DNA of 64,000 bases from Patescibacteria group bacterium (GTDB lineage: Bacteria > Patescibacteriota > Patescibacteriia > UBA2591 > JAQUPP01), in the NCBI GenBank assembly GCA_028717225.1, contig JAQUOF010000002.1, forward strand, positions 19,249-83,248, written 5' to 3'. The number at the start of each line of letters is the position of its first letter. Positions within the stretch are counted from its first letter, which is position 1. Shown here in pieces: positions 1-64,000 of this stretch. The notes under the pieces are model-generated. The model was not told where the DNA came from, ran no database searches, and saw only the letters and a list, made by a program, of their open reading frames with translations. The position numbers were made by a program, and so were the translations under genes.

Positions 1-2301
1 GAACCTCTTGCTCCGGAGTTAACCATGGAAATAACCGTATTTGTATAAGATAAAGATTTCTTGCAAAGATCAACGATAACATCTTTAGCGCTTAACCAAA
101 CAGCAACGCTTTTTTGATACCGTTCTTCTTCAGTTAAAAGACCCATGTTGAATTGTTCCTGGACTTCATCCACTTTTTTCTCCGCTTCTTTAATAATTTT
201 ATCTTTTCCTTCAAGAGTCGGCAAATCATCCATTCCCCAAGAAAGACCGGATGTGGTTAAATAAGAAAAAGTAGTTTCTTTTATTTTATCAAGCATTGTA
301 ACAGTTGTTTCTTCGTCGTAAATTTCCAAACAATCTTCAATGATTTGTTTTAATTTATTTTTATCCACCACTTTATCCATTTTATAAAGTCCTACCGGCA
401 AAATGGAATTAAAAATCAATCTTCCAACGCTGGTTTCCAATATTTTTATATCTTTATTATTAGAAGGATCAAGTACTCTTGCTTTGATAATCTGGCGCAA
501 ACTGACCTTACCCAATTTATAAGCCAATTCCGCTTCATTTTGAGAAGAGAAAAATTTCATTTCTTGTTTTTCTTTTTTCTCCAAGGTTGTCATCCAATAA
601 GCTCCCCAGACCATATCTTTGGCCGGAATAATAATCGGTTCTCCGGTCGCGGGTTTTAAAAGATTTTTAGATGATAATAAAATTTCTTTGGCTTCCCGGC
701 GCGCTTCCTCGGTAATAGGAATATGAACAGCCATTTGATCTCCGTCAAAGTCAGCGTTAAAAGCGGCGCAAACCAAAGGATGAATTTGAATCGCCTTTCC
801 TTCTATTAAAACCGGCTGAAAAGCTTGAACGCCCAAACGATGCAAAGTTGGCGCGCGATTCAATAATACGTAAGCGGTTTGAATAATTGTTTCCAAAATA
901 GCCCAAACATCTTCCGTCCCCTGTTCTATCAAGCGATTGGCGCTGCGAACATTGTGAACCAATCCTTTTTTAATAAGTTCGCAGGCAATAAACGGTTTAA
1001 AAAGTTCAATGGCCATTGTTTTTGGCAAACCGCATTGATAAAGTTTCAATTTAGGACCGACGACGATAACTGAACGTCCGGAATAATCAACTCTTTTACC
1101 CAAAAGATTTTGGCGGAACCTTCCTTGCTTGCCTTTTAAAATATCAGCTAAAGATTTTAATGGTCTTTGCTGACCGGTGGAAGCAATCACTGTTTTTCCG
1201 CTTCGCATATCATTATCCATCAAAGAATCAACCGCTTCTTGAAGCATTCTTTTTTCATTTCTTAAAATTACTTCCGGCGCATTAAGTTCATGCAAACGTT
1301 TTAATCTGTTATTGCGATTAATAACTCTTCTGTACAAATCATTCAAATCGGAAGAAGCGAACCTGCCTCCATCAAGCTGAACGAGCGGACGCAAATCAGG
1401 CGGAATAACCGGAATAACGGTTAAAACCATATTTTCCGGTTTGAGTTTATTGTTATGAAAATTTTTGATGTATTTCAATCTTTTAATCAATTTCTGTCTT
1501 TTTAAAAGATTGATTGTATGTTTTATTTCTTTTTCCAAATCTTTAATCAATTTTGCCAAATCAACGCTTTGAAGAAGTTTTGAGATTGCATCAGCGCCAA
1601 TACCAACTTCAAAAAAATGTCCGTATTTCAAAGATAAATCTCGATATTGCGGTTCGGTCAATAAATTCTTAATATGAATACCGTTTATTTCTTTTCTTGT
1701 TTCGTCGTATAAAGCTTTAAGCCGATCTGTCTCTTTATTGAATTCTTCGCCGATCAATTCATTTTTAATTTGTTTCTTTTTATCTTTATATTCTTGCTCT
1801 ATTTCATCAAGGGTGGCTTTTTTTAAATCTTCTTTAACTTCAGTAATGATAAAATTGGCGAAATAAGCCACTTTTTCCAAAGACTGAATGGACATATCCA
1901 AAATTAATCCTATCTTGGAAGGCACGCCGCGCAAAAACCAAATATGAGTTACCGGCACGGTTAATTTTATGTGTCCCATTCTTTCTCTTCTGACGATTGA
2001 TCTGGTCACTTCCACTCCGCATCGATCACAAACAATTCCGCGATAGCGAATTTTTTTATATTTTCCGCAAGAGCATTGCCAATCTTTGGTCGGACCGAAA
2101 ATTCTTTCGCAAAATAAACCGTCTCTTTCCGGTCTCTCAGTTCTATAATTGATAGTCTCAGGTTTTATTACTTCTCCATAAGACCAATTAAGTATTTCTT
2201 CTGGTGAAGCAATTTTCAGTCTGATAGAATCAAAATCTGAATTCTTCCTTAACTTTTCATCCGGCAAAGACAATGTTCTAATTGTTGAAGGAGTAGACAT
2301 A
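1..2301 (-). CDS. rpoC: DNA-directed RNA polymerase beta' subunit (RpoC), N-terminal ~765 aa. The 3' end runs off the window, which is why no complete ORF appears in the track.
   Basis: Manual reverse-strand translation from the ATG at 2301 gives MSTPSTIRTLSLPDEKL... with the RpoC zinc-binding Cys cluster (CSCGKY...CDRCGVEV) and the NADFDGDQMAVH catalytic motif. It sits 27 bp downstream of rpoB. Confidence 0.85.
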
Positions 2302-2328
2302 AAAAATAAAATATAAAATGAAAATTAA

Positions 2329-5300
2329 TTATGATTTTTTATTCGGTTTATTGGGTTCGGTGTTCACGCATTTGCCGTCTTTTAACATTTCCACGCTTAA
2401 TCCCAAACCTCTCAATTCGTTTACCAAAACATTAAAAGATTCCGGTATGTGAACTTCCCTCACCGGTTCGCCTTTGATAATTGATTCATAAGCTTTGGTT
2501 CGGCCGGGTACGTCATCGGATTTAATTGTCAGCATTTCCTGTAAAGAATGAGCCGCCCCATAACCTTCAAGCGCCCAGACTTCCATTTCACCGAATCTCT
2601 GTCCGCCGAATTGAGCTCTTCCTCCAAGCGGCTGTTGTGTAATCAATGAGTAAGGACCGATTGAGCGTTGATGAATTTTATCTTCAACCAAGTGATTTAA
2701 TTTCAACATGTAAATATAACCGACCGTCACCGGTTCTTCAAATTTCAAACCATTGCGGCCGTCATAAAGAGTCATTTTTCCGCTGGCCGGATAACCGGCT
2801 TTGACCAATTCTTCCTTGATTGTTTTTTCATTAATGCCGTTAAAGGCCGGGGTAGCCACTTTATAACCTAATTTTTGAGCAGCAAAGCCCATATGTGTTT
2901 CTAAAATTTGTCCCAGATTCATTCTGGAAACTACACCAAGCGGATTTAAAATAATATCAACCGGTGTGCCGTCTTCCAAATACGGCATATTTTCTTCAGG
3001 GACAATTCTGGAAATTACACCTTTGTTTCCGTGTCTGCCGGCCATTTTATCTCCTACCTGCGCTTTTCTTAAATCAGCAACCAAAACTTTAATTGATTTG
3101 ACTACGCCTGGCGGAAGCTTGTCTCCTGCCTCGCGCGAAAATATTTTAATACTGATTACTTTTCCATGCTCGCCATGTTCAAGATAAAGAGAAGTATCGC
3201 GGACATCGCGGGCTTTCTCTCCAAAGATAGCGCGTAAAAGTTTTTCTTCAGCCGATAATTCCATTTCGCCTTTTGGCGTAATTTTACCGACCAAAATATC
3301 TCCTGATTTAACTTCGGCTCCGATTCTGACAATGCCTTCGTCATCAAGATTTTTTAATTTTTCTTCACTGACATTCGGTATGTCGCGGGTAATAACTTCC
3401 GGACCGAATTTTGTTTCGCGAACGTCAATAATATGTTCATCAATATAAATTGAACTGAATTTATCTTGCTGGACCAATTTTGAAGATAATAAAATAGCAT
3501 CTTCATAATTGCCTCCTTCCCAAGACATAAAGGCCACTAAAATATTATGACCCAGTGCCAATTCCCCGTCTTCCATTGCCGAGCCTTCCACTAAAATATC
3601 ACCCGGTTCAACTTCTTGTCCTTTCTCAACCACCGGTTTTTGATTAATACAAGTATCAAAATTTGAACGATCGTATTTTATTAAATTATAAACTTTTGTT
3701 TTTCCATTTTTTGTTGAAATTTTAACATGATTGCCGTCAACTTCAGTTACTTTGCCTGACATATCAGCTTGTATTAAGTAACCAGAATCTTTGGCAATAT
3801 TGGCTTCAATACCGGTTCCGACAAGCGGAGCTTCCGGTCTGATTAAAGGAACAGCCTGACGTTGCATGTTTGTACCCATTAAAGCTCTGACACCATCATC
3901 GTGTTCCAAAAAAGGAATCAATGAAGTGCCAACGCTGACAATTTGGTTTGGCGCCACATCAATAAATTCCACTTTTTCTTTTGAACTGAAACCCGGGCGG
4001 CCGTTAACCCTTGCTTCCACTTTTTGTTCAACGATTCTTCCATTTTCATCAAACTTTGTGGAAAATGGAGCCGTAGTATGTCGATCTTCATCTAAAGAAT
4101 TCAAATAAACAATTTGATTGGTTAAAATTCCGTTTGTCACTTTGCGATAAGGTGTTTCAATAAATCCATATTCATCAAGTCTTGCATAACAAGCCAAGTG
4201 TCCGACCAAACCGACGTTTGGTCCTTCCGGCGTGGCAATTGGACAAATTTTTCCATAAAAAGTTCGATGCACATCGCGCACTTCAAAACCGGCTCTGTCT
4301 CGGCTTAAACCGCCGGGACCGGCCACAGTTAATCTGCGCTTATGCTCCAATTCAGAAAGCGGATTTGTCTGATCCATAAATTGAGACAACTGACTGGACA
4401 TAAAAAATTCACGAATTACTCCGCTGATCGGTCTGACATTAATCAATTGTCCGGGCAATAAATTCTTGCCTTCCAAGGTGCTCATTCTGTCTCTGACAAT
4501 GCGCTGAAGCCTTAATAAGCCCACTCTGATTCTGTTTTGAACCAATTCGCCTACAGCCCTGATTCTTCTATTTGCCAAATGATCAATATCGTCAGCAACC
4601 AATTGATGATAATCCAATTTAATCAATTCTTTAAGAATTATCACTAAATCCTCAACTCTAACAACGCGAGAGTCAACTTTGTCGGAAAAATTAAATCTTT
4701 CATTTATTTTAAAACGTCCGACTTTGCTCAAATCATAACGATGAGGATTAAAAAACATGGCGTGGATCAAACTGCGGGCATTATCCACAGTGGCCAAATC
4801 TCCAGGTCTGATTTTTCGATAAACTTCAATTAATCCCTCATCTTCAGAAGACGACGGATCTTTTTCTATGGTTGCTCTGATATAATCAAGATAAGGAATT
4901 TCTTTTTTTACTTCTTCTTTTGTTTTAGGTAAATTTTTCGGCGTGAATAAATCTAAAATTTCCTGATCTGAACCGACGCCGAAAACTCTCAACAGAGAAG
5001 AAACCGGAGTTTTTCTCTGACGGTCAATTCTGACATAAATAATTTTATGAGGATCAATTTCAAATTCAAGCCAAGCTCCTCTTTCGGGAATAATTTTTGT
5101 TTTATAAGAAAATCGCCCCTTGACTAATTCCGTGTCAAAAAACACGCCGGGCGATCTGATTAATTGCTTAACAATGACTCTTTCAATTCCGTTAATAATA
5201 AAAGTGCCCCGATCGGTCATCAGTGGAAGGTCACCAAAATAAACTTCTTGGTCTACCCTTTTTCCGGTTAACCTGCTGGTTAACCGCACTTTGACTTTAA

Positions 5301-5553
5301 GCGGCACTTCGTAATTCAAATTTCTATTTTTAGAAGTAACTTCGTCGAATTTCGGTTCGCCGATTTTATAATCCAAAAATTTCAATTCAAAATTTTTACT
5401 GACAAAATCTTCAATAGGTGAAAATTCTTGCAATAATTCTTTAATTCCTTTATCCAAAAACCATTTATAAGAATCTTTCTGTATTTTAATTAAATCCGGC
5501 AAGCCTATACTAAAACGAGATGTTGAAAAATATTTTCTAAGAGTACGAGGCAT
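2329..5553 (-). CDS. rpoB: DNA-directed RNA polymerase beta subunit (RpoB), 1074 aa, compact form
   Basis: Full-length ORF. The N-terminus (LPDLIKIQKDSYKWFL) and the central and C-terminal regions are RpoB-like along their whole length. It lies immediately upstream of rpoC. Confidence 0.95.
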   Translation of the reverse strand: MPRTLRKYFSTSRFSIGLPDLIKIQKDSYKWFLDKGIKELLQEFSPIEDFVSKNFELKFLDYKIGEPKFDEVTSKNRNLNYEVPLKVKVRLTSRLTGKRVDQEVYFGDLPLMTDRGTFIINGIERVIVKQLIRSPGVFFDTELVKGRFSYKTKIIPERGAWLEFEIDPHKIIYVRIDRQRKTPVSSLLRVFGVGSDQEILDLFTPKNLPKTKEEVKKEIPYLDYIRATIEKDPSSSEDEGLIEVYRKIRPGDLATVDNARSLIHAMFFNPHRYDLSKVGRFKINERFNFSDKVDSRVVRVEDLVIILKELIKLDYHQLVADDIDHLANRRIRAVGELVQNRIRVGLLRLQRIVRDRMSTLEGKNLLPGQLINVRPISGVIREFFMSSQLSQFMDQTNPLSELEHKRRLTVAGPGGLSRDRAGFEVRDVHRTFYGKICPIATPEGPNVGLVGHLACYARLDEYGFIETPYRKVTNGILTNQIVYLNSLDEDRHTTAPFSTKFDENGRIVEQKVEARVNGRPGFSSKEKVEFIDVAPNQIVSVGTSLIPFLEHDDGVRALMGTNMQRQAVPLIRPEAPLVGTGIEANIAKDSGYLIQADMSGKVTEVDGNHVKISTKNGKTKVYNLIKYDRSNFDTCINQKPVVEKGQEVEPGDILVEGSAMEDGELALGHNILVAFMSWEGGNYEDAILLSSKLVQQDKFSSIYIDEHIIDVRETKFGPEVITRDIPNVSEEKLKNLDDEGIVRIGAEVKSGDILVGKITPKGEMELSAEEKLLRAIFGEKARDVRDTSLYLEHGEHGKVISIKIFSREAGDKLPPGVVKSIKVLVADLRKAQVGDKMAGRHGNKGVISRIVPEENMPYLEDGTPVDIILNPLGVVSRMNLGQILETHMGFAAQKLGYKVATPAFNGINEKTIKEELVKAGYPASGKMTLYDGRNGLKFEEPVTVGYIYMLKLNHLVEDKIHQRSIGPYSLITQQPLGGRAQFGGQRFGEMEVWALEGYGAAHSLQEMLTIKSDDVPGRTKAYESIIKGEPVREVHIPESFNVLVNELRGLGLSVEMLKDGKCVNTEPNKPNKKS

Positions 5554-5826
5554 ATTAAAATTTAAAATAAAAAATTATTAAATAAAAAAATTGGACACAG
5601 AAAAATTACCTTTCGCCACCATATGGCGTCAGGATCTATTTTTATTCTTGCTAAATTTTAGTTGACCGAATATACAAAATTATTGGTCTATTTATTTTAA
5701 TACTTAATAATGATAACAGATAAGCCATTTTCTGTCAATCTATATTAAAATATTTATGACCCTTCTATTTTGGCTTAAATAAAGGAAAATTTGAGTTTTC
5801 CACAGTTTGTCCTTAATTTTCTAAAA

Positions 5827-7185
5827 CTATATTTTTTTAAATTCTTCTTTTACCACCTCTTTATCATCCCAAAAAATCTTGGTATTATTTAAACCCATAA
5901 TGCATTGTTCGCACCCCTTGCCTGTTATCACCACCACATCTTTTTCTTGGGCCAAACTTAAAGCTTTTTTAATCGCCTCTCTCCGATCAATAATTTTAAA
6001 AATTTTATCTTGATTTTTATTTTTAATTCCAAAAAATATTTCATCAATAATTTTTTTCGGATTTTCATTATACGGATCTTCATTGGTAATAATAATGTGG
6101 TCGCAATACTTTTCCGCCAACTCGCCCAATTTAGGTCTTTTCCATTTGTCTCGTCCCCCACCGGCCGCGCCCAAAACGCAAATCAATTTGGAATCACCGA
6201 TTAATGAATTTTTCAGTGTTTTATAAACTTGTTCCAAACTTTCCGGAGTATGCGCGTAATCAACAATCACTTCAAATGGATGAGTAATTATTTTTTCCAT
6301 CCGTCCGGGCATTGAATTAATTTCTTCCAGAGCTTTTTGGCAAATTTCCAAACTCACTCCTTGAGACATGGCAACGCAAATCGCCGCCAACGCGTTATAA
6401 ACATTAAACTCACCGGCTAAATTAATTCTGAATTTGGAATTTAGCCAGCCCGAGGCTGGTCCGCCTTGGGCGGAAATTTGGAATCTGGAATTATTTAAAT
6501 CCAAACAGATATTTTCGGCTTTAATAATTTTTACTCCTTCTAAATTCTTAATTCTATATTCTAGATTCTTAATTGTATAGCCATATTTTTCATCAGCCGA
6601 AAATTTTAGAAAATGTTCAACATTTTCATCATCCAAATTAGCGATAATCACCTTCTTAACCTGCTTGCCATTAATTTTTTTATGTTTTTTTGTTAAATTT
6701 TGAAAAAGCTTTTGTTTTGCCTGGCGATATTTATCAAACCCGCCATGAGATTCAATGTGTTCCGGGCTGAGATTGGTAAAAACCGCCACATCATAATTAA
6801 TCCCCAGATGACGGCTTTGGATAATCCCTTCTGAAGAAGTCTCAATAATCGCGTATTTAGAGCCGGCTGCGAGCATCTGTTTAAGCATCTTTTGAAGAGT
6901 AAAACGGCCGAGCATGGTCATTTTTGTCTTATTAATCCACTCTTTTGAGCCGACTTTAAAATTGAAAGTTGTCGCCCAACCGCATTGATAACCGGCTTTT
7001 TCCAAAATCCGACCGACCAAATTGACTACGGTTGATTTGCCGGCCGTGCCGGTTATGCCGATAACAATCATTTTTTGGCTCGGTTGATTATAAAAAAAAG
7101 CAGCCAATAAAGCTAAAGACTGATAATAAAAATCAAATATTTTTTTGGGAATAATTTTTTTAAGAATTGATTTTAACATAATCAC
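5827..7185 (-). CDS. Mur ligase family protein, MurE-like in its central and C-terminal domains but lacking the ~80-90 aa N-terminal UDP-MurNAc-binding domain
   Basis: P-loop [10 protein letters not shown] sits at residue ~45. [25 protein letters not shown] aligns to the E. coli MurE segment [45 protein letters not shown] and [13 protein letters not shown] are MurE-like. Only a 14-bp gap separates it from the upstream radical-SAM gene, leaving no room for an N-domain. Confidence 0.6.
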   Translation of the reverse strand: [452 protein letters not shown]

Positions 7186-7199
7186 TCTTAAATATAATA

Positions 7200-8291
7200 T
7201 TATTTTTTATTTAAATATTCTATGTGACAAAATTTCGGCTGTTTTTTCTCAAAATCCCAAAGATGCACGGACCCGCCAAGACACTCTTCCCAATGTTGGC
7301 ATTGACTGCACTTATTACAATAAAGCCGATTTTTATTGCGGAAAAAATCATATTTATTATTCCATACTTCTGAAAAATTATCAACTTTAACATTACCCTG
7401 TATTAATTCCGGTTGTCGTGGAACATTTGGACAAACAAAAATATCGCCATTATATAAAATACTGGCAACAGTGATTCCGGTGCCGCAGAAAAAATATTCA
7501 TCACGCACTTCTCCTTCAAAGTCCCAACCTAAAAATCCAATACAGCTATATTTTACTTCCACTTTTTTATTCTCGCGGCGTTTTTGTCTGATAAATTCTA
7601 ATAATTCTTTCAATTGTTTGGGAGTTAAAAGAATTTTTTCATTATTTTCGGCGCGGCCTATCGGATCAATATTCATTAATCGCCAAGAACTAATACCAAG
7701 CGGTAAAAAAGTTTTATACATCTCTTCTAATTGGGAAAAATTACCCTGATGAACAGAAGTGGTTATTTGCAAATCTTTCAGGAAATTCGCTTGCGCCATT
7801 AATTTAACGGCATTTATTGCCTTCTCATAAGCACCCGGCATATGCCGAAAATTATCATGAACTGAATCCAAGCCGTCAATACTGACAACAACCGTGGACA
7901 TACCGGATTTTTTCATTTTTTCTACTGTATCTTCGTTAACCAAATAACCATTGGTAACCATACCCCACTGAAAACCCAATGAGTGCGCATATTCCATAAC
8001 TTCAAAAAGATCCGATCTTAAAAGAGGCTCACCGCCGGTAATTGCCAGCATAATTTTTTTTGAATCAAAATTATGAGCAATCTCTTTAAATGTTTTTTTT
8101 ATTTCCTCCGTAGAAAGTTGATTGGCGGAATAATCATTACGCCCTGCCCTGCTGCCGCAGTGGTCGCAAAAAAAATTACAATTTAAAGTGCATTCCCAAA
8201 ACAAATAATAGAGAGGATGCTCTCCTCTCAATTTTTCTCTATAGTAAGATAATAATTTAAATTTTCCCGCTTTGAGAATTTTTTTGAGCAT
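7200..8291 (-). CDS. Radical SAM enzyme with C-terminal SPASM domain (peptide-modifying maturase type)
   Basis: CX3CX2C cluster (CNFFCDHC) near the N-terminus. GGEPLL motif. C-terminal Cys-rich SPASM region (CPNVPRQPE...CNKCSQCQHWEECLGG). Its start overlaps the last 35 nt of the upstream small peptide gene. Confidence 0.8.
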   Translation of the reverse strand: MLKKILKAGKFKLLSYYREKLRGEHPLYYLFWECTLNCNFFCDHCGSRAGRNDYSANQLSTEEIKKTFKEIAHNFDSKKIMLAITGGEPLLRSDLFEVMEYAHSLGFQWGMVTNGYLVNEDTVEKMKKSGMSTVVVSIDGLDSVHDNFRHMPGAYEKAINAVKLMAQANFLKDLQITTSVHQGNFSQLEEMYKTFLPLGISSWRLMNIDPIGRAENNEKILLTPKQLKELLEFIRQKRRENKKVEVKYSCIGFLGWDFEGEVRDEYFFCGTGITVASILYNGDIFVCPNVPRQPELIQGNVKVDNFSEVWNNKYDFFRNKNRLYCNKCSQCQHWEECLGGSVHLWDFEKKQPKFCHIEYLNKK

Positions 8292-8532
8292 TTAATTTCT
8301 TTTTATTTCTTCGCCAACGTTTGATAAGGAAGATTATGCCAATAATAAAAATTATTGGTAAGAATAAGATTTTAGATAAACGAAAAAATGTTATCTTTGC
8401 AATGACAGGATCAGAATATTGCATTGGACCATAAAGCTCTTGCGCCGTAACCTTTTGAGTTAAAAGAAAAAGAGTCGAGCCAATACCGGCGAAATAGGTT
8501 ATAAATTTTATGTTTTTATTAAATTTTTTCAT
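8257..8532 (-). CDS. Small secreted/membrane-anchored peptide, paralog 1 (91 aa): signal peptide, variable core, C-terminal TM plus basic tail
   Basis: MKKFNKNIKFITYF...AxA signal peptide. C-terminal LPIIFIIGIIFLIKRWRRNKKKLNAQKNSQ. It is one of three tandem paralogs with near-identical DNA at both ends and a divergent middle. Confidence 0.55.
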   Translation of the reverse strand: MKKFNKNIKFITYFAGIGSTLFLLTQKVTAQELYGPMQYSDPVIAKITFFRLSKILFLPIIFIIGIIFLIKRWRRNKKKLNAQKNSQSGKI

Positions 8533-8843
8533 ATCTTTCCATTTTGAGAATTTTTTTGAGCATTTAATTTCTTTTTATTTCTTCGCCAACGTTTGATAAG
8601 GAAGATTATGCCAATAATAAAAATTATTGGGAGAAATATTCCTTTCCATAAAGCCCACCATATATCCCCTGCATTCCTAGCCCCTATGTCTGGACCATAA
8701 GCATATTGTGTAGCTTGACGGAAATTACTCAGGTCTGGATTAAGTTCTGTTGCTGCCATGGCTTTTTGAACTAAAAGAAAAAGAGTCGAGCCGATACTGG
8801 CAAGATAGGTTATAAATTTTATGTTTTTATTAAATTTTTTCAT
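8529..8843 (-). CDS. Small secreted/membrane-anchored peptide, paralog 2 (104 aa)
   Basis: Same N- and C-terminal modules as paralog 1. The variable core is TELNPDLSNFRQATQYAYGPDIGARNAGDIWWALWKG. It overlaps its neighbours by 4 nt. Confidence 0.55.
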   Translation of the reverse strand: MKKFNKNIKFITYLASIGSTLFLLVQKAMAATELNPDLSNFRQATQYAYGPDIGARNAGDIWWALWKGIFLPIIFIIGIIFLIKRWRRNKKKLNAQKNSQNGKI

Positions 8844-9157
8844 ATCTTTCCATTTTGAGAATTTTTTTGAGCATTTAATTTCTTTTTATTTCTTCGCAAA
8901 TGTTTGATAAAAAAAATTATTCCAATAATAAAAATTATTGGGAAAAATAAAAATTTTAATAGGAGAAGATATTCCCCACTTGTAGTATTAGGATTGGGGC
9001 CAAAAGTAGATGGTGCTGGACCGTAAGCAGCTTGTCTAAAATTCCCAAGTTCATTATTCATTTCTTGTGCCATGACTTTTTGGGCTAAAAGAAAAAGAAT
9101 TGAGCCAATACTGATAAAATAGGTTATAAATTTTATGTTTTTATTAAATTTTTTCAT
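8840..9157 (-). CDS. Small secreted/membrane-anchored peptide, paralog 3 (105 aa)
   Basis: Same flanking modules. The variable core is EMNNELGNFRQAAYGPAPSTFGPNPNTTSGEYLLLLKF. Confidence 0.55.
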   Translation of the reverse strand: MKKFNKNIKFITYFISIGSILFLLAQKVMAQEMNNELGNFRQAAYGPAPSTFGPNPNTTSGEYLLLLKFLFFPIIFIIGIIFFIKHLRRNKKKLNAQKNSQNGKI

Positions 9158-9256
9158 AAAATATATATTCAGTATACAATAAATGATAAAAAATTACAAA
9201 CTTTTTTATCCACTATCTTTATCCTGTTCTTTCAAGTGCCCTCAGCAGGAATTTCA

Positions 9257-9357
9257 CCCCCACACCAATCCCCTCGACAGGAATCGAACCCGTATCTTAA
9301 GCTCCGGAAGCTTATGTTCTATCCGTTGAACTACAAGGGGGACGATTGGTGTGGGGG
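9257..9357. repeat. 14-bp perfect inverted repeat bracketing the tRNA-Arg gene: cccccacaccaatc at 9257-9270 and gattggtgtggggg at 9344-9357
   Basis: Read directly from the sequence. In the precursor RNA, the leader and trailer would form a 12-14 bp helix that extends the acceptor stem. Confidence 0.7.
9269..9340 (-). tRNA. tRNA-Arg (anticodon CCG), 72 nt, CCA not encoded
   Basis: Hand-folded cloverleaf: acceptor CCCCTTG/CGAGGGG, D-stem GTTC/GAAC, anticodon stem TAAGC/GCTTA with loop TTCCGGA, T-arm ACGGG-TTCGATT-CCTGT. The GGAATCGAACC hallmark is on the plus strand. Confidence 0.8.
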
Positions 9358-9385
9358 CGTGCCTGCATTTCGGCAATATACTAAA

Positions 9386-9988
9386 CTATAAAGTTTCTTC
9401 GCTCGGCTCCTGCAAGGGTTCCGGATTTTTATTTAATTGTTCTTCGCCGGCTAAAGTTTGCAATGGTATTTGACTGTTAAGTTTTTCGTAATTGGGCAAA
9501 TCTTTAATATCCGTAATGCCCAAATGGCGGATAAAATCCAAACTTATGTTATAAGAACATTTTAACGGATCTTTGCTTGATAAATCTTTATCAGAATCGC
9601 TTTCTATAACCAAACCTCTTATCAAAAGATTTCGCAAAATAATCGCGCAATTGACTCCTCTGATTTGTTCCAATTCTCCCCTGCTGATCGGACCGCGATA
9701 AGCGACAATTGCCAATGTTTCCAGTGAGGCCGGCGTCAATTCTCTGGTTACTTCTTCTTTCAAAAATTTCTGAATAATCGTTGTATTGTCCGGATTGGTA
9801 ACCATCTGAAATTCTTTGCCGTCTTGAATTATTTTTATTCCGCCGTTTTTTTCATTATATTCTTTGACCAATTCTTCAAGCACTTGGCCGACTTCTTCAA
9901 TTTTCGCCTCAGTAATAACAGATATTTCCTTTTTGGTTAAAGGACGGTTGGAGATAAAAATTAAACTTTCAATGGTTGATTTTAACAT
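9386..9988 (-). CDS. scpB: Segregation and condensation protein B (ScpB)
   Basis: 200 aa. LIFISNRPLTKKEI... has a tandem winged-helix ScpB-like layout. scpA lies in the same cluster. Confidence 0.75.
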   Translation of the reverse strand: MLKSTIESLIFISNRPLTKKEISVITEAKIEEVGQVLEELVKEYNEKNGGIKIIQDGKEFQMVTNPDNTTIIQKFLKEEVTRELTPASLETLAIVAYRGPISRGELEQIRGVNCAIILRNLLIRGLVIESDSDKDLSSKDPLKCSYNISLDFIRHLGITDIKDLPNYEKLNSQIPLQTLAGEEQLNKNPEPLQEPSEETL

Positions 9989-10012
9989 ATTAAAATTATT
10001 TTAAATTGTTTG

Positions 10013-11509
10013 TTATGATAATTTACTTAGCTCCTCGTGATAAATCTTTAGTATTTTATTTTTTATCTCTTTTGGCATATTGATTGTCTGATGAATGCCA
10101 AAAAATTTCTTTCTCAATTTTTTCTCTTTTCTTTCCGCTTCTTTTAAATATTTTCTCTTGAAAATTTCAATCAATTCGCCTTTGGCTCCATGGCGATAAG
10201 CGAGCAAAAATGACAATAGTTGCTCTTCTCTTACTGCCGGCGGCTTCTCGTAATAAGTGGTAATTTTTTTCGCAAACAGCGGATAAAGTTTCTGATATTT
10301 TTTCTCAAATAAATTTTTCTTAAAACCTATTTTTTCAGGATCGCCGCCAACCGCCATTGAATAAAGAAAAGCTCTGGCGCACATCGGACAATTATAGCAC
10401 CATCTGTCTTCGCTGTCCCCTTCAGGAGAACAAGACATCATATATTTCAGCAGATGTGGATAGCGGGAATAAAGAATTTTCATTTCGGCGAGGTTGTAAA
10501 TCGGTTCAACCAAGCTTGTTATTTGCAGGTTGCCTTTTGTCAATTTATTTAAAAGTTGATTCCCTCTTTCAGTATAAACGCTTGTCTGATCATAGGAAGG
10601 AAAAGCTTTAATGCCGAATTTATTAATAAATGAATCGTCAAAATTTTTCTCATTACCCAAGATTATGTATTTTGCTCCATAATAATAAGCAAACGGCAGA
10701 AGTTCAAGAATAAAAGTTATCATGGCATTGGCTTGTTCCAAATCTTCGGCTTTTTCCCGGATTTTTTTGTTTTCAATCAGCCGGTCAACTTTTTCTTTAA
10801 AATCAACATTATCTTTCAAAAAATTAATTTTTTCTTTTTGTTCTCGCTGAAAATCGGCAAAAATTTTTCTTCTGAATTTATAATCAGTTGAATCAAATTT
10901 TTCAATTTCATCATCAACCGAAGTGACAAAGCATTTGAATCCGATTTCTTTGGCTAAACCGTAAGACAACAAACTGTCTTTGCCGAGAGATAGAGCCAAA
11001 ATTGCTTGATTGCCGCGAGTCGGCTTTTGTGGAATTAATTTTGATTTTTGAGCTGAAACTTTTAAAAATTTATTTTTCTTGTCTTTGTATGATTTAAAAC
11101 AATCAATTAATTTTTTTGTATTGATTTCCATGTCTTCGCTGATCCGCGGCAAATCAAACATCAATCCTTGATCAATAAAATTTTTCAAAAAAGGCCGAGG
11201 AAAGTTATAATCAGATATTCGCTTCATAACAACTCCGAGTGGCGCAGTACGCGAGTAAATAAAATTTTCAATCAATATATTTTTGGCATTTAAAGAAAGC
11301 GAGTCCAATATCTTCTTGGGATAGCTTAAAGAATATTTGATTCCTGAAATGTAAAAATCAAAACTGGTTGGATTATTTTGATAAGAAATTTTAAGAGGGT
11401 TATCTTTTTGAATAGATTTTTGGGCCATTACTAATAGATAAGTATTATTAAACTTCTTGTTCTTTTTTAGTAATAATAATTTCGCTGAACAATTCATTCT
11501 GGTCAACAA
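10013..11509 (-). CDS. QueC-like / PP-loop (adenine nucleotide alpha-hydrolase) superfamily protein with N- and C-terminal extensions. The real start is probably the internal Met at ~11428 (MAQKS).
   Basis: Degenerate PP-loop ILALSLGKDS (SGGxDS-like) followed ~190 aa later by a Zn-type cluster CX11CX2CX2C (CSPEGDSEDRWCYNCPMC). This spacing resembles QueC. The annotated 5' end overlaps scpA by 62 nt. Confidence 0.35.
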   Translation of the reverse strand: MLTRMNCSAKLLLLKKNKKFNNTYLLVMAQKSIQKDNPLKISYQNNPTSFDFYISGIKYSLSYPKKILDSLSLNAKNILIENFIYSRTAPLGVVMKRISDYNFPRPFLKNFIDQGLMFDLPRISEDMEINTKKLIDCFKSYKDKKNKFLKVSAQKSKLIPQKPTRGNQAILALSLGKDSLLSYGLAKEIGFKCFVTSVDDEIEKFDSTDYKFRRKIFADFQREQKEKINFLKDNVDFKEKVDRLIENKKIREKAEDLEQANAMITFILELLPFAYYYGAKYIILGNEKNFDDSFINKFGIKAFPSYDQTSVYTERGNQLLNKLTKGNLQITSLVEPIYNLAEMKILYSRYPHLLKYMMSCSPEGDSEDRWCYNCPMCARAFLYSMAVGGDPEKIGFKKNLFEKKYQKLYPLFAKKITTYYEKPPAVREEQLLSFLLAYRHGAKGELIEIFKRKYLKEAERKEKKLRKKFFGIHQTINMPKEIKNKILKIYHEELSKLS

Positions 11510-12158
11510 TAATCATTTTTCTTTTCACCAGATCCAAAAGCGCCAAAAATATGACCACTTTTTCTATTTTTTCTTTTTGATCAATAAAATTATTCAAAAT
11601 AACTCTTTGACTGGATGAGACCAAATTAAACAATTCATTGATTTTTTCTTTTAAGGAAATAACCTGATGCTTGATGGTTTTCTGGGCCAATTTTATCTGG
11701 AATAAAATCGTTTCCAAAACATTTTTAAATGATCTTTCCAGCATTTTGACCGTTATTTTCGTGTTTAATGATGTTTGGGGAATCATATTTAAAGGAATTT
11801 TGTCCCGATAAAAAGCGTAATGGCCTTTGGCGATAATTTTCCCTATTTTCTGCGAAGCATTATGAAATTCTTTGTAAATTTTCAATTGACCGACCAAATC
11901 CCCTCCTTCTTCCTCTTCCAAAATTGAACCGGGAATTAATAATTTTGATTTAATCAAAAGAAGTTTGGAAGCGATATCCAAAAAATCCGCCAATTCTTCC
12001 CAATTTATTTCAATGGCATTGGTCAAATAAGTGACGAATTCGTCAGTCACTTTGGCCAAAGAAATGTCGGTAATATCCATTTTTTCCTTTTCAATCAAAC
12101 GAAGCAGCAGATCAAACGGCCCTTCAAATTCATTAACTTTAATATTATACATACGCAA
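11448..12158 (-). CDS. scpA: Segregation and condensation protein A (ScpA)
   Basis: The N-terminus FEGPFDLLLRLIEKEKMDITDISLAKVTDEF matches the ScpA signature (FEGPLDLLL...). Confidence 0.8.
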   Translation of the reverse strand: MRMYNIKVNEFEGPFDLLLRLIEKEKMDITDISLAKVTDEFVTYLTNAIEINWEELADFLDIASKLLLIKSKLLIPGSILEEEEGGDLVGQLKIYKEFHNASQKIGKIIAKGHYAFYRDKIPLNMIPQTSLNTKITVKMLERSFKNVLETILFQIKLAQKTIKHQVISLKEKINELFNLVSSSQRVILNNFIDQKEKIEKVVIFLALLDLVKRKMIIVDQNELFSEIIITKKEQEV

Positions 12159-12184
12159 TTTGTTGAAATTTTAGAGTGTAGCGA

Positions 12185-12360
12185 ATAAAATTTCGCTACA
12201 AATTTGAGTACCGAGCACTCAGTATGATTTACAAAATTTCTCCCGAATACTCATTAAAATAATTATACTGAAATTATCTTGAATAAACTATGCTGAGTGC
12301 TTGGTAAAGGTTTTGTTGCCCGCCTAAATTTTCGCTTCGCGAAAACTTTGGCGGGACAAA
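12185..12360. repeat. Structured intergenic repeat, family 2 copy A. The conserved ends aatttgagtacc ... ggtaaaggttttgt bracket a long palindrome.
   Basis: Shares terminal motifs with the copies at 31612-31721 and 34405-34571. It contains the nested palindromes gagcactcag/ctgagtgct and gcccgcc...ggcggga. Confidence 0.6.
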
Positions 12361-12365
12361 GCCCT

Positions 12366-12869
12366 TTATTTCTTCTGGCTGAAACTGCCCTTAATCGGCT
12401 CTTCTAATTTAATAAAATCTTTAATGGAAATTTTAAGAGATACATTGTGATCGCCGCCGCTGACCAAAACTTTCTTTTGTTTTAAAACAATATTATCCGC
12501 GAAAACCGGCAAATTCAATAATTTGCCGAATGGCGGCACGGCTCCCAATTTGCCTATTTTAATATTCTTTTTCATCCAAGCTTCTTTGACAAAATCCATT
12601 TTCTTAACGCCTTTTAATCCTTGTTTTTTGCGGAGAGCATTCATTAAATTTTTGAATTTGGCTTTGTCAAAATTTTTATTCGGCGGGAGCAAAATCAGAA
12701 CATGCTCATTATCAATATTAAAAATCAATGTCTTAACCGCTTCTTCCGGTTTTTTCAAATGCAAAGTTTGAACCAAGTCCCAAGCCGTAAAAACCGGCCG
12801 GTGCTCAATTGCCTCATATTTAATTTTGTTTTTCTCAAGATAAGAAAGAATTTGTTTTGGAATCGCCAT
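12366..12869 (-). CDS. YbaK/ProX-type aminoacyl-tRNA deacylase domain protein
   Basis: 167 aa. KTLIFNIDNEHVLILLP and GAVPPFG are typical of YbaK/EbsC editing domains. Confidence 0.55.
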   Translation of the reverse strand: MAIPKQILSYLEKNKIKYEAIEHRPVFTAWDLVQTLHLKKPEEAVKTLIFNIDNEHVLILLPPNKNFDKAKFKNLMNALRKKQGLKGVKKMDFVKEAWMKKNIKIGKLGAVPPFGKLLNLPVFADNIVLKQKKVLVSGGDHNVSLKISIKDFIKLEEPIKGSFSQKK

Positions 12870-12996
12870 AAATTTATTTTGTTATTAATTATTATTTGAT
12901 AATACTCTAAAAAAAATAAAAAAGCACCCAATTCAGCCGCTTCTAAAAATCTAACAATAACAATTGAAAAGTAACATGTGATAAAATTATATTCTT

Positions 12997-14541
12997 TTAC
13001 TTTTTAAAAGATGTCGGACCCCGCTTAATCGCTTCATTAAATGGAGTATTATTTCTGGGCTGAGACTGAAAAACCTGACGATTTTTCTTCAAACAATCCT
13101 TGCAATAAATCGGCCTGATACCATCGGGAACAAACGGGACAAAAACAGTTTTGCCGCAACCATTACACACCGCTTCATATTTATCAACTCTTGATTCTTG
13201 AGATAAAGTTTGGCCGGCAGCCAAAACGCCGCTCCAGCGCATTATTTTTTCTTCAACCTGTTTTCTCGGTTCAGTGTATCGTTCGCGGGAAACTCTGATA
13301 ATTTTTTCTTTATTGTCTTCTACAATAGAAAGCGGGGGCAAAGTGGCGGCGGAAAACGGCTCGGAAGTGATGCCGTTAATCATCAATTTGACGTAAATAT
13401 TATATTTGTCCAAATCAACCAAATCGGTTTCTTCAAAACGAGGAGCGAATTCTTTGGCTAAAAATTCCGCGTCTTCAGCGCCAACCCTGAAAATAACCAT
13501 TGTGCCGACATTGCCGAATACGGCATCGCGCACTTTGCTGGAAGTTTCAGTGGCCAATTGGCCGATATATTGATGAGCAATAACCAAATTAAGATGATAT
13601 TTTCTGGCCTCGGAAAGAATATTGGCGAAAGAATCAGTGGCAAAATTTTGAAATTCATCAACATAAAGATAAAAATCATGACGGTCTATTTCGGGAATAT
13701 TAATTCTGCTCATGGCCGCCAATTGGATCTTGGTAATCATCATCGCGCCCAAAAGCGACGAAGCATCTTCGCCGATTCTGCCCTTGGAAAGATTCATTAT
13801 TAAAATTTTCTTTTCGTCCATTATCTGCCGCAAATCAATTTTTGATTTTATCTGACCGACAATATTTCTAATTAAAGCCGTAGAAAGAAATTGTCCAACT
13901 TTATTTTGAATTGGAGCAATGGCTTCGGCTCTTAAACGATCCGGATATTTCGGATATTCATCCAGCCAAAAAGCTTTAACCACCGGATCACTCAATTGGT
14001 CAACCACTTTGCCGCGGAATTCTTTATCAACCAAAATACGCATAATTCCAAGCAAAGTACTGCCCGGATATTCCAAAAGCGCCAAAATGGCGTTTCTTAA
14101 AACATATTCCAATCTCGGACCCCAAGAGTCAGCCCAAATTTTCTTAAAAATTCCAATCAAACCCGAAGCGACCAAATGCCGTTCCCCTGTTTCAACTCTT
14201 TCCAGAACGTTAAATGCAAACGGATATTCATAATCCGCCGGATTAAAATAAACCGTATCGTTAATACGATTCGCCGGAATAAATTCCAATGCTTTTTCGG
14301 CCAAATCGCCATGAGGATCGACAATTGCCACGCCATGTCCGGCAATAATATCCTGATAAATCATATTTTCCAACACGGTTGACTTGCCTACGCCGGTTTT
14401 TCCGACAATATACATATGCCGGCGCCGATCGTCGGTTCTAATGCCGAATTTTTGTCTTCTGCTGCGATAATTCGTTTCCGCAAATAAAATAACCTCATCT
14501 TCAATTTCTTTCTTTTTGATTTTGTCTTGTTCGGATTCCAT
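12997..14541 (-). CDS. HerA/FtsK-like (DUF87-type) P-loop ATPase with C-terminal zinc ribbon
   Basis: Walker A IVGKTGVGKST is followed by a DPHGDL motif (HerA/DUF87-like DPHGEY). The C-terminus has CNGCGK...YCKDC. Confidence 0.5.
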   Translation of the reverse strand: MESEQDKIKKKEIEDEVILFAETNYRSRRQKFGIRTDDRRRHMYIVGKTGVGKSTVLENMIYQDIIAGHGVAIVDPHGDLAEKALEFIPANRINDTVYFNPADYEYPFAFNVLERVETGERHLVASGLIGIFKKIWADSWGPRLEYVLRNAILALLEYPGSTLLGIMRILVDKEFRGKVVDQLSDPVVKAFWLDEYPKYPDRLRAEAIAPIQNKVGQFLSTALIRNIVGQIKSKIDLRQIMDEKKILIMNLSKGRIGEDASSLLGAMMITKIQLAAMSRINIPEIDRHDFYLYVDEFQNFATDSFANILSEARKYHLNLVIAHQYIGQLATETSSKVRDAVFGNVGTMVIFRVGAEDAEFLAKEFAPRFEETDLVDLDKYNIYVKLMINGITSEPFSAATLPPLSIVEDNKEKIIRVSRERYTEPRKQVEEKIMRWSGVLAAGQTLSQESRVDKYEAVCNGCGKTVFVPFVPDGIRPIYCKDCLKKNRQVFQSQPRNNTPFNEAIKRGPTSFKK

Positions 14542-14542
14542 A

Positions 14543-14673
14543 CCAGGTAGTGAAACTTTGACCAGGCAATAAGATTATTCCATTTTATTGTCCGGTTTTA
14601 ATTAAATTAATTAGGTTTTATTCTATATGTCGGGTAGTATTTTATGACAAATAAGTCAAAGTTCTACTACCTG
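14543..14673. repeat. 20-bp near-perfect inverted repeat (ccaggtagtgaaactttgac / gtcaaagttctactacctgg) with a ~90 bp AT-rich spacer
   Basis: Read directly. It lies between the HerA-like gene start and the GT4 gene stop. Confidence 0.5.
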
Positions 14674-14744
14674 GCATGGTAAATAGTATAGCAAAAAATA
14701 TTAAAAACTTCAAGCCCCCTTATAAACCTAACACATTTTAAAAA

Positions 14745-14804
14745 TTTTGTCCGTCGCTAGTGAAGCGACGTTCGCGGAGCGTGGAGCGAACAGCGCGGAC
14801 AAAA
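14745..14804 (-). terminator. GC-rich hairpin followed by a T-run, immediately 3' of the GT4 transferase gene
   Basis: ttttgtccgtcgc...gcgcggacaaaa has outer complementarity and a GC-rich core inside an AT-rich genome. On the minus strand it is followed by aaaattttt. Confidence 0.45.
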
Positions 14805-14805
14805 T

Positions 14806-15912
14806 TTACTTTTCTTTAATTCTGCTTTTTTCGGATTTAATGATTAAAAAGACTATAAAACCGCCAATCAGAACGGCTAAAATAATAATGGTTAAAATTT
14901 TACCCTTTGTCTTTAAAAATAAAGCAATTAAGCCGAAAATTAGAGCAATCAGCCAATAAAAAACAACTATTTTTCGCTGCGACCAGCCCAAATCAAGCAG
15001 ACGAAAATGAAGATGATTTTTATCGCCAAAAAACGGAGAATGATGTTCTCTAAAAACCCTCTGAATAATAACACCGATTAAATCTATTATGCCAATGCCC
15101 AAAACCAAGAAAGTGGTGGCCATTTTGCTGCCGGAAATTATGGAAAGCACGCCCAAAATAAATCCGCAAAATAAACTGCCGCCTTCGCCCAAAAAAATCT
15201 TGGCCGGATTAAAATTAAAAAATAAAAAACCGAGAACCGCGCCGGAAAAAATCATGGCCATTATTCCGACATCGGGTTGAAAAAATTTTGTCAAAAAACA
15301 AAGCCCGGCAATAACCAATCCGCCGATAACCGTCAAACCGGAAACCAAACCGTCCAGACCGTCCATCAGTTTAGTGGCATACATTAAAATCATCAGCCAA
15401 AGAAAAGTTATCAGATCAGCCCAAGGCGCAAAATAATAAGGCATGCCGTGAATTCTGATTATTTCAATTTTGGGTTGATCAAAATGCAAATAACCGGAAC
15501 CGAATGGATTATTGATATAATTAATACCAATGCCGCTGCAAATGATTATCAAACAAGCCAAAATCGGCCAAACAATTTGCTGTTTCGGTTTTAAATGATA
15601 TTTATCATCCAAAAAACCGCCGATCATTAAAATAAAACCGGCCAAACTTAAACCGATTAAATGTTTCATTTGGACCAATTTATGCGGCCAAAAATCAGAC
15701 TTAAAAACAATAAATAAAATCAGAAAAAAAGCGAAAAAAATAGCCATGCCGCCTAAAAGCGGAATGGGCTTAGTGTGAATTTTGCGGTCAGCTGATTGTG
15801 GTAAATCAACAATTTTAAATTTTAAAGCTATTTTTCGGACAAAAAAAGTCAAAATAGCCGAAAAAACAGCAGAGAGAATAAAAATGTTGATTAAAATATT
15901 TGACATAAACAA
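14806..15912 (-). CDS. Glycosyltransferase family 4 polyprenyl-phosphate sugar-1-phosphate transferase (WecA/TagO-like; MraY superfamily)
   Basis: Polytopic membrane protein. KPIPLLGGMAI, GFLDDKYHLKPK, MDGLDGL and GDKNHLHFRLL match the WecA-type DxxHxHHxL motif better than the MraY HHH box. Confidence 0.55.
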   Translation of the reverse strand: MFMSNILINIFILSAVFSAILTFFVRKIALKFKIVDLPQSADRKIHTKPIPLLGGMAIFFAFFLILFIVFKSDFWPHKLVQMKHLIGLSLAGFILMIGGFLDDKYHLKPKQQIVWPILACLIIICSGIGINYINNPFGSGYLHFDQPKIEIIRIHGMPYYFAPWADLITFLWLMILMYATKLMDGLDGLVSGLTVIGGLVIAGLCFLTKFFQPDVGIMAMIFSGAVLGFLFFNFNPAKIFLGEGGSLFCGFILGVLSIISGSKMATTFLVLGIGIIDLIGVIIQRVFREHHSPFFGDKNHLHFRLLDLGWSQRKIVVFYWLIALIFGLIALFLKTKGKILTIIILAVLIGGFIVFLIIKSEKSRIKEK

Positions 15913-15933
15913 TCAAATTTAAATTTTACATTG

Positions 15934-16341
15934 TCATTTTCCATTTTGATTTTTAATTTTTGATTTATCAAAATAGTCTTGTAAAATAACCATTGCCGAA
16001 CCGGAATGAATGTTTCCCTCTCCCCCTTTTGACAAGTTCAGGGCCATTTTACTGGTTAATCTTTCATCAAAAATTTCTATGGGCAATTCAATTGCCTTTT
16101 TTAATTTTTGGACAAATTCGTCGGTAATTTTTGTCTGGTCGGTCAGATTATTTTGCATGCCCATGGGCCGGCCAACAATTATTTTTTCTATTTTTTCTTT
16201 TTTAACGATTTCTTGAAGGCTGTCAAATAAAAAATTGTCTCCTTGATATTCCAAAACTTTATAAGGAAAAACGATTTTTAATTTTGAATCAGCGATGGCC
16301 AGGCCAATATGCTGATTTCCATAATCAATAGCTAAAATCAT
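15934..16341 (-). CDS. ruvX: Holliday junction resolvase-like YqgF/RuvX
   Basis: 135 aa. MILAIDYGNQHIGLAIAD matches the RuvX (LGLDLGTKRIGVA) RNase H-like fold signature. Confidence 0.75.
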   Translation of the reverse strand: MILAIDYGNQHIGLAIADSKLKIVFPYKVLEYQGDNFLFDSLQEIVKKEKIEKIIVGRPMGMQNNLTDQTKITDEFVQKLKKAIELPIEIFDERLTSKMALNLSKGGEGNIHSGSAMVILQDYFDKSKIKNQNGK

Positions 16342-16412
16342 TCCAATATTTTAACATAAAAACATTGTAACAGCAACCCTATTATTAAACTGTGTCAGAG
16401 GAGTTAAAACTA

Positions 16413-16448
16413 TACACTTATTTTACACGGCCGTGTAAAATAAGTGTA
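16413..16448. repeat. 36-bp perfect palindrome tacacttattttacacgg|ccgtgtaaaataagtgta
   Basis: Read directly. It lies in the intergenic region between the stop of the large surface-protein gene and the ruvX start. It is a candidate operator or protein-binding site. Confidence 0.6.
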
Positions 16449-16524
16449 CTAAATTTATTTTGTTTAATTTATTTTAATTTATCTTAATAAAAACATCGAA
16501 ATAAATAAAAAATAGATAAAAACA

Positions 16525-16548
16525 AGAGAGCCTCTTACGAGGCTCTCT
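16525..16548 (-). terminator. Intrinsic terminator hairpin (agagagcctc-gtaa-gaggctctct) followed by a T-rich run on the minus strand
   Basis: A 10-bp perfect stem. The minus-strand sequence downstream is tgtttttatctatttttt. It lies ~80 nt 3' of the 1243-aa gene. Confidence 0.5.
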
Positions 16549-16627
16549 TGCGTCAGGGCGAAAACTTTTATTGTTATCCCCTGTTTGAATCGGTTAAACG
16601 CTCCGATTAAAACGTCAAAATTATTAA

Positions 16628-19600
16628 TTACCGAGCATAGGTTCTGCCGTTGCTGTAAACAGGTAAAGCCTTAATCAGGTTACCATTGATAGCAGTGCCA
16701 CCAACGGATTTATCATACCAGACTAAGTTACCAGTTGTGCCAGCTACTGCATCGCTATTAATGTAAGCATCCAAGAAAGCATCAACACCAGCAGCTAATG
16801 CAGTGCCAATGACACCGCCGGCTGAAGTGTGTGCTTTAAGTAAGTAACTCTTAGAGCTTCCCTTAGGAACGATGAAGCGATAGTCAGCAGAGTCTGCGGT
16901 AACAGTTAAGGTAGAAGTAGAATAAGTGGCTGTAATACCAGTGTCAGTCAAGATATCAACGGACAGACTACCCGTATCATAAAGGGTAAAGTCAGTGGCA
17001 GCAAGAGCTGCAGTCCAGTCGGTATCATTTGACTCAATGGTGAACTTTAAGGTGTTGACATAGACATCATCAGCTGCATCAGCTGAAACTGTCCAGGTAC
17101 CAACATCAGTCCAACCTGGGACAAAAGCACCAGTGGCGCTACCAGTTGCTAAAGCAACAGTAGGTCTGGTTTGTCTGACATACATGGTGTTAGCAGTGAA
17201 ATTGTCTGTGGTGGCGCTAGCAAAATCGCTAGTGGTGTCACCCAAGACCGTTCCAGAAGCACCAGTGGCGTTACAATAAGTGGCTGTGTTACAAGCTAAG
17301 CCAAGATTAATGTCGTCGCCAGAAGTAGCTCCGCCGTCAATTGTGTTAAGATCAGCCGAGATGGTTAAAACATCTGACTTATCTTTAGCAATTAACCAAT
17401 TCATGCCAGTAAATGTGGCATATCCACCAGAGAGATAACCGGTAGCTGTACCGCCTGTATAGGTCATCTTGACAGCAGTGACGCTGCGAGAAGACGCAGA
17501 GGTGGCAATGGCTACTTTAAGTTTATCAATGGTGATATTTTCACTATTGGCAGTGAATTTAAACTTAGACATTACTACATTTGATGTACCAGCAACTACG
17601 ATGTCGCCGGATGGGCTACCTGCATCTTTGGCTACAGTAAGTGTACCACCTAAACCGGCAGTAATCTTAACAGTAGGTGTAAGACCGGTATTGATACTAT
17701 AATCAGTACCATCAGCAACGCTGATTGCTAATCCATTACCATCAGTATCATAGGCAGTAATATTATCGGTAGCATCATGATTGTAGACGCCAACCCAATA
17801 ATTATAACCTTCTGTAATACTGCTTGTTAAATCAGCCTTAAAGGTAAACTTTTGGTTAGTACCTTTAGGAATGGTAACATTTAAGCCATCAAAAGTAACT
17901 GTACCATAGCTAGAAGACCAGCTGACACTCTTTACGCCAAGAGGAGTGGTGGTTCCTTCTTGATATAATTTCACTGAAGAAATTACCAAGTTAGGATTTA
18001 CTAAAGTACCAACATCTCCGGTTGTTTCGGCATAAACGCGCGCTTGGATGCTTCTAACATTAACATTAGCAGCTTCAGAAGCACTTAAAGTCATACCCAT
18101 GGTAGGAACTTCAGTGGCACCTTTAATATAGGTGGCGCTTACTGGAGTAGAAGCTAATGTAGGAGTCAAAGAAGCGGCTTGAATGGTCTGATCATCACCA
18201 GTAATGGCTTGAGGAACAACGTCTGCGATTTTAACATAGTCACCAGTAGTGGTGTCTCTGATTTCAACATAAGTTGCATCTCTGTTAACCATTGCTAATG
18301 AAGCATTGAGTTTGATATTGTCTAAAAGTCCGTCAGTATCAGCGGACAAATCGACAGTAACACCTAAATGTTTAACCATACCAGATGAAAGATTGAAGGT
18401 ATTGGTTAATTCATAATAGGTTGGGTTGGCATTACCAGTAGCATTATGAGCTACGGCGCAACGACCAATGTGAACGGTATTGATGGTGCCGGTCATTAAT
18501 GTAGAACCGGTATCAATATCTTTAATTCTTAAATCACCCACTAAACCTGCGTCATTATCAAGAACAGCAGCTTCGTCCACACAAAGAGTAACGCCTAATT
18601 TTCTTACTTCAACCGCGCGATTGGCCGTAATGCTAGCTTTGGTTAAAACAACATCTTGTTGATTTTTACCAATATTGCCAACAGTTGGACCATTGTCGGC
18701 TAAAGTAATTGTTCCACCCTTAAGAGTTAATTGAGTTCCCGCAAAGGTGTTGGTTACTTTAGCGCCAACTCCATATTGTGTATCAGTGATCACGACTTGG
18801 TTATCTTCTTCAACATAAAATTGAAGTGTTTCACCAACGCGACCGGCCACATCAGCCTTTAAAACAAAGGTTCGATTTTGGCCTTTTAAGATTACGAATG
18901 GAGTGGTTAAGGTTAAAGTCAAAGTATCATTTGTAGCAATACTGGAAGCAGTCGCCAAAACATTAGTTTCACCAGCTTGGTAAAGTTTAAAGTTGGTTAT
19001 ACCGCTTCGAGCAGTGTTGCCCGTGAAAGTCATTGTCACTTGGTCAAAAGTAATGCTGTTATTTGAACTGCCGTTAGTGATTTTAAAGTCGGCAATTTCA
19101 GCATTCTGGGCTCCAACCGCAGGAGCAGTAGGAGTGACGGTGTCGGTGACAGTGGCTGTACCAATGGCTTGGCTGCCAACAGTCATCAAATTACCTGTAA
19201 CAGGTAAACCGGTGACAGTAGCGCCAGTTTCAATGCTGGTCAAACTAAAGACGTGTTGATCAGCAGCAGTAGCGCTGGTAGTTGCACAAGCTGCACCAGT
19301 ACAAAGTAAATCACCGCGTAAAGTGACATATTTTGAAGAATTAGCCGCGATAACAACGTTAAGAGCGGAGAATTCTACGGTTTGAGTATCAGTGCTTAAT
19401 GTTCTGCTGGTTGGGGTGAGCAAAGTGGTACCTTCATATAAATAAAGGTCAGACCAATCGCCAGTTGCACCAACACCTGATCTCTTAAATGTTAAACCGG
19501 TAACAGTCGCTCCATTGGTACCAGCAGTTAAAGTGGCTTTTAATAAAGCAACATTGCTGGATCCTTTTGGAAGAGTTGTGGAAGATTGATTATCGCTTGA

Positions 19601-20359
19601 TAATCCAACTGACAAAGCAGTTGTTACGCCGGTTGTGGCTGTCCAACCAGGAGTAAGTAAACCAGTTTCAACGCCTGTAATAGTAGCACCATCAGCATAA
19701 GCTTCAGTAGTGCTAACGGTTATAACATTGGCGGCTAAATAGTTATTGGCGGTAAAAGCAGCATCAGAGATGGCGCGTTTTGTACCGTCAACAATCAAAT
19801 ACTTCTGGGTTGAGCCAGCGTATTGAATAAGGCTTCCATTTGGATGAGTTGAAGAAGTAGCAACAACTGTTCCTAATGGATAGGTAAATTTATTAAGTAA
19901 ATCATCAGGTACCCAAGTAACCTTTGACCATGAAGCATCTTTAAATAAGGCTTGGTAAATCTCTGAAGATTGTACCGGTCTTATTTTAGAACCTTCAACA
20001 TAGTAGACGGCATTGGCGGCATAACCGCTAAGACCGCTGCTTTTACCGCGGAAGAGTGAACCGTCGCGGAAAGGCATTGGATTACCATCAGTGTAAGCGG
20101 CTAATTCTGAGGCAGTAACTGTTTTCACAGTTGAATAATCAGTTGGATAACCCCAAGAATGATAGACGCCAAAATGTGGGAAAACGCGTTTTGTCGCACC
20201 CTGGACATAATAGACGGCGGAGCTACCAGCAGCTTTTACTAAATCGCCATCAGCGATATAAGTAGTAGCATTGGCTGGGAGAAGTCCCGCTATGCCTATG
20301 GACCAGCAGATTGTCATTACGGTAGTCCCGATTGCAATAGCTTTTTTAAGTTTATTCAT
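16628..20359 (-). CDS. Large secreted T/S/G/A/V-rich surface protein (1243 aa), putative adhesin or S-layer-like
   Basis: N-terminal signal peptide (MNKLKKAIAIGTTVMTICWSIGIAGL). Very low complexity, beta-rich composition with repeated TVTG/TLT segments. No recognisable enzymatic motif. Confidence 0.6.
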   Translation of the reverse strand: MNKLKKAIAIGTTVMTICWSIGIAGLLPANATTYIADGDLVKAAGSSAVYYVQGATKRVFPHFGVYHSWGYPTDYSTVKTVTASELAAYTDGNPMPFRDGSLFRGKSSGLSGYAANAVYYVEGSKIRPVQSSEIYQALFKDASWSKVTWVPDDLLNKFTYPLGTVVATSSTHPNGSLIQYAGSTQKYLIVDGTKRAISDAAFTANNYLAANVITVSTTEAYADGATITGVETGLLTPGWTATTGVTTALSVGLSSDNQSSTTLPKGSSNVALLKATLTAGTNGATVTGLTFKRSGVGATGDWSDLYLYEGTTLLTPTSRTLSTDTQTVEFSALNVVIAANSSKYVTLRGDLLCTGAACATTSATAADQHVFSLTSIETGATVTGLPVTGNLMTVGSQAIGTATVTDTVTPTAPAVGAQNAEIADFKITNGSSNNSITFDQVTMTFTGNTARSGITNFKLYQAGETNVLATASSIATNDTLTLTLTTPFVILKGQNRTFVLKADVAGRVGETLQFYVEEDNQVVITDTQYGVGAKVTNTFAGTQLTLKGGTITLADNGPTVGNIGKNQQDVVLTKASITANRAVEVRKLGVTLCVDEAAVLDNDAGLVGDLRIKDIDTGSTLMTGTINTVHIGRCAVAHNATGNANPTYYELTNTFNLSSGMVKHLGVTVDLSADTDGLLDNIKLNASLAMVNRDATYVEIRDTTTGDYVKIADVVPQAITGDDQTIQAASLTPTLASTPVSATYIKGATEVPTMGMTLSASEAANVNVRSIQARVYAETTGDVGTLVNPNLVISSVKLYQEGTTTPLGVKSVSWSSSYGTVTFDGLNVTIPKGTNQKFTFKADLTSSITEGYNYWVGVYNHDATDNITAYDTDGNGLAISVADGTDYSINTGLTPTVKITAGLGGTLTVAKDAGSPSGDIVVAGTSNVVMSKFKFTANSENITIDKLKVAIATSASSRSVTAVKMTYTGGTATGYLSGGYATFTGMNWLIAKDKSDVLTISADLNTIDGGATSGDDINLGLACNTATYCNATGASGTVLGDTTSDFASATTDNFTANTMYVRQTRPTVALATGSATGAFVPGWTDVGTWTVSADAADDVYVNTLKFTIESNDTDWTAALAATDFTLYDTGSLSVDILTDTGITATYSTSTLTVTADSADYRFIVPKGSSKSYLLKAHTSAGGVIGTALAAGVDAFLDAYINSDAVAGTTGNLVWYDKSVGGTAINGNLIKALPVYSNGRTYAR

Positions 20360-20601
20360 TTTAATTTAAACCTCGTTAATTAATAAGCAGCGATTTCGGA
20401 TTAAATATTAAAAAGTATCAATCCTTCAACTACTTATTTTAGATAATATCCCGTCATATTCTCTAAAATTTTAATTTTAGAAAAAAGACTCGACCTTTTT
20501 AATTCCCGCCTTTTGGGCAGGGATCAGCTGATCCAAGATTTCGACGTCTTAAAAATCAACTGAGGGATATTTTATTTAAGTTTATTAATTGTAAATAAAA
20601 T

Positions 20602-21474
20602 TTACTTTTCGCGAATCATCGGCGTAACTTTAATTTTTCCCGTTCTCTCAACATCAATTCCGAAATCAGCTTTTTGTTCAATTTTTTTCACCGGCACTTT
20701 ATTTAAAGTACCCAAAGATCCGCCGGCATTTTTAATAATCGGCAATGTATTAATTTTTTGTTCAACCGGAATTTGCGACGGAGTGGAAGTGGTCTGATCA
20801 ATAATTATATTATTCTGGGAAGAATTTTGAGTTATTTTTTCCGCATTGTTGATTTTTTCCAAAGCCGTGACCAAATTATTTTCTTCCAAAGAATTTTTTG
20901 TTTCTTCCAAAAGTTTTTTCAAATCATCCGATTGAATCATTTTAAATATTTCCTGTCCGTCTTCAATCGGCAAAGCGCCTTCGTCGGCGATTAACTCTTC
21001 TACATTATCGCCTACCGGATTTTGAGCGCTGATTTCATTTTTTAAAATTTTCAAATCGCTGTTGAAATTTGCCACCAATTTATTGAGTTCGGGCGTAGCT
21101 GCTTGTCCGTTTTCTATTTTATCAGCCAAAGTTCTGGCTTCGGACAAGCGATTGGCTAAAATTTCCGCTTTTAAAACAGTTTTTTGCGACTTGTCCAAAA
21201 TCAAGGCCATACGCACCTTTTCTGAAGCGCGTTTAACCGAATATAATAAATCACCGGGAATAGTGTTTTTGGCGGCAAAAACAGTACCGAATCCGGTGAT
21301 AAAAATAAACAATAAAACCAGCACACTCACAGCTGCTGGCTTAAAATAAAACACTTGGTTTTGACCAGGAAAAGTTTCCTTATAGTAAGATAAAAGCATT
21401 TTTTTGCTTTCCTCTTCCATAGTCCTAGAAGGCTTAATCACGTTATATTGTTGGATTAGGCTTTTGAGTTCCAT
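20602..21474 (-). CDS. Membrane-anchored putative anti-sigma factor (DUF5667-like)
   Basis: Single TM (AAVSVLVLLFIFITGFGTVFAA) followed by DLLYSVKRASEKVRMAL. It lies immediately downstream of the ECF sigma gene. Confidence 0.45.
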   Translation of the reverse strand: MELKSLIQQYNVIKPSRTMEEESKKMLLSYYKETFPGQNQVFYFKPAAVSVLVLLFIFITGFGTVFAAKNTIPGDLLYSVKRASEKVRMALILDKSQKTVLKAEILANRLSEARTLADKIENGQAATPELNKLVANFNSDLKILKNEISAQNPVGDNVEELIADEGALPIEDGQEIFKMIQSDDLKKLLEETKNSLEENNLVTALEKINNAEKITQNSSQNNIIIDQTTSTPSQIPVEQKINTLPIIKNAGGSLGTLNKVPVKKIEQKADFGIDVERTGKIKVTPMIREK

Positions 21475-21564
21475 AGTTTTGTAATTACACTATATATGAC
21501 GTGGAATCCGGGAATTTGTGACACTTGTCCTGAGCTGTTCGGCACTGAGCTCACGGCCGAAGTG

Positions 21565-21624
21565 CTTGTCGAAGGGCTCGCCCTGAGCTTGTCGAAGGGC
21601 TCGCCCTGAGCTTGTCGAAGGGCT
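21565..21624. repeat. GC-rich 23-bp tandem repeat (cttgtcgaagggctcgccctgag) x ~2.6
   Basis: Read directly, with units at 21565, 21588 and 21611. It sits in the sigma / anti-sigma intergenic region and overlaps the sigma stop codon. Confidence 0.8.
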
Positions 21625-22165
21625 ATTTCGTTTCCTTATCCTTTAAAATTTCCTTCAATTTATCCAGTCCCCGATGCACTCTTTGTCTGACATTGCTTTC
21701 CTTCTCGCCGATAATCTCGGAAATTTCTTTAAAAGAAAGTCCTTGAAAAAAATGAAACTCAACCACTTCCCGATATTCAGGTTTTAACAAAGATAAATAT
21801 TTTTTAATGTTATCAATGGCCATTTTTTGGTCCAATTGTTTTTCTGTTTCTTGCGGCGCGGCAATTTCAATCGCTTCGTCAAGCGAAAGATCATTTTGTC
21901 TTGTCCGATAAAAATCAATAATTAAATTTCTGGCGATTTTAAAAAGAAAGGCCTGGAAATTTTCAATTTCGCCTTCCTCTTTCAAATAATTAAAAATTTT
22001 AAGAAATGTTTCATTAGTTAAATCATTCGCTTTTTCTTCATCGGACACTTTAAAATAAATAAAACGGTAAATTTTATCCCGATATAAATCGTAAAATTTG
22101 GTAAAAGCAAATTCCCTGCCGCTTTTGACCTGATGAATGAGGATTTTTTCGGTTATCCTTAACAT
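21623..22165 (-). CDS. ECF-type RNA polymerase sigma-70 family factor
   Basis: 180 aa. The region-2-like segment is IARNLIIDFYRTRQ. The region-4 HTH is LSFKEISEIIGEKESNVRQRVHRGLDKLKE. Confidence 0.8.
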   Translation of the reverse strand: MLRITEKILIHQVKSGREFAFTKFYDLYRDKIYRFIYFKVSDEEKANDLTNETFLKIFNYLKEEGEIENFQAFLFKIARNLIIDFYRTRQNDLSLDEAIEIAAPQETEKQLDQKMAIDNIKKYLSLLKPEYREVVEFHFFQGLSFKEISEIIGEKESNVRQRVHRGLDKLKEILKDKETK

Positions 22166-22243
22166 AATGTATCAAAATACTAGCAAAAATGACAAAAAAA
22201 GCAAGTCTTCTATATAGAAATTTTAATTCCTTGCTTTTTTATA

Positions 22244-23542
22244 TTATGGCTGCTGAGATACAGTCGCTTTAATAACTTTTTCTTCTCCGGCGCGCAAAAC
22301 CGTCAATTCTACCGTATCGCCCGGATTTTTCTGCTGGATTAGATAAGTCAGATCTTGATCTTTATTTAAGCTTATTCCGTCCACTTTTACGATAATATCA
22401 GCGTTATTAAGGCCTGCTTTCTGAGCCGGACTGGAAATAACAGGAGAACCAAAGACAATAGCTCCATTGGTCAAATCCTTGAAAAGCGAGCTGGAAATAC
22501 CGGGTGCTTCTTCTATGCGCAAATAATCAACACCCAAATAAGGCCGTTTAATTTTCTTATCCTTTAAAACTTGATCAATTAAAGTTTTAAACTGCCAAGA
22601 AGGAATAATTTTTTCTTGAGATATCAGACCAACCTCGGCGCCGTCTAATCCGAAAATCACTCCGCCGGGAAAAAGACTTGGAGAAATCTGGGAATCTAAC
22701 AATATATAGTCGTCAAATTTGTCAGTGGAATGAACCAAGTCGTCGGTTTTATTAATATTTTTAAAACGCGGATTACTGATTTCGGTAAAATTTATTTTAT
22801 TGAATTTATCCCAAACAATAACTTGCTCCCCTGCTTTAACTTCCTCGGCCAAGGCGAATTTCACCACTCCCAAATTTTGGGCGGTAATTTTTATAAAACT
22901 TATGCCGGTTACGGAATCTTCTAAAATTTCTTCAACAGGATAAACTTTATTTTCCGCGTCAACGGCCACATATTTTTGTTTTGCGTCAAAATCTCCTCCG
23001 CTGGCCAGCCAACCATCACTGGTAATAATCAAGCCAAGTGATTTAACTTGCCAAGGCGCGTAAATTTGATCCAAAAATGACAATTTGGCCTTGCTTGAGG
23101 CTTCTTTGGCTGAGAAAATCCTGACCATTTTCAAAGATAAGTCATTAACTAAAGCAGCGGCTCTGGCATCACTGGTGACGGTAACTTTTTTTTCCGTAAC
23201 CAAGGTTACTTCGTGGGTGGGAAAATATTTAGTCAAACTTATTTCTTGTAAAAATGGAATTTTGATTGTCTGGCGGGTTAAAAGAAAAAGGCTGCCGCCA
23301 ATACCGGAAGCCAAACCGAAAATTATTGCCAAAATAACAGCCAACCACACCCAACCCCGAGGAGTCGTCAGCGGTTTTTGAAAATTATTAAAAGACTGGT
23401 CGTTATAAAATTTTTGGACGCCGTCTTTTAATTCTTCTTGACGTTCTTTTTTTATTTCATCTCTCATACTTTTTTTAACATCAACTGTTTCTTTTTTGTC
23501 TATTTCGTCAACAACGACGATTCTTTGTTTTTCTTTACCCAT
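22244..23542 (-). CDS. Membrane-anchored HtrA-like PDZ protein with no apparent catalytic serine triad (pseudo-protease). The start is probably the internal Met at ~23467.
   Basis: N-terminal TM. A C-terminal PDZ domain runs from GISSSLF...GDTVELTVLRAGEEKVIKA. The position of the GNSGGP serine motif reads SLFPGGVIFGLDG, and no catalytic His is evident. Confidence 0.45.
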   Translation of the reverse strand: MGKEKQRIVVVDEIDKKETVDVKKSMRDEIKKERQEELKDGVQKFYNDQSFNNFQKPLTTPRGWVWLAVILAIIFGLASGIGGSLFLLTRQTIKIPFLQEISLTKYFPTHEVTLVTEKKVTVTSDARAAALVNDLSLKMVRIFSAKEASSKAKLSFLDQIYAPWQVKSLGLIITSDGWLASGGDFDAKQKYVAVDAENKVYPVEEILEDSVTGISFIKITAQNLGVVKFALAEEVKAGEQVIVWDKFNKINFTEISNPRFKNINKTDDLVHSTDKFDDYILLDSQISPSLFPGGVIFGLDGAEVGLISQEKIIPSWQFKTLIDQVLKDKKIKRPYLGVDYLRIEEAPGISSSLFKDLTNGAIVFGSPVISSPAQKAGLNNADIIVKVDGISLNKDQDLTYLIQQKNPGDTVELTVLRAGEEKVIKATVSQQP

Positions 23543-24204
23543 AGATTGATAATTATACTAAATAAAATTGAAATAATCAAGGCATTTAAATAAAACGCAA
23601 GCGGCAGGAAATTAATCGCCAAATAAATTTCGCCTAGAACCAAACTGATGACACCTAAAAATATCATTGTATCTTTTGATAAATCCTGGGAATTGATCCA
23701 AAAAAAATAAAAATTCAACCAAAATAATAAAAAGAGTATCGTTATTGCCGCTAAATACAGTTTAAGCCCAAGCGGATTTTGGCTTAAATAAGCGCTTAAA
23801 CCGACCAAAAAACAATAAGCGATAAAAAAGTTGAGCCAAGCGGCCGAATTTTTTAAAATATGAGGACGGGAGATTCTTGGTCGATAAAATAATTGATAAA
23901 TATTAAGAATAAAATAACTGAAAATAGCGGCGGTAATAAGAATAAAAATAAACCGCAAAACAGAATTGGTTAAAAAAAGAAACAGCATTAAAGCCCCTGA
24001 AATCATCAGAATCAGCTGAACAAAAAGCGGCCAATGAGTTTTAAAATAATCTTTAATTAAAAAAAATCCGGCTGTTAAAGCCGAAACCAAAATCAAACCA
24101 TAACCAATAACGGTTTTTGAAGCAGTCGGATGATAAAGTATGGCCGCTAAAATTAAAACAACAAAAAGCGGCAAATAAAGATAAAATTTAAAATTCATAA
24201 TCAA
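23500..24204 (-). CDS. Polytopic membrane protein, unknown function
   Basis: 234 aa with at least 6 hydrophobic helices. No recognisable motif. Confidence 0.4.
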   Translation of the reverse strand: MIMNFKFYLYLPLFVVLILAAILYHPTASKTVIGYGLILVSALTAGFFLIKDYFKTHWPLFVQLILMISGALMLFLFLTNSVLRFIFILITAAIFSYFILNIYQLFYRPRISRPHILKNSAAWLNFFIAYCFLVGLSAYLSQNPLGLKLYLAAITILFLLFWLNFYFFWINSQDLSKDTMIFLGVISLVLGEIYLAINFLPLAFYLNALIISILFSIIINLWVKKNKESSLLTK

Positions 24205-24555
24205 TTAGTTAAAACCCATGCTCTCCGGATTGATTTCTTCCCATTCATTATTTGAATTAGTTTTAAAAATTTTAAGCTGAGAAGTTTGCTCGGTCTCGGA
24301 ATAAATAAAATCAATGGCAGACTTACTGCCGATTCTTTTGGTATGAAGCACTTTTTTGTCAATTACTTTCGGACGAGAAGTTTTTTCCAGCTTGATTCTG
24401 CCTAAGGGACTTTTAAATTCAACTGATTCTCTTTTGCCTAAAATTATTTCTCCGGTTGAAGTTTCAGCCACGGTAAATTCTTCTTCGTATCGTTTATCAA
24501 TACCAAATTTCTCTTCCACTTTATAAATTAAATTTTCCCATTTTTCCGCATTCAT
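24205..24555 (-). CDS. Hypothetical protein (116 aa)
   Basis: ORF packed tightly between its neighbours. No recognisable motif. Confidence 0.35.
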   Translation of the reverse strand: MNAEKWENLIYKVEEKFGIDKRYEEEFTVAETSTGEIILGKRESVEFKSPLGRIKLEKTSRPKVIDKKVLHTKRIGSKSAIDFIYSETEQTSQLKIFKTNSNNEWEEINPESMGFN

Positions 24556-24570
24556 ATAGATTATATTTTA

Positions 24571-25101
24571 CTACTTCTTGGAATAAACACAACCGCAATA
24601 ATTCTGCCTGTAAAAATTATATTCTTTGCTTAATTCCAAGCTTCTTTTAAAACCGTCATTCTTTTTAAAATCAGCTTCAAAAAAATTTAAGTCATATTTT
24701 TGAGCCAATTCCATGCCGATTTGATTGATTTTTACGGCATTTTTTGAAGGGCCAACGGTCAAGCTGGTGGCAAAATAAGGAATGTCACATCTTTGAGCAA
24801 TTTGAGCTGTTTTTTCCAAACGCATTTTAAAACAAATTTGACAACGCTCTCCTCCTTCCTTCTCATTCTCTTTTCCTTTAACAACTTCTTGCCATTTTTC
24901 ATTTTCATAAGATTCTTCCAATAAATCCACTTTATATATGGCAACTAATTTTCTGACTTCGGCCAAGCGTTTTTCATATTCTTCTGATGATTGGATATTC
25001 GGATTGTACCAAAATAAAGTTAAATCAAATTGGCCTTGCAATAATTCAATCGGAACCGTGGCGCAATTGGCGCAGCAAATATGGAGTAGTAATTTGTTCA
25101 T
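24571..25101 (-). CDS. queH: Epoxyqueuosine reductase QueH (DUF208)
   Basis: LHICCANC near the N-terminus and YRQNYCGCVYS at the C-terminus. Both are diagnostic DUF208/QueH Cys motifs. Confidence 0.6.
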   Translation of the reverse strand: MNKLLLHICCANCATVPIELLQGQFDLTLFWYNPNIQSSEEYEKRLAEVRKLVAIYKVDLLEESYENEKWQEVVKGKENEKEGGERCQICFKMRLEKTAQIAQRCDIPYFATSLTVGPSKNAVKINQIGMELAQKYDLNFFEADFKKNDGFKRSLELSKEYNFYRQNYCGCVYSKK

Positions 25102-26246
25102 AATAAATTAACAAACAAACTGATTAAAGCGGCAATCGGAAAAGCGAATTTCAGACTGACCGTACTGACTAAAAATATTAAAACAATACCCATTAAAATT
25201 CTCCCGATACCTATGCTCATTTCTTTTAAAACCGTGTATTCGTCAATATAAGAACCGTGATCGGCTGATCTTTCATAATAGAGCGCGTCAAAAGGAGTGC
25301 GAAAAATAATACTCGTAAAATTATGAAAAGCGCCGACTACAAAAATTTGAAAAGTGGTGCCGGCAAACGCTTTTAAAAACCATCCCAAAGCGTAAAGCAT
25401 TGAACCTGTTCTGACCATTTTCTTTTTGGGAAATTTGTCCGTATATTCGCCGACAAAAATTTGAAGAACAACGGTGCCGATAATAATTAGAGCGGTAATC
25501 GCACCCACGGCCAGATATTGTTTTTCCAAAATTTGATAAATAAAAATCGGCCAGATCACTATACCCACCAAATCTTGGGCTCCATCAGCCATATAAGCAA
25601 CCATAGTATGACGGCGGCTTTTTTTAAAAAGCTCTTTCCAAGAACCGAAATAAGAATATTCAAAATGCGCTCTGGTCTCGCTTATTTTAAACAAAGGAAT
25701 AATGGCAATGGTCAGAATAATCATTACTATCATAAAAAGAGTCTCAAAGCTGCTCTGACTTAATAAAACTCCGGCCACCAGGGGCGCGCCAATGCTGATT
25801 AAATAGCCTAAAACTGTCAAATACGCCATTTGCTTTCCACGGCTTTTACCGTCAGTAAATTTAACAAAATCAACATGATAAGGCACCCAATAAAACAGGC
25901 GAAAAGCGAGCAGAACGACATTGGCTAAAATGGCAAAAATCAAAGGATTATTGCTGAAAAAATAAAGGCAGAGATAGAAAGGTATGATGAAAAATCTGGC
26001 AATAATGATTGATTTTTTCAATCCGATTTTTGACATCCACATCGCGCCGATCGGCGACAAAATGCCATAAAGACCGTAACCGATGACATAAAAAATAATT
26101 ACCCAATGGATTGAATTGCCGAATTTTTCAAATAAAAAAATCGGCAAAAATAAGCCGACCATGCCGTCCGCCAACGAGGCGATCATATTATAAAAACAAA
26201 GCGCCTTAAAATCTTTGGAAAAATTAAAATGAAAAAATTTAAACAT
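25098..26246 (-). CDS. MFS-type transporter
   Basis: 382 aa with ~12 TM helices and the organisation of a major facilitator. Confidence 0.55.
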   Translation of the reverse strand: MFKFFHFNFSKDFKALCFYNMIASLADGMVGLFLPIFLFEKFGNSIHWVIIFYVIGYGLYGILSPIGAMWMSKIGLKKSIIIARFFIIPFYLCLYFFSNNPLIFAILANVVLLAFRLFYWVPYHVDFVKFTDGKSRGKQMAYLTVLGYLISIGAPLVAGVLLSQSSFETLFMIVMIILTIAIIPLFKISETRAHFEYSYFGSWKELFKKSRRHTMVAYMADGAQDLVGIVIWPIFIYQILEKQYLAVGAITALIIIGTVVLQIFVGEYTDKFPKKKMVRTGSMLYALGWFLKAFAGTTFQIFVVGAFHNFTSIIFRTPFDALYYERSADHGSYIDEYTVLKEMSIGIGRILMGIVLIFLVSTVSLKFAFPIAALISLFVNLL

Positions 26247-26251
26247 ACCCT

Positions 26252-27517
26252 TTATTTTTTTAATTCGTAATATTTCCGCCCTTTTAATTCTTTGGGCAGA
26301 TATTCTTGTTTGGAATTCGGAAAATTATGCGAATATTCATAATCCTTTCCATAACCGATTTTTTTCATTAACTGGGTCGGAGCGTTTCTTAAATGAAGCG
26401 GTACTGGTAAATTTAAATATTTTTGAACATCTTCTTTGGCTGCCAAAAGTCCTTTGTAAGAAGCATTGGATTTCGGGGCCGTGGCCAAATAAGTAACTGC
26501 CTGAGCTAAATTAAGTTGCGCTTCCGGCAGACCGATAATTTCAACCGCTTTAAACGCGGCAATGGCGATTAAAAGCGCCATTGGGTCGCGATTGGTGATG
26601 TCTTCTGAAGCAAAAATTACCATCCGACGGGCGATAAATTTAGGATCTTCCCCTGCTTCAAGCATTCTGGCCAGCCAATATAAAGCCGCGTCCGGATCAG
26701 AACCGCGCATTGATTTTATAAAAGCGGAAATAACATTATAATGCTCGTCGCCGGCCTTGTCATAAGATAAAGCCTTATATTGCAATGCTTGTTCTATAAT
26801 GGATAAACTAAGGTGATGAACTTTGTCAGAATCTGAAACGGAAATTCTGGCCGCGCTTTCCAAAGCGTTTAAAGGATTACGGGCATCGCCGTTTGAAGAT
26901 TGAATCAATAAATCCAGAGCCGGTTTGGCGATTTTAATTTTTAATTTTCCCAATCCCCTTTTTTTATCAGAAAGCGCTTTTTTAATAATCAAACCGATAT
27001 TTTCCGGCGAGAGCGGATTAAAAATAAAAACCCGGCAGCGGGATAAAAGCGGCGAAATAACTTCGAAAGAAGGATTCTCCGTCGTCGCACCGATTAAAAT
27101 AATTTCTCCGGATTCCACAAAAGGCAAAAAAATCGCCTGTTGGGCTTTATTAAAACGATGAATTTCGTCAACAAATAAAATTGTCTTTTTACCGCAAGAT
27201 CTTTTTGCCGCCCTGGCTTTTTCCAAAACTTTTCTGATATCAGCGGTCTTTTGTTCCACGGCCGAATACTGAATAAAATCAGCGCCAGTGGTCAAAGCAA
27301 TAATGCCGGCCAAAGTGGTTTTACCGGAACCGGGCGGACCCCAAAAAATCATTGAAGGCACTTCGTCCTGCTCAATTAACCGTTGTAAAATCTTCCCCGG
27401 ACCAACTAAATTTTCTTGGCCCACCAATTCGTCCAATGTTTTGGGCCTCATCCGTTCAGCTAAAGGTTTTAATCCTTCATTTGTTTCGGAAAATAATGTA
27501 ATATCTTCTTCTATCAT
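26252..27517 (-). CDS. rarA: Replication-associated recombination protein A (RarA/MgsA AAA+ ATPase)
   Basis: FWGPPGSGKTTLA, FVDEIHRFNKAQQAIFLPFVESGEIILIGATTENPSFEV and LLSRCRV match the RarA signature closely. Confidence 0.85.
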   Translation of the reverse strand: MIEEDITLFSETNEGLKPLAERMRPKTLDELVGQENLVGPGKILQRLIEQDEVPSMIFWGPPGSGKTTLAGIIALTTGADFIQYSAVEQKTADIRKVLEKARAAKRSCGKKTILFVDEIHRFNKAQQAIFLPFVESGEIILIGATTENPSFEVISPLLSRCRVFIFNPLSPENIGLIIKKALSDKKRGLGKLKIKIAKPALDLLIQSSNGDARNPLNALESAARISVSDSDKVHHLSLSIIEQALQYKALSYDKAGDEHYNVISAFIKSMRGSDPDAALYWLARMLEAGEDPKFIARRMVIFASEDITNRDPMALLIAIAAFKAVEIIGLPEAQLNLAQAVTYLATAPKSNASYKGLLAAKEDVQKYLNLPVPLHLRNAPTQLMKKIGYGKDYEYSHNFPNSKQEYLPKELKGRKYYELKK

Positions 27518-27561
27518 AACTTTATGATAACATATTTTATGTTTTTGTCCAAAATTTACAG

Positions 27562-27589
27562 TTTACAATTTAAAAATTTAGGTTATAAT
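27562..27589 (+). promoter_or_regulatory. Sigma-70-like promoter for tRNA-Pro: TTTACA, 16 bp spacer, TATAAT
   Basis: tttaca at 27562-27567 and tataat at 27584-27589. The tRNA starts ~13 nt further downstream. Confidence 0.45.
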
Positions 27590-27601
27590 TAATTGAATTA
27601 T

Positions 27602-27673
27602 CGGGCTGTAGTGGATCGGTACCACGCTTGGTTCGGGACTAAGAAACAGAGGGTTCGACTCCCTCCAGCCCGA
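27602..27673 (+). tRNA. tRNA-Pro (anticodon CGG), 72 nt, CCA not encoded
   Basis: Cloverleaf: acceptor CGGGCTG/CAGCCCG with a C1:G72 pair, D-stem GTGG/CCAC, anticodon stem CTTGG/CTAAG with loop TTCGGGA, T-arm GAGGG-TTCGACT-CCCTC. Confidence 0.85.
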
Positions 27674-27701
27674 TTAAAATATAAATTTAATTTACGCGCA
27701 T

Positions 27702-27959
27702 ATGAAAGAATTTATTTTTACTGCTTTATTAGTTTTCTTTTCCGTGGCCATAGCAGATATTCTTTGGGTATTTTATATTAGAAGAATCAGCCAAGGCAAG
27801 GCTTTAAGTTCTGCCGCTTTTGGGTCAATTATCTGGCTGCTCAGCGCCTTTGTAGTTATCAGTTATATTAAAGATTTAAAACAAATAATTCCCGCGACAT
27901 TAGGAAGTTTTATTGGAACCTATATCACGGTTAAATATGATACTCGTCTAAAAAAATAA
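27702..27959 (+). CDS. Small membrane protein (85 aa, ~3 TM)
   Basis: Hydrophobic ORF directly downstream of tRNA-Pro, followed by a strong terminator. Confidence 0.45.
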   Translation: MKEFIFTALLVFFSVAIADILWVFYIRRISQGKALSSAAFGSIIWLLSAFVVISYIKDLKQIIPATLGSFIGTYITVKYDTRLKK

Positions 27960-27974
27960 GTGTTAAATAATAAA

Positions 27975-28010
27975 ATAGAGTCCTTGTTTAGGACTCTATT
28001 TTATTATTTA
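27975..28010 (+). terminator. Intrinsic terminator (atagagtcc-ttgttt-ggactctat followed by tttattattt). It sits between convergent genes, so it may be bidirectional.
   Basis: 9-bp perfect stem followed by a T-run. Confidence 0.6.
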
Positions 28011-28062
28011 ACCAAATATTGCCGTGAACCGCCAAAAGATTCGCGATAACCCTATACACTTG

Positions 28063-28899
28063 TCATTTTTGGCAATTTGGGCAATAATATGTTCCCCTTC
28101 CCGCCAAAACCATTTTTTCTATTTTACTTTGACAGCGAAAACATTTTAAATTTTCGCGGCCATAAACTTTAAGCTTTAAAACATAGATTCCTTTATTCCC
28201 GCTTGCGTCAACATAATTTTCAACCGAGCTGCCCTTGTCTTTAATCGCTTGTTTTAAAATACTGATCAGACAATGATATAAATTTTTTATTTCTTTTTCA
28301 GATAAACTTTTAACCGTCCGAGTCGGTAAAATCTTGGCGCAGAAACAAGCTTCTTGGGCGTAAATATTACCGATTCCGGCAATGAAAGATTGATCCATTA
28401 AGAGCGGTTTGATTTTCAATCTTAATTTTTTAAACAAAATCTCTTGAAATTTTTTTAAAGTAAAATCTTTTTTTAGCGGTTCTGGACCGTATTTTTCTTG
28501 TTCAAATATTTTTTCCAAATCAGCTGTTTTAACCAATTTAACATAGCCAAATTGCCTTAAATCATTATAAATCAACGCGCTTTTATCAGAAAAATGATAA
28601 ATAAGATGAGTGTATTTTTGATGTTCCATGCTGTCCGTTTCATGATCCATAAATATCAATTGTCCGGTTAATTTTAAATGGATTAATAATGAATAGCCAT
28701 TAGAAATTTTGATAATCAAAAGTTTCGCCCGGCGCGAAACATTTTGAATAATCGCGTTTTTTAATTTATTTTTAAAAAAAGGGGTTGATACGCCCTTAAT
28801 TAATTTAGCCAGCCGAATTTCCACTTTTATTATTTTTTTGCCAATAATTTTGTCGGCTAATTGGTTTTTAATTGTTTCAACTTCGGGTAATTCCGGCAT
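28063..28899 (-). CDS. mutM: Formamidopyrimidine-DNA glycosylase (Fpg/MutM)
   Basis: N-terminal MPELPEVETI. C-terminal zinc finger CFRCQSKIEKMVLAGRGTYYCPNCQ. Confidence 0.85.
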   Translation of the reverse strand: MPELPEVETIKNQLADKIIGKKIIKVEIRLAKLIKGVSTPFFKNKLKNAIIQNVSRRAKLLIIKISNGYSLLIHLKLTGQLIFMDHETDSMEHQKYTHLIYHFSDKSALIYNDLRQFGYVKLVKTADLEKIFEQEKYGPEPLKKDFTLKKFQEILFKKLRLKIKPLLMDQSFIAGIGNIYAQEACFCAKILPTRTVKSLSEKEIKNLYHCLISILKQAIKDKGSSVENYVDASGNKGIYVLKLKVYGRENLKCFRCQSKIEKMVLAGRGTYYCPNCQK

Positions 28900-28975
28900 A
28901 GATTAGCTTATTAGGAATTAGCTTTTTAGCTTCTTAGAAATTAATTTGTAACTTCCTATCTTAAAAAGCTGAACT
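28900..28975. repeat. Intergenic repeat family 1, short form (AAGCT-rich: agcttattaggaattagctttttagcttcttag...)
   Basis: Directly abuts the mutM start codon. It is homologous to the ends of the 30286-30483 and 55166-55340 elements. Confidence 0.55.
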
Positions 28976-29050
28976 TGGTGGGCGCACTAGGAATCGAACC
29001 TAGGGTCTTCGCAATGTGAATGCGACGTTTTACCATTAAACTATGCGCCC
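28976..29050 (-). tRNA. tRNA-Val (anticodon CAC), 75 nt including the encoded CCA
   Basis: Acceptor GGGCGCA/TGCGCCC, D-stem GTTT/AAAC, anticodon stem TCGCA/TGCGA with loop TTCACAT, T-arm CTAGG-TTCGATT-CCTAG, and a 3' ACCA. Confidence 0.85.
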
Positions 29051-29067
29051 GATTCAGATAAAATCCC

Positions 29068-30285
29068 CTAGAATGAACCCGCCAATTTATACATTGGCAA
29101 TATAATAGCCGCCATCATTCCGCCAACCACTACGCCCAAGAAAATAATAATAATCGGTTCAAGAAGAGTAACCAATCTTGATAAAATATTTTCAACTTCA
29201 CGGGAATAAAAATCAGCCAATCTTCCCAAAACTTCATCCAATTTGCCGGTTTCTTCGCCCACTGACAATAGATGGGAAACCATTTTGGGAACATAACTGG
29301 ATTTAATAAGAGTAGAGCTGACAGATCTACCTTCTTCCACGTCTTTAATTGTTTGAAAAATCAAATCTTTAAAAATACTATTTTCCACCACTTCGGCTAC
29401 TATTTTAAGAGCTGAAGTCAAAGGTATTCCGCCGACAAGCAGCGTGCCTAAAGAACGGGTAAAACGAACGATATATAAATTTTGGAAAAGCAAACCGAAA
29501 ACAGGAGCTTTTAAAATTAATTTGTCCCAAATTTTTTTTCCTTCCGAAGTTTTTAAAAAAAATCTTAAAAATATAACCAGAGCAATAATCAATGGAATTA
29601 AAAAAATCACGTAATGCTGCAAAAAATTACTGGTATTTATCAAAAACTGCGTAGACATCGGCAATTGCGCACCTGATTCTTTTAAAACGCTGGTTAACTG
29701 AGGAATAACAAACAGCATCATCAGAATCATCACGCTGATTACCATTATAATAACAAAGAGCGGATAGATCATCGCTCCTTTTATTTTATTGCTTAAATCA
29801 AAACTTTTTTCTTGCTCGTTGGCCAAATAATTCAAGACTTCGTCCAACCGGCCGGCTGTTTCACCGGCTCTGACCATATTGATATAAAAATCATTAAAAA
29901 CCTTGGGATACTTGGCTAAAGCGGAAGAAAATCTGATTCCCCCTCTCACGTCTTCGGCAATTGCCCCGACGACACCCTTTAAATATGTATCATTGGTTTG
30001 TTTAACTAAAATTTCCAGACATTTTACCAAAGGCAAACCGGCGGAAACCATGGTTGAAAGCTGGCGAGATAAAAAAACCAAATCTTTCGGTTTAACACCG
30101 CTGAATAAATTTATTTTAAAATTAATAGGACGGCGCAATATAGATTTTGTACCGCCCTCAACAAGAGATAAAATAATAAGATCGCGGGAAGTTAAAACTT
30201 CCATCGCCGCCTCTTGATTTAAAGCATCAACAATTCCTTTAACTGTTTCGCCTTTTAAATTTTTAGCTTTATATTCGAATAACAT
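29068..30285 (-). CDS. pilC: Type IV pilus assembly platform protein PilC (GspF family)
   Basis: 405 aa with two GspF-type repeats and three TM segments. It is the last gene of the pil cluster. Confidence 0.8.
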   Translation of the reverse strand: MLFEYKAKNLKGETVKGIVDALNQEAAMEVLTSRDLIILSLVEGGTKSILRRPINFKINLFSGVKPKDLVFLSRQLSTMVSAGLPLVKCLEILVKQTNDTYLKGVVGAIAEDVRGGIRFSSALAKYPKVFNDFYINMVRAGETAGRLDEVLNYLANEQEKSFDLSNKIKGAMIYPLFVIIMVISVMILMMLFVIPQLTSVLKESGAQLPMSTQFLINTSNFLQHYVIFLIPLIIALVIFLRFFLKTSEGKKIWDKLILKAPVFGLLFQNLYIVRFTRSLGTLLVGGIPLTSALKIVAEVVENSIFKDLIFQTIKDVEEGRSVSSTLIKSSYVPKMVSHLLSVGEETGKLDEVLGRLADFYSREVENILSRLVTLLEPIIIIFLGVVVGGMMAAIILPMYKLAGSF

Positions 30286-30483
30286 AAAATTAGCTTTTTA
30301 GGAATTACCTGCCCGCCATATGCCTAATGTCATATTTAGGTTTAATAAATGAAATTATAAAATTAATCTATGTTCTAAATTAATTAATTCAGACAGGCTT
30401 TGGCAGGCGGGGCTTTTTAGCTTATTAGACAACGCTTCTTAGTCCCTAAAAAGCTAAGAAGCTACAAGCTAAAAAGCTGTTTT
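30286..30483. repeat. Intergenic repeat family 1, full form (~198 bp). It fills the whole gap between pilT and pilC.
   Basis: It is ~92% identical to 55166-55340. It consists of AAGCT-rich flanks plus a ~115-bp insert (cctgcccgccatatgcc...gacaggctttggcaggcgggg) that is absent from the short copies. Confidence 0.8.
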
Positions 30484-31560
30484 TTACCTTCTTAATAACG
30501 ATTTTAACATTTCTTCGTCAACGCAATTTTTAATCGCATCTTCAAGTGAGATTTTACTGGAAGTCACCAAATCGGCCAAATATCTGTCCATGGAAACTGA
30601 TTTTGTATCTTCGCCTGTTTGTAAAAAGGTTGATAATTGATGAAGCTTGCCTTCGGCAATAATAGTTCTAATACTGGGCGGAGCAGATAAAACCTCAAGG
30701 GCTCTTACTCTCCCACCGCCAATTTTAGGCACAAGTCTGGTAGCGATAATACCGGCTAAATTTTCACTGAGAAAATATCTGATATTTTCTTCTTCGCTGG
30801 TTGGGAAAAAATGAAGTATTCTTTTGATCGTCTGAATGGATGAGCCCGTGTCCATAATGGCAAATATTAAAGTACCGGCTTCAGCTAAAGCAAAAAGTTC
30901 TTCCATTGTTTCGGCATTTTTAATTTGTGAAATCATCACCACGTCAACGTGACCCCTCTCTCTGATGAAATTTAATCCTTCTTTAAAAGATAAAACATCT
31001 CGACCAACTTCTCTCTGTTCAATTATACTTTTAACACCGGTTAAATTATACTTAATCGGTTTTTCCAAAGTGGCGATATATTTATTTTGATTTTTATTAA
31101 TATTGTCAATCAATGAAGTCACCAAGCTGAACCTTCCCGAATCGTGAGGACCGGCGACAAAAACAATTCCCTTTGATAAATTGGTAAAATCTTGAACCAT
31201 TTTAGGCAGTTCAATTTTTTCCTGATCGAGAGCTTCTTGAGACAACAATTTTAAACAAATCGCCGGAGTGTTTTTTTGGTAATAAACATGAATCTGAACC
31301 GACCCGAGTTTCCCGATTTCCTTAACGGTTATAATCTGCTTTTTTTCTTGAAGCTCGCTTTGTTCTTTATTGTCCAGAACAGCGGAAATAACATCACTGA
31401 TAAAAGAAGCGGCTAAAATATTTTCGCCGCTCAGCGGCTGTATTTTTCCGTCAAGATTGATAAAGGGAATTTGCGCGTTAATTAAATAAATTTCCGAAAC
31501 CTTTTTTTCGGCTGCGGAAACGCAAATGCGATTTAAAATCATTTCTGTTTGAGTATACAT
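30484..31560 (-). CDS. PilT-family protein with degenerate ATPase motifs (putative pseudo-ATPase)
   Basis: It aligns with PilT throughout (IGGGRVRALEVL, AEGKLHQL). But the Walker A is GPHDSGRFS (canonical GPTGSGKST), the Asp box is TLEKPIKY (TIEDPIEF), the Walker B is VVMISQIKN (ILVGEMRD), and the His box is IMDTG (TLHTT). Confidence 0.75.
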   Translation of the reverse strand: MYTQTEMILNRICVSAAEKKVSEIYLINAQIPFINLDGKIQPLSGENILAASFISDVISAVLDNKEQSELQEKKQIITVKEIGKLGSVQIHVYYQKNTPAICLKLLSQEALDQEKIELPKMVQDFTNLSKGIVFVAGPHDSGRFSLVTSLIDNINKNQNKYIATLEKPIKYNLTGVKSIIEQREVGRDVLSFKEGLNFIRERGHVDVVMISQIKNAETMEELFALAEAGTLIFAIMDTGSSIQTIKRILHFFPTSEEENIRYFLSENLAGIIATRLVPKIGGGRVRALEVLSAPPSIRTIIAEGKLHQLSTFLQTGEDTKSVSMDRYLADLVTSSKISLEDAIKNCVDEEMLKSLLRR

Positions 31561-31611
31561 ACCAAATTTTTTAAAATTTTTAAATTATTTATAATGCGAA
31601 AAATTTTACTA

Positions 31612-31721
31612 AAAATTTGAGTACCCTGTTAAATGCCGCTTTACGGCAATTTCGCCTTTGGCGAAATTATTTAACAGGGTAAAGGTTTTGTAACTCCGAC
31701 TTAACGTCCGGAGACAAAACT
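31612..31721. repeat. Structured intergenic repeat, family 2 copy B (between pilB and pilT)
   Basis: aatttgagtacc-[ctgttaaat...atttaacag palindrome]-ggtaaaggttttgt, followed by the conserved hairpin aactccgacttaacgtccggagacaaaac. Confidence 0.65.
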
Positions 31722-31723
31722 CT

Positions 31724-33469
31724 TTATTCCCTGGCCACTCTTAAAACTTCCTCAATTGTAGTCTCCCCTTTTAAAGTTTTAATATAACCGTCTTGGATCA
31801 TACTGATCATTTTTTGTCTTTTAAATTCAGCTTTTACGTCGTCAATTTTACAGCCCCTGACAATAATATCTTTCATCTGATCAGTGATTTCTAATGCTTC
31901 AAAAATGGCAATTCTGCCTTTATAACCTTCTTGGCCGCATCGCGTACAACCCTTGCTGTGATAGATAGTAAGATGTCCGGTTTTTTTATCTCTGAATTTT
32001 TCCACATCTATGTCTTCTACATCCTTTAGGGCATTTTCAATATCTTTTTCCACTCCGGCCGGCGGGATAATTGGCTCGGCGCAATATGGGCACATTTTCC
32101 TGACCAATCGCTGAGCTAACACTATATTTAAAGAAGAGGCAACCAAAAATGGTTCTATTTTCATATCAATCAAACGAGGTATGGCGCCGATAGCGTCATT
32201 GGTATGCAAGGTGGAAAGCACAATATGACCGGTTAAAGCGGCGTGGGTGGCTAATTCTGCAGTTTCGTTGTCGCGGACCTCGCCGACCATAATAACATTC
32301 GGGTCTTGTCTGACCACTGAACGAAGACCGGTAGCAAAAGTATAACCTATGTCAGGTTGAATTTGACTTTGATTAACTCCTTTTAAAACGTATTCAACCG
32401 GATCTTCCAAAGTAACCACATTAACTCCGGGCTGATTTAAAACTTTTAAAATAGCATAAAGAGTGGTGGTTTTACCTGAACCGGTTGGACCGGTGGCTAA
32501 AACCATTCCATGAGGCCTGAGTAAATTTTTATTGATTATCTCCAGTTCTCTTCCCCAAAAACCAAGATCTTGCAAATCAAATATTTTTTTGGTGGGGTCT
32601 AAAATTCTGATAACGGTTTTTTCTTGTCCCAATAATGGCAAGATTGATACTCTTAAATCTATTTGACGTTTTGAAACTATGACTCTGATACGGCCGTCTT
32701 GGGGAATACGCGTTTCATCCAATTTTAAATTCGCCATTACTTTAACGCGGGAAATAATTGCTGAATGAAGATGCCCCGGTAACAACGCCACTTCCCTTAA
32801 AACGCCGTCAATTCTGTAACGAATCCTGGTTTGATCTCCCAGCGGCTCAATATGAACATCAGACGCGTCATTATCAACAGCGTATTTTAAAATAGAAGCC
32901 ACAAGTTTGGCAATTGGAGCCATTTTGGAAATTTCTTCAAGTCCTATATCGGCAATGGATTTTCCGGCTTTAATAATCGGGGCGAAACGATCTTCGGCTG
33001 CGCCAACTGCTTCTTCCACTTCAACGGTTAGTCCGCCATATTGGGTTAGAATACTTTTAAAACCCGAAATAGTGATAGTATAATATTCAACTTTTAAATT
33101 TTTTTGACGGGAAATAAATTCAATCGCTTCTCTGCCTTTAAAATCACCCGGATCAAGCATGGCTACTTTCAATATATCGCCTTCTTTGGCAAAAGATACG
33201 ACATGATAATTTTCAGCCGTTTCTTTAGGTAAAATTTCCAAAATTTTTCGATCAATAATCAAGCCATATAAATTGGCAACGGGTACGGCGAAAATCTGCC
33301 CTTTTGCCCAAGCTATATCTTCTTCAGAAATAACTTTTTTATGTTCAAGAAGCGTATCGGGCGCACTTTGCGTTTTTTCCGCTTCGGCTAAAAGTTCATT
33401 ATAATAATCTTTGGTTAATTTTCCATGTTCCAAAAGATATTTGACAATTGTATTTTGACCATCAAGCAT
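31724..33469 (-). CDS. pilB: Type IV pilus assembly ATPase PilB (GspE family)
   Basis: Intact Walker A LATGPTGSGKTTT, Walker B IMVGEVRD and His box STLHTN. C-terminal tetra-Cys zinc motif (CPYC...CTRC). Confidence 0.9.
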   Translation of the reverse strand: MLDGQNTIVKYLLEHGKLTKDYYNELLAEAEKTQSAPDTLLEHKKVISEEDIAWAKGQIFAVPVANLYGLIIDRKILEILPKETAENYHVVSFAKEGDILKVAMLDPGDFKGREAIEFISRQKNLKVEYYTITISGFKSILTQYGGLTVEVEEAVGAAEDRFAPIIKAGKSIADIGLEEISKMAPIAKLVASILKYAVDNDASDVHIEPLGDQTRIRYRIDGVLREVALLPGHLHSAIISRVKVMANLKLDETRIPQDGRIRVIVSKRQIDLRVSILPLLGQEKTVIRILDPTKKIFDLQDLGFWGRELEIINKNLLRPHGMVLATGPTGSGKTTTLYAILKVLNQPGVNVVTLEDPVEYVLKGVNQSQIQPDIGYTFATGLRSVVRQDPNVIMVGEVRDNETAELATHAALTGHIVLSTLHTNDAIGAIPRLIDMKIEPFLVASSLNIVLAQRLVRKMCPYCAEPIIPPAGVEKDIENALKDVEDIDVEKFRDKKTGHLTIYHSKGCTRCGQEGYKGRIAIFEALEITDQMKDIIVRGCKIDDVKAEFKRQKMISMIQDGYIKTLKGETTIEEVLRVARE

Positions 33470-33509
33470 ACCGGGTAGTAAAATTTTAATATTAAAATTA
33501 CAATAAATA

Positions 33510-33818
33510 TTACGGCTGTTTTACTTCTTTTTTGGGAAAAGGCATAAAGGGATTAACCTTACCCTTCTCGGATACTTTAACCGGTTCAAAAAACGTCTGA
33601 ATATTGCGCATTTCTTTAAATTTTGGATTTTCTAAAATATTTTCAATTTTATCAACCGAGGGAATAGAAACTGATAAATATGACGGACTATTACTGACTG
33701 GGATGTTTGGAGAAATTTTCGGATTTTTAATGTATTTTATTAAAATAAAACCTATGGCTAAAATAATCAGCGCTAAGAATATAATTAATCCGATCATTTT
33801 TTTATTAATATTCGGCAT
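33510..33818 (-). CDS. Small membrane-anchored protein in the pil cluster (102 aa), possibly a PilP-like accessory
   Basis: N-terminal TM (IGLIIFLALIILAIGFILI). It sits between pilB and pilO. Confidence 0.35.
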   Translation of the reverse strand: MPNINKKMIGLIIFLALIILAIGFILIKYIKNPKISPNIPVSNSPSYLSVSIPSVDKIENILENPKFKEMRNIQTFFEPVKVSEKGKVNPFMPFPKKEVKQP

Positions 33819-33827
33819 TGTTTTAAA

Positions 33828-34388
33828 TTAATCGTTTAAAGAATAAGTTTTTATAGTTACGGTCAATGAAGTTCCAATATTTTTTAAGGCAATCTGAGAC
33901 ACATCCATAATTCTGCTGTTTTTTTCCAAATAATCCAAAAATTCTTTGCATGCCTGATAAGTGCCTTTGTCAAAATTTAAGTTTATGGTAGTAACTCCTT
34001 TATCGGAATTAACGCTAAACCCCACAAACTCCATTCCTGCCTGTCTGGAAATAATATCAATCTGATTTAAAATGCTCGGCAAGTCTGATTTTTCGGCAAT
34101 CGTATAATCCAATTTTTCTAAACTGTCTGGACTGATTTTTTTTGTCCGAACCTCCAGTGTTTCCAATTTATTCAAATATGCCTCTTGATCTTTAACAATT
34201 GTTTTATAATTTTCAACATCAAATTGTCCCCCCCCTGTTGTTTGATTAACTTTTGGTTTTATAATAAAAAAATATTCAGCGGAAAAAGCAGCAATAATAA
34301 TAAAAACAATCAGTGTCCAACAAAATTTAACCAAAATAATATGGTACCACTTAATGTCAAATTTTTTTTCTTCTATAATCTTTGCCAT
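33828..34388 (-). CDS. pilO: PilO-like type IV pilus assembly protein
   Basis: 186 aa with an N-terminal TM followed by a coiled-coil region. Gene order is pilM, pilN, pilO. Confidence 0.5.
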   Translation of the reverse strand: MAKIIEEKKFDIKWYHIILVKFCWTLIVFIIIAAFSAEYFFIIKPKVNQTTGGGQFDVENYKTIVKDQEAYLNKLETLEVRTKKISPDSLEKLDYTIAEKSDLPSILNQIDIISRQAGMEFVGFSVNSDKGVTTINLNFDKGTYQACKEFLDYLEKNSRIMDVSQIALKNIGTSLTVTIKTYSLND

Positions 34389-34404
34389 ATACCAAAATTG
34401 TTGA

Positions 34405-34571
34405 AATTTATGAGTTACTATTGTGACGAAATAAATTTCATCACAATTTTGAGTACCCGCCCAAGTTTTTGGGCACTTATTTTTCTTTATTTTCTTAAAA
34501 TTTTTTAATAGTCCAAAAATCTGGGCGGGTAATGATTTTGTAGCTCCGACTTAACGTCCGGAGACAAAATT
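34405..34571. repeat. Structured intergenic repeat, family 2 copy C (between pilN and pilO)
   Basis: aattttgagtaccc-[cccgcccaag...cttgggcggg long-range palindrome]-ggtaatgattttgt, followed by the same ctccgacttaacgtccggag hairpin as copy B. Confidence 0.65.
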
Positions 34572-34573
34572 CA

Positions 34574-35497
34574 TTACTGTTTAAATACTCCGTCAACCAA
34601 AGTTAAATCAATAGAAAAAGTAATAGCTCCCAGCGGAGACCTGGTGATATTCGCAACTTGGACATTTTTAACAAAATCAGGAGCATTATTAAAAACAATG
34701 ATTTGTTTAGCCACTGAAATTAAATCTTTAGCCGTTGCCGATAAATGAACCGTCCCGCTTGTATCAGCGGAAAAATCACCAAAATAAACGTCCGGAATAG
34801 TATAAATTTCCAACAAACTGAAAAATCTGGTCCAGTAAACATGATTAGCTAAAATTTCTTCCACTCTCATGGCCTTTTTTTCCAAAGCCGCGACATCATT
34901 TCTAACTTTTAACAATGGATAAGTTTGGGCCTCTAAAATTTGCGAATCAATTTTAAGTTGATCTCTCTCAACTCTTAACTGTTCAAAATGCCAATTTGTA
35001 TATAATAAAACAATAAAAAAAACCGTGATAACGACAATTATTGTCGCGGAAAGAATCAGCATTTTTTCCTTCACGATTCTTGGAATAATCATTTCTTGCC
35101 CGGGCATTAAAGTAATTTCCGGAGTTTGCGAAACTTCTGTTAAAATTTTTGTCTCTCGCGGTTTATCGGCCGCAGAGCGAATGATTTCCGGTTTTTTCTC
35201 AGGTTCTTTTTTGGGTTCTTCTTGAGTAAGAAGCTCCGCTAATTCTGACATTTTTTCTTTTTTATCATTTTGATAAATTTCCGGTTCAACTATTTTCAAA
35301 TTAGAAATTGGCGATTCTTTCGGCGCTGTCGATTGTTTTTTAAAATTGAACCAACCGATTTTTGGTTCGGCAGTTTTCAATGGAACCGAATTTTTTTCTT
35401 TAATCGGCTGAGAAAATTTTATTTCCGCCGGTTCTTCGGTTTTTTTATTTATTTTTTCGTCTTCCCTCATCTCTTCGGGAAGTAAATTGATAGACAT
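34574..35497 (-). CDS. pilN: PilN-like type IV pilus assembly protein with extended charged N-terminal region
   Basis: 307 aa. TM (ILSATIIVVITVFFIVLLY) followed by a coiled coil. It lies immediately downstream of pilM. Confidence 0.5.
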   Translation of the reverse strand: MSINLLPEEMREDEKINKKTEEPAEIKFSQPIKEKNSVPLKTAEPKIGWFNFKKQSTAPKESPISNLKIVEPEIYQNDKKEKMSELAELLTQEEPKKEPEKKPEIIRSAADKPRETKILTEVSQTPEITLMPGQEMIIPRIVKEKMLILSATIIVVITVFFIVLLYTNWHFEQLRVERDQLKIDSQILEAQTYPLLKVRNDVAALEKKAMRVEEILANHVYWTRFFSLLEIYTIPDVYFGDFSADTSGTVHLSATAKDLISVAKQIIVFNNAPDFVKNVQVANITRSPLGAITFSIDLTLVDGVFKQ

Positions 35498-35590
35498 AAT
35501 ATTAGCTTATTAGGAATTAGCTTATTAGCTTCTTAGGAATCAGCTTCTCGCCTAAAAAGCTAAGAAGCTACAAGCTAAGAAGCTGACTTA
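35498..35590. repeat. Intergenic repeat family 1, short form (between pilM and pilN)
   Basis: ttagcttattaggaattagcttattagcttcttagg...cctaaaaagctaagaagctacaagctaagaagctg. It lacks the 115-bp central insert. Confidence 0.6.
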
Positions 35591-36634
35591 TCAGTCAAGT
35601 TGTCTCAGCGCCAAGCCGATGGCTACGGCAAAACGCGGCGCCACTTCTTCAAGGGCGGGTTTTAATTCTTCAGGGTATGCCACTCTCGCCCACGGATCAC
35701 CAATTATTACCGTGGTATTGAGTGTTTGTGAAAAATAATTGGCCAAATTAGGCAGATAGGCCGAACCGCCGGAAAGAATAATTTTTTCCACGGTTTTATT
35801 GGATTGACCCTGATAAAGTTTTAATGAATAAATGACTTCGTCAATCACCGGTTTTAAAATACTTTCTATAATAGCCGGAATTTTAGAAGCGCCGCTTAAT
35901 CCTATATCCCTTTTAAATTGTTCCGCTCTTTTAAAATCAATATTCAAACTGTTGGCAATGGCGCGAGTAATGGTTACTCCCCCGATATCTATGCTTCGAT
36001 TTAGAGTCGGCACTCCTTTTTCAATAATAATAATATCAGTAGTTAAAGCGCTGGTGTCAACAATCATAATGGTGGACTGAGATTTTCCAATTAAAACTCT
36101 TGATAGAGCAAAAGCTTCTGTCTCTAATGAAAGCAATTGTAAATCAGCTTGCTTAAATATTTCAACATACCGCTTAACTAAATTTCTGGAAGCGGCGGTC
36201 AAAAGAATGCGATAATTTTTTCTTTGAGCATCAACTGTGATAGTATCAATAATCCGCCAATCCAAAATCACATCTTCAATGGGCATGGGAATAAATTTTT
36301 TCGCTTCCCAATGAACCGCGTCTCCCAATTCTTGCTTTTTCATTACCGGCAAAGTAATGACTGAATTAAAAACGGAAAAACTTGGTAAAGCGGTTATTGC
36401 TTTAAAAGAAGTTACACCGGCGGTTTTATATGTTTTTTTAAGCAAACTGGCCACTTGCCGCAAAACTTCATTCGGGTCGCCCTTAACAATATCCCCCATT
36501 GCTCGTTCAGCATAACCATAAGTCATCAAGGTTGGAACACCCTGTTCTTTTTTAAGTTCTACCAATTTAATACTGGTAGAACCCAAATCAATTCCTAAAT
36601 AACCTTCTTGTTTTCTAAAACCAAAAAAACTCAT
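35591..36634 (-). CDS. pilM: Type IV pilus assembly protein PilM (actin-like ATPase fold)
   Basis: 347 aa. YLGIDLGSTSIKLVEL at the N-terminus. It is the first gene of the pil operon. Confidence 0.85.
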   Translation of the reverse strand: MSFFGFRKQEGYLGIDLGSTSIKLVELKKEQGVPTLMTYGYAERAMGDIVKGDPNEVLRQVASLLKKTYKTAGVTSFKAITALPSFSVFNSVITLPVMKKQELGDAVHWEAKKFIPMPIEDVILDWRIIDTITVDAQRKNYRILLTAASRNLVKRYVEIFKQADLQLLSLETEAFALSRVLIGKSQSTIMIVDTSALTTDIIIIEKGVPTLNRSIDIGGVTITRAIANSLNIDFKRAEQFKRDIGLSGASKIPAIIESILKPVIDEVIYSLKLYQGQSNKTVEKIILSGGSAYLPNLANYFSQTLNTTVIIGDPWARVAYPEELKPALEEVAPRFAVAIGLALRQLD

Positions 36635-36673
36635 ATAATAATCTTATATTAAGATTGCCAAAATAAATAAATT

Positions 36674-36701
36674 TTGTTAAACTGTTTCATTACTCTATAA
36701 T
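36674..36701 (+). promoter_or_regulatory. Sigma-70-like promoter for comFC: TTGTTA, 16 bp spacer, TATAAT
   Basis: ttgtta at 36674-36679 and tataat at 36696-36701. This is ~38 nt upstream of the comFC ATG, in the divergent pilM/comFC gap. Confidence 0.4.
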
Positions 36702-36739
36702 GCCATTATACTATAAAATACCATTTACGACAATGAAAA

Positions 36740-37465
36740 ATGTGGATAACAAATATCAATAAAATTAAGAATTTTTGCCTTAAATTGTTTTTTCCAATCA
36801 ATTGCCTTGGTTGCGGTCAAGAGAATTATTTTATTTGTCCAAATTGCTTGGAAAATATCCCTATTTTAGACGAATTAACTTGCCCTATTTGCCATAAAAA
36901 AACAATTGACAGAAAGGTTTATTATAAATGCTATTTTAATTTAGACGGCGTTATTATTGCGGTTAATTATAATCAACCGCTGGTCAAAAAAGCCATTCGC
37001 AATTTCAAATACGCGCCCTATTCTTTCCCTCTGGCTAAAAATCTGGCTTTTCTAATCATTAAACGGCTTAGAAAATCACCTGTTTCCATTTCTCATTTTA
37101 TAAAAAATAATTTCGTTTTAATGCCTATTCCAATTACGCGGCGCAAATTGGCTCAGCGGGGCTATAATCAATCATTGTTGCTGGCCAAAGAATTATCAAA
37201 TGAATTCAATTGGCCGATAATGGAAATTTTAACGAAAATTAAAGATACCAAGTCTCAGACCAATCTTAACAAAGAAGAACGGGAAAATAATGTTAAAAAT
37301 ACTTTTGTAATTAATGAAAATTTTACCAAGACCGAAATAAAAGATAAAAACATCATTTTAATTGATGATGTTTTTACGACCGGTGCGACCTTATTTGAAG
37401 CAGCCAGAATTTTGCGCCAATCCGGAGCCAAGGAAGTCTGGGCTATTGTTTTAGCGCATGATTAA
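36740..37465 (+). CDS. comFC: ComF family protein (ComFC; phosphoribosyltransferase domain)
   Basis: N-terminal double CxxC zinc finger. C-terminal PRTase motif IILIDDVFTTGATL. Confidence 0.75.
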   Translation: MWITNINKIKNFCLKLFFPINCLGCGQENYFICPNCLENIPILDELTCPICHKKTIDRKVYYKCYFNLDGVIIAVNYNQPLVKKAIRNFKYAPYSFPLAKNLAFLIIKRLRKSPVSISHFIKNNFVLMPIPITRRKLAQRGYNQSLLLAKELSNEFNWPIMEILTKIKDTKSQTNLNKEERENNVKNTFVINENFTKTEIKDKNIILIDDVFTTGATLFEAARILRQSGAKEVWAIVLAHD

Positions 37466-37649
37466 TGGTCGCTTCGCTCCAATTTTTAATTTCTAATTTC
37501 TAAATCCTAAACAATACCAAAATACAAAACTCCTCTAATTTTTATCTGTGTGGAAAAATCCTCTTGACATTTTTCTGAAAAATGCTATTATAAAACTATC
37601 TAAAAAATACCGGAAAATTTATTGGGGGTGATCTTATGAAAGTTTCAAA

Positions 37650-37680
37650 GCCTCTACACATCGTGTAGAGGCGGTTTTTT
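37650..37680 (+). terminator. Strong intrinsic terminator (gcctctacac-atcg-gtgtagaggc followed by ggttttttatttatt)
   Basis: 9-bp perfect stem plus a T-run. It sits at the convergent comFC/lgt junction. Confidence 0.65.
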
Positions 37681-38491
37681 ATTTATTAAACCGTTTAGAT
37701 GTTTTTATTAGAATAATAGAACCAAAAATAAACATCAAGATCGCCACAATTTGCGCCAATCTCAAATCTAAAAACATCGGTTGCGGATTAACTCTTAAAA
37801 ATTCAATAAAAAACCGGCCTATGGAATAAAGAATTAAATAAACAGCAAAAATAGCACCCGGTTTTCTCGCTGTTGTCCGCGTAATAATTATTATTAAAAC
37901 AATAAAAATTAAAAAATCCCAGACAGATTCGTATAAAAAAACGGGGTGAAAATACTGAAATAATTCCAACCCGGCCGCGCGATTAGACAAAGAAATGGGA
38001 ATACCCCAGGGCAAATTAGTCGGCAGACCGTAAAGTTCCTGATTAAACCAATTCCCCCATCGTCCGATCGCTTGCCCTAAAATCAAGGCCGGCGCGAATA
38101 AGTCGGCTAAATTTAAAAAAGATAAATTCTCTCCCCCTTTTTTTAATTTCTTGGCAAAAATATATAAAACAATTGCGCCGCTGATCAATGCGCCATAAAT
38201 ACCCAAACCGCCGTGCCAAAATTTAATCATTTCTGACGGATTATTAAAATAATAAACCGGTTCGCAAAAAATGTGATAAATTCTCGCGCCGATTAAGCCG
38301 AAAATCACTGAATAAAAAACAATATCTTCAATAATTTCTTTTTTTATTTCGTATTTTTGAGCCAATTTTAAAACCAATAAAAAGCCCAAAATACCGGCGA
38401 GAACCATCAGTAAACCATACCAATGAATATTTAAGAGCCCCAATCTAAAAACAGATTGGGGCTCAAAACTATGCAAAAAAGATAGAATCAT
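37679..38491 (-). CDS. lgt: Prolipoprotein diacylglyceryl transferase
   Basis: HGGLGIYGA and GRWGNWFNQELYG are Lgt signatures. It is a polytopic membrane protein. Confidence 0.85.
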   Translation of the reverse strand: MILSFLHSFEPQSVFRLGLLNIHWYGLLMVLAGILGFLLVLKLAQKYEIKKEIIEDIVFYSVIFGLIGARIYHIFCEPVYYFNNPSEMIKFWHGGLGIYGALISGAIVLYIFAKKLKKGGENLSFLNLADLFAPALILGQAIGRWGNWFNQELYGLPTNLPWGIPISLSNRAAGLELFQYFHPVFLYESVWDFLIFIVLIIIITRTTARKPGAIFAVYLILYSIGRFFIEFLRVNPQPMFLDLRLAQIVAILMFIFGSIILIKTSKRFNK

Positions 38492-38494
38492 ATT

Positions 38495-39526
38495 TTATTT
38501 GCAGCTTCCGGCAGCTGTTCCGGTCGTATTTTCCAAGACAGTCTGACATTCCGCAGGAGCAGTGGTAAATGATTTACAAATCGCTTGCTTATATCCTTCC
38601 GTGGTTCTGTCTCCCTGATAAATTACGCCGTTAATCAAAAGCGTCGGAGAACCTTCAATTCCGTATTTCTGATTCATGGTCACTTCTTGAGCCAATAAAG
38701 CCCCTGCTTCGCTTTTCTGACAAGCTGTTATTTCCTTGACATCAATACCGGCTGTTTTGGCAAAACCTTCCCATTTTTCTTCAACAGTTTGAGGATCAGA
38801 ACCCTTGTTGATTAAATCAACAAAATTCCAAAGTTTTTCCGGAGCATATTTTTGAACGCAAATTTCTCTGATATCCTGATTGACCTCGCTAATACCATGC
38901 ATTGAACAGTATTTTTCAGCTTCATCCAAACAGAAGTCTCCCCATTTGGCGCCGCTATTTTTGGCATAATCGGAATAAATCACATATCCCAATTTTATAT
39001 TCGCTTTTCCATTGAGCAATTTAATAACCGGAGCTATCGTATCTTCGGCTTGATTGCCGTATGGACAAAAACTCATAACGTATAAAGTAATATCCGGATT
39101 TGCGGCTTGAGGAATTTCAGCTGCTTTAGCTGTTTCTACTTGAGCCGCTTTAGCTTGATCGGCAACCTTTTGTATATCCATTGCTTCGGGAAAAAATAAT
39201 TTATTATCGCCCGTTACATAAGAATCAAAAGTTTGTTCTTTAATTTTAATGGTTATTTTGTAAAGACCGCTATCTTTAACGCGGCTGGCGGAAACTAAAG
39301 ATGCTGTTGTTTCGGGTGTTAAAAGGTTTTCATTAATAAATTTCATTGCTTTGCCGGAAATTTCATCAGTCGGAGTTTGAAAAAGAAAATTCTTAACATT
39401 AAAACCATTAGTAAAAATAGAAGCGATTAAAATAATAGCCATGGCCCAGTAAACTATAGCCCCCCAATTGATTTTCTTTTTTGATTTTGGCTTTATTTCT
39501 GTTACATTTTCTGTTGTGTTTTCCAT
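38495..39526 (-). CDS. Membrane-anchored DsbA-like thioredoxin-fold protein with a single-Cys CPYG active-site motif
   Basis: N-terminal TM. SFCPYG where CxxC is expected. GSPTLLINGVIYQG resembles the DsbA cis-Pro region. There are several additional Cys pairs. Confidence 0.4.
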   Translation of the reverse strand: MENTTENVTEIKPKSKKKINWGAIVYWAMAIILIASIFTNGFNVKNFLFQTPTDEISGKAMKFINENLLTPETTASLVSASRVKDSGLYKITIKIKEQTFDSYVTGDNKLFFPEAMDIQKVADQAKAAQVETAKAAEIPQAANPDITLYVMSFCPYGNQAEDTIAPVIKLLNGKANIKLGYVIYSDYAKNSGAKWGDFCLDEAEKYCSMHGISEVNQDIREICVQKYAPEKLWNFVDLINKGSDPQTVEEKWEGFAKTAGIDVKEITACQKSEAGALLAQEVTMNQKYGIEGSPTLLINGVIYQGDRTTEGYKQAICKSFTTAPAECQTVLENTTGTAAGSCK

Positions 39527-39609
39527 AGATAAAAAAATTAAATTAGTTAATTATTATACTATATAGCATAATTAATCGTTTTGTTTTGTCAAGTTGGCAG
39601 GTGGATAAT

Positions 39610-40596
39610 TTATTGATTTTTCAACTTGTTAATTTTATTATTTTTAAGAATAAATAATAAGCAGCAAAAAATAATCAAGGCAAATAAAATAATCAATAAA
39701 ATAAAGAAGGGTGTTTTTTTTGTCGGTTGTGGAAGAGTGATAATTTCTGTCCGCATGTTTCCGGCCATATCAACCGCTCTAACCTTAATAATACTATTCA
39801 AATTTTGATCAGTCAACAAATACGGACTGTCTCCTTTATTCCAATTTTCTTGATTTTTATCTCTTGTTTCCGAGATTTCGTAATATTTAAGACCGGATTG
39901 TTTATCAGTGGTGGAAAAAACAATAAAATATTTATTATCAAAAATCAAAGAATCTTGTTTGATTTCTACAGTGAATGGCTCGGGAAGTGTTTTATCTTCT
40001 TCCAATACCTCTAACCATTCATCTTTGGGAATAACTTGATTATTGGGCAAAATTGTCAAATTTACATTTTGAATGGTTGGTTTTAACGGCGTGGCCAATC
40101 CGTCATTTAATAATAATTCTGAATTGTCCAAAAAATTTATTTCAGTTTTTATTTGCTGCCCATTCGCGTTTAATTGATCTTGCGGAATTTCACGGACTTT
40201 AAAAATCATTTTAACCAGCAAATTGCTTAATCCCGGGTCGCCGGCTATATGGCCCGAATAACCGCCGGGAATGCCTCCGACAAAATTAATAATTCCTTTT
40301 TCTTTATCAATTGTCGGCGGTTGAGGAATAATAGTCAGAAGAGAATCCCCAAAACTTAAATCAACAGCTTCCAGTAAATCTTGGGGGTATTTTAAATTCG
40401 CTTCAATAACATTAATGTTTTCTTCCGCTTTTAAATTAAGTCTTGCTTCAATAATAAAGGTATCGCCTATTTTGTATTCGCCGCTTTTAGGCTCTAAATA
40501 TAAAGTGGCGGCAGAAACTTTATTAAAAATGCAAAATGAAAAAATAAAAATGCAAAATGAAAAAATTATATATTTTAAATTTTTAATTTTAGACAT
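39610..40596 (-). CDS. Secreted cohesin-like domain protein with a C-terminal TM anchor (328 aa)
   Basis: Signal peptide. YKIGDTFIIEARLNL...INVIEANLKYPQDLLEAVDL matches the cohesin pattern. An AGN-containing Ig-like segment (VRAVDMAGN) follows. The C-terminus is TM plus KNNKINKLKNQ. Confidence 0.5.
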   Translation of the reverse strand: MSKIKNLKYIIFSFCIFIFSFCIFNKVSAATLYLEPKSGEYKIGDTFIIEARLNLKAEENINVIEANLKYPQDLLEAVDLSFGDSLLTIIPQPPTIDKEKGIINFVGGIPGGYSGHIAGDPGLSNLLVKMIFKVREIPQDQLNANGQQIKTEINFLDNSELLLNDGLATPLKPTIQNVNLTILPNNQVIPKDEWLEVLEEDKTLPEPFTVEIKQDSLIFDNKYFIVFSTTDKQSGLKYYEISETRDKNQENWNKGDSPYLLTDQNLNSIIKVRAVDMAGNMRTEIITLPQPTKKTPFFILLIILFALIIFCCLLFILKNNKINKLKNQ

Positions 40597-40640
40597 TTGG
40601 GTTTATTTAGAAATTAGAAATTTCGCGCCAAGAGCGCGGA

Positions 40641-41777
40641 TTATCCCGTCCAATGATACAATAAAATACTTAAATCCTGATAATTAACCACTCCATCATT
40701 ATTTAAATCTGTTTTAATATTTTTTGGCTTGCCCCAATTATAAAGCAAAATAGACACATCAACAAAATTGACAATATCTCTTCCTTTTTTATTAAAATCA
40801 TGGTTTAAATTAGCGGGAATAATTTTAACAGATTCTCCTGACGATGGTTCTTCTGACGTTTCATCCTGCCCTAAAACTTGAAAATTCAAAGTTTTGGAAA
40901 AATCAGAAGCCAATCCTCCCTCAAGAGAAGATTTTATTTTAGTAGAATGAGCGCCATTTTCCAAAGGAGTTGTATCTAAATTATAAAAATAAGCGCCGAT
41001 TTGATCAGCTTCTACTTCTTTGATAAATGGATTTGAAGAATAAACATAAACAGAAACTTGAGATTTTGGCGCGGTTTGGCCAAAAATAATAATTTTTTCT
41101 CCTTTTTTGACTTGATCTTTATCTAGGTCAATGGTTGGCGGCAAAAAAATATTCGCAATGGTTGTAGTCATACCCGACTGAACGCTGAGCGTGTAGCTAA
41201 AACTTGGAGAACGCCTTCCTCTAAAATCTTCTGCCCACAAAGAAAGACTGCAGATACCCGGAGTAATTCCGGGAAGCTCAAATTTAAAATTTGCCATATT
41301 GTCTGCTTTAATAATACCTGCTATTTTTCCATCTTTTAGAATGGTTACATCAGTATTGGGGTAAGCCATTCCTTGAATAATCACTTTTGTTTCAGGTACA
41401 TAAAGTCCGCCACCGCCACCTCCTCCTCCACCGCCCGAGATACAATCGGAAGTATCAAAAGTACAATCAGCCTTACAACTTAAATTACCCCTGTTAAAAC
41501 CTTGTTTACCGCAAGTTTGACTATCTAAATCACTACCATCGCATTGTTCTCCCAATTCAACTACACCATTGCCGCAAACCGTGATTATAACCGAGACAGA
41601 AGTTTGAAAAGTTTCAGCTTGGGAAATCTTGGGAAATAAAGGTAAAATTAAAAATAAAATAACTGAAAAAATAGTCAGTTTATATTTTTTAGAAAATAAT
41701 AAATCCCGCAAAAAAGTGCGGGATAAAAATAACCAGTTTCGAAAAAATATTTCGTTCTGGTTATTTTTTATTGTCAT
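40641..41777 (-). CDS. Secreted Cys-rich-repeat protein with a C-terminal dockerin domain
   Basis: Signal peptide. CGNGVVELGEQCDGSD is a Myxococcus-type Cys-rich repeat. A G10 linker follows. The C-terminal dockerin pair is DFNKKGRDIVNFVDVSILLYNW and DLNNDGVVNYQDLSILLYHW. Confidence 0.6.
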   Translation of the reverse strand: MTIKNNQNEIFFRNWLFLSRTFLRDLLFSKKYKLTIFSVILFLILPLFPKISQAETFQTSVSVIITVCGNGVVELGEQCDGSDLDSQTCGKQGFNRGNLSCKADCTFDTSDCISGGGGGGGGGGLYVPETKVIIQGMAYPNTDVTILKDGKIAGIIKADNMANFKFELPGITPGICSLSLWAEDFRGRRSPSFSYTLSVQSGMTTTIANIFLPPTIDLDKDQVKKGEKIIIFGQTAPKSQVSVYVYSSNPFIKEVEADQIGAYFYNLDTTPLENGAHSTKIKSSLEGGLASDFSKTLNFQVLGQDETSEEPSSGESVKIIPANLNHDFNKKGRDIVNFVDVSILLYNWGKPKNIKTDLNNDGVVNYQDLSILLYHWTG

Positions 41778-41789
41778 AGCATTTTTTGA

Positions 41790-42713
41790 TTACTTTTTCT
41801 TTTTCTTCTTTAAAATCAAGCCCGCGATGCCGATTAAAATAATAACAGCTATACCGATTATCAGTAAAATTTTTGAGTTCAAATCAAATATTTTGTTTTG
41901 CTGTCCCGCAGTAATGGTGCCTTTGGGCATAATGCTTAAATGAATTTCTCCCGAGCTGACCACTTCATCTTTCTTGAAAATTTTATACTGCGCCCAATAA
42001 CTGCCGGCTTTTAATTTTGTTTTAAGTTCGGCAACCGCCCAATCGGTTTTAAACGGTTCAACTTTTCCTATTTTGGAAGTTTCAATTGTTTCTACAATAT
42101 TTGATTTGTCTTCGCCGTAAATTTCAAATTTTACTTTGCTCGGGGCGGCTTTTATATTGCCTAAATTCTCAGTTTGCATTGAGAATTTGATTATTCCCGG
42201 AACATATCCCCACCAAGCTTTATATCCTTCTTCCAAATCGGAAACTTTTATTCCTTTAATTTTGAAATCAAAAATATCTTTTGCCACGGTTAAATTAACG
42301 TCAATTTGTCCGCCTAAAAGTATGGAGACCGTTCCCTGTTCCGGCGCTCTGACCGGTGAAGTTTTTATTCTGATACTGCCTTTATATTCGCCGAATTTGG
42401 CGTTTTTCGGAACATCAATGCTGAAAATAATCGGCACTTGCTGAGCTCCGGCCGGCATAATAAATTCTTTTCCTTTATCAATTGTAATCCAGTCGTCTGC
42501 TTTTGGAACATTAGTAATTACTTCCACTTTCCAATCTTCAACCGGATCGCCTCTGACCAAAGTAATTTTTTTCTCGTAATGAGATCCCTGTCCAAGATTT
42601 TCATTGTCAATATAAGGAGGAGAAATACCAAAACCCGCTTTCGCCGTTGGGGCGATTACAAAAGCCAATAATAGAAAAGTAATTAAAATTAAATTTATTT
42701 TTTTCCAAACCAT
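41790..42713 (-). CDS. Secreted two-domain beta-sandwich-like protein with a C-terminal TM anchor and poly-Lys tail
   Basis: Signal peptide (AKAG). The C-terminus is ILLIIGIAVIILIGIAGLILKKKKKK. Confidence 0.4.
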   Translation of the reverse strand: MVWKKINLILITFLLLAFVIAPTAKAGFGISPPYIDNENLGQGSHYEKKITLVRGDPVEDWKVEVITNVPKADDWITIDKGKEFIMPAGAQQVPIIFSIDVPKNAKFGEYKGSIRIKTSPVRAPEQGTVSILLGGQIDVNLTVAKDIFDFKIKGIKVSDLEEGYKAWWGYVPGIIKFSMQTENLGNIKAAPSKVKFEIYGEDKSNIVETIETSKIGKVEPFKTDWAVAELKTKLKAGSYWAQYKIFKKDEVVSSGEIHLSIMPKGTITAGQQNKIFDLNSKILLIIGIAVIILIGIAGLILKKKKKK

Positions 42714-42762
42714 GTAATTGATAAATTTCTAATCTGCCGAATCTAAAAATTCTTTTTATTTA

Positions 42763-44550
42763 TTATGATCCAAAGCTTTCATTATTAATCTTGCCTTCAA
42801 TCGTATTTTGACCCGTATAACTTCCGGCTGCTTGTCCGGCTGGTACGTGCAAATACCAATAAGTATTTGCGGTTGCCGGCGAACCGGTTGTAGTGGTTTT
42901 AGCGCAGTTTAATTCAGCTTCAGCAGGCGTATACGCTAAATCCGCGTGACCTGTTCCGCCAAAACCTTGGCCGGTGGTCAAATTATAATTTTGTTGATCA
43001 GTGGCGATATAACTACCCGAGCAAGTAGGATAACTGCCGGTACATAATCCTTTACTTCCTGAGGTTCCACCGGAAATATTTTCATCCAAGCCGACATTGC
43101 CGGTTGCTTCTATAGTGGTTGTTTTCTCCGCACTGTCTCCATTCGCCGATACCGTACCATAAACAATGGTCGCAGTAGTTAAATCATAAGACATAAATTT
43201 ATCCATTTCATTGCTGCCGGTAGTGGAATCAACTAATCCCGTATCAGCCGCATCATCATCAGTGGCTTTGACGGCCGCGACCCAATTGTAAGAAGCTTTT
43301 GGCGCGCCGGTCACTGTCGCATCAGCGTGATATTGGATTGGGAAAGTGCAAGTCCAAGCAGCATCAGTGTCGGTTGCTCCGGTACAAGTATCCGCATCTT
43401 GAGTACAAGTTGGATTCCAAGAAGCATAAGCATCGGGATAGCAATCATTGGCATTATAGTCGCCGGATTCATCACAAGCTGTGGTGGCTTTTTCAGACAT
43501 TCTTAAATTAATAAAAGCTGAAGCAATTTCATTATCGGTTCCAGGAGTTCCTCCTTTGGTTACGCAACTGTTAGCGTCAACCACGGTAAATTTTACTTTA
43601 AACCCTGTTGTTTCCGCTTGTTCAGTAGTAAGAGTCATATTCCCCGCTTCGTCAGTATCAAGCACGGAAATAGTTGAAGCAGTAATACTTGGTGCAACAT
43701 TGCTGACAGTTGGAGTAGAATCCGTGGCATGAGGACTGCCGGAAGCTTCAAGTCCATGGCTATCAACTACGAAACCATAAGCGGCATAATCGCCGTCAGG
43801 TCTGAGTGTAGTGGCGCCGCAAGTCGGATTACTGGATTTCCCGGTATCTGAACACCAAGCTCCGTCCGTGCAAGTTAAAGTTGAAGCGACAAAAGCATTG
43901 CTTTTACAAACATATAAACTTACGGTGTCATTTGCCGTATCAGTATCGGAATCAGAAGCAGTGGTTGTCCAAGTCATGGTGGTTGCCGGAGCTTTTGGAC
44001 CATCGTCGGCATAAACAGTAAAGGCCGGTACATGATTAACTTTAAATGGCGAACCTGAATCGCTTGAACCTTGAGAGGAGGCAGAACAGGCCTGACTTGA
44101 AGAAGCGGCATCGCAAGCAAAAGCAAACCAAGCATTAGATTCCGCTGCACCGGAAGCTGCGGTAACACAAGTGGCTTTTGCGCCGCTGACAGTTGAACCG
44201 GAAACACACCAAGTGGAAGAAGTATCGCAAGTTGGTGCGCCGCCACCGGTTCCCGGATTAATCACATCTGTTTTACAAACAGCCAAATACCAATTATCGC
44301 TATTCGGATCAGTGGAAGTTGATTCAAAAGTTACGTTAGCGCCAATATTAGTCGGTGATGCGCCATAAGAAGCCGGATTTTCAGCCGGAGTTCCCAAAGA
44401 TGGGGCAGTATTTCCGACCGTAACCGAAGTGTCAGCCGAGTCGGCTTTAACTTCTGAATTTTTAAAATTAAGATTAAAACTGAAAACTACGGCGACGATT
44501 AAACTTAAAATTAAAAACCAAGGAAAAGATTTCTTTATGATTTTTGCCAT
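42763..44550 (-). CDS. Secreted S/T/A/G-rich, Cys-rich surface protein (595 aa). Its C-terminal ~300 aa are paralogous to the C-terminus of the 2490-aa neighbour.
   Basis: Signal peptide. The shared blocks TTTIEATGNVGLD, ADLAYTPAEAELNC and YWYLHVPAGQAAGSYTG match TTTVTATGNVSLD, AHADLNCC and VWWGLEVPSPQAVGSYTG in the giant. Confidence 0.5.
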   Translation of the reverse strand: MAKIIKKSFPWFLILSLIVAVVFSFNLNFKNSEVKADSADTSVTVGNTAPSLGTPAENPASYGASPTNIGANVTFESTSTDPNSDNWYLAVCKTDVINPGTGGGAPTCDTSSTWCVSGSTVSGAKATCVTAASGAAESNAWFAFACDAASSSQACSASSQGSSDSGSPFKVNHVPAFTVYADDGPKAPATTMTWTTTASDSDTDTANDTVSLYVCKSNAFVASTLTCTDGAWCSDTGKSSNPTCGATTLRPDGDYAAYGFVVDSHGLEASGSPHATDSTPTVSNVAPSITASTISVLDTDEAGNMTLTTEQAETTGFKVKFTVVDANSCVTKGGTPGTDNEIASAFINLRMSEKATTACDESGDYNANDCYPDAYASWNPTCTQDADTCTGATDTDAAWTCTFPIQYHADATVTGAPKASYNWVAAVKATDDDAADTGLVDSTTGSNEMDKFMSYDLTTATIVYGTVSANGDSAEKTTTIEATGNVGLDENISGGTSGSKGLCTGSYPTCSGSYIATDQQNYNLTTGQGFGGTGHADLAYTPAEAELNCAKTTTTGSPATANTYWYLHVPAGQAAGSYTGQNTIEGKINNESFGS

Positions 44551-44663
44551 ATATTAAAATTTAATTTATTAAAATTATTAAATTATTTATATTTTAATAG
44601 TATCACAAACTTTGAAAAAAACAATGTCTTTTTCAGTGGATAACTAATCAAATTTTTAAAAAA

Positions 44664-47600
44664 TTATTCGCACCAATCGCCCGATATTGACCATTCATTT
44701 TTGGCCGCGCTGAAAGTAATTGATCCAGTATAACTGCCCACTGCTTGAGGAGAAGGCACTTCCAATCCCCACCAAACATCTTTGGTCGCTTTGCTGCCGG
44801 AAGAAAAAGTTTTACAGCAATTTAAGTCCGCGTGAGCTCCGGGGTCAACCAATAAACTTGTGCCGCTGGCATAAGCAGTACTGGTAGCAAGGGCGTATTT
44901 TTGCTTTCCCACCGCAATGCTGTTTCCTCCCGAAGTCATATTTACGCCGTATAAATTTATATCCAAAGAAACATTACCCGTGGCGGTAACAGTTGTCGTT
45001 TTATCCAAAGGATCATTTTTAGCGCCGGCACCCAAACTGCCATAATTTATCGGTGAAGTAACATCTAAAGCTAATAAAGAATTTACATCAGGCGCGTCAG
45101 CCGCACTGTAACCTGAACCTGTTGAATCATCTTCGTCAGTAGCCTCAATAAATGCTCGCCAATATTGAGAAACCCAAGGAGTGCCCGTATCAGTCGGATC
45201 AGCAAAAAATTGCATTGAAATTGTGCAAGTATAAACAGCGTCAGTTCCGGAACAAGAAGTTTCAGTGCAAGAAGCAACACTGTAACAATTATTATCATTG
45301 GCTGAACAGGCCTGGGCGCTTGTTACTCCGGAACGATAAATTTTTGCCGTCACTCCGGTAATAGTATCGCATCCATCCGGATCTGAAACATCGGCTGTGG
45401 CTGAAACTGATTTAGTGGTATTCTCAATCAAATCAATAGCCACTTGGCCATTTAATTGAACATCGCTCACGGTCGGCGCCTGACCGCCGCCGGCCGTAAT
45501 ATCGGCTATTTTTGTATAACTATCCAATTCGGAAGTTGCGTTTCTTGCTTTAAAACAATAAACCGTGCTGTCCAAAGCATTGGCGGTAAATTGAAAACTG
45601 TATTCCGCTTCAGTAAATTGACTGGCAGTCAAAGTAATACTGTTTGTTTGATTGGACGCATTTTCTATTATTTTTCCGGCCACAAAAGCATAGTTACTTG
45701 GAATGCTTAATTGTCTTGTAGCCGCTGCTTGATCAACAAAATAAGTGGAGGCGGACATACAAGCGGCTTCGCTGCCGCAACTTCCGGCAACCGGAACATC
45801 AGTGTAAGTTTCGTCTCCGCAAGATCCTCCTGTTTGAACCGCGTATTGCAAACGATAATTATAACCGCTGGCAGTTGCCGTAGTATTTTTAAAAGAAAAT
45901 CTTAATCTGATATTTGTTGATAATGGCTGACTGGTTGTCGCATCCTCGGCCGCTTTCCAGGTGGCCGCCGTACCCGACCCTGTTTCCTCACTTCCATAAG
46001 TTAATAAACTATTATTTGTAGAATTATAATCAGCCGTAATCCAAGCAGTGCTTCTGGCGGTTTGAGAAAGACGAACCTCATCTATTTTTCCTTCTAAATA
46101 ATTCGTATCAGCGGTTCGGCCAATATCAAAATTACTGGCATTTTCAGCCGTGCCGGTCGTGACGGTTACATATTGCCATGCGTCGGCCGCTAAGGTACTG
46201 GTGACAACACCATTAACATAAATTGTTGGTGTGCCGGTAAAACCGGTCACAGTTACCGTGCCGCCGCTGACCCAAATATATTTTGTAGTGCTGGTAAGAT
46301 TAATAAAATATTCAGTCGTAGTTTCCGGATAAATCCAAAAACTTACGGTTTTAACAGTGCTTGGTCCGGTGCCGATATCAATATAATCATTGCTTCCGTC
46401 AAAACTATCAGCGCCGTTTATTTGACCAACCGCGCCGCCGGTTACTCCATTAATACAACCTCCATCTATATTATGAGTAGTGGAATCCAACTCATCAATA
46501 AGTATATATTTCATAGAATAGGGCGAAGAACTGCCTGTTCTCCAAGCTCCTTCAAGCACGGGCTTGATTGCGTATTTTGAAATCCTGGAACGGAAGGCAA
46601 GGTTAGTTGAAGTGGTATCACTGATAGCCATTCTGCTTCCGAAATTGGCTCCAGCATCAGTACTTTTATAATATACGGTTTGACCTGTACCGGAATTATA
46701 CATAGCGGTTACGTAAACAACATCTCCATAAGCAACGATTGATGCGTAACAATGATTATTTCCCGCATCAAGAGTGATAGTACTTTCCCAAGTGTCATCC
46801 GCGTTTTTTCTGGCATATTTCAAAGGTCTGTAGGTCGGACCATAACCACCCCAAGCAACATGAAGACGATTACTGGCATCCATAGAACTGATAACATGCG
46901 ACCAAACATCAGAATATGTTCCTCCTGATATATCTGTCCAGCTTCCGGCCCAAGTCCAAGTCGGACCCGCGCTGTAAGTCGCTTTTTGATATTCAATTTT
47001 TCCGGCTATAGCAGCCACTATATGTACATTCCTGCTGGAATCAACTTGAATAACCGGCATTGTCCACGCATCATCCGTGGCTAAAGTAGTCGGACTGGCA
47101 CTCCAATTACCGGCTGAATTATTTTCATAATATACATTATAGGTAGTACTGTTATTAAAAAATACCCAAGTTACATGGACAACTCCAGCTGAATCAACCG
47201 CCATACTTGCGTCAGATACACCATTTGTACCTGTCGCTCCTTCGTGAACGGTTTCTTCACTCCCGACATCCCAACTCGTACCATTCCAAGTTAATTTTCT
47301 GTAAAATATCCAGTGTTTAAGATCATTGGAGTCAGAATATATAAGATGGATATCTTTGCCATTCGGATCAACGTCAACAGTCGGAAGGTTTCCTTTTCCG
47401 GGCGTGCTTCCGATTTGAGTTTCATCAGTCCAAGTAAGTCCATTGTCAGTACTTCTCTTCCACCATAAAGTTCGGTCGCTGGTGCCAGCTTTGGCATAAA
47501 ATAAATGAAGAGTTTGACTATCATCGTCAGTCCTGACTAAAGTTCTTGAAAAAGTATCTGACACGTGCGTAGTATCGGCGCTTACCACTGTTCCCTGAGA

Positions 47601-50600
47601 AGCAATATTTAAATGATGCACTGATTCAAAATCAGAATCCCAAACATTGGTCGGATCTTCTCCATTAGCCGTGTCCGTGGTTCGGTAATAAATAAAAAAT
47701 CTGTTATCATCGCTGATCGCGGTTCTAACATTTGGAATTTTTACCCAGACTTCCCCTGTGTCCGCGGTCTGATTAAATGATTCTCTTTCATATTTTAAAA
47801 GAGTTGTCCCGTCAAATTGAGTAAACCTGATGTCATATCCGTTTGCGTTAAAATTTGACAAATCAATTCCCGGAAAACTGGCCAAACTTACCCGAACAGG
47901 AAAATCAACCAAATCAGAAGTTATTTTACTGTTATCAATAGTCAGCATTCGCCGAGTCGTGTATGTCAAACCGTCAACAGTCCAACTTCCGTTTTCTCCT
48001 CCATCATCATTTCTCCAGCGAAAATGAGTTTCGTCAACATTCGGAGGAGTATAAATAGTTGCCTCCGCATATTTTGTGTAAGTAAAATTTGTGGCGGTTC
48101 CGCCATTGGTTAAACGAAAACAATAAGTTCCTCCGGCCGTGGCCGCAGTCAAAGCTTTGATTGAATATTCAATTTCCGCGAATTCCGTACTGGCCAAAGT
48201 AATGCCGGCCGTAGTGCTTGACGTATCTTTTTGGGCAGCATTGGTAGTTTTGAAAGTTGTATTTTCGTCTGTCACCTTACCATTGGCAAAATTGGCTACA
48301 TTGGTCGTATCATTACCGTCGGTCAAATTTGATGAATCAGACATATCCCAATCGCCATTTGCCGCGCCAACATCAGTCCAAGAAACAATAGCTCCGCAAG
48401 TGGTAGATTTTGCTCCATACTCAAGACGATAAGTGATTGCCGCAGATGAACAAGTGCCTTCATTGGAAGCTTCTATTCTAACTCTTGCAGTTGTATTTTT
48501 TGCCAAACTGCTGAGCACAGTGTCTTCCGTACTGCCGGTGGCTGAAGTCGCGGCTGATTCCGAGCCATCATCATTTCTCCAATGATAATGTATTTGCTCA
48601 ATAGTTGGAGAACTATAAACAGTCGCTTCGGGATATGTTGTATAAGTAAAATTTGTAGTAGAACCGGCATTGGTTAAACGGAAACAATAAGTTCCTCCGT
48701 CCGTCGCGGCAGGAAGAGCTTGGATTGAATATTCAATTTCAACAAAATCAGTAGCAGCCAAAGTAATACCGGCTGTAGTGCTTGACGTATCTTTTTGGGC
48801 GGCATTGGGAGTCTCAAAATTGGTATTTTCATCTGTCACTTTACCATTGGCAAAATTAGCAACATTGGTTGTGTCATTTCCATCAGTTAAATTTGATGAA
48901 TTAGACATATCCCAATCGCCATCTGCTGCGCCAACGTCAGTCCAACTGGAAATAGCCGCACAAGTGGTAGATTTTGCTCCATATTCAAGACGATAAGTGA
49001 CCGCGCCTGATGCACTGGCACCTTCATTGGAAATTTCTACTCTGATTCTTTTAGTTGTGCTTTCCGGCAAGCAACCAAGGGTTGTATCTTCAGTATTGCT
49101 GGTGGCTGAAGTCGCGGCTGATTCCGAACCGTCATCATTTCTCCAGTGATAATGAATTTGCGTAAGATTTTCAGCCGGCGGCGCGATATCGGCAACCGTT
49201 TCTCCAAAAAGATCATCATCGTCATCATCATACCAAACCACATATAATCTTTCCGTACTTAATAAATTACCGCGCATATATCTGTAATCATCTGCTCCGG
49301 AATCTATGGCAGATGATTCAGCGCTCCAATTAGTACCGCTGTCAGTAGAACTTTTATAATACACATTTACTGACGATCCTAGTGTTCCTCCTTTCACGTA
49401 AGCCACATAAACATTACCGGTATTTTCATCAATTAAAGTTACGGGGGCAGCAGTAACATCACTGTTTGTTATAACATCTGTTTTCGCAGTCCAACTTCGC
49501 GTACTGTCGGAAAATGTATAAAATTTTATATCATTCGTACTGAAACCGGTATAATTAGAAAAGGCTAAATAAACATTGCCGGTAGATTTTTTTATAGAAG
49601 CTGAAAACCATCCGTAACCGGGCTTACTATTATCATTCATCGCGCCAACAGTAGTCCAGCTTGTCGCCCATGTATCAGTTGATTCGGCATAAACCAAAGA
49701 GTAAACATTATGGTTGGTTGGATCCGCTTTAATGGCAATAATGTCATTATTAGTCAATAAAGGAAGTATTTGAATCTGATCTCCCGACACAGTACTCCAG
49801 GCCGCCGGCGACGTTGTAGTCCATGTAGCTCCATTGCCATCGGTTGATTTAAATATTTGACCACCGGTCGGCGTACTCGCTGATTGAAAACCGGCAAAAA
49901 GATAACCGCTTCCGCCTTTGGTAATATATGGCGCAGGGTTGGTAACCTCAGTAAAAGTTGTGGCTGTACAAATTGTCACTAAACCCAGGGAACGCAGAGT
50001 GTCACCATTGGTATCCAAATATGTATACCAAAGATCACTTCCTGTGTCTTCGGCAGCGGCAATATGAATTTTTGTCCCGCTGGTATCGCCCGGCGTCCAT
50101 TGATCGTACCAAACCGAAGCAACTGTCCAATTTTTACTTGTATCAATAACCACAGGATTGCCCCAAGTTGCGCCCTTGTCAGTAGTTTTTTTATAAGCCA
50201 AATCTTGCGAAGTGAGATCCATAAAAAAAACATAACCAACTGTGTCACTGATAAAAACTACAGCCGGTGAAGGACCTGCTTCATCAGTACCATCAACTAT
50301 ATCTGAATCAATCGTAGCCGCGGCATCAGACGCGATTTGCCAATCTCGCGCTTCTTCAAATTGGCCGATTTGCAACGGTCCCAATAAAAATATATAAGGG
50401 CTGACATCCGGCGCGTCAAATTCATATTTCAATTCATAACTCTCCCCTGCTTTCCAATCAGCGTTCCAAAAAATTTCTTTCGTATTCGGATCATTTGAAT
50501 TTCTGATTTCTGATTCGGAATTTATAATTTGGAAAGAGTCCGGAATTTTTTCTACAATTTCTCCGTTAAAATCCTGGTTTGCTTTTATTTTCAATTTCAT

Positions 50601-52136
50601 CTCGTAATTCGCCAGCGGATAAATTCTGGTCGGTCCGATTCTTTCAATTTCAAAAGACACGGAATCGCGGACTTCAAAAGAGTCGGTTATTTCATAACCA
50701 TTATCAAGATTGGTGAGAGTTATCGCGTAAGTCCCCGCTTCTCCTGTCGGATAATAAGCAAAATAATCCGGCACATCAATCACGTTGTCCGGTCCGCATT
50801 GGCCGCTGTATTGAATTGTTCCGTCTCCGGTTGATAATTCCGCTGAAATTTTTGATTTTTTATTTTCAATTTTTAATTTAAGATTCGCGTCGCAGATTGT
50901 GTGCCCGTTATCTTTCAAAACCGCCATTTGCAAATAGGCTGTTTCATTGGGCAAATAAATTGATTTGTTGGTATTTAATGTCAAAACGCCCCAAGTAAAT
51001 TCTTGAATTGTTTCTTTATCGCCTTGTTTGATTTTTAATTTATAGAGACCGGGCTTGAAACTTCTCTTATCGCCGGAACGCGAAATTTTTACTCTATTGC
51101 CTTGATTAATCAATCCGTCCTTGCTTTCCTTGCCCATCGGATCAACTAAAACAAAATCTTTTTTCTCTTTCTTGAAAAAGTTTTTTATTTTCGCGAATAA
51201 ACTTTCCGTTAATTCAAAAGTCGGTTCTTCGTTGTTTTTAAAATTCTTTATTTCTTTAATCGGTTCTTGCTGTTCTAAAACTTTTTCCGGCTGTTCTGTG
51301 GTTGTTATTTCCAGCCAAGCCGCGTCCAGATACACTGACGATAATTCAGAATTTGAAGAATAAGTGAATCTGAATTTCAAATTTTCCAAATTGTCCCAAT
51401 TTTTAAAAATCGGCAAAGCGTCAAGAAAATAACCGCCGTTTAAATTATTGGAAATTTCGTCTTTCAAATCAAATTCATTTAATTTTTGCCAAGTATTATT
51501 AAAATAATATTCAATTTGCAGCTTGTCTCCTTCTTGTCCTTTACCGGCCAAAGACATTCTCAATTGGACATTCTCAATTTTATTTTCTTTGAAACTCTCT
51601 GAAACTGAAAAATTTGAAATTTCTAAAATTTTCTCAACAGTCTGCGGCTGTATCGGCGCTTCTATCAACGGCTCAGAAATTGGCGGCTCTACGGTTGGCG
51701 CTTCAATTATTGGCTCAATTTCCGGCGCTTGCTCAATTGGATTATTAATATCCGGTGGAGTTGAGGTTGAATTTTCAGCAGTAATTTCTTCGGCTTGCGC
51801 CACGCTGTTTTTAAATAAATCCTTTATCTTATTTAAAATTACGATTAAAAATTGTTTCGGATTTCTAATTTCGGATTTTGAAATTTCCGTCTGAACGGAC
51901 GAGAGATAAGCCGAATTTTCTTGATTAAATTCTTCAAAAGCCGCATTTTGCGTTAAATCCTGAGTTAAAACCGCTTGCGGATTCTGCCAGTCGCCCGAGA
52001 AAGCAGTGGGAAAAATTTTTATTTCATTTGTTTCCGCCGCTTTGGTTAATGGACTGTAAAATAAAAAACAAACCATGCCGATTAAAAACAAAGCAGTGGT
52101 TAAAATAAAAACAATTGATGATTTGGAATATCTCAT
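44664..52136 (-). CDS. Giant secreted surface protein (2490 aa) with BNR/Asp-box repeats, LamG-like lectin domains and internal ~213-aa tandem repeats
   Basis: N-terminal TM/signal. There are at least 5 SxDxGxTW Asp-boxes (YKKTTDKGATW, FKSTDGNGATW, YKSSTDSGTNW, WKRSTDNGLTW, YKSTDAGANF). A LamG_3-like block is VKTVSFWIY...IDEVRLS. The IHYHWRNDDGSE repeats are listed separately below. Confidence 0.7.
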   Translation of the reverse strand: MRYSKSSIVFILTTALFLIGMVCFLFYSPLTKAAETNEIKIFPTAFSGDWQNPQAVLTQDLTQNAAFEEFNQENSAYLSSVQTEISKSEIRNPKQFLIVILNKIKDLFKNSVAQAEEITAENSTSTPPDINNPIEQAPEIEPIIEAPTVEPPISEPLIEAPIQPQTVEKILEISNFSVSESFKENKIENVQLRMSLAGKGQEGDKLQIEYYFNNTWQKLNEFDLKDEISNNLNGGYFLDALPIFKNWDNLENLKFRFTYSSNSELSSVYLDAAWLEITTTEQPEKVLEQQEPIKEIKNFKNNEEPTFELTESLFAKIKNFFKKEKKDFVLVDPMGKESKDGLINQGNRVKISRSGDKRSFKPGLYKLKIKQGDKETIQEFTWGVLTLNTNKSIYLPNETAYLQMAVLKDNGHTICDANLKLKIENKKSKISAELSTGDGTIQYSGQCGPDNVIDVPDYFAYYPTGEAGTYAITLTNLDNGYEITDSFEVRDSVSFEIERIGPTRIYPLANYEMKLKIKANQDFNGEIVEKIPDSFQIINSESEIRNSNDPNTKEIFWNADWKAGESYELKYEFDAPDVSPYIFLLGPLQIGQFEEARDWQIASDAAATIDSDIVDGTDEAGPSPAVVFISDTVGYVFFMDLTSQDLAYKKTTDKGATWGNPVVIDTSKNWTVASVWYDQWTPGDTSGTKIHIAAAEDTGSDLWYTYLDTNGDTLRSLGLVTICTATTFTEVTNPAPYITKGGSGYLFAGFQSASTPTGGQIFKSTDGNGATWTTTSPAAWSTVSGDQIQILPLLTNNDIIAIKADPTNHNVYSLVYAESTDTWATSWTTVGAMNDNSKPGYGWFSASIKKSTGNVYLAFSNYTGFSTNDIKFYTFSDSTRSWTAKTDVITNSDVTAAPVTLIDENTGNVYVAYVKGGTLGSSVNVYYKSSTDSGTNWSAESSAIDSGADDYRYMRGNLLSTERLYVVWYDDDDDDLFGETVADIAPPAENLTQIHYHWRNDDGSESAATSATSNTEDTTLGCLPESTTKRIRVEISNEGASASGAVTYRLEYGAKSTTCAAISSWTDVGAADGDWDMSNSSNLTDGNDTTNVANFANGKVTDENTNFETPNAAQKDTSSTTAGITLAATDFVEIEYSIQALPAATDGGTYCFRLTNAGSTTNFTYTTYPEATVYSSPTIEQIHYHWRNDDGSESAATSATGSTEDTVLSSLAKNTTARVRIEASNEGTCSSAAITYRLEYGAKSTTCGAIVSWTDVGAANGDWDMSDSSNLTDGNDTTNVANFANGKVTDENTTFKTTNAAQKDTSSTTAGITLASTEFAEIEYSIKALTAATAGGTYCFRLTNGGTATNFTYTKYAEATIYTPPNVDETHFRWRNDDGGENGSWTVDGLTYTTRRMLTIDNSKITSDLVDFPVRVSLASFPGIDLSNFNANGYDIRFTQFDGTTLLKYERESFNQTADTGEVWVKIPNVRTAISDDNRFFIYYRTTDTANGEDPTNVWDSDFESVHHLNIASQGTVVSADTTHVSDTFSRTLVRTDDDSQTLHLFYAKAGTSDRTLWWKRSTDNGLTWTDETQIGSTPGKGNLPTVDVDPNGKDIHLIYSDSNDLKHWIFYRKLTWNGTSWDVGSEETVHEGATGTNGVSDASMAVDSAGVVHVTWVFFNNSTTYNVYYENNSAGNWSASPTTLATDDAWTMPVIQVDSSRNVHIVAAIAGKIEYQKATYSAGPTWTWAGSWTDISGGTYSDVWSHVISSMDASNRLHVAWGGYGPTYRPLKYARKNADDTWESTITLDAGNNHCYASIVAYGDVVYVTAMYNSGTGQTVYYKSTDAGANFGSRMAISDTTSTNLAFRSRISKYAIKPVLEGAWRTGSSSPYSMKYILIDELDSTTHNIDGGCINGVTGGAVGQINGADSFDGSNDYIDIGTGPSTVKTVSFWIYPETTTEYFINLTSTTKYIWVSGGTVTVTGFTGTPTIYVNGVVTSTLAADAWQYVTVTTGTAENASNFDIGRTADTNYLEGKIDEVRLSQTARSTAWITADYNSTNNSLLTYGSEETGSGTAATWKAAEDATTSQPLSTNIRLRFSFKNTTATASGYNYRLQYAVQTGGSCGDETYTDVPVAGSCGSEAACMSASTYFVDQAAATRQLSIPSNYAFVAGKIIENASNQTNSITLTASQFTEAEYSFQFTANALDSTVYCFKARNATSELDSYTKIADITAGGGQAPTVSDVQLNGQVAIDLIENTTKSVSATADVSDPDGCDTITGVTAKIYRSGVTSAQACSANDNNCYSVASCTETSCSGTDAVYTCTISMQFFADPTDTGTPWVSQYWRAFIEATDEDDSTGSGYSAADAPDVNSLLALDVTSPINYGSLGAGAKNDPLDKTTTVTATGNVSLDINLYGVNMTSGGNSIAVGKQKYALATSTAYASGTSLLVDPGAHADLNCCKTFSSGSKATKDVWWGLEVPSPQAVGSYTGSITFSAAKNEWSISGDWCE
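47860..49140. repeat. Internal tandem DNA repeat of ~639 bp (2 full copies plus a partial) inside the giant gene
   Basis: Protein repeats start at IHYHWRNDDGSE near residues ~1000 and ~1213, with a partial HFRWRNDDGGE at ~1425. The plus-strand shadow ORFs 48139-48432 and 48778-48996 are near-identical and offset by 639 bp. Confidence 0.7.
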
Positions 52137-52142
52137 AAAAAC

Positions 52143-53720
52143 TTATTTTTGATTTATTTTCCTTATCCTGGAGTCTCTGTTTTTTTTCTTTAAAAAACCC
52201 TTAATCAGAGTATCGTATTTCTTGAATTTCCTTTTGAAAAACATCAAAAGAGCAATCAAGATAACAATAATCGCCAAAAGGAAAAATATAATAAAGATTA
52301 CGGCGCCGGAAGGTATAATATGACTAAAAAATTCAATGCCGGTTTTTATTACTTTTAAGCGGACTTTTTTTGAAGGAGAACTGACTTGCTCCGGAGAATG
52401 AGCGGTCGCGAAAACAAGATACTCGCCCGGAGGCAGTTGCTCTTTATAAATAACAGCCCAGCTGCCTTGTCTGTCGGTTTGCGTTGTTTCCTTAAATTCC
52501 TGAATGCCTTCTTGTTGAACAATGGAAACGATAATATCTGAAAGCGGAGCGGCTTCGCCTCTAACAATTAATGGAGTGGATATGGTGGCTGATAAAACTT
52601 CTCTTGTGCAATGATTGATTGTCGGAGTTGGAAAAAGAATAATTTTAAAACTTTCAGATTTTTCCGAAAAATTTCCCGCTTGATCATAAGCTCTTATTGA
52701 TAAAATATGATCGCCCGGATTTGTTTTTGGTATTTTAAATTCAGTTTTTTCAACTTTAATAAAATCTCCTTGATCTATTTTTTCTTCAAAATAGGCCAAA
52801 CCTGAAACAGAATCGCTGGCTGATACATTAATCAATGGCGTAGTGGTATATACATCTTCATTTTTGGAAAAAATAATTTTTAAATCTTGGGGCGATTGAG
52901 AATCAATTTGTATTTTAAAATGAGATATTGCCGACCACCCGGTCGCGGTGCGCGCCTTAAGATGAAAATACCAAATTCCATCTTTCACGTCCGAATAAGA
53001 AATATTATTATCCAATCCCTCACCGGCATTATCCGGAATTGTTTTTTCCTTTTGATCAAAAATAAAACTGAAATTGGAAATACTGGAATTCCATGGCCAA
53101 GAAATCATTGGATTTTTGTTTGAATACCATTTTTGCTGATCCGGATGAGTTGAAGAAGAAATCTTTAATTGAGAAGGAATAATTTCAGGTTTAGGTTCGA
53201 TCGGAGTCGGTTTTGGCAAACCTGTTTCAAAACACGTAAGACTGGCTTGTCCTTTGGAACTTAAAATGTTAGTGCCTAAGCCGTCATTGGCTAAAACTTG
53301 AGCCCCGGAAATTTTTACCCAAGCCGTTCCGCTTGCCTTGGCTTTAAAATTAATAATCAAAATTTTGCCCTCGCCCGTAAAACCCGGATTCGGTATGCCT
53401 CCGGAAAAAGAAATACTTCCATCTTTTTGAGAATAACTTGGTTCATTAAACCATAAATTAATAATTGATCCTGATTTTGAAAAACTGGAAAATTCCAAAG
53501 TATTATTTGAAAAAGAAAGTGTGGATTCCACTAAATTTATCGGAGCACCGGCGTTAACGATAAAACGAATCTGAACGATTTTGTCCACTTCAATTGAACT
53601 TGTTGCCGGGAGAAAATAAAGAGAGGCGGAAGGTTTGGTTTCAGCCTGCGCGAAAAAAGGAATAAAAAACGAGAAAATAAGAAATGATAAAAATATAGTA
53701 TTGAATATTTTTATTTTCAT
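52143..53720 (-). CDS. Secreted cohesin-like domain protein with a C-terminal TM anchor (525 aa), paralogous in architecture to 39610-40596
   Basis: Signal peptide. LYFLPATSSIEVDKIVQIRFIVNAGAPINLVESTLSF is cohesin-like. The AGN motif is IRAYDQAGN. C-terminal TM plus KRKFKKYD. Confidence 0.5.
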   Translation of the reverse strand: MKIKIFNTIFLSFLIFSFFIPFFAQAETKPSASLYFLPATSSIEVDKIVQIRFIVNAGAPINLVESTLSFSNNTLEFSSFSKSGSIINLWFNEPSYSQKDGSISFSGGIPNPGFTGEGKILIINFKAKASGTAWVKISGAQVLANDGLGTNILSSKGQASLTCFETGLPKPTPIEPKPEIIPSQLKISSSTHPDQQKWYSNKNPMISWPWNSSISNFSFIFDQKEKTIPDNAGEGLDNNISYSDVKDGIWYFHLKARTATGWSAISHFKIQIDSQSPQDLKIIFSKNEDVYTTTPLINVSASDSVSGLAYFEEKIDQGDFIKVEKTEFKIPKTNPGDHILSIRAYDQAGNFSEKSESFKIILFPTPTINHCTREVLSATISTPLIVRGEAAPLSDIIVSIVQQEGIQEFKETTQTDRQGSWAVIYKEQLPPGEYLVFATAHSPEQVSSPSKKVRLKVIKTGIEFFSHIIPSGAVIFIIFFLLAIIVILIALLMFFKRKFKKYDTLIKGFLKKKNRDSRIRKINQK

Positions 53721-53737
53721 TTTTTCTATGTATTTAC

Positions 53738-55165
53738 TTATTTACTTATTAACTTTTCTATTGTCTTGGCTATTTCCAAAATTTTATTTTCTTCAAAATA
53801 ATTTCCGATAATCTGCAAGCCAAAAGGCAATTTGTCTATTTTACCAACCGGCATAGACAAAGCCGGTAAACCTGCCAAATTAACCGGTACGGTGTAAATA
53901 TCAGACAAATACATATTTAACGGATCGTCAATTTTTTCACCGATTTTAAAAGCAGTGGTCGGTGTGGTCGGAGTCAGCAAACAATCAACTTTTTTAAAAG
54001 CTTCTTGAAAATCATTTTTTATCAATGTCCGTACTTTTTGAGCTTTTAAATAATAAGCTTCGTAATAACCCTTGGAAAGAATATATGTTCCTAAAATAAT
54101 TCTTCTTTTTGATTCATCGCCAAATCCCTGAGTTCGAGAATTTAAATAAACATCAAGCAAATTTTTTCCTTCTTGAATTGAATAACCGTATCTTATGCCG
54201 TCATAACGGCTTAAATTCGCCGAAACTTCGGCCGGCATAATAATATAATAACAAGCCAAAGCTTCTTTTGTGTGCGGCAAACTGACTTCTTTTATTTCCG
54301 CGCCTTCATCTTTTAATTTTTTAATCAGATGATCAATATTTTTTTTAATTTGCGAATCCAATCCTTTAATGAAATATTCTTTGGGGATACCGATCCGTAA
54401 ATTTTCAATTTTCAATTTTAAATTTTCAATTTTGGGTGTTTCCACACTGGTTGAATCAAAATTATCTTTGCCTTCAATTGCGTCAAGTAAAACAGCCACG
54501 TCATCAACCGAATTACCGATTGGTCCGATTTGATCAAGCGAAGAAGCCATGGCCATTAAACCAAAACGGGAAACTTTTCCATAAGTCGGTTTTAATCCGA
54601 CCACGCCGCAAAAACTGGCCGGCTGTCGAATAGAACCGCCGGTATCAGAACCAAGCGCGCCTAAACACATTTTTGCCGTTACGGCCGCAGCCGAACCGCC
54701 CGAAGAACCACCGGGAACTCTTTCCAAATCTCGAGGATTTTTAGTCGGACCGAAAAATGAATTTTCCGTGGAAGAACCCATGGCAAATTCGTCCAAATTT
54801 GTTTTGCCGACAAAAATCGCCCCGGCATCTTTTAATTTTTTAATCACTGTGGCGTCATAAGGAGAGCAATATTCAGAAAGTATTTTGGAACCGGCTGTGG
54901 CGCGAACATCTTGAATTAAAATATTATCTTTGATTGCCAAAGGAATGCCGGTTAAAAAATTATTCAAACCATTGGAAGCGATTTGCTTATCTATTGTTTT
55001 AGCTCTCTCTATCGCCTCTTTTTCTAAAACAGTAATAAAAGCATTAATTTTTTTATCTTGTTTTTTAATTTCATCAAGACAAGAGCGAACCAAATCTTCT
55101 GAAGAAAATTCTTTTTTCTTCAGACCCTGATGCGCTTCTAAAATTGTTAAATTATTTAAAATCAT
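53738..55165 (-). CDS. gatA: Glutamyl/aspartyl-tRNA amidotransferase subunit A
   Basis: Amidase signature GGSSGGSAAAV. Full-length and GatA-like. Confidence 0.9.
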   Translation of the reverse strand: MILNNLTILEAHQGLKKKEFSSEDLVRSCLDEIKKQDKKINAFITVLEKEAIERAKTIDKQIASNGLNNFLTGIPLAIKDNILIQDVRATAGSKILSEYCSPYDATVIKKLKDAGAIFVGKTNLDEFAMGSSTENSFFGPTKNPRDLERVPGGSSGGSAAAVTAKMCLGALGSDTGGSIRQPASFCGVVGLKPTYGKVSRFGLMAMASSLDQIGPIGNSVDDVAVLLDAIEGKDNFDSTSVETPKIENLKLKIENLRIGIPKEYFIKGLDSQIKKNIDHLIKKLKDEGAEIKEVSLPHTKEALACYYIIMPAEVSANLSRYDGIRYGYSIQEGKNLLDVYLNSRTQGFGDESKRRIILGTYILSKGYYEAYYLKAQKVRTLIKNDFQEAFKKVDCLLTPTTPTTAFKIGEKIDDPLNMYLSDIYTVPVNLAGLPALSMPVGKIDKLPFGLQIIGNYFEENKILEIAKTIEKLISK

Positions 55166-55340
55166 AGATTAGCTTTTTAGGAATTACCTGCCCGCCATAT
55201 GCCTAATGTCATATTTAGGTTTAATAAATAGAGTTATAAAATTAATTTATGTTCTAAATTGATTAATTTTGACAGGCCTTGGCAGGCGGGGCTTTTTAGC
55301 TTCTTAGCCCTAAAAAGCTAAAAAGCTACAAGCTAAGAAG
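55166..55340. repeat. Intergenic repeat family 1, full form (~175 bp). It fills the whole gatC-gatA spacer.
   Basis: It is ~92% identical to 30286-30483 and includes the 115-bp central insert. Confidence 0.8.
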
Positions 55341-55634
55341 CTATTTATTAAATATCCCTTTTACTTTTATTAAATTATTTTCAACTTTTGGCGCGGTTTT
55401 TAATAATCTTTTTATCATTTCTTTATCCGCCAAACTTGCTTCGTCATTGCGAAAAATATTTTTCAGATTGGTCCCACCGGTACAAGGCAAGACATCTTTT
55501 GTATTTATTTTTTTAAGCTGTCCGACATAATCCAAAATATCAGAAAGTTGTTTCTGATATTTTTTTATTTCCTTTTCCGTTAATTTCAATCTGGACAAAT
55601 CCGCCAAATGTTGTATTTCTTTTTTTGAAATCAT
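55341..55634 (-). CDS. gatC: Glutamyl/aspartyl-tRNA amidotransferase subunit C
   Basis: 97 aa. ISKKEIQHLADLSRLKLTEKEI is GatC-like. It lies upstream of gatA. Confidence 0.8.
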   Translation of the reverse strand: MISKKEIQHLADLSRLKLTEKEIKKYQKQLSDILDYVGQLKKINTKDVLPCTGGTNLKNIFRNDEASLADKEMIKRLLKTAPKVENNLIKVKGIFNK

Positions 55635-55636
55635 AA

Positions 55637-57634
55637 TTATTGAACCATTTTTAAAAATTCTTGTTCACTAATAATTTTTACTCCCAGATCTTTGGCATTT
55701 TTTAATTTTGAGCCCGATGCTTCACCGGCTACCAAAAAATCCGTTTTTAAACTGACAGAAGAAGAAATATTACCGCCTGATTTCCTGATCATTTCCTTAG
55801 CTGATTCACGTGTAAAGTGAGTCAGTGTTCCGGTCAGAACGAAAGTTTTGCCGTTTAATTTTTGACTGATTTTTGACGGTTTGATAATTTCTATTCCCGC
55901 TTTTTTAAATTTTTTAATCAATTCCAAATTATTTTTATCTTGAAACCATTCAAAAATGCTTTTAGCCACCACTCCGCCGATGTCTTCAATCGCTTCCAAA
56001 TCTTCCAACTTTGCTTTGGTTAAATTATCCAAGTCGCCGAAATAATTGGCTAAATTTATGGCTGTTTCCTCGCCTGTATGGCGAATTCCCAGGGCGTAAA
56101 TAAAACGGCTAAAATCAATTTTTTTGCTTTTATCAATCGCCCCAATAATATTTTCCGCTGATTTTTCGGCAAATCTTTCCAATGGCTCAAGATCTTCTTT
56201 TTTCAAGAAAAATATGTCTGCCGGATCCTTAATCAATCCGACGCTGAAAAGTTTGTCAATAATTTTCGGTCCCAAATGAACAATATCAAAAGCGTTTTTA
56301 GAAACAAAATGAGTAATACCGCGCCATCTTTGTCCGTAACAATTTTTGTTGGAACAATAAAAATCAACTTCACCTTCTTTTCTGTAAGCCGGTGAATGAC
56401 AAAGCGGACAATGATTCGGCATTCTGAATATTTTTTCTTTAGAAGTTCGCAAATTTTTTAAAACTCCGACAATATCCGGAATAACATCCCCTGCTCGTTT
56501 TATCACCACCGTATCTCCGATTCTGACATCCAATCTTTTAATTTCATCTTCATTGTGTAAAGTAGCGCGACTGACTGTGGCTCCGCCGACATTAACCGGT
56601 TCAAGCACGGCTACCGGTGTTAATCGACCGGTTCGTCCTATTTGAATAATAATATCTTTTATTTTAGTGACTGCTTCCAACCCGGGAAATTTATAAGCAA
56701 TTGATCCGCGGGGCGCCCGACCAATGGTGCCTAATTTATTATAAATTTCATTAGAATTAACTCTGGCCACCACGCCATCAATTTCATAAGGCAATTTTTC
56801 TCTTAATCCGCCAATATATTTTTGAAATTTTATAATTTCTGAAATATCAGCGCAATATTGAGTATAAGGATTTGGAGGGAAACCGATTTTTTCAATTAAT
56901 TTATGAGTTTCCAAATGGGTTTTTCGTCCTAAATCAGTGGTAATATCATAAGCAAAAAAATTTAATTTTCTTCCCAAAGTAATTTGCGAATCAAGTTGGC
57001 GTAATGATCCGGCCGCGGCGTTTCTTGGATTGGCAAAAGCCGCTTCCCCTTTTTTAATTTGCTCTTTATTCAATTCTTCAAAAACTTTTTTGGACATAAA
57101 AACCTCTCCCCTGATTTCAACTTCTCCCTGAAAATTTCCTTCCAATTTTAAAGGTATGGTTCTGATGGTTTTTAAATTTTGCGTCACGTCTTCGCCGATA
57201 TAACCGTCTCCGCGGGTTGCTCCTTTTTCAAAAATTCCATTTTTATAAAATAAAGCTACGGCCAAGCCGTCCATCTTCAATTCAATGAAATAATCAATTT
57301 TTAAATCTGGCGGTAAGAGTTTTTTGATCCTTTTCTCCCAATCATAAATTTCTTTTTCTTCAAAAACGTCGGAAAGAGAAAGCAAGGGAATTTTATGGGC
57401 AAATTTTTTGAATTTTTCCAAAGGCTTGCCGCCCACTCTTTGAGTCGGTGAATTTTGTCCGCCAAATTCCGGATATTGATTTTCCAAAGCCAATAATTCT
57501 TTTCTTAAAGAATCATAAGCCGCATCGGAAATTGACGGTTTATCCAAAACATAATAAAGACGGCCGTGATATTCTATTTCTTTCTTTAATTTTTCTATCC
57601 GCTTTTTAGCTTCTTGCTTGCTTAATTCTTGCAT
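55637..57634 (-). CDS. ligA: NAD-dependent DNA ligase
   Basis: Adenylation motif KMDGLA. Zn finger CPLCHS...C. C-terminal BRCT domain. 665 aa. Confidence 0.9.
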   Translation of the reverse strand: MQELSKQEAKKRIEKLKKEIEYHGRLYYVLDKPSISDAAYDSLRKELLALENQYPEFGGQNSPTQRVGGKPLEKFKKFAHKIPLLSLSDVFEEKEIYDWEKRIKKLLPPDLKIDYFIELKMDGLAVALFYKNGIFEKGATRGDGYIGEDVTQNLKTIRTIPLKLEGNFQGEVEIRGEVFMSKKVFEELNKEQIKKGEAAFANPRNAAAGSLRQLDSQITLGRKLNFFAYDITTDLGRKTHLETHKLIEKIGFPPNPYTQYCADISEIIKFQKYIGGLREKLPYEIDGVVARVNSNEIYNKLGTIGRAPRGSIAYKFPGLEAVTKIKDIIIQIGRTGRLTPVAVLEPVNVGGATVSRATLHNEDEIKRLDVRIGDTVVIKRAGDVIPDIVGVLKNLRTSKEKIFRMPNHCPLCHSPAYRKEGEVDFYCSNKNCYGQRWRGITHFVSKNAFDIVHLGPKIIDKLFSVGLIKDPADIFFLKKEDLEPLERFAEKSAENIIGAIDKSKKIDFSRFIYALGIRHTGEETAINLANYFGDLDNLTKAKLEDLEAIEDIGGVVAKSIFEWFQDKNNLELIKKFKKAGIEIIKPSKISQKLNGKTFVLTGTLTHFTRESAKEMIRKSGGNISSSVSLKTDFLVAGEASGSKLKNAKDLGVKIISEQEFLKMVQ

Positions 57635-58226
57635 AACCTTGAGTATACAATTTTTTATTCTGAATATATTTTAAAATTTCCATTGGCACCAGTTTTTTTA
57701 TTGATTTTCCCTGACGCAAAAATTTTCTGATCATCGTACTGGAAATAGGGCAATTCATTTTTATGATTTGAATTTTTGCCAAAACATTTTTGGGCACTTT
57801 TTTCAATGAAGGACGAGTGGCGACAATAAAATCAGCCTGATCAAAAATTTCTAAACCGACCTTCCATTTGCCGGCCAATATTTCTTCAAAAGAATCTTGC
57901 CCGATAACCCAATAAATTTTAGTTTGATGATATTGTTTTTTCAATTCTTTGATTGTTTCGGCGGTATATGATTTTTTTCTTTGATAAGATTTTTTGATTT
58001 CTATATCCGCAATTTCAATTCGCGGATCCAGTTTTGTTAAAATTTCAGCCATTGCCAAGCGATCTTTCATCGGCGCCATGTCATAATTTTTCTTAAGCGT
58101 CTGAAGGCCCGAAGGCATTAAAATAATTTTTTTTAAACCGGTTTTTTTCAGCGCTTTTTTTATAACAGCAAGATGGCCGTTATGAGGAGGATTAAAACTG
58201 CCGCCAAAAACAAGGATATTTTTCAT
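57606..58226 (-). CDS. nadD: Nicotinate-nucleotide adenylyltransferase
   Basis: FGGSFNPPHNGHL (HxGH nucleotidyltransferase motif) at the N-terminus. Confidence 0.8.
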   Translation of the reverse strand: MKNILVFGGSFNPPHNGHLAVIKKALKKTGLKKIILMPSGLQTLKKNYDMAPMKDRLAMAEILTKLDPRIEIADIEIKKSYQRKKSYTAETIKELKKQYHQTKIYWVIGQDSFEEILAGKWKVGLEIFDQADFIVATRPSLKKVPKNVLAKIQIIKMNCPISSTMIRKFLRQGKSIKKLVPMEILKYIQNKKLYTQGYARIKQARS

Positions 58227-58254
58227 AACTCGTTAATTTTTTAATATGTTTATT

Positions 58255-60918
58255 TTACTGTTCTTGCTGCTGATGCGTCGGCCAGCAAAGGGTTTGATTA
58301 AAAATTTGGTCCGAACCTACGGATTCACCTTGTTCATTGGTTTGTGTCATAACATAATAATAATTCATTTTAGGAATAACTCTTTTATCAGTATAGCAGC
58401 ACGTATTATCTTCACCGCATGCCGTAGCGCCGCAAACATAAGTTAATCCGCATTGCCCTAATAAACAATTTGAATTAGTGCCGGCCTCATAATCAATTTT
58501 AATATCTGAATCTAATTTTGCCACATTATAAATAGCCACGTTGTCAATTAAATCATTAAAATATCGCGTAGTGGTATTCTCGCGACCAATTCTTAAAACA
58601 TCAGTAGAATTATTGGTTCTATTAATTGCTGTCGCCGAACCATCGGCAACGCCATCTTTATAGAAATAAACACTTGTTCCGGAATGGACTATGGCGATAT
58701 GATGCCATGAATTATCATTAACCGTAGAAGTGCTGCAAGCCCAGCTTGAACCATCAGACCAATAACAAATTTTTCCATTAGTCGAATCGCCGCCAATACT
58801 TAAAATATAACCCTTGGTTGCATCAGATTTACTGGCAATGGTTCCCTGACTATCTGTAGTTTTAACCCAAGCTTCAATAGTCATTGTGTTAGTAATATTT
58901 AAGCTATCTGTATTGGCTACTTGAACATAATCACTGTTGCTTTCATTTAAACTACCGGCATAACCAAATTTACCACTGCTATTAAAAGTGGCTCCACTTT
59001 GTGCCGTGCCATTATTGCCATTACCTGAGGAATCATTCCAATTTTGATTCATTTTCCATTGAGCCACTAAACCATTATAAGAAAGTCCTTCAGCCAAATG
59101 ACCGACTGATTGGCAATTGGGATCAACTAAACTATTGCACCCGCCCGTAGTTAAAGTCCGATAAATATTATAACCGTCAGCGCTGTCGCCCTTAGTCCAT
59201 TTGGTTTTAATCTGACCGCAAATTTCAGCATTGGTGGTTTCTCCTTCCGGCTCGCAAAGAAGAGTTTTTTTCCAAACCGGATTATCCGCACAATCCTTAT
59301 CATCCGTAGAATTAGAGGCCACAACCTCGTAACAATAACCTGTATTTTCCGCCAAACCCGTATCTAAAACTTGGCAACCGTTTATGTCGCATGATTCATC
59401 TATGACACTATAAGGAGTATAAGTACAAGCACCGCAACCCGTTAAATCTGTTGCCGCGCATCTATAATAAGTATAATTTTCCGCCCAAGTTGAGAGATCC
59501 CATGAAACTCCCAATCTATCGCAACCCAAGGTATTATCAATTGTTAAATTATCAAAATCCAAAGGCGCGTGAATACCCTTAGGATAACCATATTCCACCC
59601 AACCAACACCAAGCAAAGATCCGGGATAAGCATTCCACCCCCAACCCACCATTCTATAAAAACCATTATAATCTTCCAAATAACTGCCCCACCATTTCGG
59701 CGTGGCATCTGAAGTTTTTTGCAATTTCATCCAACCGTTATCACCCAAATTAACCACTTTTGCCCAACCGGAAAGTTCCATTTGTCCGTCAGCCCAAATT
59801 TCGCTGTCTGATTTAGCTCGAGACCAAATTGAAACATTTTCAATAGTACCTTCAAAATTATTCCCCTGTCCCACGCCGCCATTGCAAGTATCTCCAAGAC
59901 AAAATTCTTCTTCACTATTGGCAATGGAGCCGGAGGTAGTTTGCGGCGTAGTAGTTCTGTCCACTCCATCAATATAAATTTTAACATTTGTTCCATTGTA
60001 GACACCCGCCAAATGGTGCCATTTATTATCGTTAACAGTAATATTTGAAACAACATTCGTGGCGCCGGAAGTATAAACACTAAATCCTATCTTCCCTTCA
60101 TTGCCGGGAGTATTGTCTGTTCTTAAAATATATGACGCAGTGCCCGTCTGCCATTTGGAAACAATGGCTTTATTTAATCTATTTTCATCAGTTTTAATCC
60201 AGGCTTCAACGGTCAAAGTAGCCATGCTTTCCAAATCAGGTTGATCACCAACTAAGACATAATCACTTGTGCCATTAAACGACCTGGCCTTGCCCCATTT
60301 GCCGGTAACCCGAGTCGTACCAACAGGAGTACCATTATTGCCTCCCACAGAATCTTGAAGCGAAGAATCATTATCATTTAAATTCCAATGTGCTTTTAAA
60401 TTAGAATTGTCAGAAAAGCTCTCACCCTTATCACCAATATCACAAGAGCAAGAAGGACTAGTGCAGGTTGCGTTTCCCAAACAAGCCCAAGCATAATTAT
60501 TATCTGGTGCCTTGTCATCTTCTCCATTGCAAACTCCACCACTACAACAATCTTCACCAAAACAAATCCAACCCATATTTTCACTCCAAGCATAACCGGT
60601 TAATTTATATGGAAAAGCAGTACTTACTTTGACAGCATAATTGCCTCCTCCCACATTAACATTATCGGGGCAATCTGCTCCGCCGCCGCAACAATTTTCC
60701 CATGCGCCGTCATCATTATAATCATTATAACAATTCGTTGAAACCCAACCCATATTTGAACTCCAACCCCAGCCACGAACATTTTCCGTTGAATCCGAAC
60801 TCGCTCTTGCCAGAAATAATTTAAAGCCGGAATTTTGAGACAATAAAATTAAAACTCCCAGAATTATAAAAATTCCGGAAACAATCAAACGATTTTTGAT
60901 GCTAAATTTGATAGTCAT
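58255..60918 (-). CDS. Secreted Cys-rich protein with two LamG_3 (concanavalin A-like lectin) domains (887 aa)
   Basis: N-terminal TM/signal. There are two blocks of the form SDYV.V....L......T.EAW.K......W.H.A.V..G..V..Y.DGV.......I...A..S..EI. Confidence 0.6.
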   Translation of the reverse strand: MTIKFSIKNRLIVSGIFIILGVLILLSQNSGFKLFLARASSDSTENVRGWGWSSNMGWVSTNCYNDYNDDGAWENCCGGGADCPDNVNVGGGNYAVKVSTAFPYKLTGYAWSENMGWICFGEDCCSGGVCNGEDDKAPDNNYAWACLGNATCTSPSCSCDIGDKGESFSDNSNLKAHWNLNDNDSSLQDSVGGNNGTPVGTTRVTGKWGKARSFNGTSDYVLVGDQPDLESMATLTVEAWIKTDENRLNKAIVSKWQTGTASYILRTDNTPGNEGKIGFSVYTSGATNVVSNITVNDNKWHHLAGVYNGTNVKIYIDGVDRTTTPQTTSGSIANSEEEFCLGDTCNGGVGQGNNFEGTIENVSIWSRAKSDSEIWADGQMELSGWAKVVNLGDNGWMKLQKTSDATPKWWGSYLEDYNGFYRMVGWGWNAYPGSLLGVGWVEYGYPKGIHAPLDFDNLTIDNTLGCDRLGVSWDLSTWAENYTYYRCAATDLTGCGACTYTPYSVIDESCDINGCQVLDTGLAENTGYCYEVVASNSTDDKDCADNPVWKKTLLCEPEGETTNAEICGQIKTKWTKGDSADGYNIYRTLTTGGCNSLVDPNCQSVGHLAEGLSYNGLVAQWKMNQNWNDSSGNGNNGTAQSGATFNSSGKFGYAGSLNESNSDYVQVANTDSLNITNTMTIEAWVKTTDSQGTIASKSDATKGYILSIGGDSTNGKICYWSDGSSWACSTSTVNDNSWHHIAIVHSGTSVYFYKDGVADGSATAINRTNNSTDVLRIGRENTTTRYFNDLIDNVAIYNVAKLDSDIKIDYEAGTNSNCLLGQCGLTYVCGATACGEDNTCCYTDKRVIPKMNYYYVMTQTNEQGESVGSDQIFNQTLCWPTHQQQEQ

Positions 60919-61105
60919 CTCTTAAATTATAAAACATTTTTAGCCAAAGGACAAGTCCCCTCACCTAATGGCGATAATATCTGCATCTAATATTTTTAAA
61001 AATAAAAAATAAATCTTACAACAATAAATAAAATAGAAAATCGGGCCGCCCCGCCAAAGCGGGGCATCGGCATTATGGTGAGGGGGCAAGCCCCTTCCCA
61101 ATTAA

Positions 61106-61140
61106 AAAAGGCTTCAAGTAAGTTAATTACCGAAGCCTTT
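61106..61140. terminator. Hairpin aaaggcttc-N16-gaagccttt followed by a T-run. A likely terminator for the 61139-61852 gene that could work in either direction.
   Basis: 9-bp perfect stem with T-runs on both sides. Coordinates are accurate to about 1 bp. Confidence 0.45.
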
Positions 61141-61852
61141 ATTTTTGTTTCAAAATCAAAACACACGATCCTCTCTTTATTATCTCAATCTTATGCTCAC
61201 TCAGCCAAATTAATATTTTCTCGGTTTTTCCAAGAAAATCGTCTTTGTAGGAAATTTCAAAGACGAAACACCATATTTCTCTACCTTCAAGATTTTTTTT
61301 CTCAAAGCGGGAAATTATGGCCGGCAAAGTACTTGAATACACAGTATCAGAAACTGATGGAAATTCTTTCACCATATTAATATTCCAAGACTTGCCAATG
61401 GCTAAGCTTTCAGTGGGAATAGCCTTAAGAAGATAAAACAAAGTCAGCAAGTCTCTCGAATTTGGAAGAATATTCTCTGTTAAAGAATATTCTTTATTGG
61501 CAGAAATATTCCAAATTCCCTGATGATCCAATTGATTCAAGAAAATCTCCACATTTTTCTTGTTACCGTGTAAATCTTCATATTTTTTAATATGCAAAGT
61601 TTGCAAATTTTCTATTTCAGCCCACGATTCCTGTGTCGTATGGAAAGGTTTAAATTCACTTACCATGCCATTACTTTTTGCCTCAGTTGAGAAATAATAA
61701 ACCCTTTTTCCATTCAAAATTATCTGACTTGTCCTTGAAACAAGGGTTCCAACTGTATTATCTCTTATCAACCTATAGTTCACTGAGTAAACATCCACTG
61801 AATCAATTTCGCTGAAATTTAAAAAAATCAAGAAATAAATTGTAAATAACAT
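61139..61852 (-). CDS. Hypothetical secreted protein (237 aa)
   Basis: Hydrophobic N-terminus (LFTIYFLIFLNF). No recognisable motif. Confidence 0.4.
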   Translation of the reverse strand: MLFTIYFLIFLNFSEIDSVDVYSVNYRLIRDNTVGTLVSRTSQIILNGKRVYYFSTEAKSNGMVSEFKPFHTTQESWAEIENLQTLHIKKYEDLHGNKKNVEIFLNQLDHQGIWNISANKEYSLTENILPNSRDLLTLFYLLKAIPTESLAIGKSWNINMVKEFPSVSDTVYSSTLPAIISRFEKKNLEGREIWCFVFEISYKDDFLGKTEKILIWLSEHKIEIIKRGSCVLILKQK

Positions 61853-61920
61853 CTCTCACCTCCTTGTCTGCCGATAGGCAGGCTTTTTATTATTTTAAGT
61901 TTAGCAAATTTTTTCTTTTA

Positions 61921-62043
61921 TGTCAACCCCGTTAAAAATTTAAAATAGAAACATCTATCAGGTTAAACTGGAAGCGAAGCGGCTTCGCCTTATAATTTTA
62001 ATAAAAAAATAAAATCTATTGTGAATTTTTAACGGGGTCAACC
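61921..62043. repeat. 18-bp inverted repeat (tcaaccccgttaaaaatt / aatttttaacggggttga) enclosing a GC hairpin (gaagcgaagcggcttcgcc)
   Basis: Read directly. The right arm overlaps the 3' end of ftsW. Confidence 0.55.
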
Positions 62044-63146
62044 CCATCTGTTTGTTTTGAAATATTTACTAAAATTCCAAAAGCGGCCATGAAAACGCAA
62101 AAACTCGTGCCGCCATAACTGACAAAAGGCAAAGGAATACCGGTTAAAGGCAAAAGCCTTAACATCGCGGCCATGTTGATTAATGATTGAAAAATAAACC
62201 AAGAACCAATACCAACGGTCAGTAGTCTGCCGAAATTGTCACGATTTAAATTGGCTAATCTGAAAATACGAATAGCCAAATAAATATATAATCCCACCAC
62301 TATCAACATTTTAATAAAACCCAATTCTTCTGCCATCACGGCGAAGATGGAATCACCAACCACTTCGGGCAAATAATTAATTTTTTGATACGAATGCCCC
62401 AACCCCCGGCCAAAAATTCCTCCAGAACCAATGGCTAAAATCGCCTGATTAATATGATAACCTATGCCCTGGGGATCCGCTTCCGGATGAAGAAATACCA
62501 TTATTCTGTCAAAACGATAAGGAGCTATTTTAATCAAAGCTATTAAAGATATAAGTCCGCCCATTATTATAAGACCCAAATGTTTCCAAGGCGCGCCGGC
62601 GACAAAATAAACAATCATGGCGCTTATAATAATCACCAATAAAGTTCCTATGTCCGGCTGAAAAATAATAAGGACGCTGATAATAACCAAAAAAAGAATA
62701 AACGGTACAAAAACTTCTTTAATGCTTTTAAATTTATCTTGGTGATTGGAAAACCAAGCGGCCAAATAAATTAAAAATGATAATTTTATGAATTCCGAAG
62801 GTTGAAAATTCAAGCCGCCTATTTTTATCCATCGGCTTACTCCCTCTTTGGCAAAACCTATGCCCGGAACCAAAACCAGAGCCAATATTACAAGCGAAAA
62901 AATAAGCAAGTAAAGAGAAATTTTTTTTAAATAATGATAGTCAAAACGAGCCAGAAGCCAAAAAATAAACAGACCCGGCAATAAACCGTTAAGAAGCTGA
63001 TGTTTTAAATAAAAATAACAATTATTGAATTTCTCACAAGCCGTAAAATAGCTCGATGAAGTAAGAATAAACAATCCCAGAACAATTAAAATTGCCAAGT
63101 TGACAATAATTATATAATCAGGTTGATGAATTTTTGTTTTAATCAT
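62016..63146 (-). CDS. ftsW: SEDS-family peptidoglycan glycosyltransferase (FtsW/RodA). It is called FtsW because of its position next to murD.
   Basis: 376 aa with ~10 TM helices and SEDS-family architecture. It overlaps the murD 3' end by 4 nt. Confidence 0.75.
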   Translation of the reverse strand: MIKTKIHQPDYIIIVNLAILIVLGLFILTSSSYFTACEKFNNCYFYLKHQLLNGLLPGLFIFWLLARFDYHYLKKISLYLLIFSLVILALVLVPGIGFAKEGVSRWIKIGGLNFQPSEFIKLSFLIYLAAWFSNHQDKFKSIKEVFVPFILFLVIISVLIIFQPDIGTLLVIIISAMIVYFVAGAPWKHLGLIIMGGLISLIALIKIAPYRFDRIMVFLHPEADPQGIGYHINQAILAIGSGGIFGRGLGHSYQKINYLPEVVGDSIFAVMAEELGFIKMLIVVGLYIYLAIRIFRLANLNRDNFGRLLTVGIGSWFIFQSLINMAAMLRLLPLTGIPLPFVSYGGTSFCVFMAAFGILVNISKQTDGVDPVKNSQ

Positions 63147-64000
63147 CTTAGGGCTTTAACAAATTTTTTAAACTTTCCTCCACGGTCAAATTCATTTTTA
63201 AACAATCCGAAACTGGCGCAACCCGGAGACAAAAGAACAATGTCGTCATTTTTAGCCATTTTTTCAGCCATTGTTATCGCTTCTTTCATATTTTTAATTT
63301 CAAAAATTTTCTTTCCTCTTGAGACAGATAAAATTTGCGATTTTAATCTTGAAGTGGCTGTGCCGGGAAGCAGAATTACAACCCTGCCGTATTTCTTGAT
63401 ATATTGCGCGAATTCTTGAAATTTTAAATTTTTATCCGCTCCGCCGCAAATTAAAACAACAGGTCGATTAAAAGATTTTAAAGCGCTGATCGCCGCTTCA
63501 GGCATGGTCGCGGCCGTGTCATTGTAATATCTTACTCCTTTGAATATTCTTACCAACTCCAAACGATTGGCTATGCCGGAAAAATCATTTAAAAAATTTT
63601 GGATTATCTTTGATTTAATTTTCAAAATGCAGGCAACGCAAACTGCGGCCAAAATATTTTCCAAATTATGTTCTCCCAATATTTTAATTTTGGCAACAGA
63701 ACAAATTTTTTCCAATTGATTATTTTGGCGAAAATAAATTTCTTTATTTTTCAAGAATATGCCGTCTTTTTTGGAAAAAGGTTTTTTAGAAAACCAAAAA
63801 ATCTTGCCTTGACAAAAAGAACTTAATTGACGCGATCGTTTGTTGTCATAATTTAAAATCGCGATTCCGTTTTCAGTCTGGCTTTTTAAAATAATTTTTT
63901 TAGCTTCAATATATTCATTAAAAGTTTTATATCTGTCCAAATGATCGGGAAAAAGATTGGTTATAACGGCAATTTCCGGCCCTTTTTGAAGATTTTCAAG
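63143..64000 (-). CDS. murD: UDP-N-acetylmuramoylalanine--D-glutamate ligase (MurD), C-terminal ~285 aa. The 5' end runs off the window.
   Basis: The reading frame continues beyond the ORF-track Met to the window edge, giving ...ITNLFPDHLDRYKTFNEY (the MurD motif is ITNIxPDHLDRH). It has a Mur-ligase C-terminal domain. The gene order is the dcw-cluster order murD then ftsW. Confidence 0.75.
   Translation of the reverse strand, partial: LENLQKGPEIAVITNLFPDHLDRYKTFNEYIEAKKIILKSQTENGIAILNYDNKRSRQLSSFCQGKIFWFSKKPFSKKDGIFLKNKEIYFRQNNQLEKICSVAKIKILGEHNLENILAAVCVACILKIKSKIIQNFLNDFSGIANRLELVRIFKGVRYYNDTAATMPEAAISALKSFNRPVVLICGGADKNLKFQEFAQYIKKYGRVVILLPGTATSRLKSQILSVSRGKKIFEIKNMKEAITMAEKMAKNDDIVLLSPGCASFGLFKNEFDRGGKFKKFVKALR

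Follow-up and report, generated by a model that had tools for sequence, protein, structure and literature searches.

The locus described here raises the question whether a run of exported proteins, among them cohesin-like and dockerin-like ones, forms a self-assembling complex on the surface of a member of the Patescibacteria (CPR) and, if so, of which kind. In the window, i.e. the whole analysed stretch of 64,000 nucleotides, six open reading frames (A to F) occupy positions 39610-53720, all on the minus strand and exactly where an earlier note on this DNA had placed them as six consecutive secreted proteins between lgt and gatA. The number six was too low for the interval, because a DsbA-like thioredoxin (38495-39526) between lgt and A is also exported and represents a seventh exported protein. 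This neighbour is not conserved across related loci. According to hydropathy analysis, an N-terminal hydrophobic signal-like segment is present in all six proteins, and a C-terminal transmembrane (TM) segment with a K/R-rich tail occurs only in A, C and F and is lacking in B, D and E. Three proteins with signal peptide and TM segment, and three with a signal peptide only, fit an arrangement of anchors and cargo. The cassette comprises two membrane-anchored cohesins (A and F), a secreted dockerin protein (B), a membrane-anchored two-domain protein (C) and two large variable surface proteins (D and E).

The long cohesin protein F (52143-53720, 525 aa, with signal peptide) carries an N-terminal cohesin (residues 25-165, 53226-53648), an Ig-like stalk of the Big_13/OmpL47 type (residues ~297-357, 52650-52832) together with further Bap/Lap-like Ig repeats, and a TM helix (residues ~470-496) followed by a basic tail. 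Its cohesin assignment, which had been flagged as the weakest of the earlier calls, was borne out by the fold. Residues 25-165 yielded an all-beta AF2 model (pLDDT 96.5) with the nine-stranded beta-sandwich (jelly-roll) of cohesins, and the top 50 matches of a Foldseek search against the PDB were all cohesins (best E 5.5e-10, TM up to 0.78), including dockerin-complexed cohesins and the non-cellulosomal cohesin 2xdh of A. fulgidus.

The short cohesin protein A (39610-40596, 328 aa, with signal peptide) possesses an N-terminal cohesin (residues ~29-165, 40102-40512), a single Ig domain of the OmpL47/Big_13 type (residues 226-282, 39751-39921; NCBIfam OmpL47-type domain) and a TM helix (residues ~296-318), again followed by a basic tail. 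Given the paralogy of A and F (blastp E 7e-10; F-family cohesin HMM on A E 2.3e-21), the N-terminal domain of A most probably adopts the same cohesin fold. Both A and F have the topology of type-I membrane proteins, with one cohesin at the outer tip of Ig-like stalks of two different lengths. The term 'scaffoldin-like', which had been applied to them, is too strong since there is only one cohesin per protein; they are single-cohesin membrane anchors.

Type I dockerins consist of two tandem segments of ~22 residues, each with an EF-hand-like Ca2+ loop (DxNxDGxxNxxD) and a helix. Such a two-segment module forms the end of B (40641-41777, 378 aa, with signal peptide), where it spans residues 322-378 (40644-40814) and stops exactly at the C-terminus (WTG). 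It is preceded by a DUF4215-like Cys-rich module (residues 66-112, 41442-41582), a poly-Gly linker and two Ig-like Big_6 domains (residues ~125-310, 40848-41405; assigned by Pfam at the family level). B is thus secreted and anchorless, its Cys-rich head being joined through the two Ig domains to the dockerin at the C-terminus, the sole one within the window. Both segments align with the B. cellulosolvens Cel48 dockerin 2y3n_B (phmmer, E 3e-4). The second segment is canonical (DLNNDGVVNYQD, DLNNDGVVNYQDLSILLYHW), and in the first (DFNKKGRDIVNFVDVSILLYNW) the helix is present and the loop is two residues longer. Owing to this two-residue insertion (DFNKKGRDIVNFVD), which is specific to the clade of B, Ca2+ binding by the first loop may be non-canonical; most relatives have two canonical loops (ADxNxDGxxNLxDFSILLYWW in the family alignment).

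A check of these domains against Pfam had been proposed earlier; it gave sub-threshold scores for the proteins of the window and matches for many members of their families. The cut-off of 24.1 for PF00963 was reached neither by A (E 0.021, 15.4 bits) nor by F (E 0.0042, 17.7 bits; domain alone E 4.4e-4, 20.9 bits), and B stayed below the cut-off of 22.9 for Dockerin_1 (PF00404; E 0.12, 13 bits). Among the relatives, 33 of 50 F-family members match PF00963 at E<1e-3 (best E 3.7e-10), and 26 of 40 B-family members match Dockerin_1 at the same threshold (best E 1.2e-12). Big_13 was found in 45 of the 50 F-family members, Big_6 in 38 and DUF4215 in 3 of the 40 B-family members. Many of the 491 homologs of F are labelled 'cohesin domain-containing protein' by NCBI. 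The two-segment dockerin that had been read from the C-terminus of B is therefore upheld by the 2y3n_B match, the family alignment and the family-level Pfam results.

A connection between these proteins is backed by their conservation. Species-representative genomes contain at least 576 loci that encode B, of which the best 80 are spread over many CPR lineages. Among the 66 related loci covered by sufficient sequence, 65 have an A-like gene directly after B, and in 64 this gene is in turn followed by an F-like one; this recurrence shows that the adjacency of B, A and F is not due to chance. A C-like gene lies directly upstream of B in 61 of 67 loci, and the gene order C-B-A-F is kept across many CPR lineages. 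In a survey covering about 10 kb either side, each locus had a single dockerin, which was located in B in 84 of 84 cases, and B carried the only dockerin in all 86 loci; exactly two single-cohesin ORFs occurred in 68 of 87 loci, and each of the 175 cohesin ORFs contained one cohesin. At least several hundred genomes at species level carry the cassette, from Paceibacteria, ABY1 and Microgenomates-type lineages, and Ca. Microsyncoccus archaeolyticus, a parasite of archaea grown in enrichment culture, is one of the carriers. In Southlakia, the essential dockerin protein lies outside any such cassette. That the region exemplifies a conserved cassette of wide occurrence had escaped the earlier note.

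Dockerin and A-cohesin also diverge together. Their distances are correlated when the B Ig region, C and F are controlled for (partial r 0.38; 0 of 2000 permutations), the corresponding value for the B Ig region and the A-cohesin is 0.05, and the co-divergence of the dockerin with the F-cohesin is weak (partial r 0.16); mirror-tree signals of this kind may also reflect a common history or common expression. The earlier claim that cohesin and dockerin belong together gains support from both the conserved adjacency and the co-divergence. We consider it somewhat more probable than its alternatives taken together that this locus represents one copy of a membrane-anchored, non-cellulosomal cohesin-dockerin display cassette widespread in Patescibacteria (CPR).

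It is unlikely, though it deserves consideration, that the modules are real folds without mutual pairing, i.e. that the cohesins (A, F) and the dockerin (B) each bind external targets such as peptidoglycan, a host glycan or a host protein, or that the dockerin serves only as a Ca2+-stabilised structural cap, in which case the proteins would be independent, co-regulated adhesins. The sub-threshold Pfam scores of A, B and F and the atypical first Ca2+ loop of B are in line with this explanation, as is a search of PDB sequences with the F-family profile, which matched Ig-like adhesin repeats and no cohesin sequence. Adhesion molecules such as TMEM132 carry cohesin-like folds without a known dockerin partner, as far as the accessible part of that source goes (PMC6030884), and non-cellulosomal modules with unknown partner are described as common (Peer 2009, as cited in PMC9012536). 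However, the strict cassette of one dockerin and two cohesins, with its near-invariant B-A-F order, would be difficult to account for if the proteins had no functional link, and the co-divergence with the A-cohesin is specific to the dockerin and is not shared by the Ig region of the same protein. Moreover, B needs a tether to remain on the cell, because it has no anchor of its own.

The earlier note was also silent on a C-terminal module that is common to D and E and seemingly pairs with C. This module, here called the w domain, comprises ~160 aa, is always C-terminal and was found in 922 clusters of proteins from 108 to 4157 aa. In D (42763-44550, 595 aa, secreted, Thr/Ala/Gly/Ser-rich, with Ig/cadherin-like modules and 19 Cys residues) it covers residues 424-588 (42787-43281; w-domain HMM E 1.5e-42), and in the secreted giant protein E (44664-52136, 2490 aa, 25 Cys residues) residues 2328-2484 (44685-45155; E 7.5e-50). 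By tblastn, residues 366-589 of D are paralogous to residues 2257-2488 of E; D matched no Pfam family. The domain has the motif YWG(L/I)xVP, and NWTL in small forms. It did not match the Pfam WxL model PF13731, which stands for a C-terminal domain with two Trp-x-Leu motifs, or, in a search of the PDB, the WxL chain of 9i25. Genes for w-domain proteins lie directly upstream of C in related loci, many of them D-like genes of ~580 aa. Furthermore, C and the w domain co-vary, as a short one-domain C is paired with a w-only protein of ~170 aa.

C itself (41790-42713, 307 aa) is a membrane-anchored protein with a signal-like segment and a flexible linker. In its AF2 model (pLDDT 88) two beta-sandwich domains of the PapD-like/ASH type (residues 27-143, 42285-42635; residues 150-262, 41928-42266) precede a TM helix (residues 279-304) and a KKKKKK tail. 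This is the WxLIP architecture of signal peptide, two tandem Ig-like domains and C-terminal TM helix. Its fold matches reach TM-scores of only 0.26-0.31 and are of the generic kind to be expected for PapD-like/ASH Ig domains, and EfmWxLIP1 (9i1y/9i25) is matched no better than other proteins of this kind. PF06030 and PF11797 were absent at E<=1 from the 25 most frequent Pfam families listed for 47 C-family members, three short C forms gave no match to either family at E<=10, and the C-family profile found no WxLIP in the PDB. We propose that C serves to anchor D and E by their w domains.

Alternatively, C could be a membrane-bound PapD-like chaperone or base, and the w proteins (the ~170-aa forms elsewhere, D and E here) could polymerise by donor-strand exchange to a pilus-like or S-layer-like polymer that is fixed or capped by cohesin and dockerin. 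We regard such a fibre or layer as improbable. Chaperone-usher pili combine a PapD-like chaperone, an usher and donor-strand pilins, and the cassette contains neither an usher nor another assembly platform; the DUF4402 matches are weak and sub-threshold, and the fold matches of C are generic. Since most w domains form the C-terminal end of heterogeneous proteins of very large size, anchoring fits better than polymerisation.

The N-terminal region of E (residues 1-605), with an MG2-like Ig domain, is conserved in relatives, in which it is joined to the C-terminal domain in one protein of 1497-1566 aa. The variable middle, which is missing from relatives at 45% identity, contains two BNR/Asp-box propeller-like regions, two tandem repeats of 188 aa (HYHWRNDDGSE), DUF2341 (residues 1432-1504, above the Pfam threshold) and a LamG-like domain (residues ~1960-2035). 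The earlier description of E as a BNR/LamG giant is backed by four Asp-box motifs, but BNR_2 (E 2.6e-5; 24.2 and 17.7 bits, cut-off 31.4) and Laminin_G_3 (27.2 bits, cut-off 27.6) stay below the Pfam thresholds.

A 'mini-cellulosome' for the breakdown of host cell walls or glycans, in which the propellers of E act as sialidase-type hydrolases and the dockerin recruits cargo, would agree with the BNR_2 and LamG/ConA-like lectin domains and with the classical role of cohesin-dockerin systems in organising glycoside hydrolases, but it is very improbable and largely refuted by the domain content, as the BNR_2 scores are below cut-off, the middle of E is dispensed with by its relatives, B, which carries the only dockerin, lacks enzyme domains, a multi-cohesin scaffoldin is absent, and Pfam and NCBIfam revealed no catalytic GH, CE or PL family and no CBM in the six proteins. 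The earlier statement that the locus is not a cellulosome holds for the same kind of reasons: all 175 cohesin ORFs are single-cohesin, and within ~10 kb either side each locus has one dockerin, on a protein free of enzyme domains, and GH and CBM domains are absent from the six proteins.

For the display cassette, the following assembly can be envisaged. The dockerin of B would bind the cohesin of A, and probably also that of F, in a Ca2+-dependent manner, which would tether the Cys-rich head of B at one or two defined heights above the cell surface. For WxLIP, strand insertion has been proposed as the way in which it binds the WxL domain (PMC10599100), and by analogy the N-terminal PapD-like domain of C might hold the w domain of D or E, perhaps by beta-strand complementation, and so expose the variable parts of these proteins, with their BNR propellers, LamG and Ig modules. 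The outcome would be an exchangeable outer layer of binding proteins, assembled non-covalently. Hundreds of CPR species have the four-gene core with its gene order unchanged, so that the cassette probably encodes a self-assembling complex at the surface. Its likeliest use in an ultra-small bacterium that depends on a host would be contact with a host or substrate surface. No feature ties the cassette to a host, so that host attachment can only be inferred.

To our knowledge, host attachment and recognition in CPR/Patescibacteria are largely unknown beyond type IV pili. If the cassette self-assembles, it is a concrete molecular candidate for the surface and attachment layer of CPR, accessible by a simple cohesin-dockerin binding assay with and without Ca2+; the w domain becomes a C-terminal tag for cataloguing variable CPR surface proteins, and cohesin-dockerin biology is extended to a TM-anchored, non-enzymatic, one-to-two format. 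More tentatively, a hitherto undescribed radiation-wide cassette might unite two orthogonal non-covalent anchors, cohesin pair with dockerin and PapD-like anchor with the w domain of fast-evolving giants, to an exchangeable host-recognition apparatus of an episymbiont. If this applies, the w domain is a new CPR cell-surface targeting signal that predicts adhesin repertoires.

In a cellulosome, carbohydrate-active enzymes are assembled through their dockerins on a multi-cohesin scaffoldin, usually together with a CBM. Like SdbA, OlpA and OlpC of A. thermocellus, with their type I/II cohesin-dockerin pairing, the cassette would capture a secreted protein with a C-terminal two-segment, Ca2+-binding dockerin by a cell-bound cohesin, and the cohesins of OlpA and OlpC in dockerin complexes (3ul4, 4dh2) are among the best fold matches of F. 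Unlike in clostridial anchoring scaffoldins, the anchor is a C-terminal TM helix and not SLH domains or sortase, and unlike in clostridial cellulosomes there are no multi-cohesin scaffoldins, enzyme-borne dockerins or CBM; the cargo is a Cys-rich and Ig protein.

WxL/Csc clusters of Firmicutes encode a large WxL, a small WxL and a WxLIP protein (DUF916-DUF3324-TM). Unlike in these, C is without a match to WxLIP_PGBD/HBD and the w domain without one to WxL (Pfam and PDB profile searches), an LPXTG partner is lacking, the clade is CPR and not Firmicutes, and the proteins are joined to a cohesin-dockerin trio. The likeness of C to enterococcal WxLIP is one of fold and architecture and not of sequence membership. 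The eukaryotic TMEM132 proteins, compared by architecture, share the module order of F (cohesin-like, bacterial-Ig-like, single TM; PMC6030884); they form a family of eukaryotes for which no dockerin partner is known.

The cassette comes closest to the non-cellulosomal pairs of A. fulgidus (2xdh), ANME archaea and the toxin complexes of Clostridium perfringens, which were surveyed by Peer et al. 2009 and likewise have a single or few cohesin and dockerin modules and no GH cargo. Such pairs occur in organisms that do not degrade cellulose, and the model of F resembles 2xdh and the C. perfringens cohesins with a TM of about 0.75. For ANME, surface organisation or cell-cell contact has been discussed as the role of cohesin and dockerin (PMC9012536). 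A literature search revealed no published description of a TM-anchored short/long cohesin pair with a dockerin. Unlike the known non-cellulosomal pairs, the cassette presents its cohesins at the tips of TM-anchored Ig stalks, and it combines a fixed pair of a short and a long cohesin protein with one dedicated dockerin protein, an arrangement that is conserved radiation-wide.

The surface-protein region between lgt and gatA is one instance of a cassette conserved in the CPR (Patescibacteria). The earlier note had placed six ORFs here, and all of them are present on the minus strand at precisely these coordinates: A (39610-40596, 328 aa), B (40641-41777, 378 aa), C (41790-42713, 307 aa), D (42763-44550, 595 aa), E (44664-52136, 2490 aa) and F (52143-53720, 525 aa), with intergenic gaps of 6-113 nt. 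One flank is formed by gatA (Amidase, E 1.2e-157), the other by a gene for a DsbA-like thioredoxin protein (38495-39526), followed by lgt (E 4.5e-74). In a hydropathy scan all six proteins showed a signal-like N-terminal segment. The claim of six secreted proteins between lgt and gatA thus holds for A to F, but the number of exported proteins in this interval is seven, because the DsbA-like protein also lies there. The same scan revealed a C-terminal TM segment with a Lys/Arg-rich tail in A, C and F, as had been proposed for A and F, and none in B, D and E. The G+C content is higher at 42-50 kb (0.42 vs 0.35), which coincides with the Thr/Ala/Gly/Ser-rich proteins D and E. A promoter and terminator scan of the window gave counts near the shuffled expectation, and clear operon boundaries were not found.

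The DsbA/thioredoxin-like protein (38495-39526, minus strand; 343 aa, N-terminal TM segment, Thioredoxin_4 E 4.8e-8) could be an oxidant for the cysteines of B, D and E. As a member of the cassette it was rejected; the gene is not conserved, with a single weak match beside other loci (L015). Just downstream of lgt, pilM for type IV pilus assembly (PilM_2, E 1.1e-47; 35591-36634, minus strand) is adjoined by a gene for a ComF-like phosphoribosyltransferase with a double zinc ribbon (36740-37465, plus strand), and therefore pilus and competence genes adjoin the surface cassette. Of all 40 ORFs in the window that reach 150 aa, only the ComF-like gene lies on the plus strand, and the GC skew is negative across almost all 2-kb bins; both observations are consistent with one replichore and co-directional transcription. 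Two further genes may concern the cell surface. An ORF of 1243 aa (16628-20359, minus strand; G+C 0.40-0.42 vs about 0.35 around it), in which no Pfam family at E<=1e-3, no dockerin and no copy of the domain shared by D and E was detected, may encode another orphan surface protein. An 887-aa protein (58255-60918, minus strand), encoded 4.5 kb from the cassette, has two strong Laminin_G_3 matches (E 1.5e-50) and is kept in the 88%-identical relative L001, where it has 931 aa; it is a probable further lectin-like surface protein.

The window is part of a Patescibacteria MAG. B is identical (100%) to the NCBI protein PHG83_00955 ('Patescibacteria group bacterium') and is composed of a DUF4215-like Cys-rich module, a poly-Gly linker, two Big_6 Ig domains and a C-terminal dockerin. 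Pfam Dockerin_1 gave only E 0.12 on B itself; it matched 26 of 40 aligned homologs (best 1.2e-12), and the last 57 residues of B align to the B. cellulosolvens Cel48 dockerin 2y3n_B over both repeated segments (E 3e-4). The family consensus, ADxNxDxxxNLxDFSILLYWWGxPxNxxADLNxDGKVNLxDFSIMLYYWTG, finishes exactly at the C-terminus of the protein and reads as a textbook two-segment dockerin. These three lines of evidence bear out the proposed C-terminal dockerin. In the clade of the window, the first Ca2+ loop is longer by two residues (DFNKKGRDIVNFVD), and the second is canonical. The 64-kb window contains one dockerin motif, that of B.

The cohesin assignment of A and F had been the weakest point of the earlier note. 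With 15.4 bits for A (E 0.021) and 17.7 bits for F (E 0.0042), both proteins fall short of the 24.1 bits that Pfam sets as the cut-off for Cohesin (PF00963), as does the isolated N-terminal domain of F (20.9 bits, E 4.4e-4). F has 491 homologs, nearly all in CPR bins, many of which are named 'cohesin domain-containing protein' at NCBI, and PF00963 matches 33 of 50 aligned family members (E<1e-3; lowest value 3.7e-10). Searched against PDB sequences, the F-family profile found Ig-like adhesin repeats (Lap, Bap) only and no cohesins; the family is therefore remote in sequence but clear in fold, and it was the fold search that settled the call. The AlphaFold2 model of F residues 25-165, computed on the family alignment (mean pLDDT 96.5), was compared with the PDB by Foldseek, and the best 50 matches are cohesins throughout (lowest E 5.5e-10, highest TM 0.78), among them crystals with bound dockerin and a non-cellulosomal cohesin from Archaeoglobus fulgidus. 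A and F are paralogs (blastp E 7e-10; A also matches an HMM of the F-family cohesin at E 2.3e-21), so that the assignment stands by fold for F and by paralogy for A. In A, one Big_13/OmpL47-type Ig-like domain follows the cohesin, in F several. The label 'scaffoldin-like' had to be given up: since each protein carries only one cohesin, A and F are single-cohesin membrane anchors. Near the end of the cohesin module, a loop motif L-A-N-D-G-x-G-T is almost invariant in the F family (F residues ~143-150; in A as LLNDGLAT, residues ~163-170). This motif is not known from classical cohesins and may mark the binding site.

Exact-sequence queries with F and B had no match in the contig index, and the comparison was made with relatives. 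When the B alignment was scanned against one genome per species, at least 576 loci encoding a relative of B were found. The best 80 of these belong to Nealson-, Wolfe-, Nomura-, Kaiser-, Lipton-, Portnoy-, Veblen-, Falkow-, Magasanik- and Komeilibacteria, Minisyncoccales and others, and include Ca. Microsyncoccus archaeolyticus PMX.50; a search for expression data published with the Microsyncoccus paper found no matching entries. According to tblastn with the window proteins, the genes follow the order C-B-A-F on a single strand nearly everywhere; F is shifted to the front (F-E-D-C-B-A) in the window, as in L001, L003 and L005, which are closely related to it. In the 66 loci where B is followed by 3 kb or more, an A-like gene lies within 1.5 kb in 65, an F-like gene within 4 kb in 65, and both are present in 64. 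Where a locus leaves room for it (67 cases), a C-family gene directly precedes B in 61, as judged with an HMM from which the signal and TM segments were excluded, because the TM region otherwise draws in A and F. Over 1.35 Mb of loci and window, the dockerin HMM matched 84 ORFs, every one of them the B gene. Exactly two cohesin ORFs occur in 68 of 87 loci, and all 175 cohesin ORFs carry a single cohesin, which usually starts near the N-terminus (median residue 37 of the stop-to-stop ORF).

In some genomes (L014, L016, L017 and L052) the number of cohesin genes per cassette has risen to three or four, with the dockerin gene still single, and one relative of B (P0216) has two tandem dockerins; the stoichiometry therefore differs between lineages. 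A gene of ~130 aa for a PDDEXK_3 (PD-(D/E)XK nuclease-like) protein lies between B and A in L005 (18458-18847) and L006 (5577-5969), and an unannotated ORF of ~130 aa occupies this position in L068 and L071. The gap between B and A may be a recurrent insertion spot.

The TM-anchored two-domain protein of the earlier note is C. Its AF2 model (pLDDT 88) consists of two beta-sandwich domains, a disordered linker and the TM helix; its family has 228 matches, all 'hypothetical', and no Pfam domain was found in it. D is the Cys-rich protein as described (19 Cys), without a match to any Pfam family. For E, the description as a BNR/LamG giant holds for its size and for four Asp-box motifs, but BNR_2 (E 2.6e-5) and Laminin_G_3 (27.2 bits vs a cut-off of 27.6) remain below threshold; DUF2341 (37.7 bits) is above threshold, an MG2-like domain gave E 4e-5, and 25 Cys are present. 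D 366-589 is paralogous to E 2257-2488. Relatives at about 45% identity join the N-terminal 600 residues of E and a D-like part in one protein of 1497-1566 aa, so that the BNR/LamG/DUF2341 middle of E is read as a lineage-specific insertion. Residues ~985-1365 of E (48042-49184, minus strand) form two near-identical tandem repeats of ~188 aa beginning IHYHWRNDDGSESAATSAT, with no Pfam family, and a third, diverged copy of the repeat motif (THFRWRNDDGGENG) occurs at residue 1374.

The last ~160 residues common to D and E were termed the w domain. Its HMM detected 66 ORFs in the related loci, where the domain is C-terminal without exception, in proteins from about 100 aa (domain alone) to 2600 aa, which are almost always encoded at position -2 or -3 relative to B, directly upstream of C. 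Against 1.84 billion representative proteins the profile matched 922 clusters, 512 of them at E<=1e-10; among the 150 clusters listed (108-4157 aa) the domain is at the extreme C-terminus in nearly every case. The N-terminal payloads are mostly unannotatable; LamG, propeller or Gly-rich domains occur in a few. The forms of C and w vary together across the loci: a short C (~200 aa, N-terminal domain and TM, second domain lost) has a w-only protein of ~170 aa upstream, and a two-domain C is preceded by a D-like protein of ~580 aa.

Of the mechanism proposed here, the established part comprises folds, modules, membrane topology, conserved gene order and stoichiometry. In a first step, the dockerin of B would plug into the cohesin of A and/or F, which would hold the Cys-rich head of B at one or two heights above the cell. 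This tether is the simplest reading because B has no anchor and always lies beside two cohesin-tipped membrane proteins. A mirror-tree analysis of 61 loci (59 dockerin columns) gave r 0.56 between dockerin and A-cohesin distances, and a partial r of 0.38 once the B Ig region, C and the F cohesin were removed (reached in 0 of 2000 permutations). The residual link was weaker for the cohesin of F (partial r 0.16; 17 of 2000), and none remained between the B Ig region and the A cohesin (partial r 0.05; 478 of 2000). This co-divergence, which rests on a short dockerin alignment and in which shared history partly remains, is no more than suggestive of a specific link between the dockerin and the A cohesin. 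The proteins might instead be independent adhesins with nothing but regulation in common; the fixed 1:2 cassette, the missing anchor of B and the specificity of the co-divergence make this explanation less likely.

In a second step of the proposed tethered assembly, the N-terminal PapD-like domain of C, the indispensable part here, would anchor D, E and their equivalents by the w domain. Less probably, C is a PapD-like chaperone of a strand-exchange fibre or S-layer, for which only generic fold matches and weak DUF4402 hits speak. A degradative mini-cellulosome is contradicted by the domain content of A to F, among which Pfam detected neither CBM families nor catalytic families of glycoside hydrolases, esterases or lyases; for glycoside hydrolases the earlier note had said the same. 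In the third step, the displayed variable proteins would mediate a putative contact with host or substrate. The interpretation given in the earlier note is supported in part. The best reading is a self-assembling, non-cellulosomal surface complex, a predicted assembly that we consider moderately likely; a role of the cassette in host attachment is plausible.

Some of these CPR proteins already bear cohesin or dockerin labels at NCBI, and full-text searches of incomplete coverage (cohesin/dockerin with CPR, Patescibacteria, Parcubacteria, Saccharibacteria) found no description of the cassette. We rate its interaction modules as familiar and its format as new: a short/long pair of TM-anchored proteins with one cohesin each, a single dedicated dockerin protein that is non-enzymatic, and a link to both a PapD-like anchor and a C-terminal module that is new, all kept across a radiation. 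The cassette offers CPR biology a surface system that is concrete and easy to test, and carriers exist in culture.

Cohesins and dockerins outside cellulosomes are known from every domain of life (Peer et al. 2009, as cited in PMC9012536), and in ANME archaea they are discussed as devices of cell-cell contact (PMC9012536). In the saccharibacterium Southlakia, a dockerin-domain protein, SEML1_0315, is essential (PMC10633639); it was rejected as a cassette member, being encoded by a stand-alone 927-aa gene with unrelated neighbours. In Firmicutes, WxL clusters encode WxLIP, a TM-anchored protein of two domains that binds both the large and the small WxL proteins, with strand insertion as the proposed mode (PMC10599100); PDB entry 9i25, a fold match of C, is such a complex. 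Pfam searches with the families and short forms and PDB profile searches gave no match of C and w to WxLIP/WxL models, and membership in these families was rejected. Since these tests were negative, the likeness is kept as a functional analogy, in which C would play the part of WxLIP towards w.
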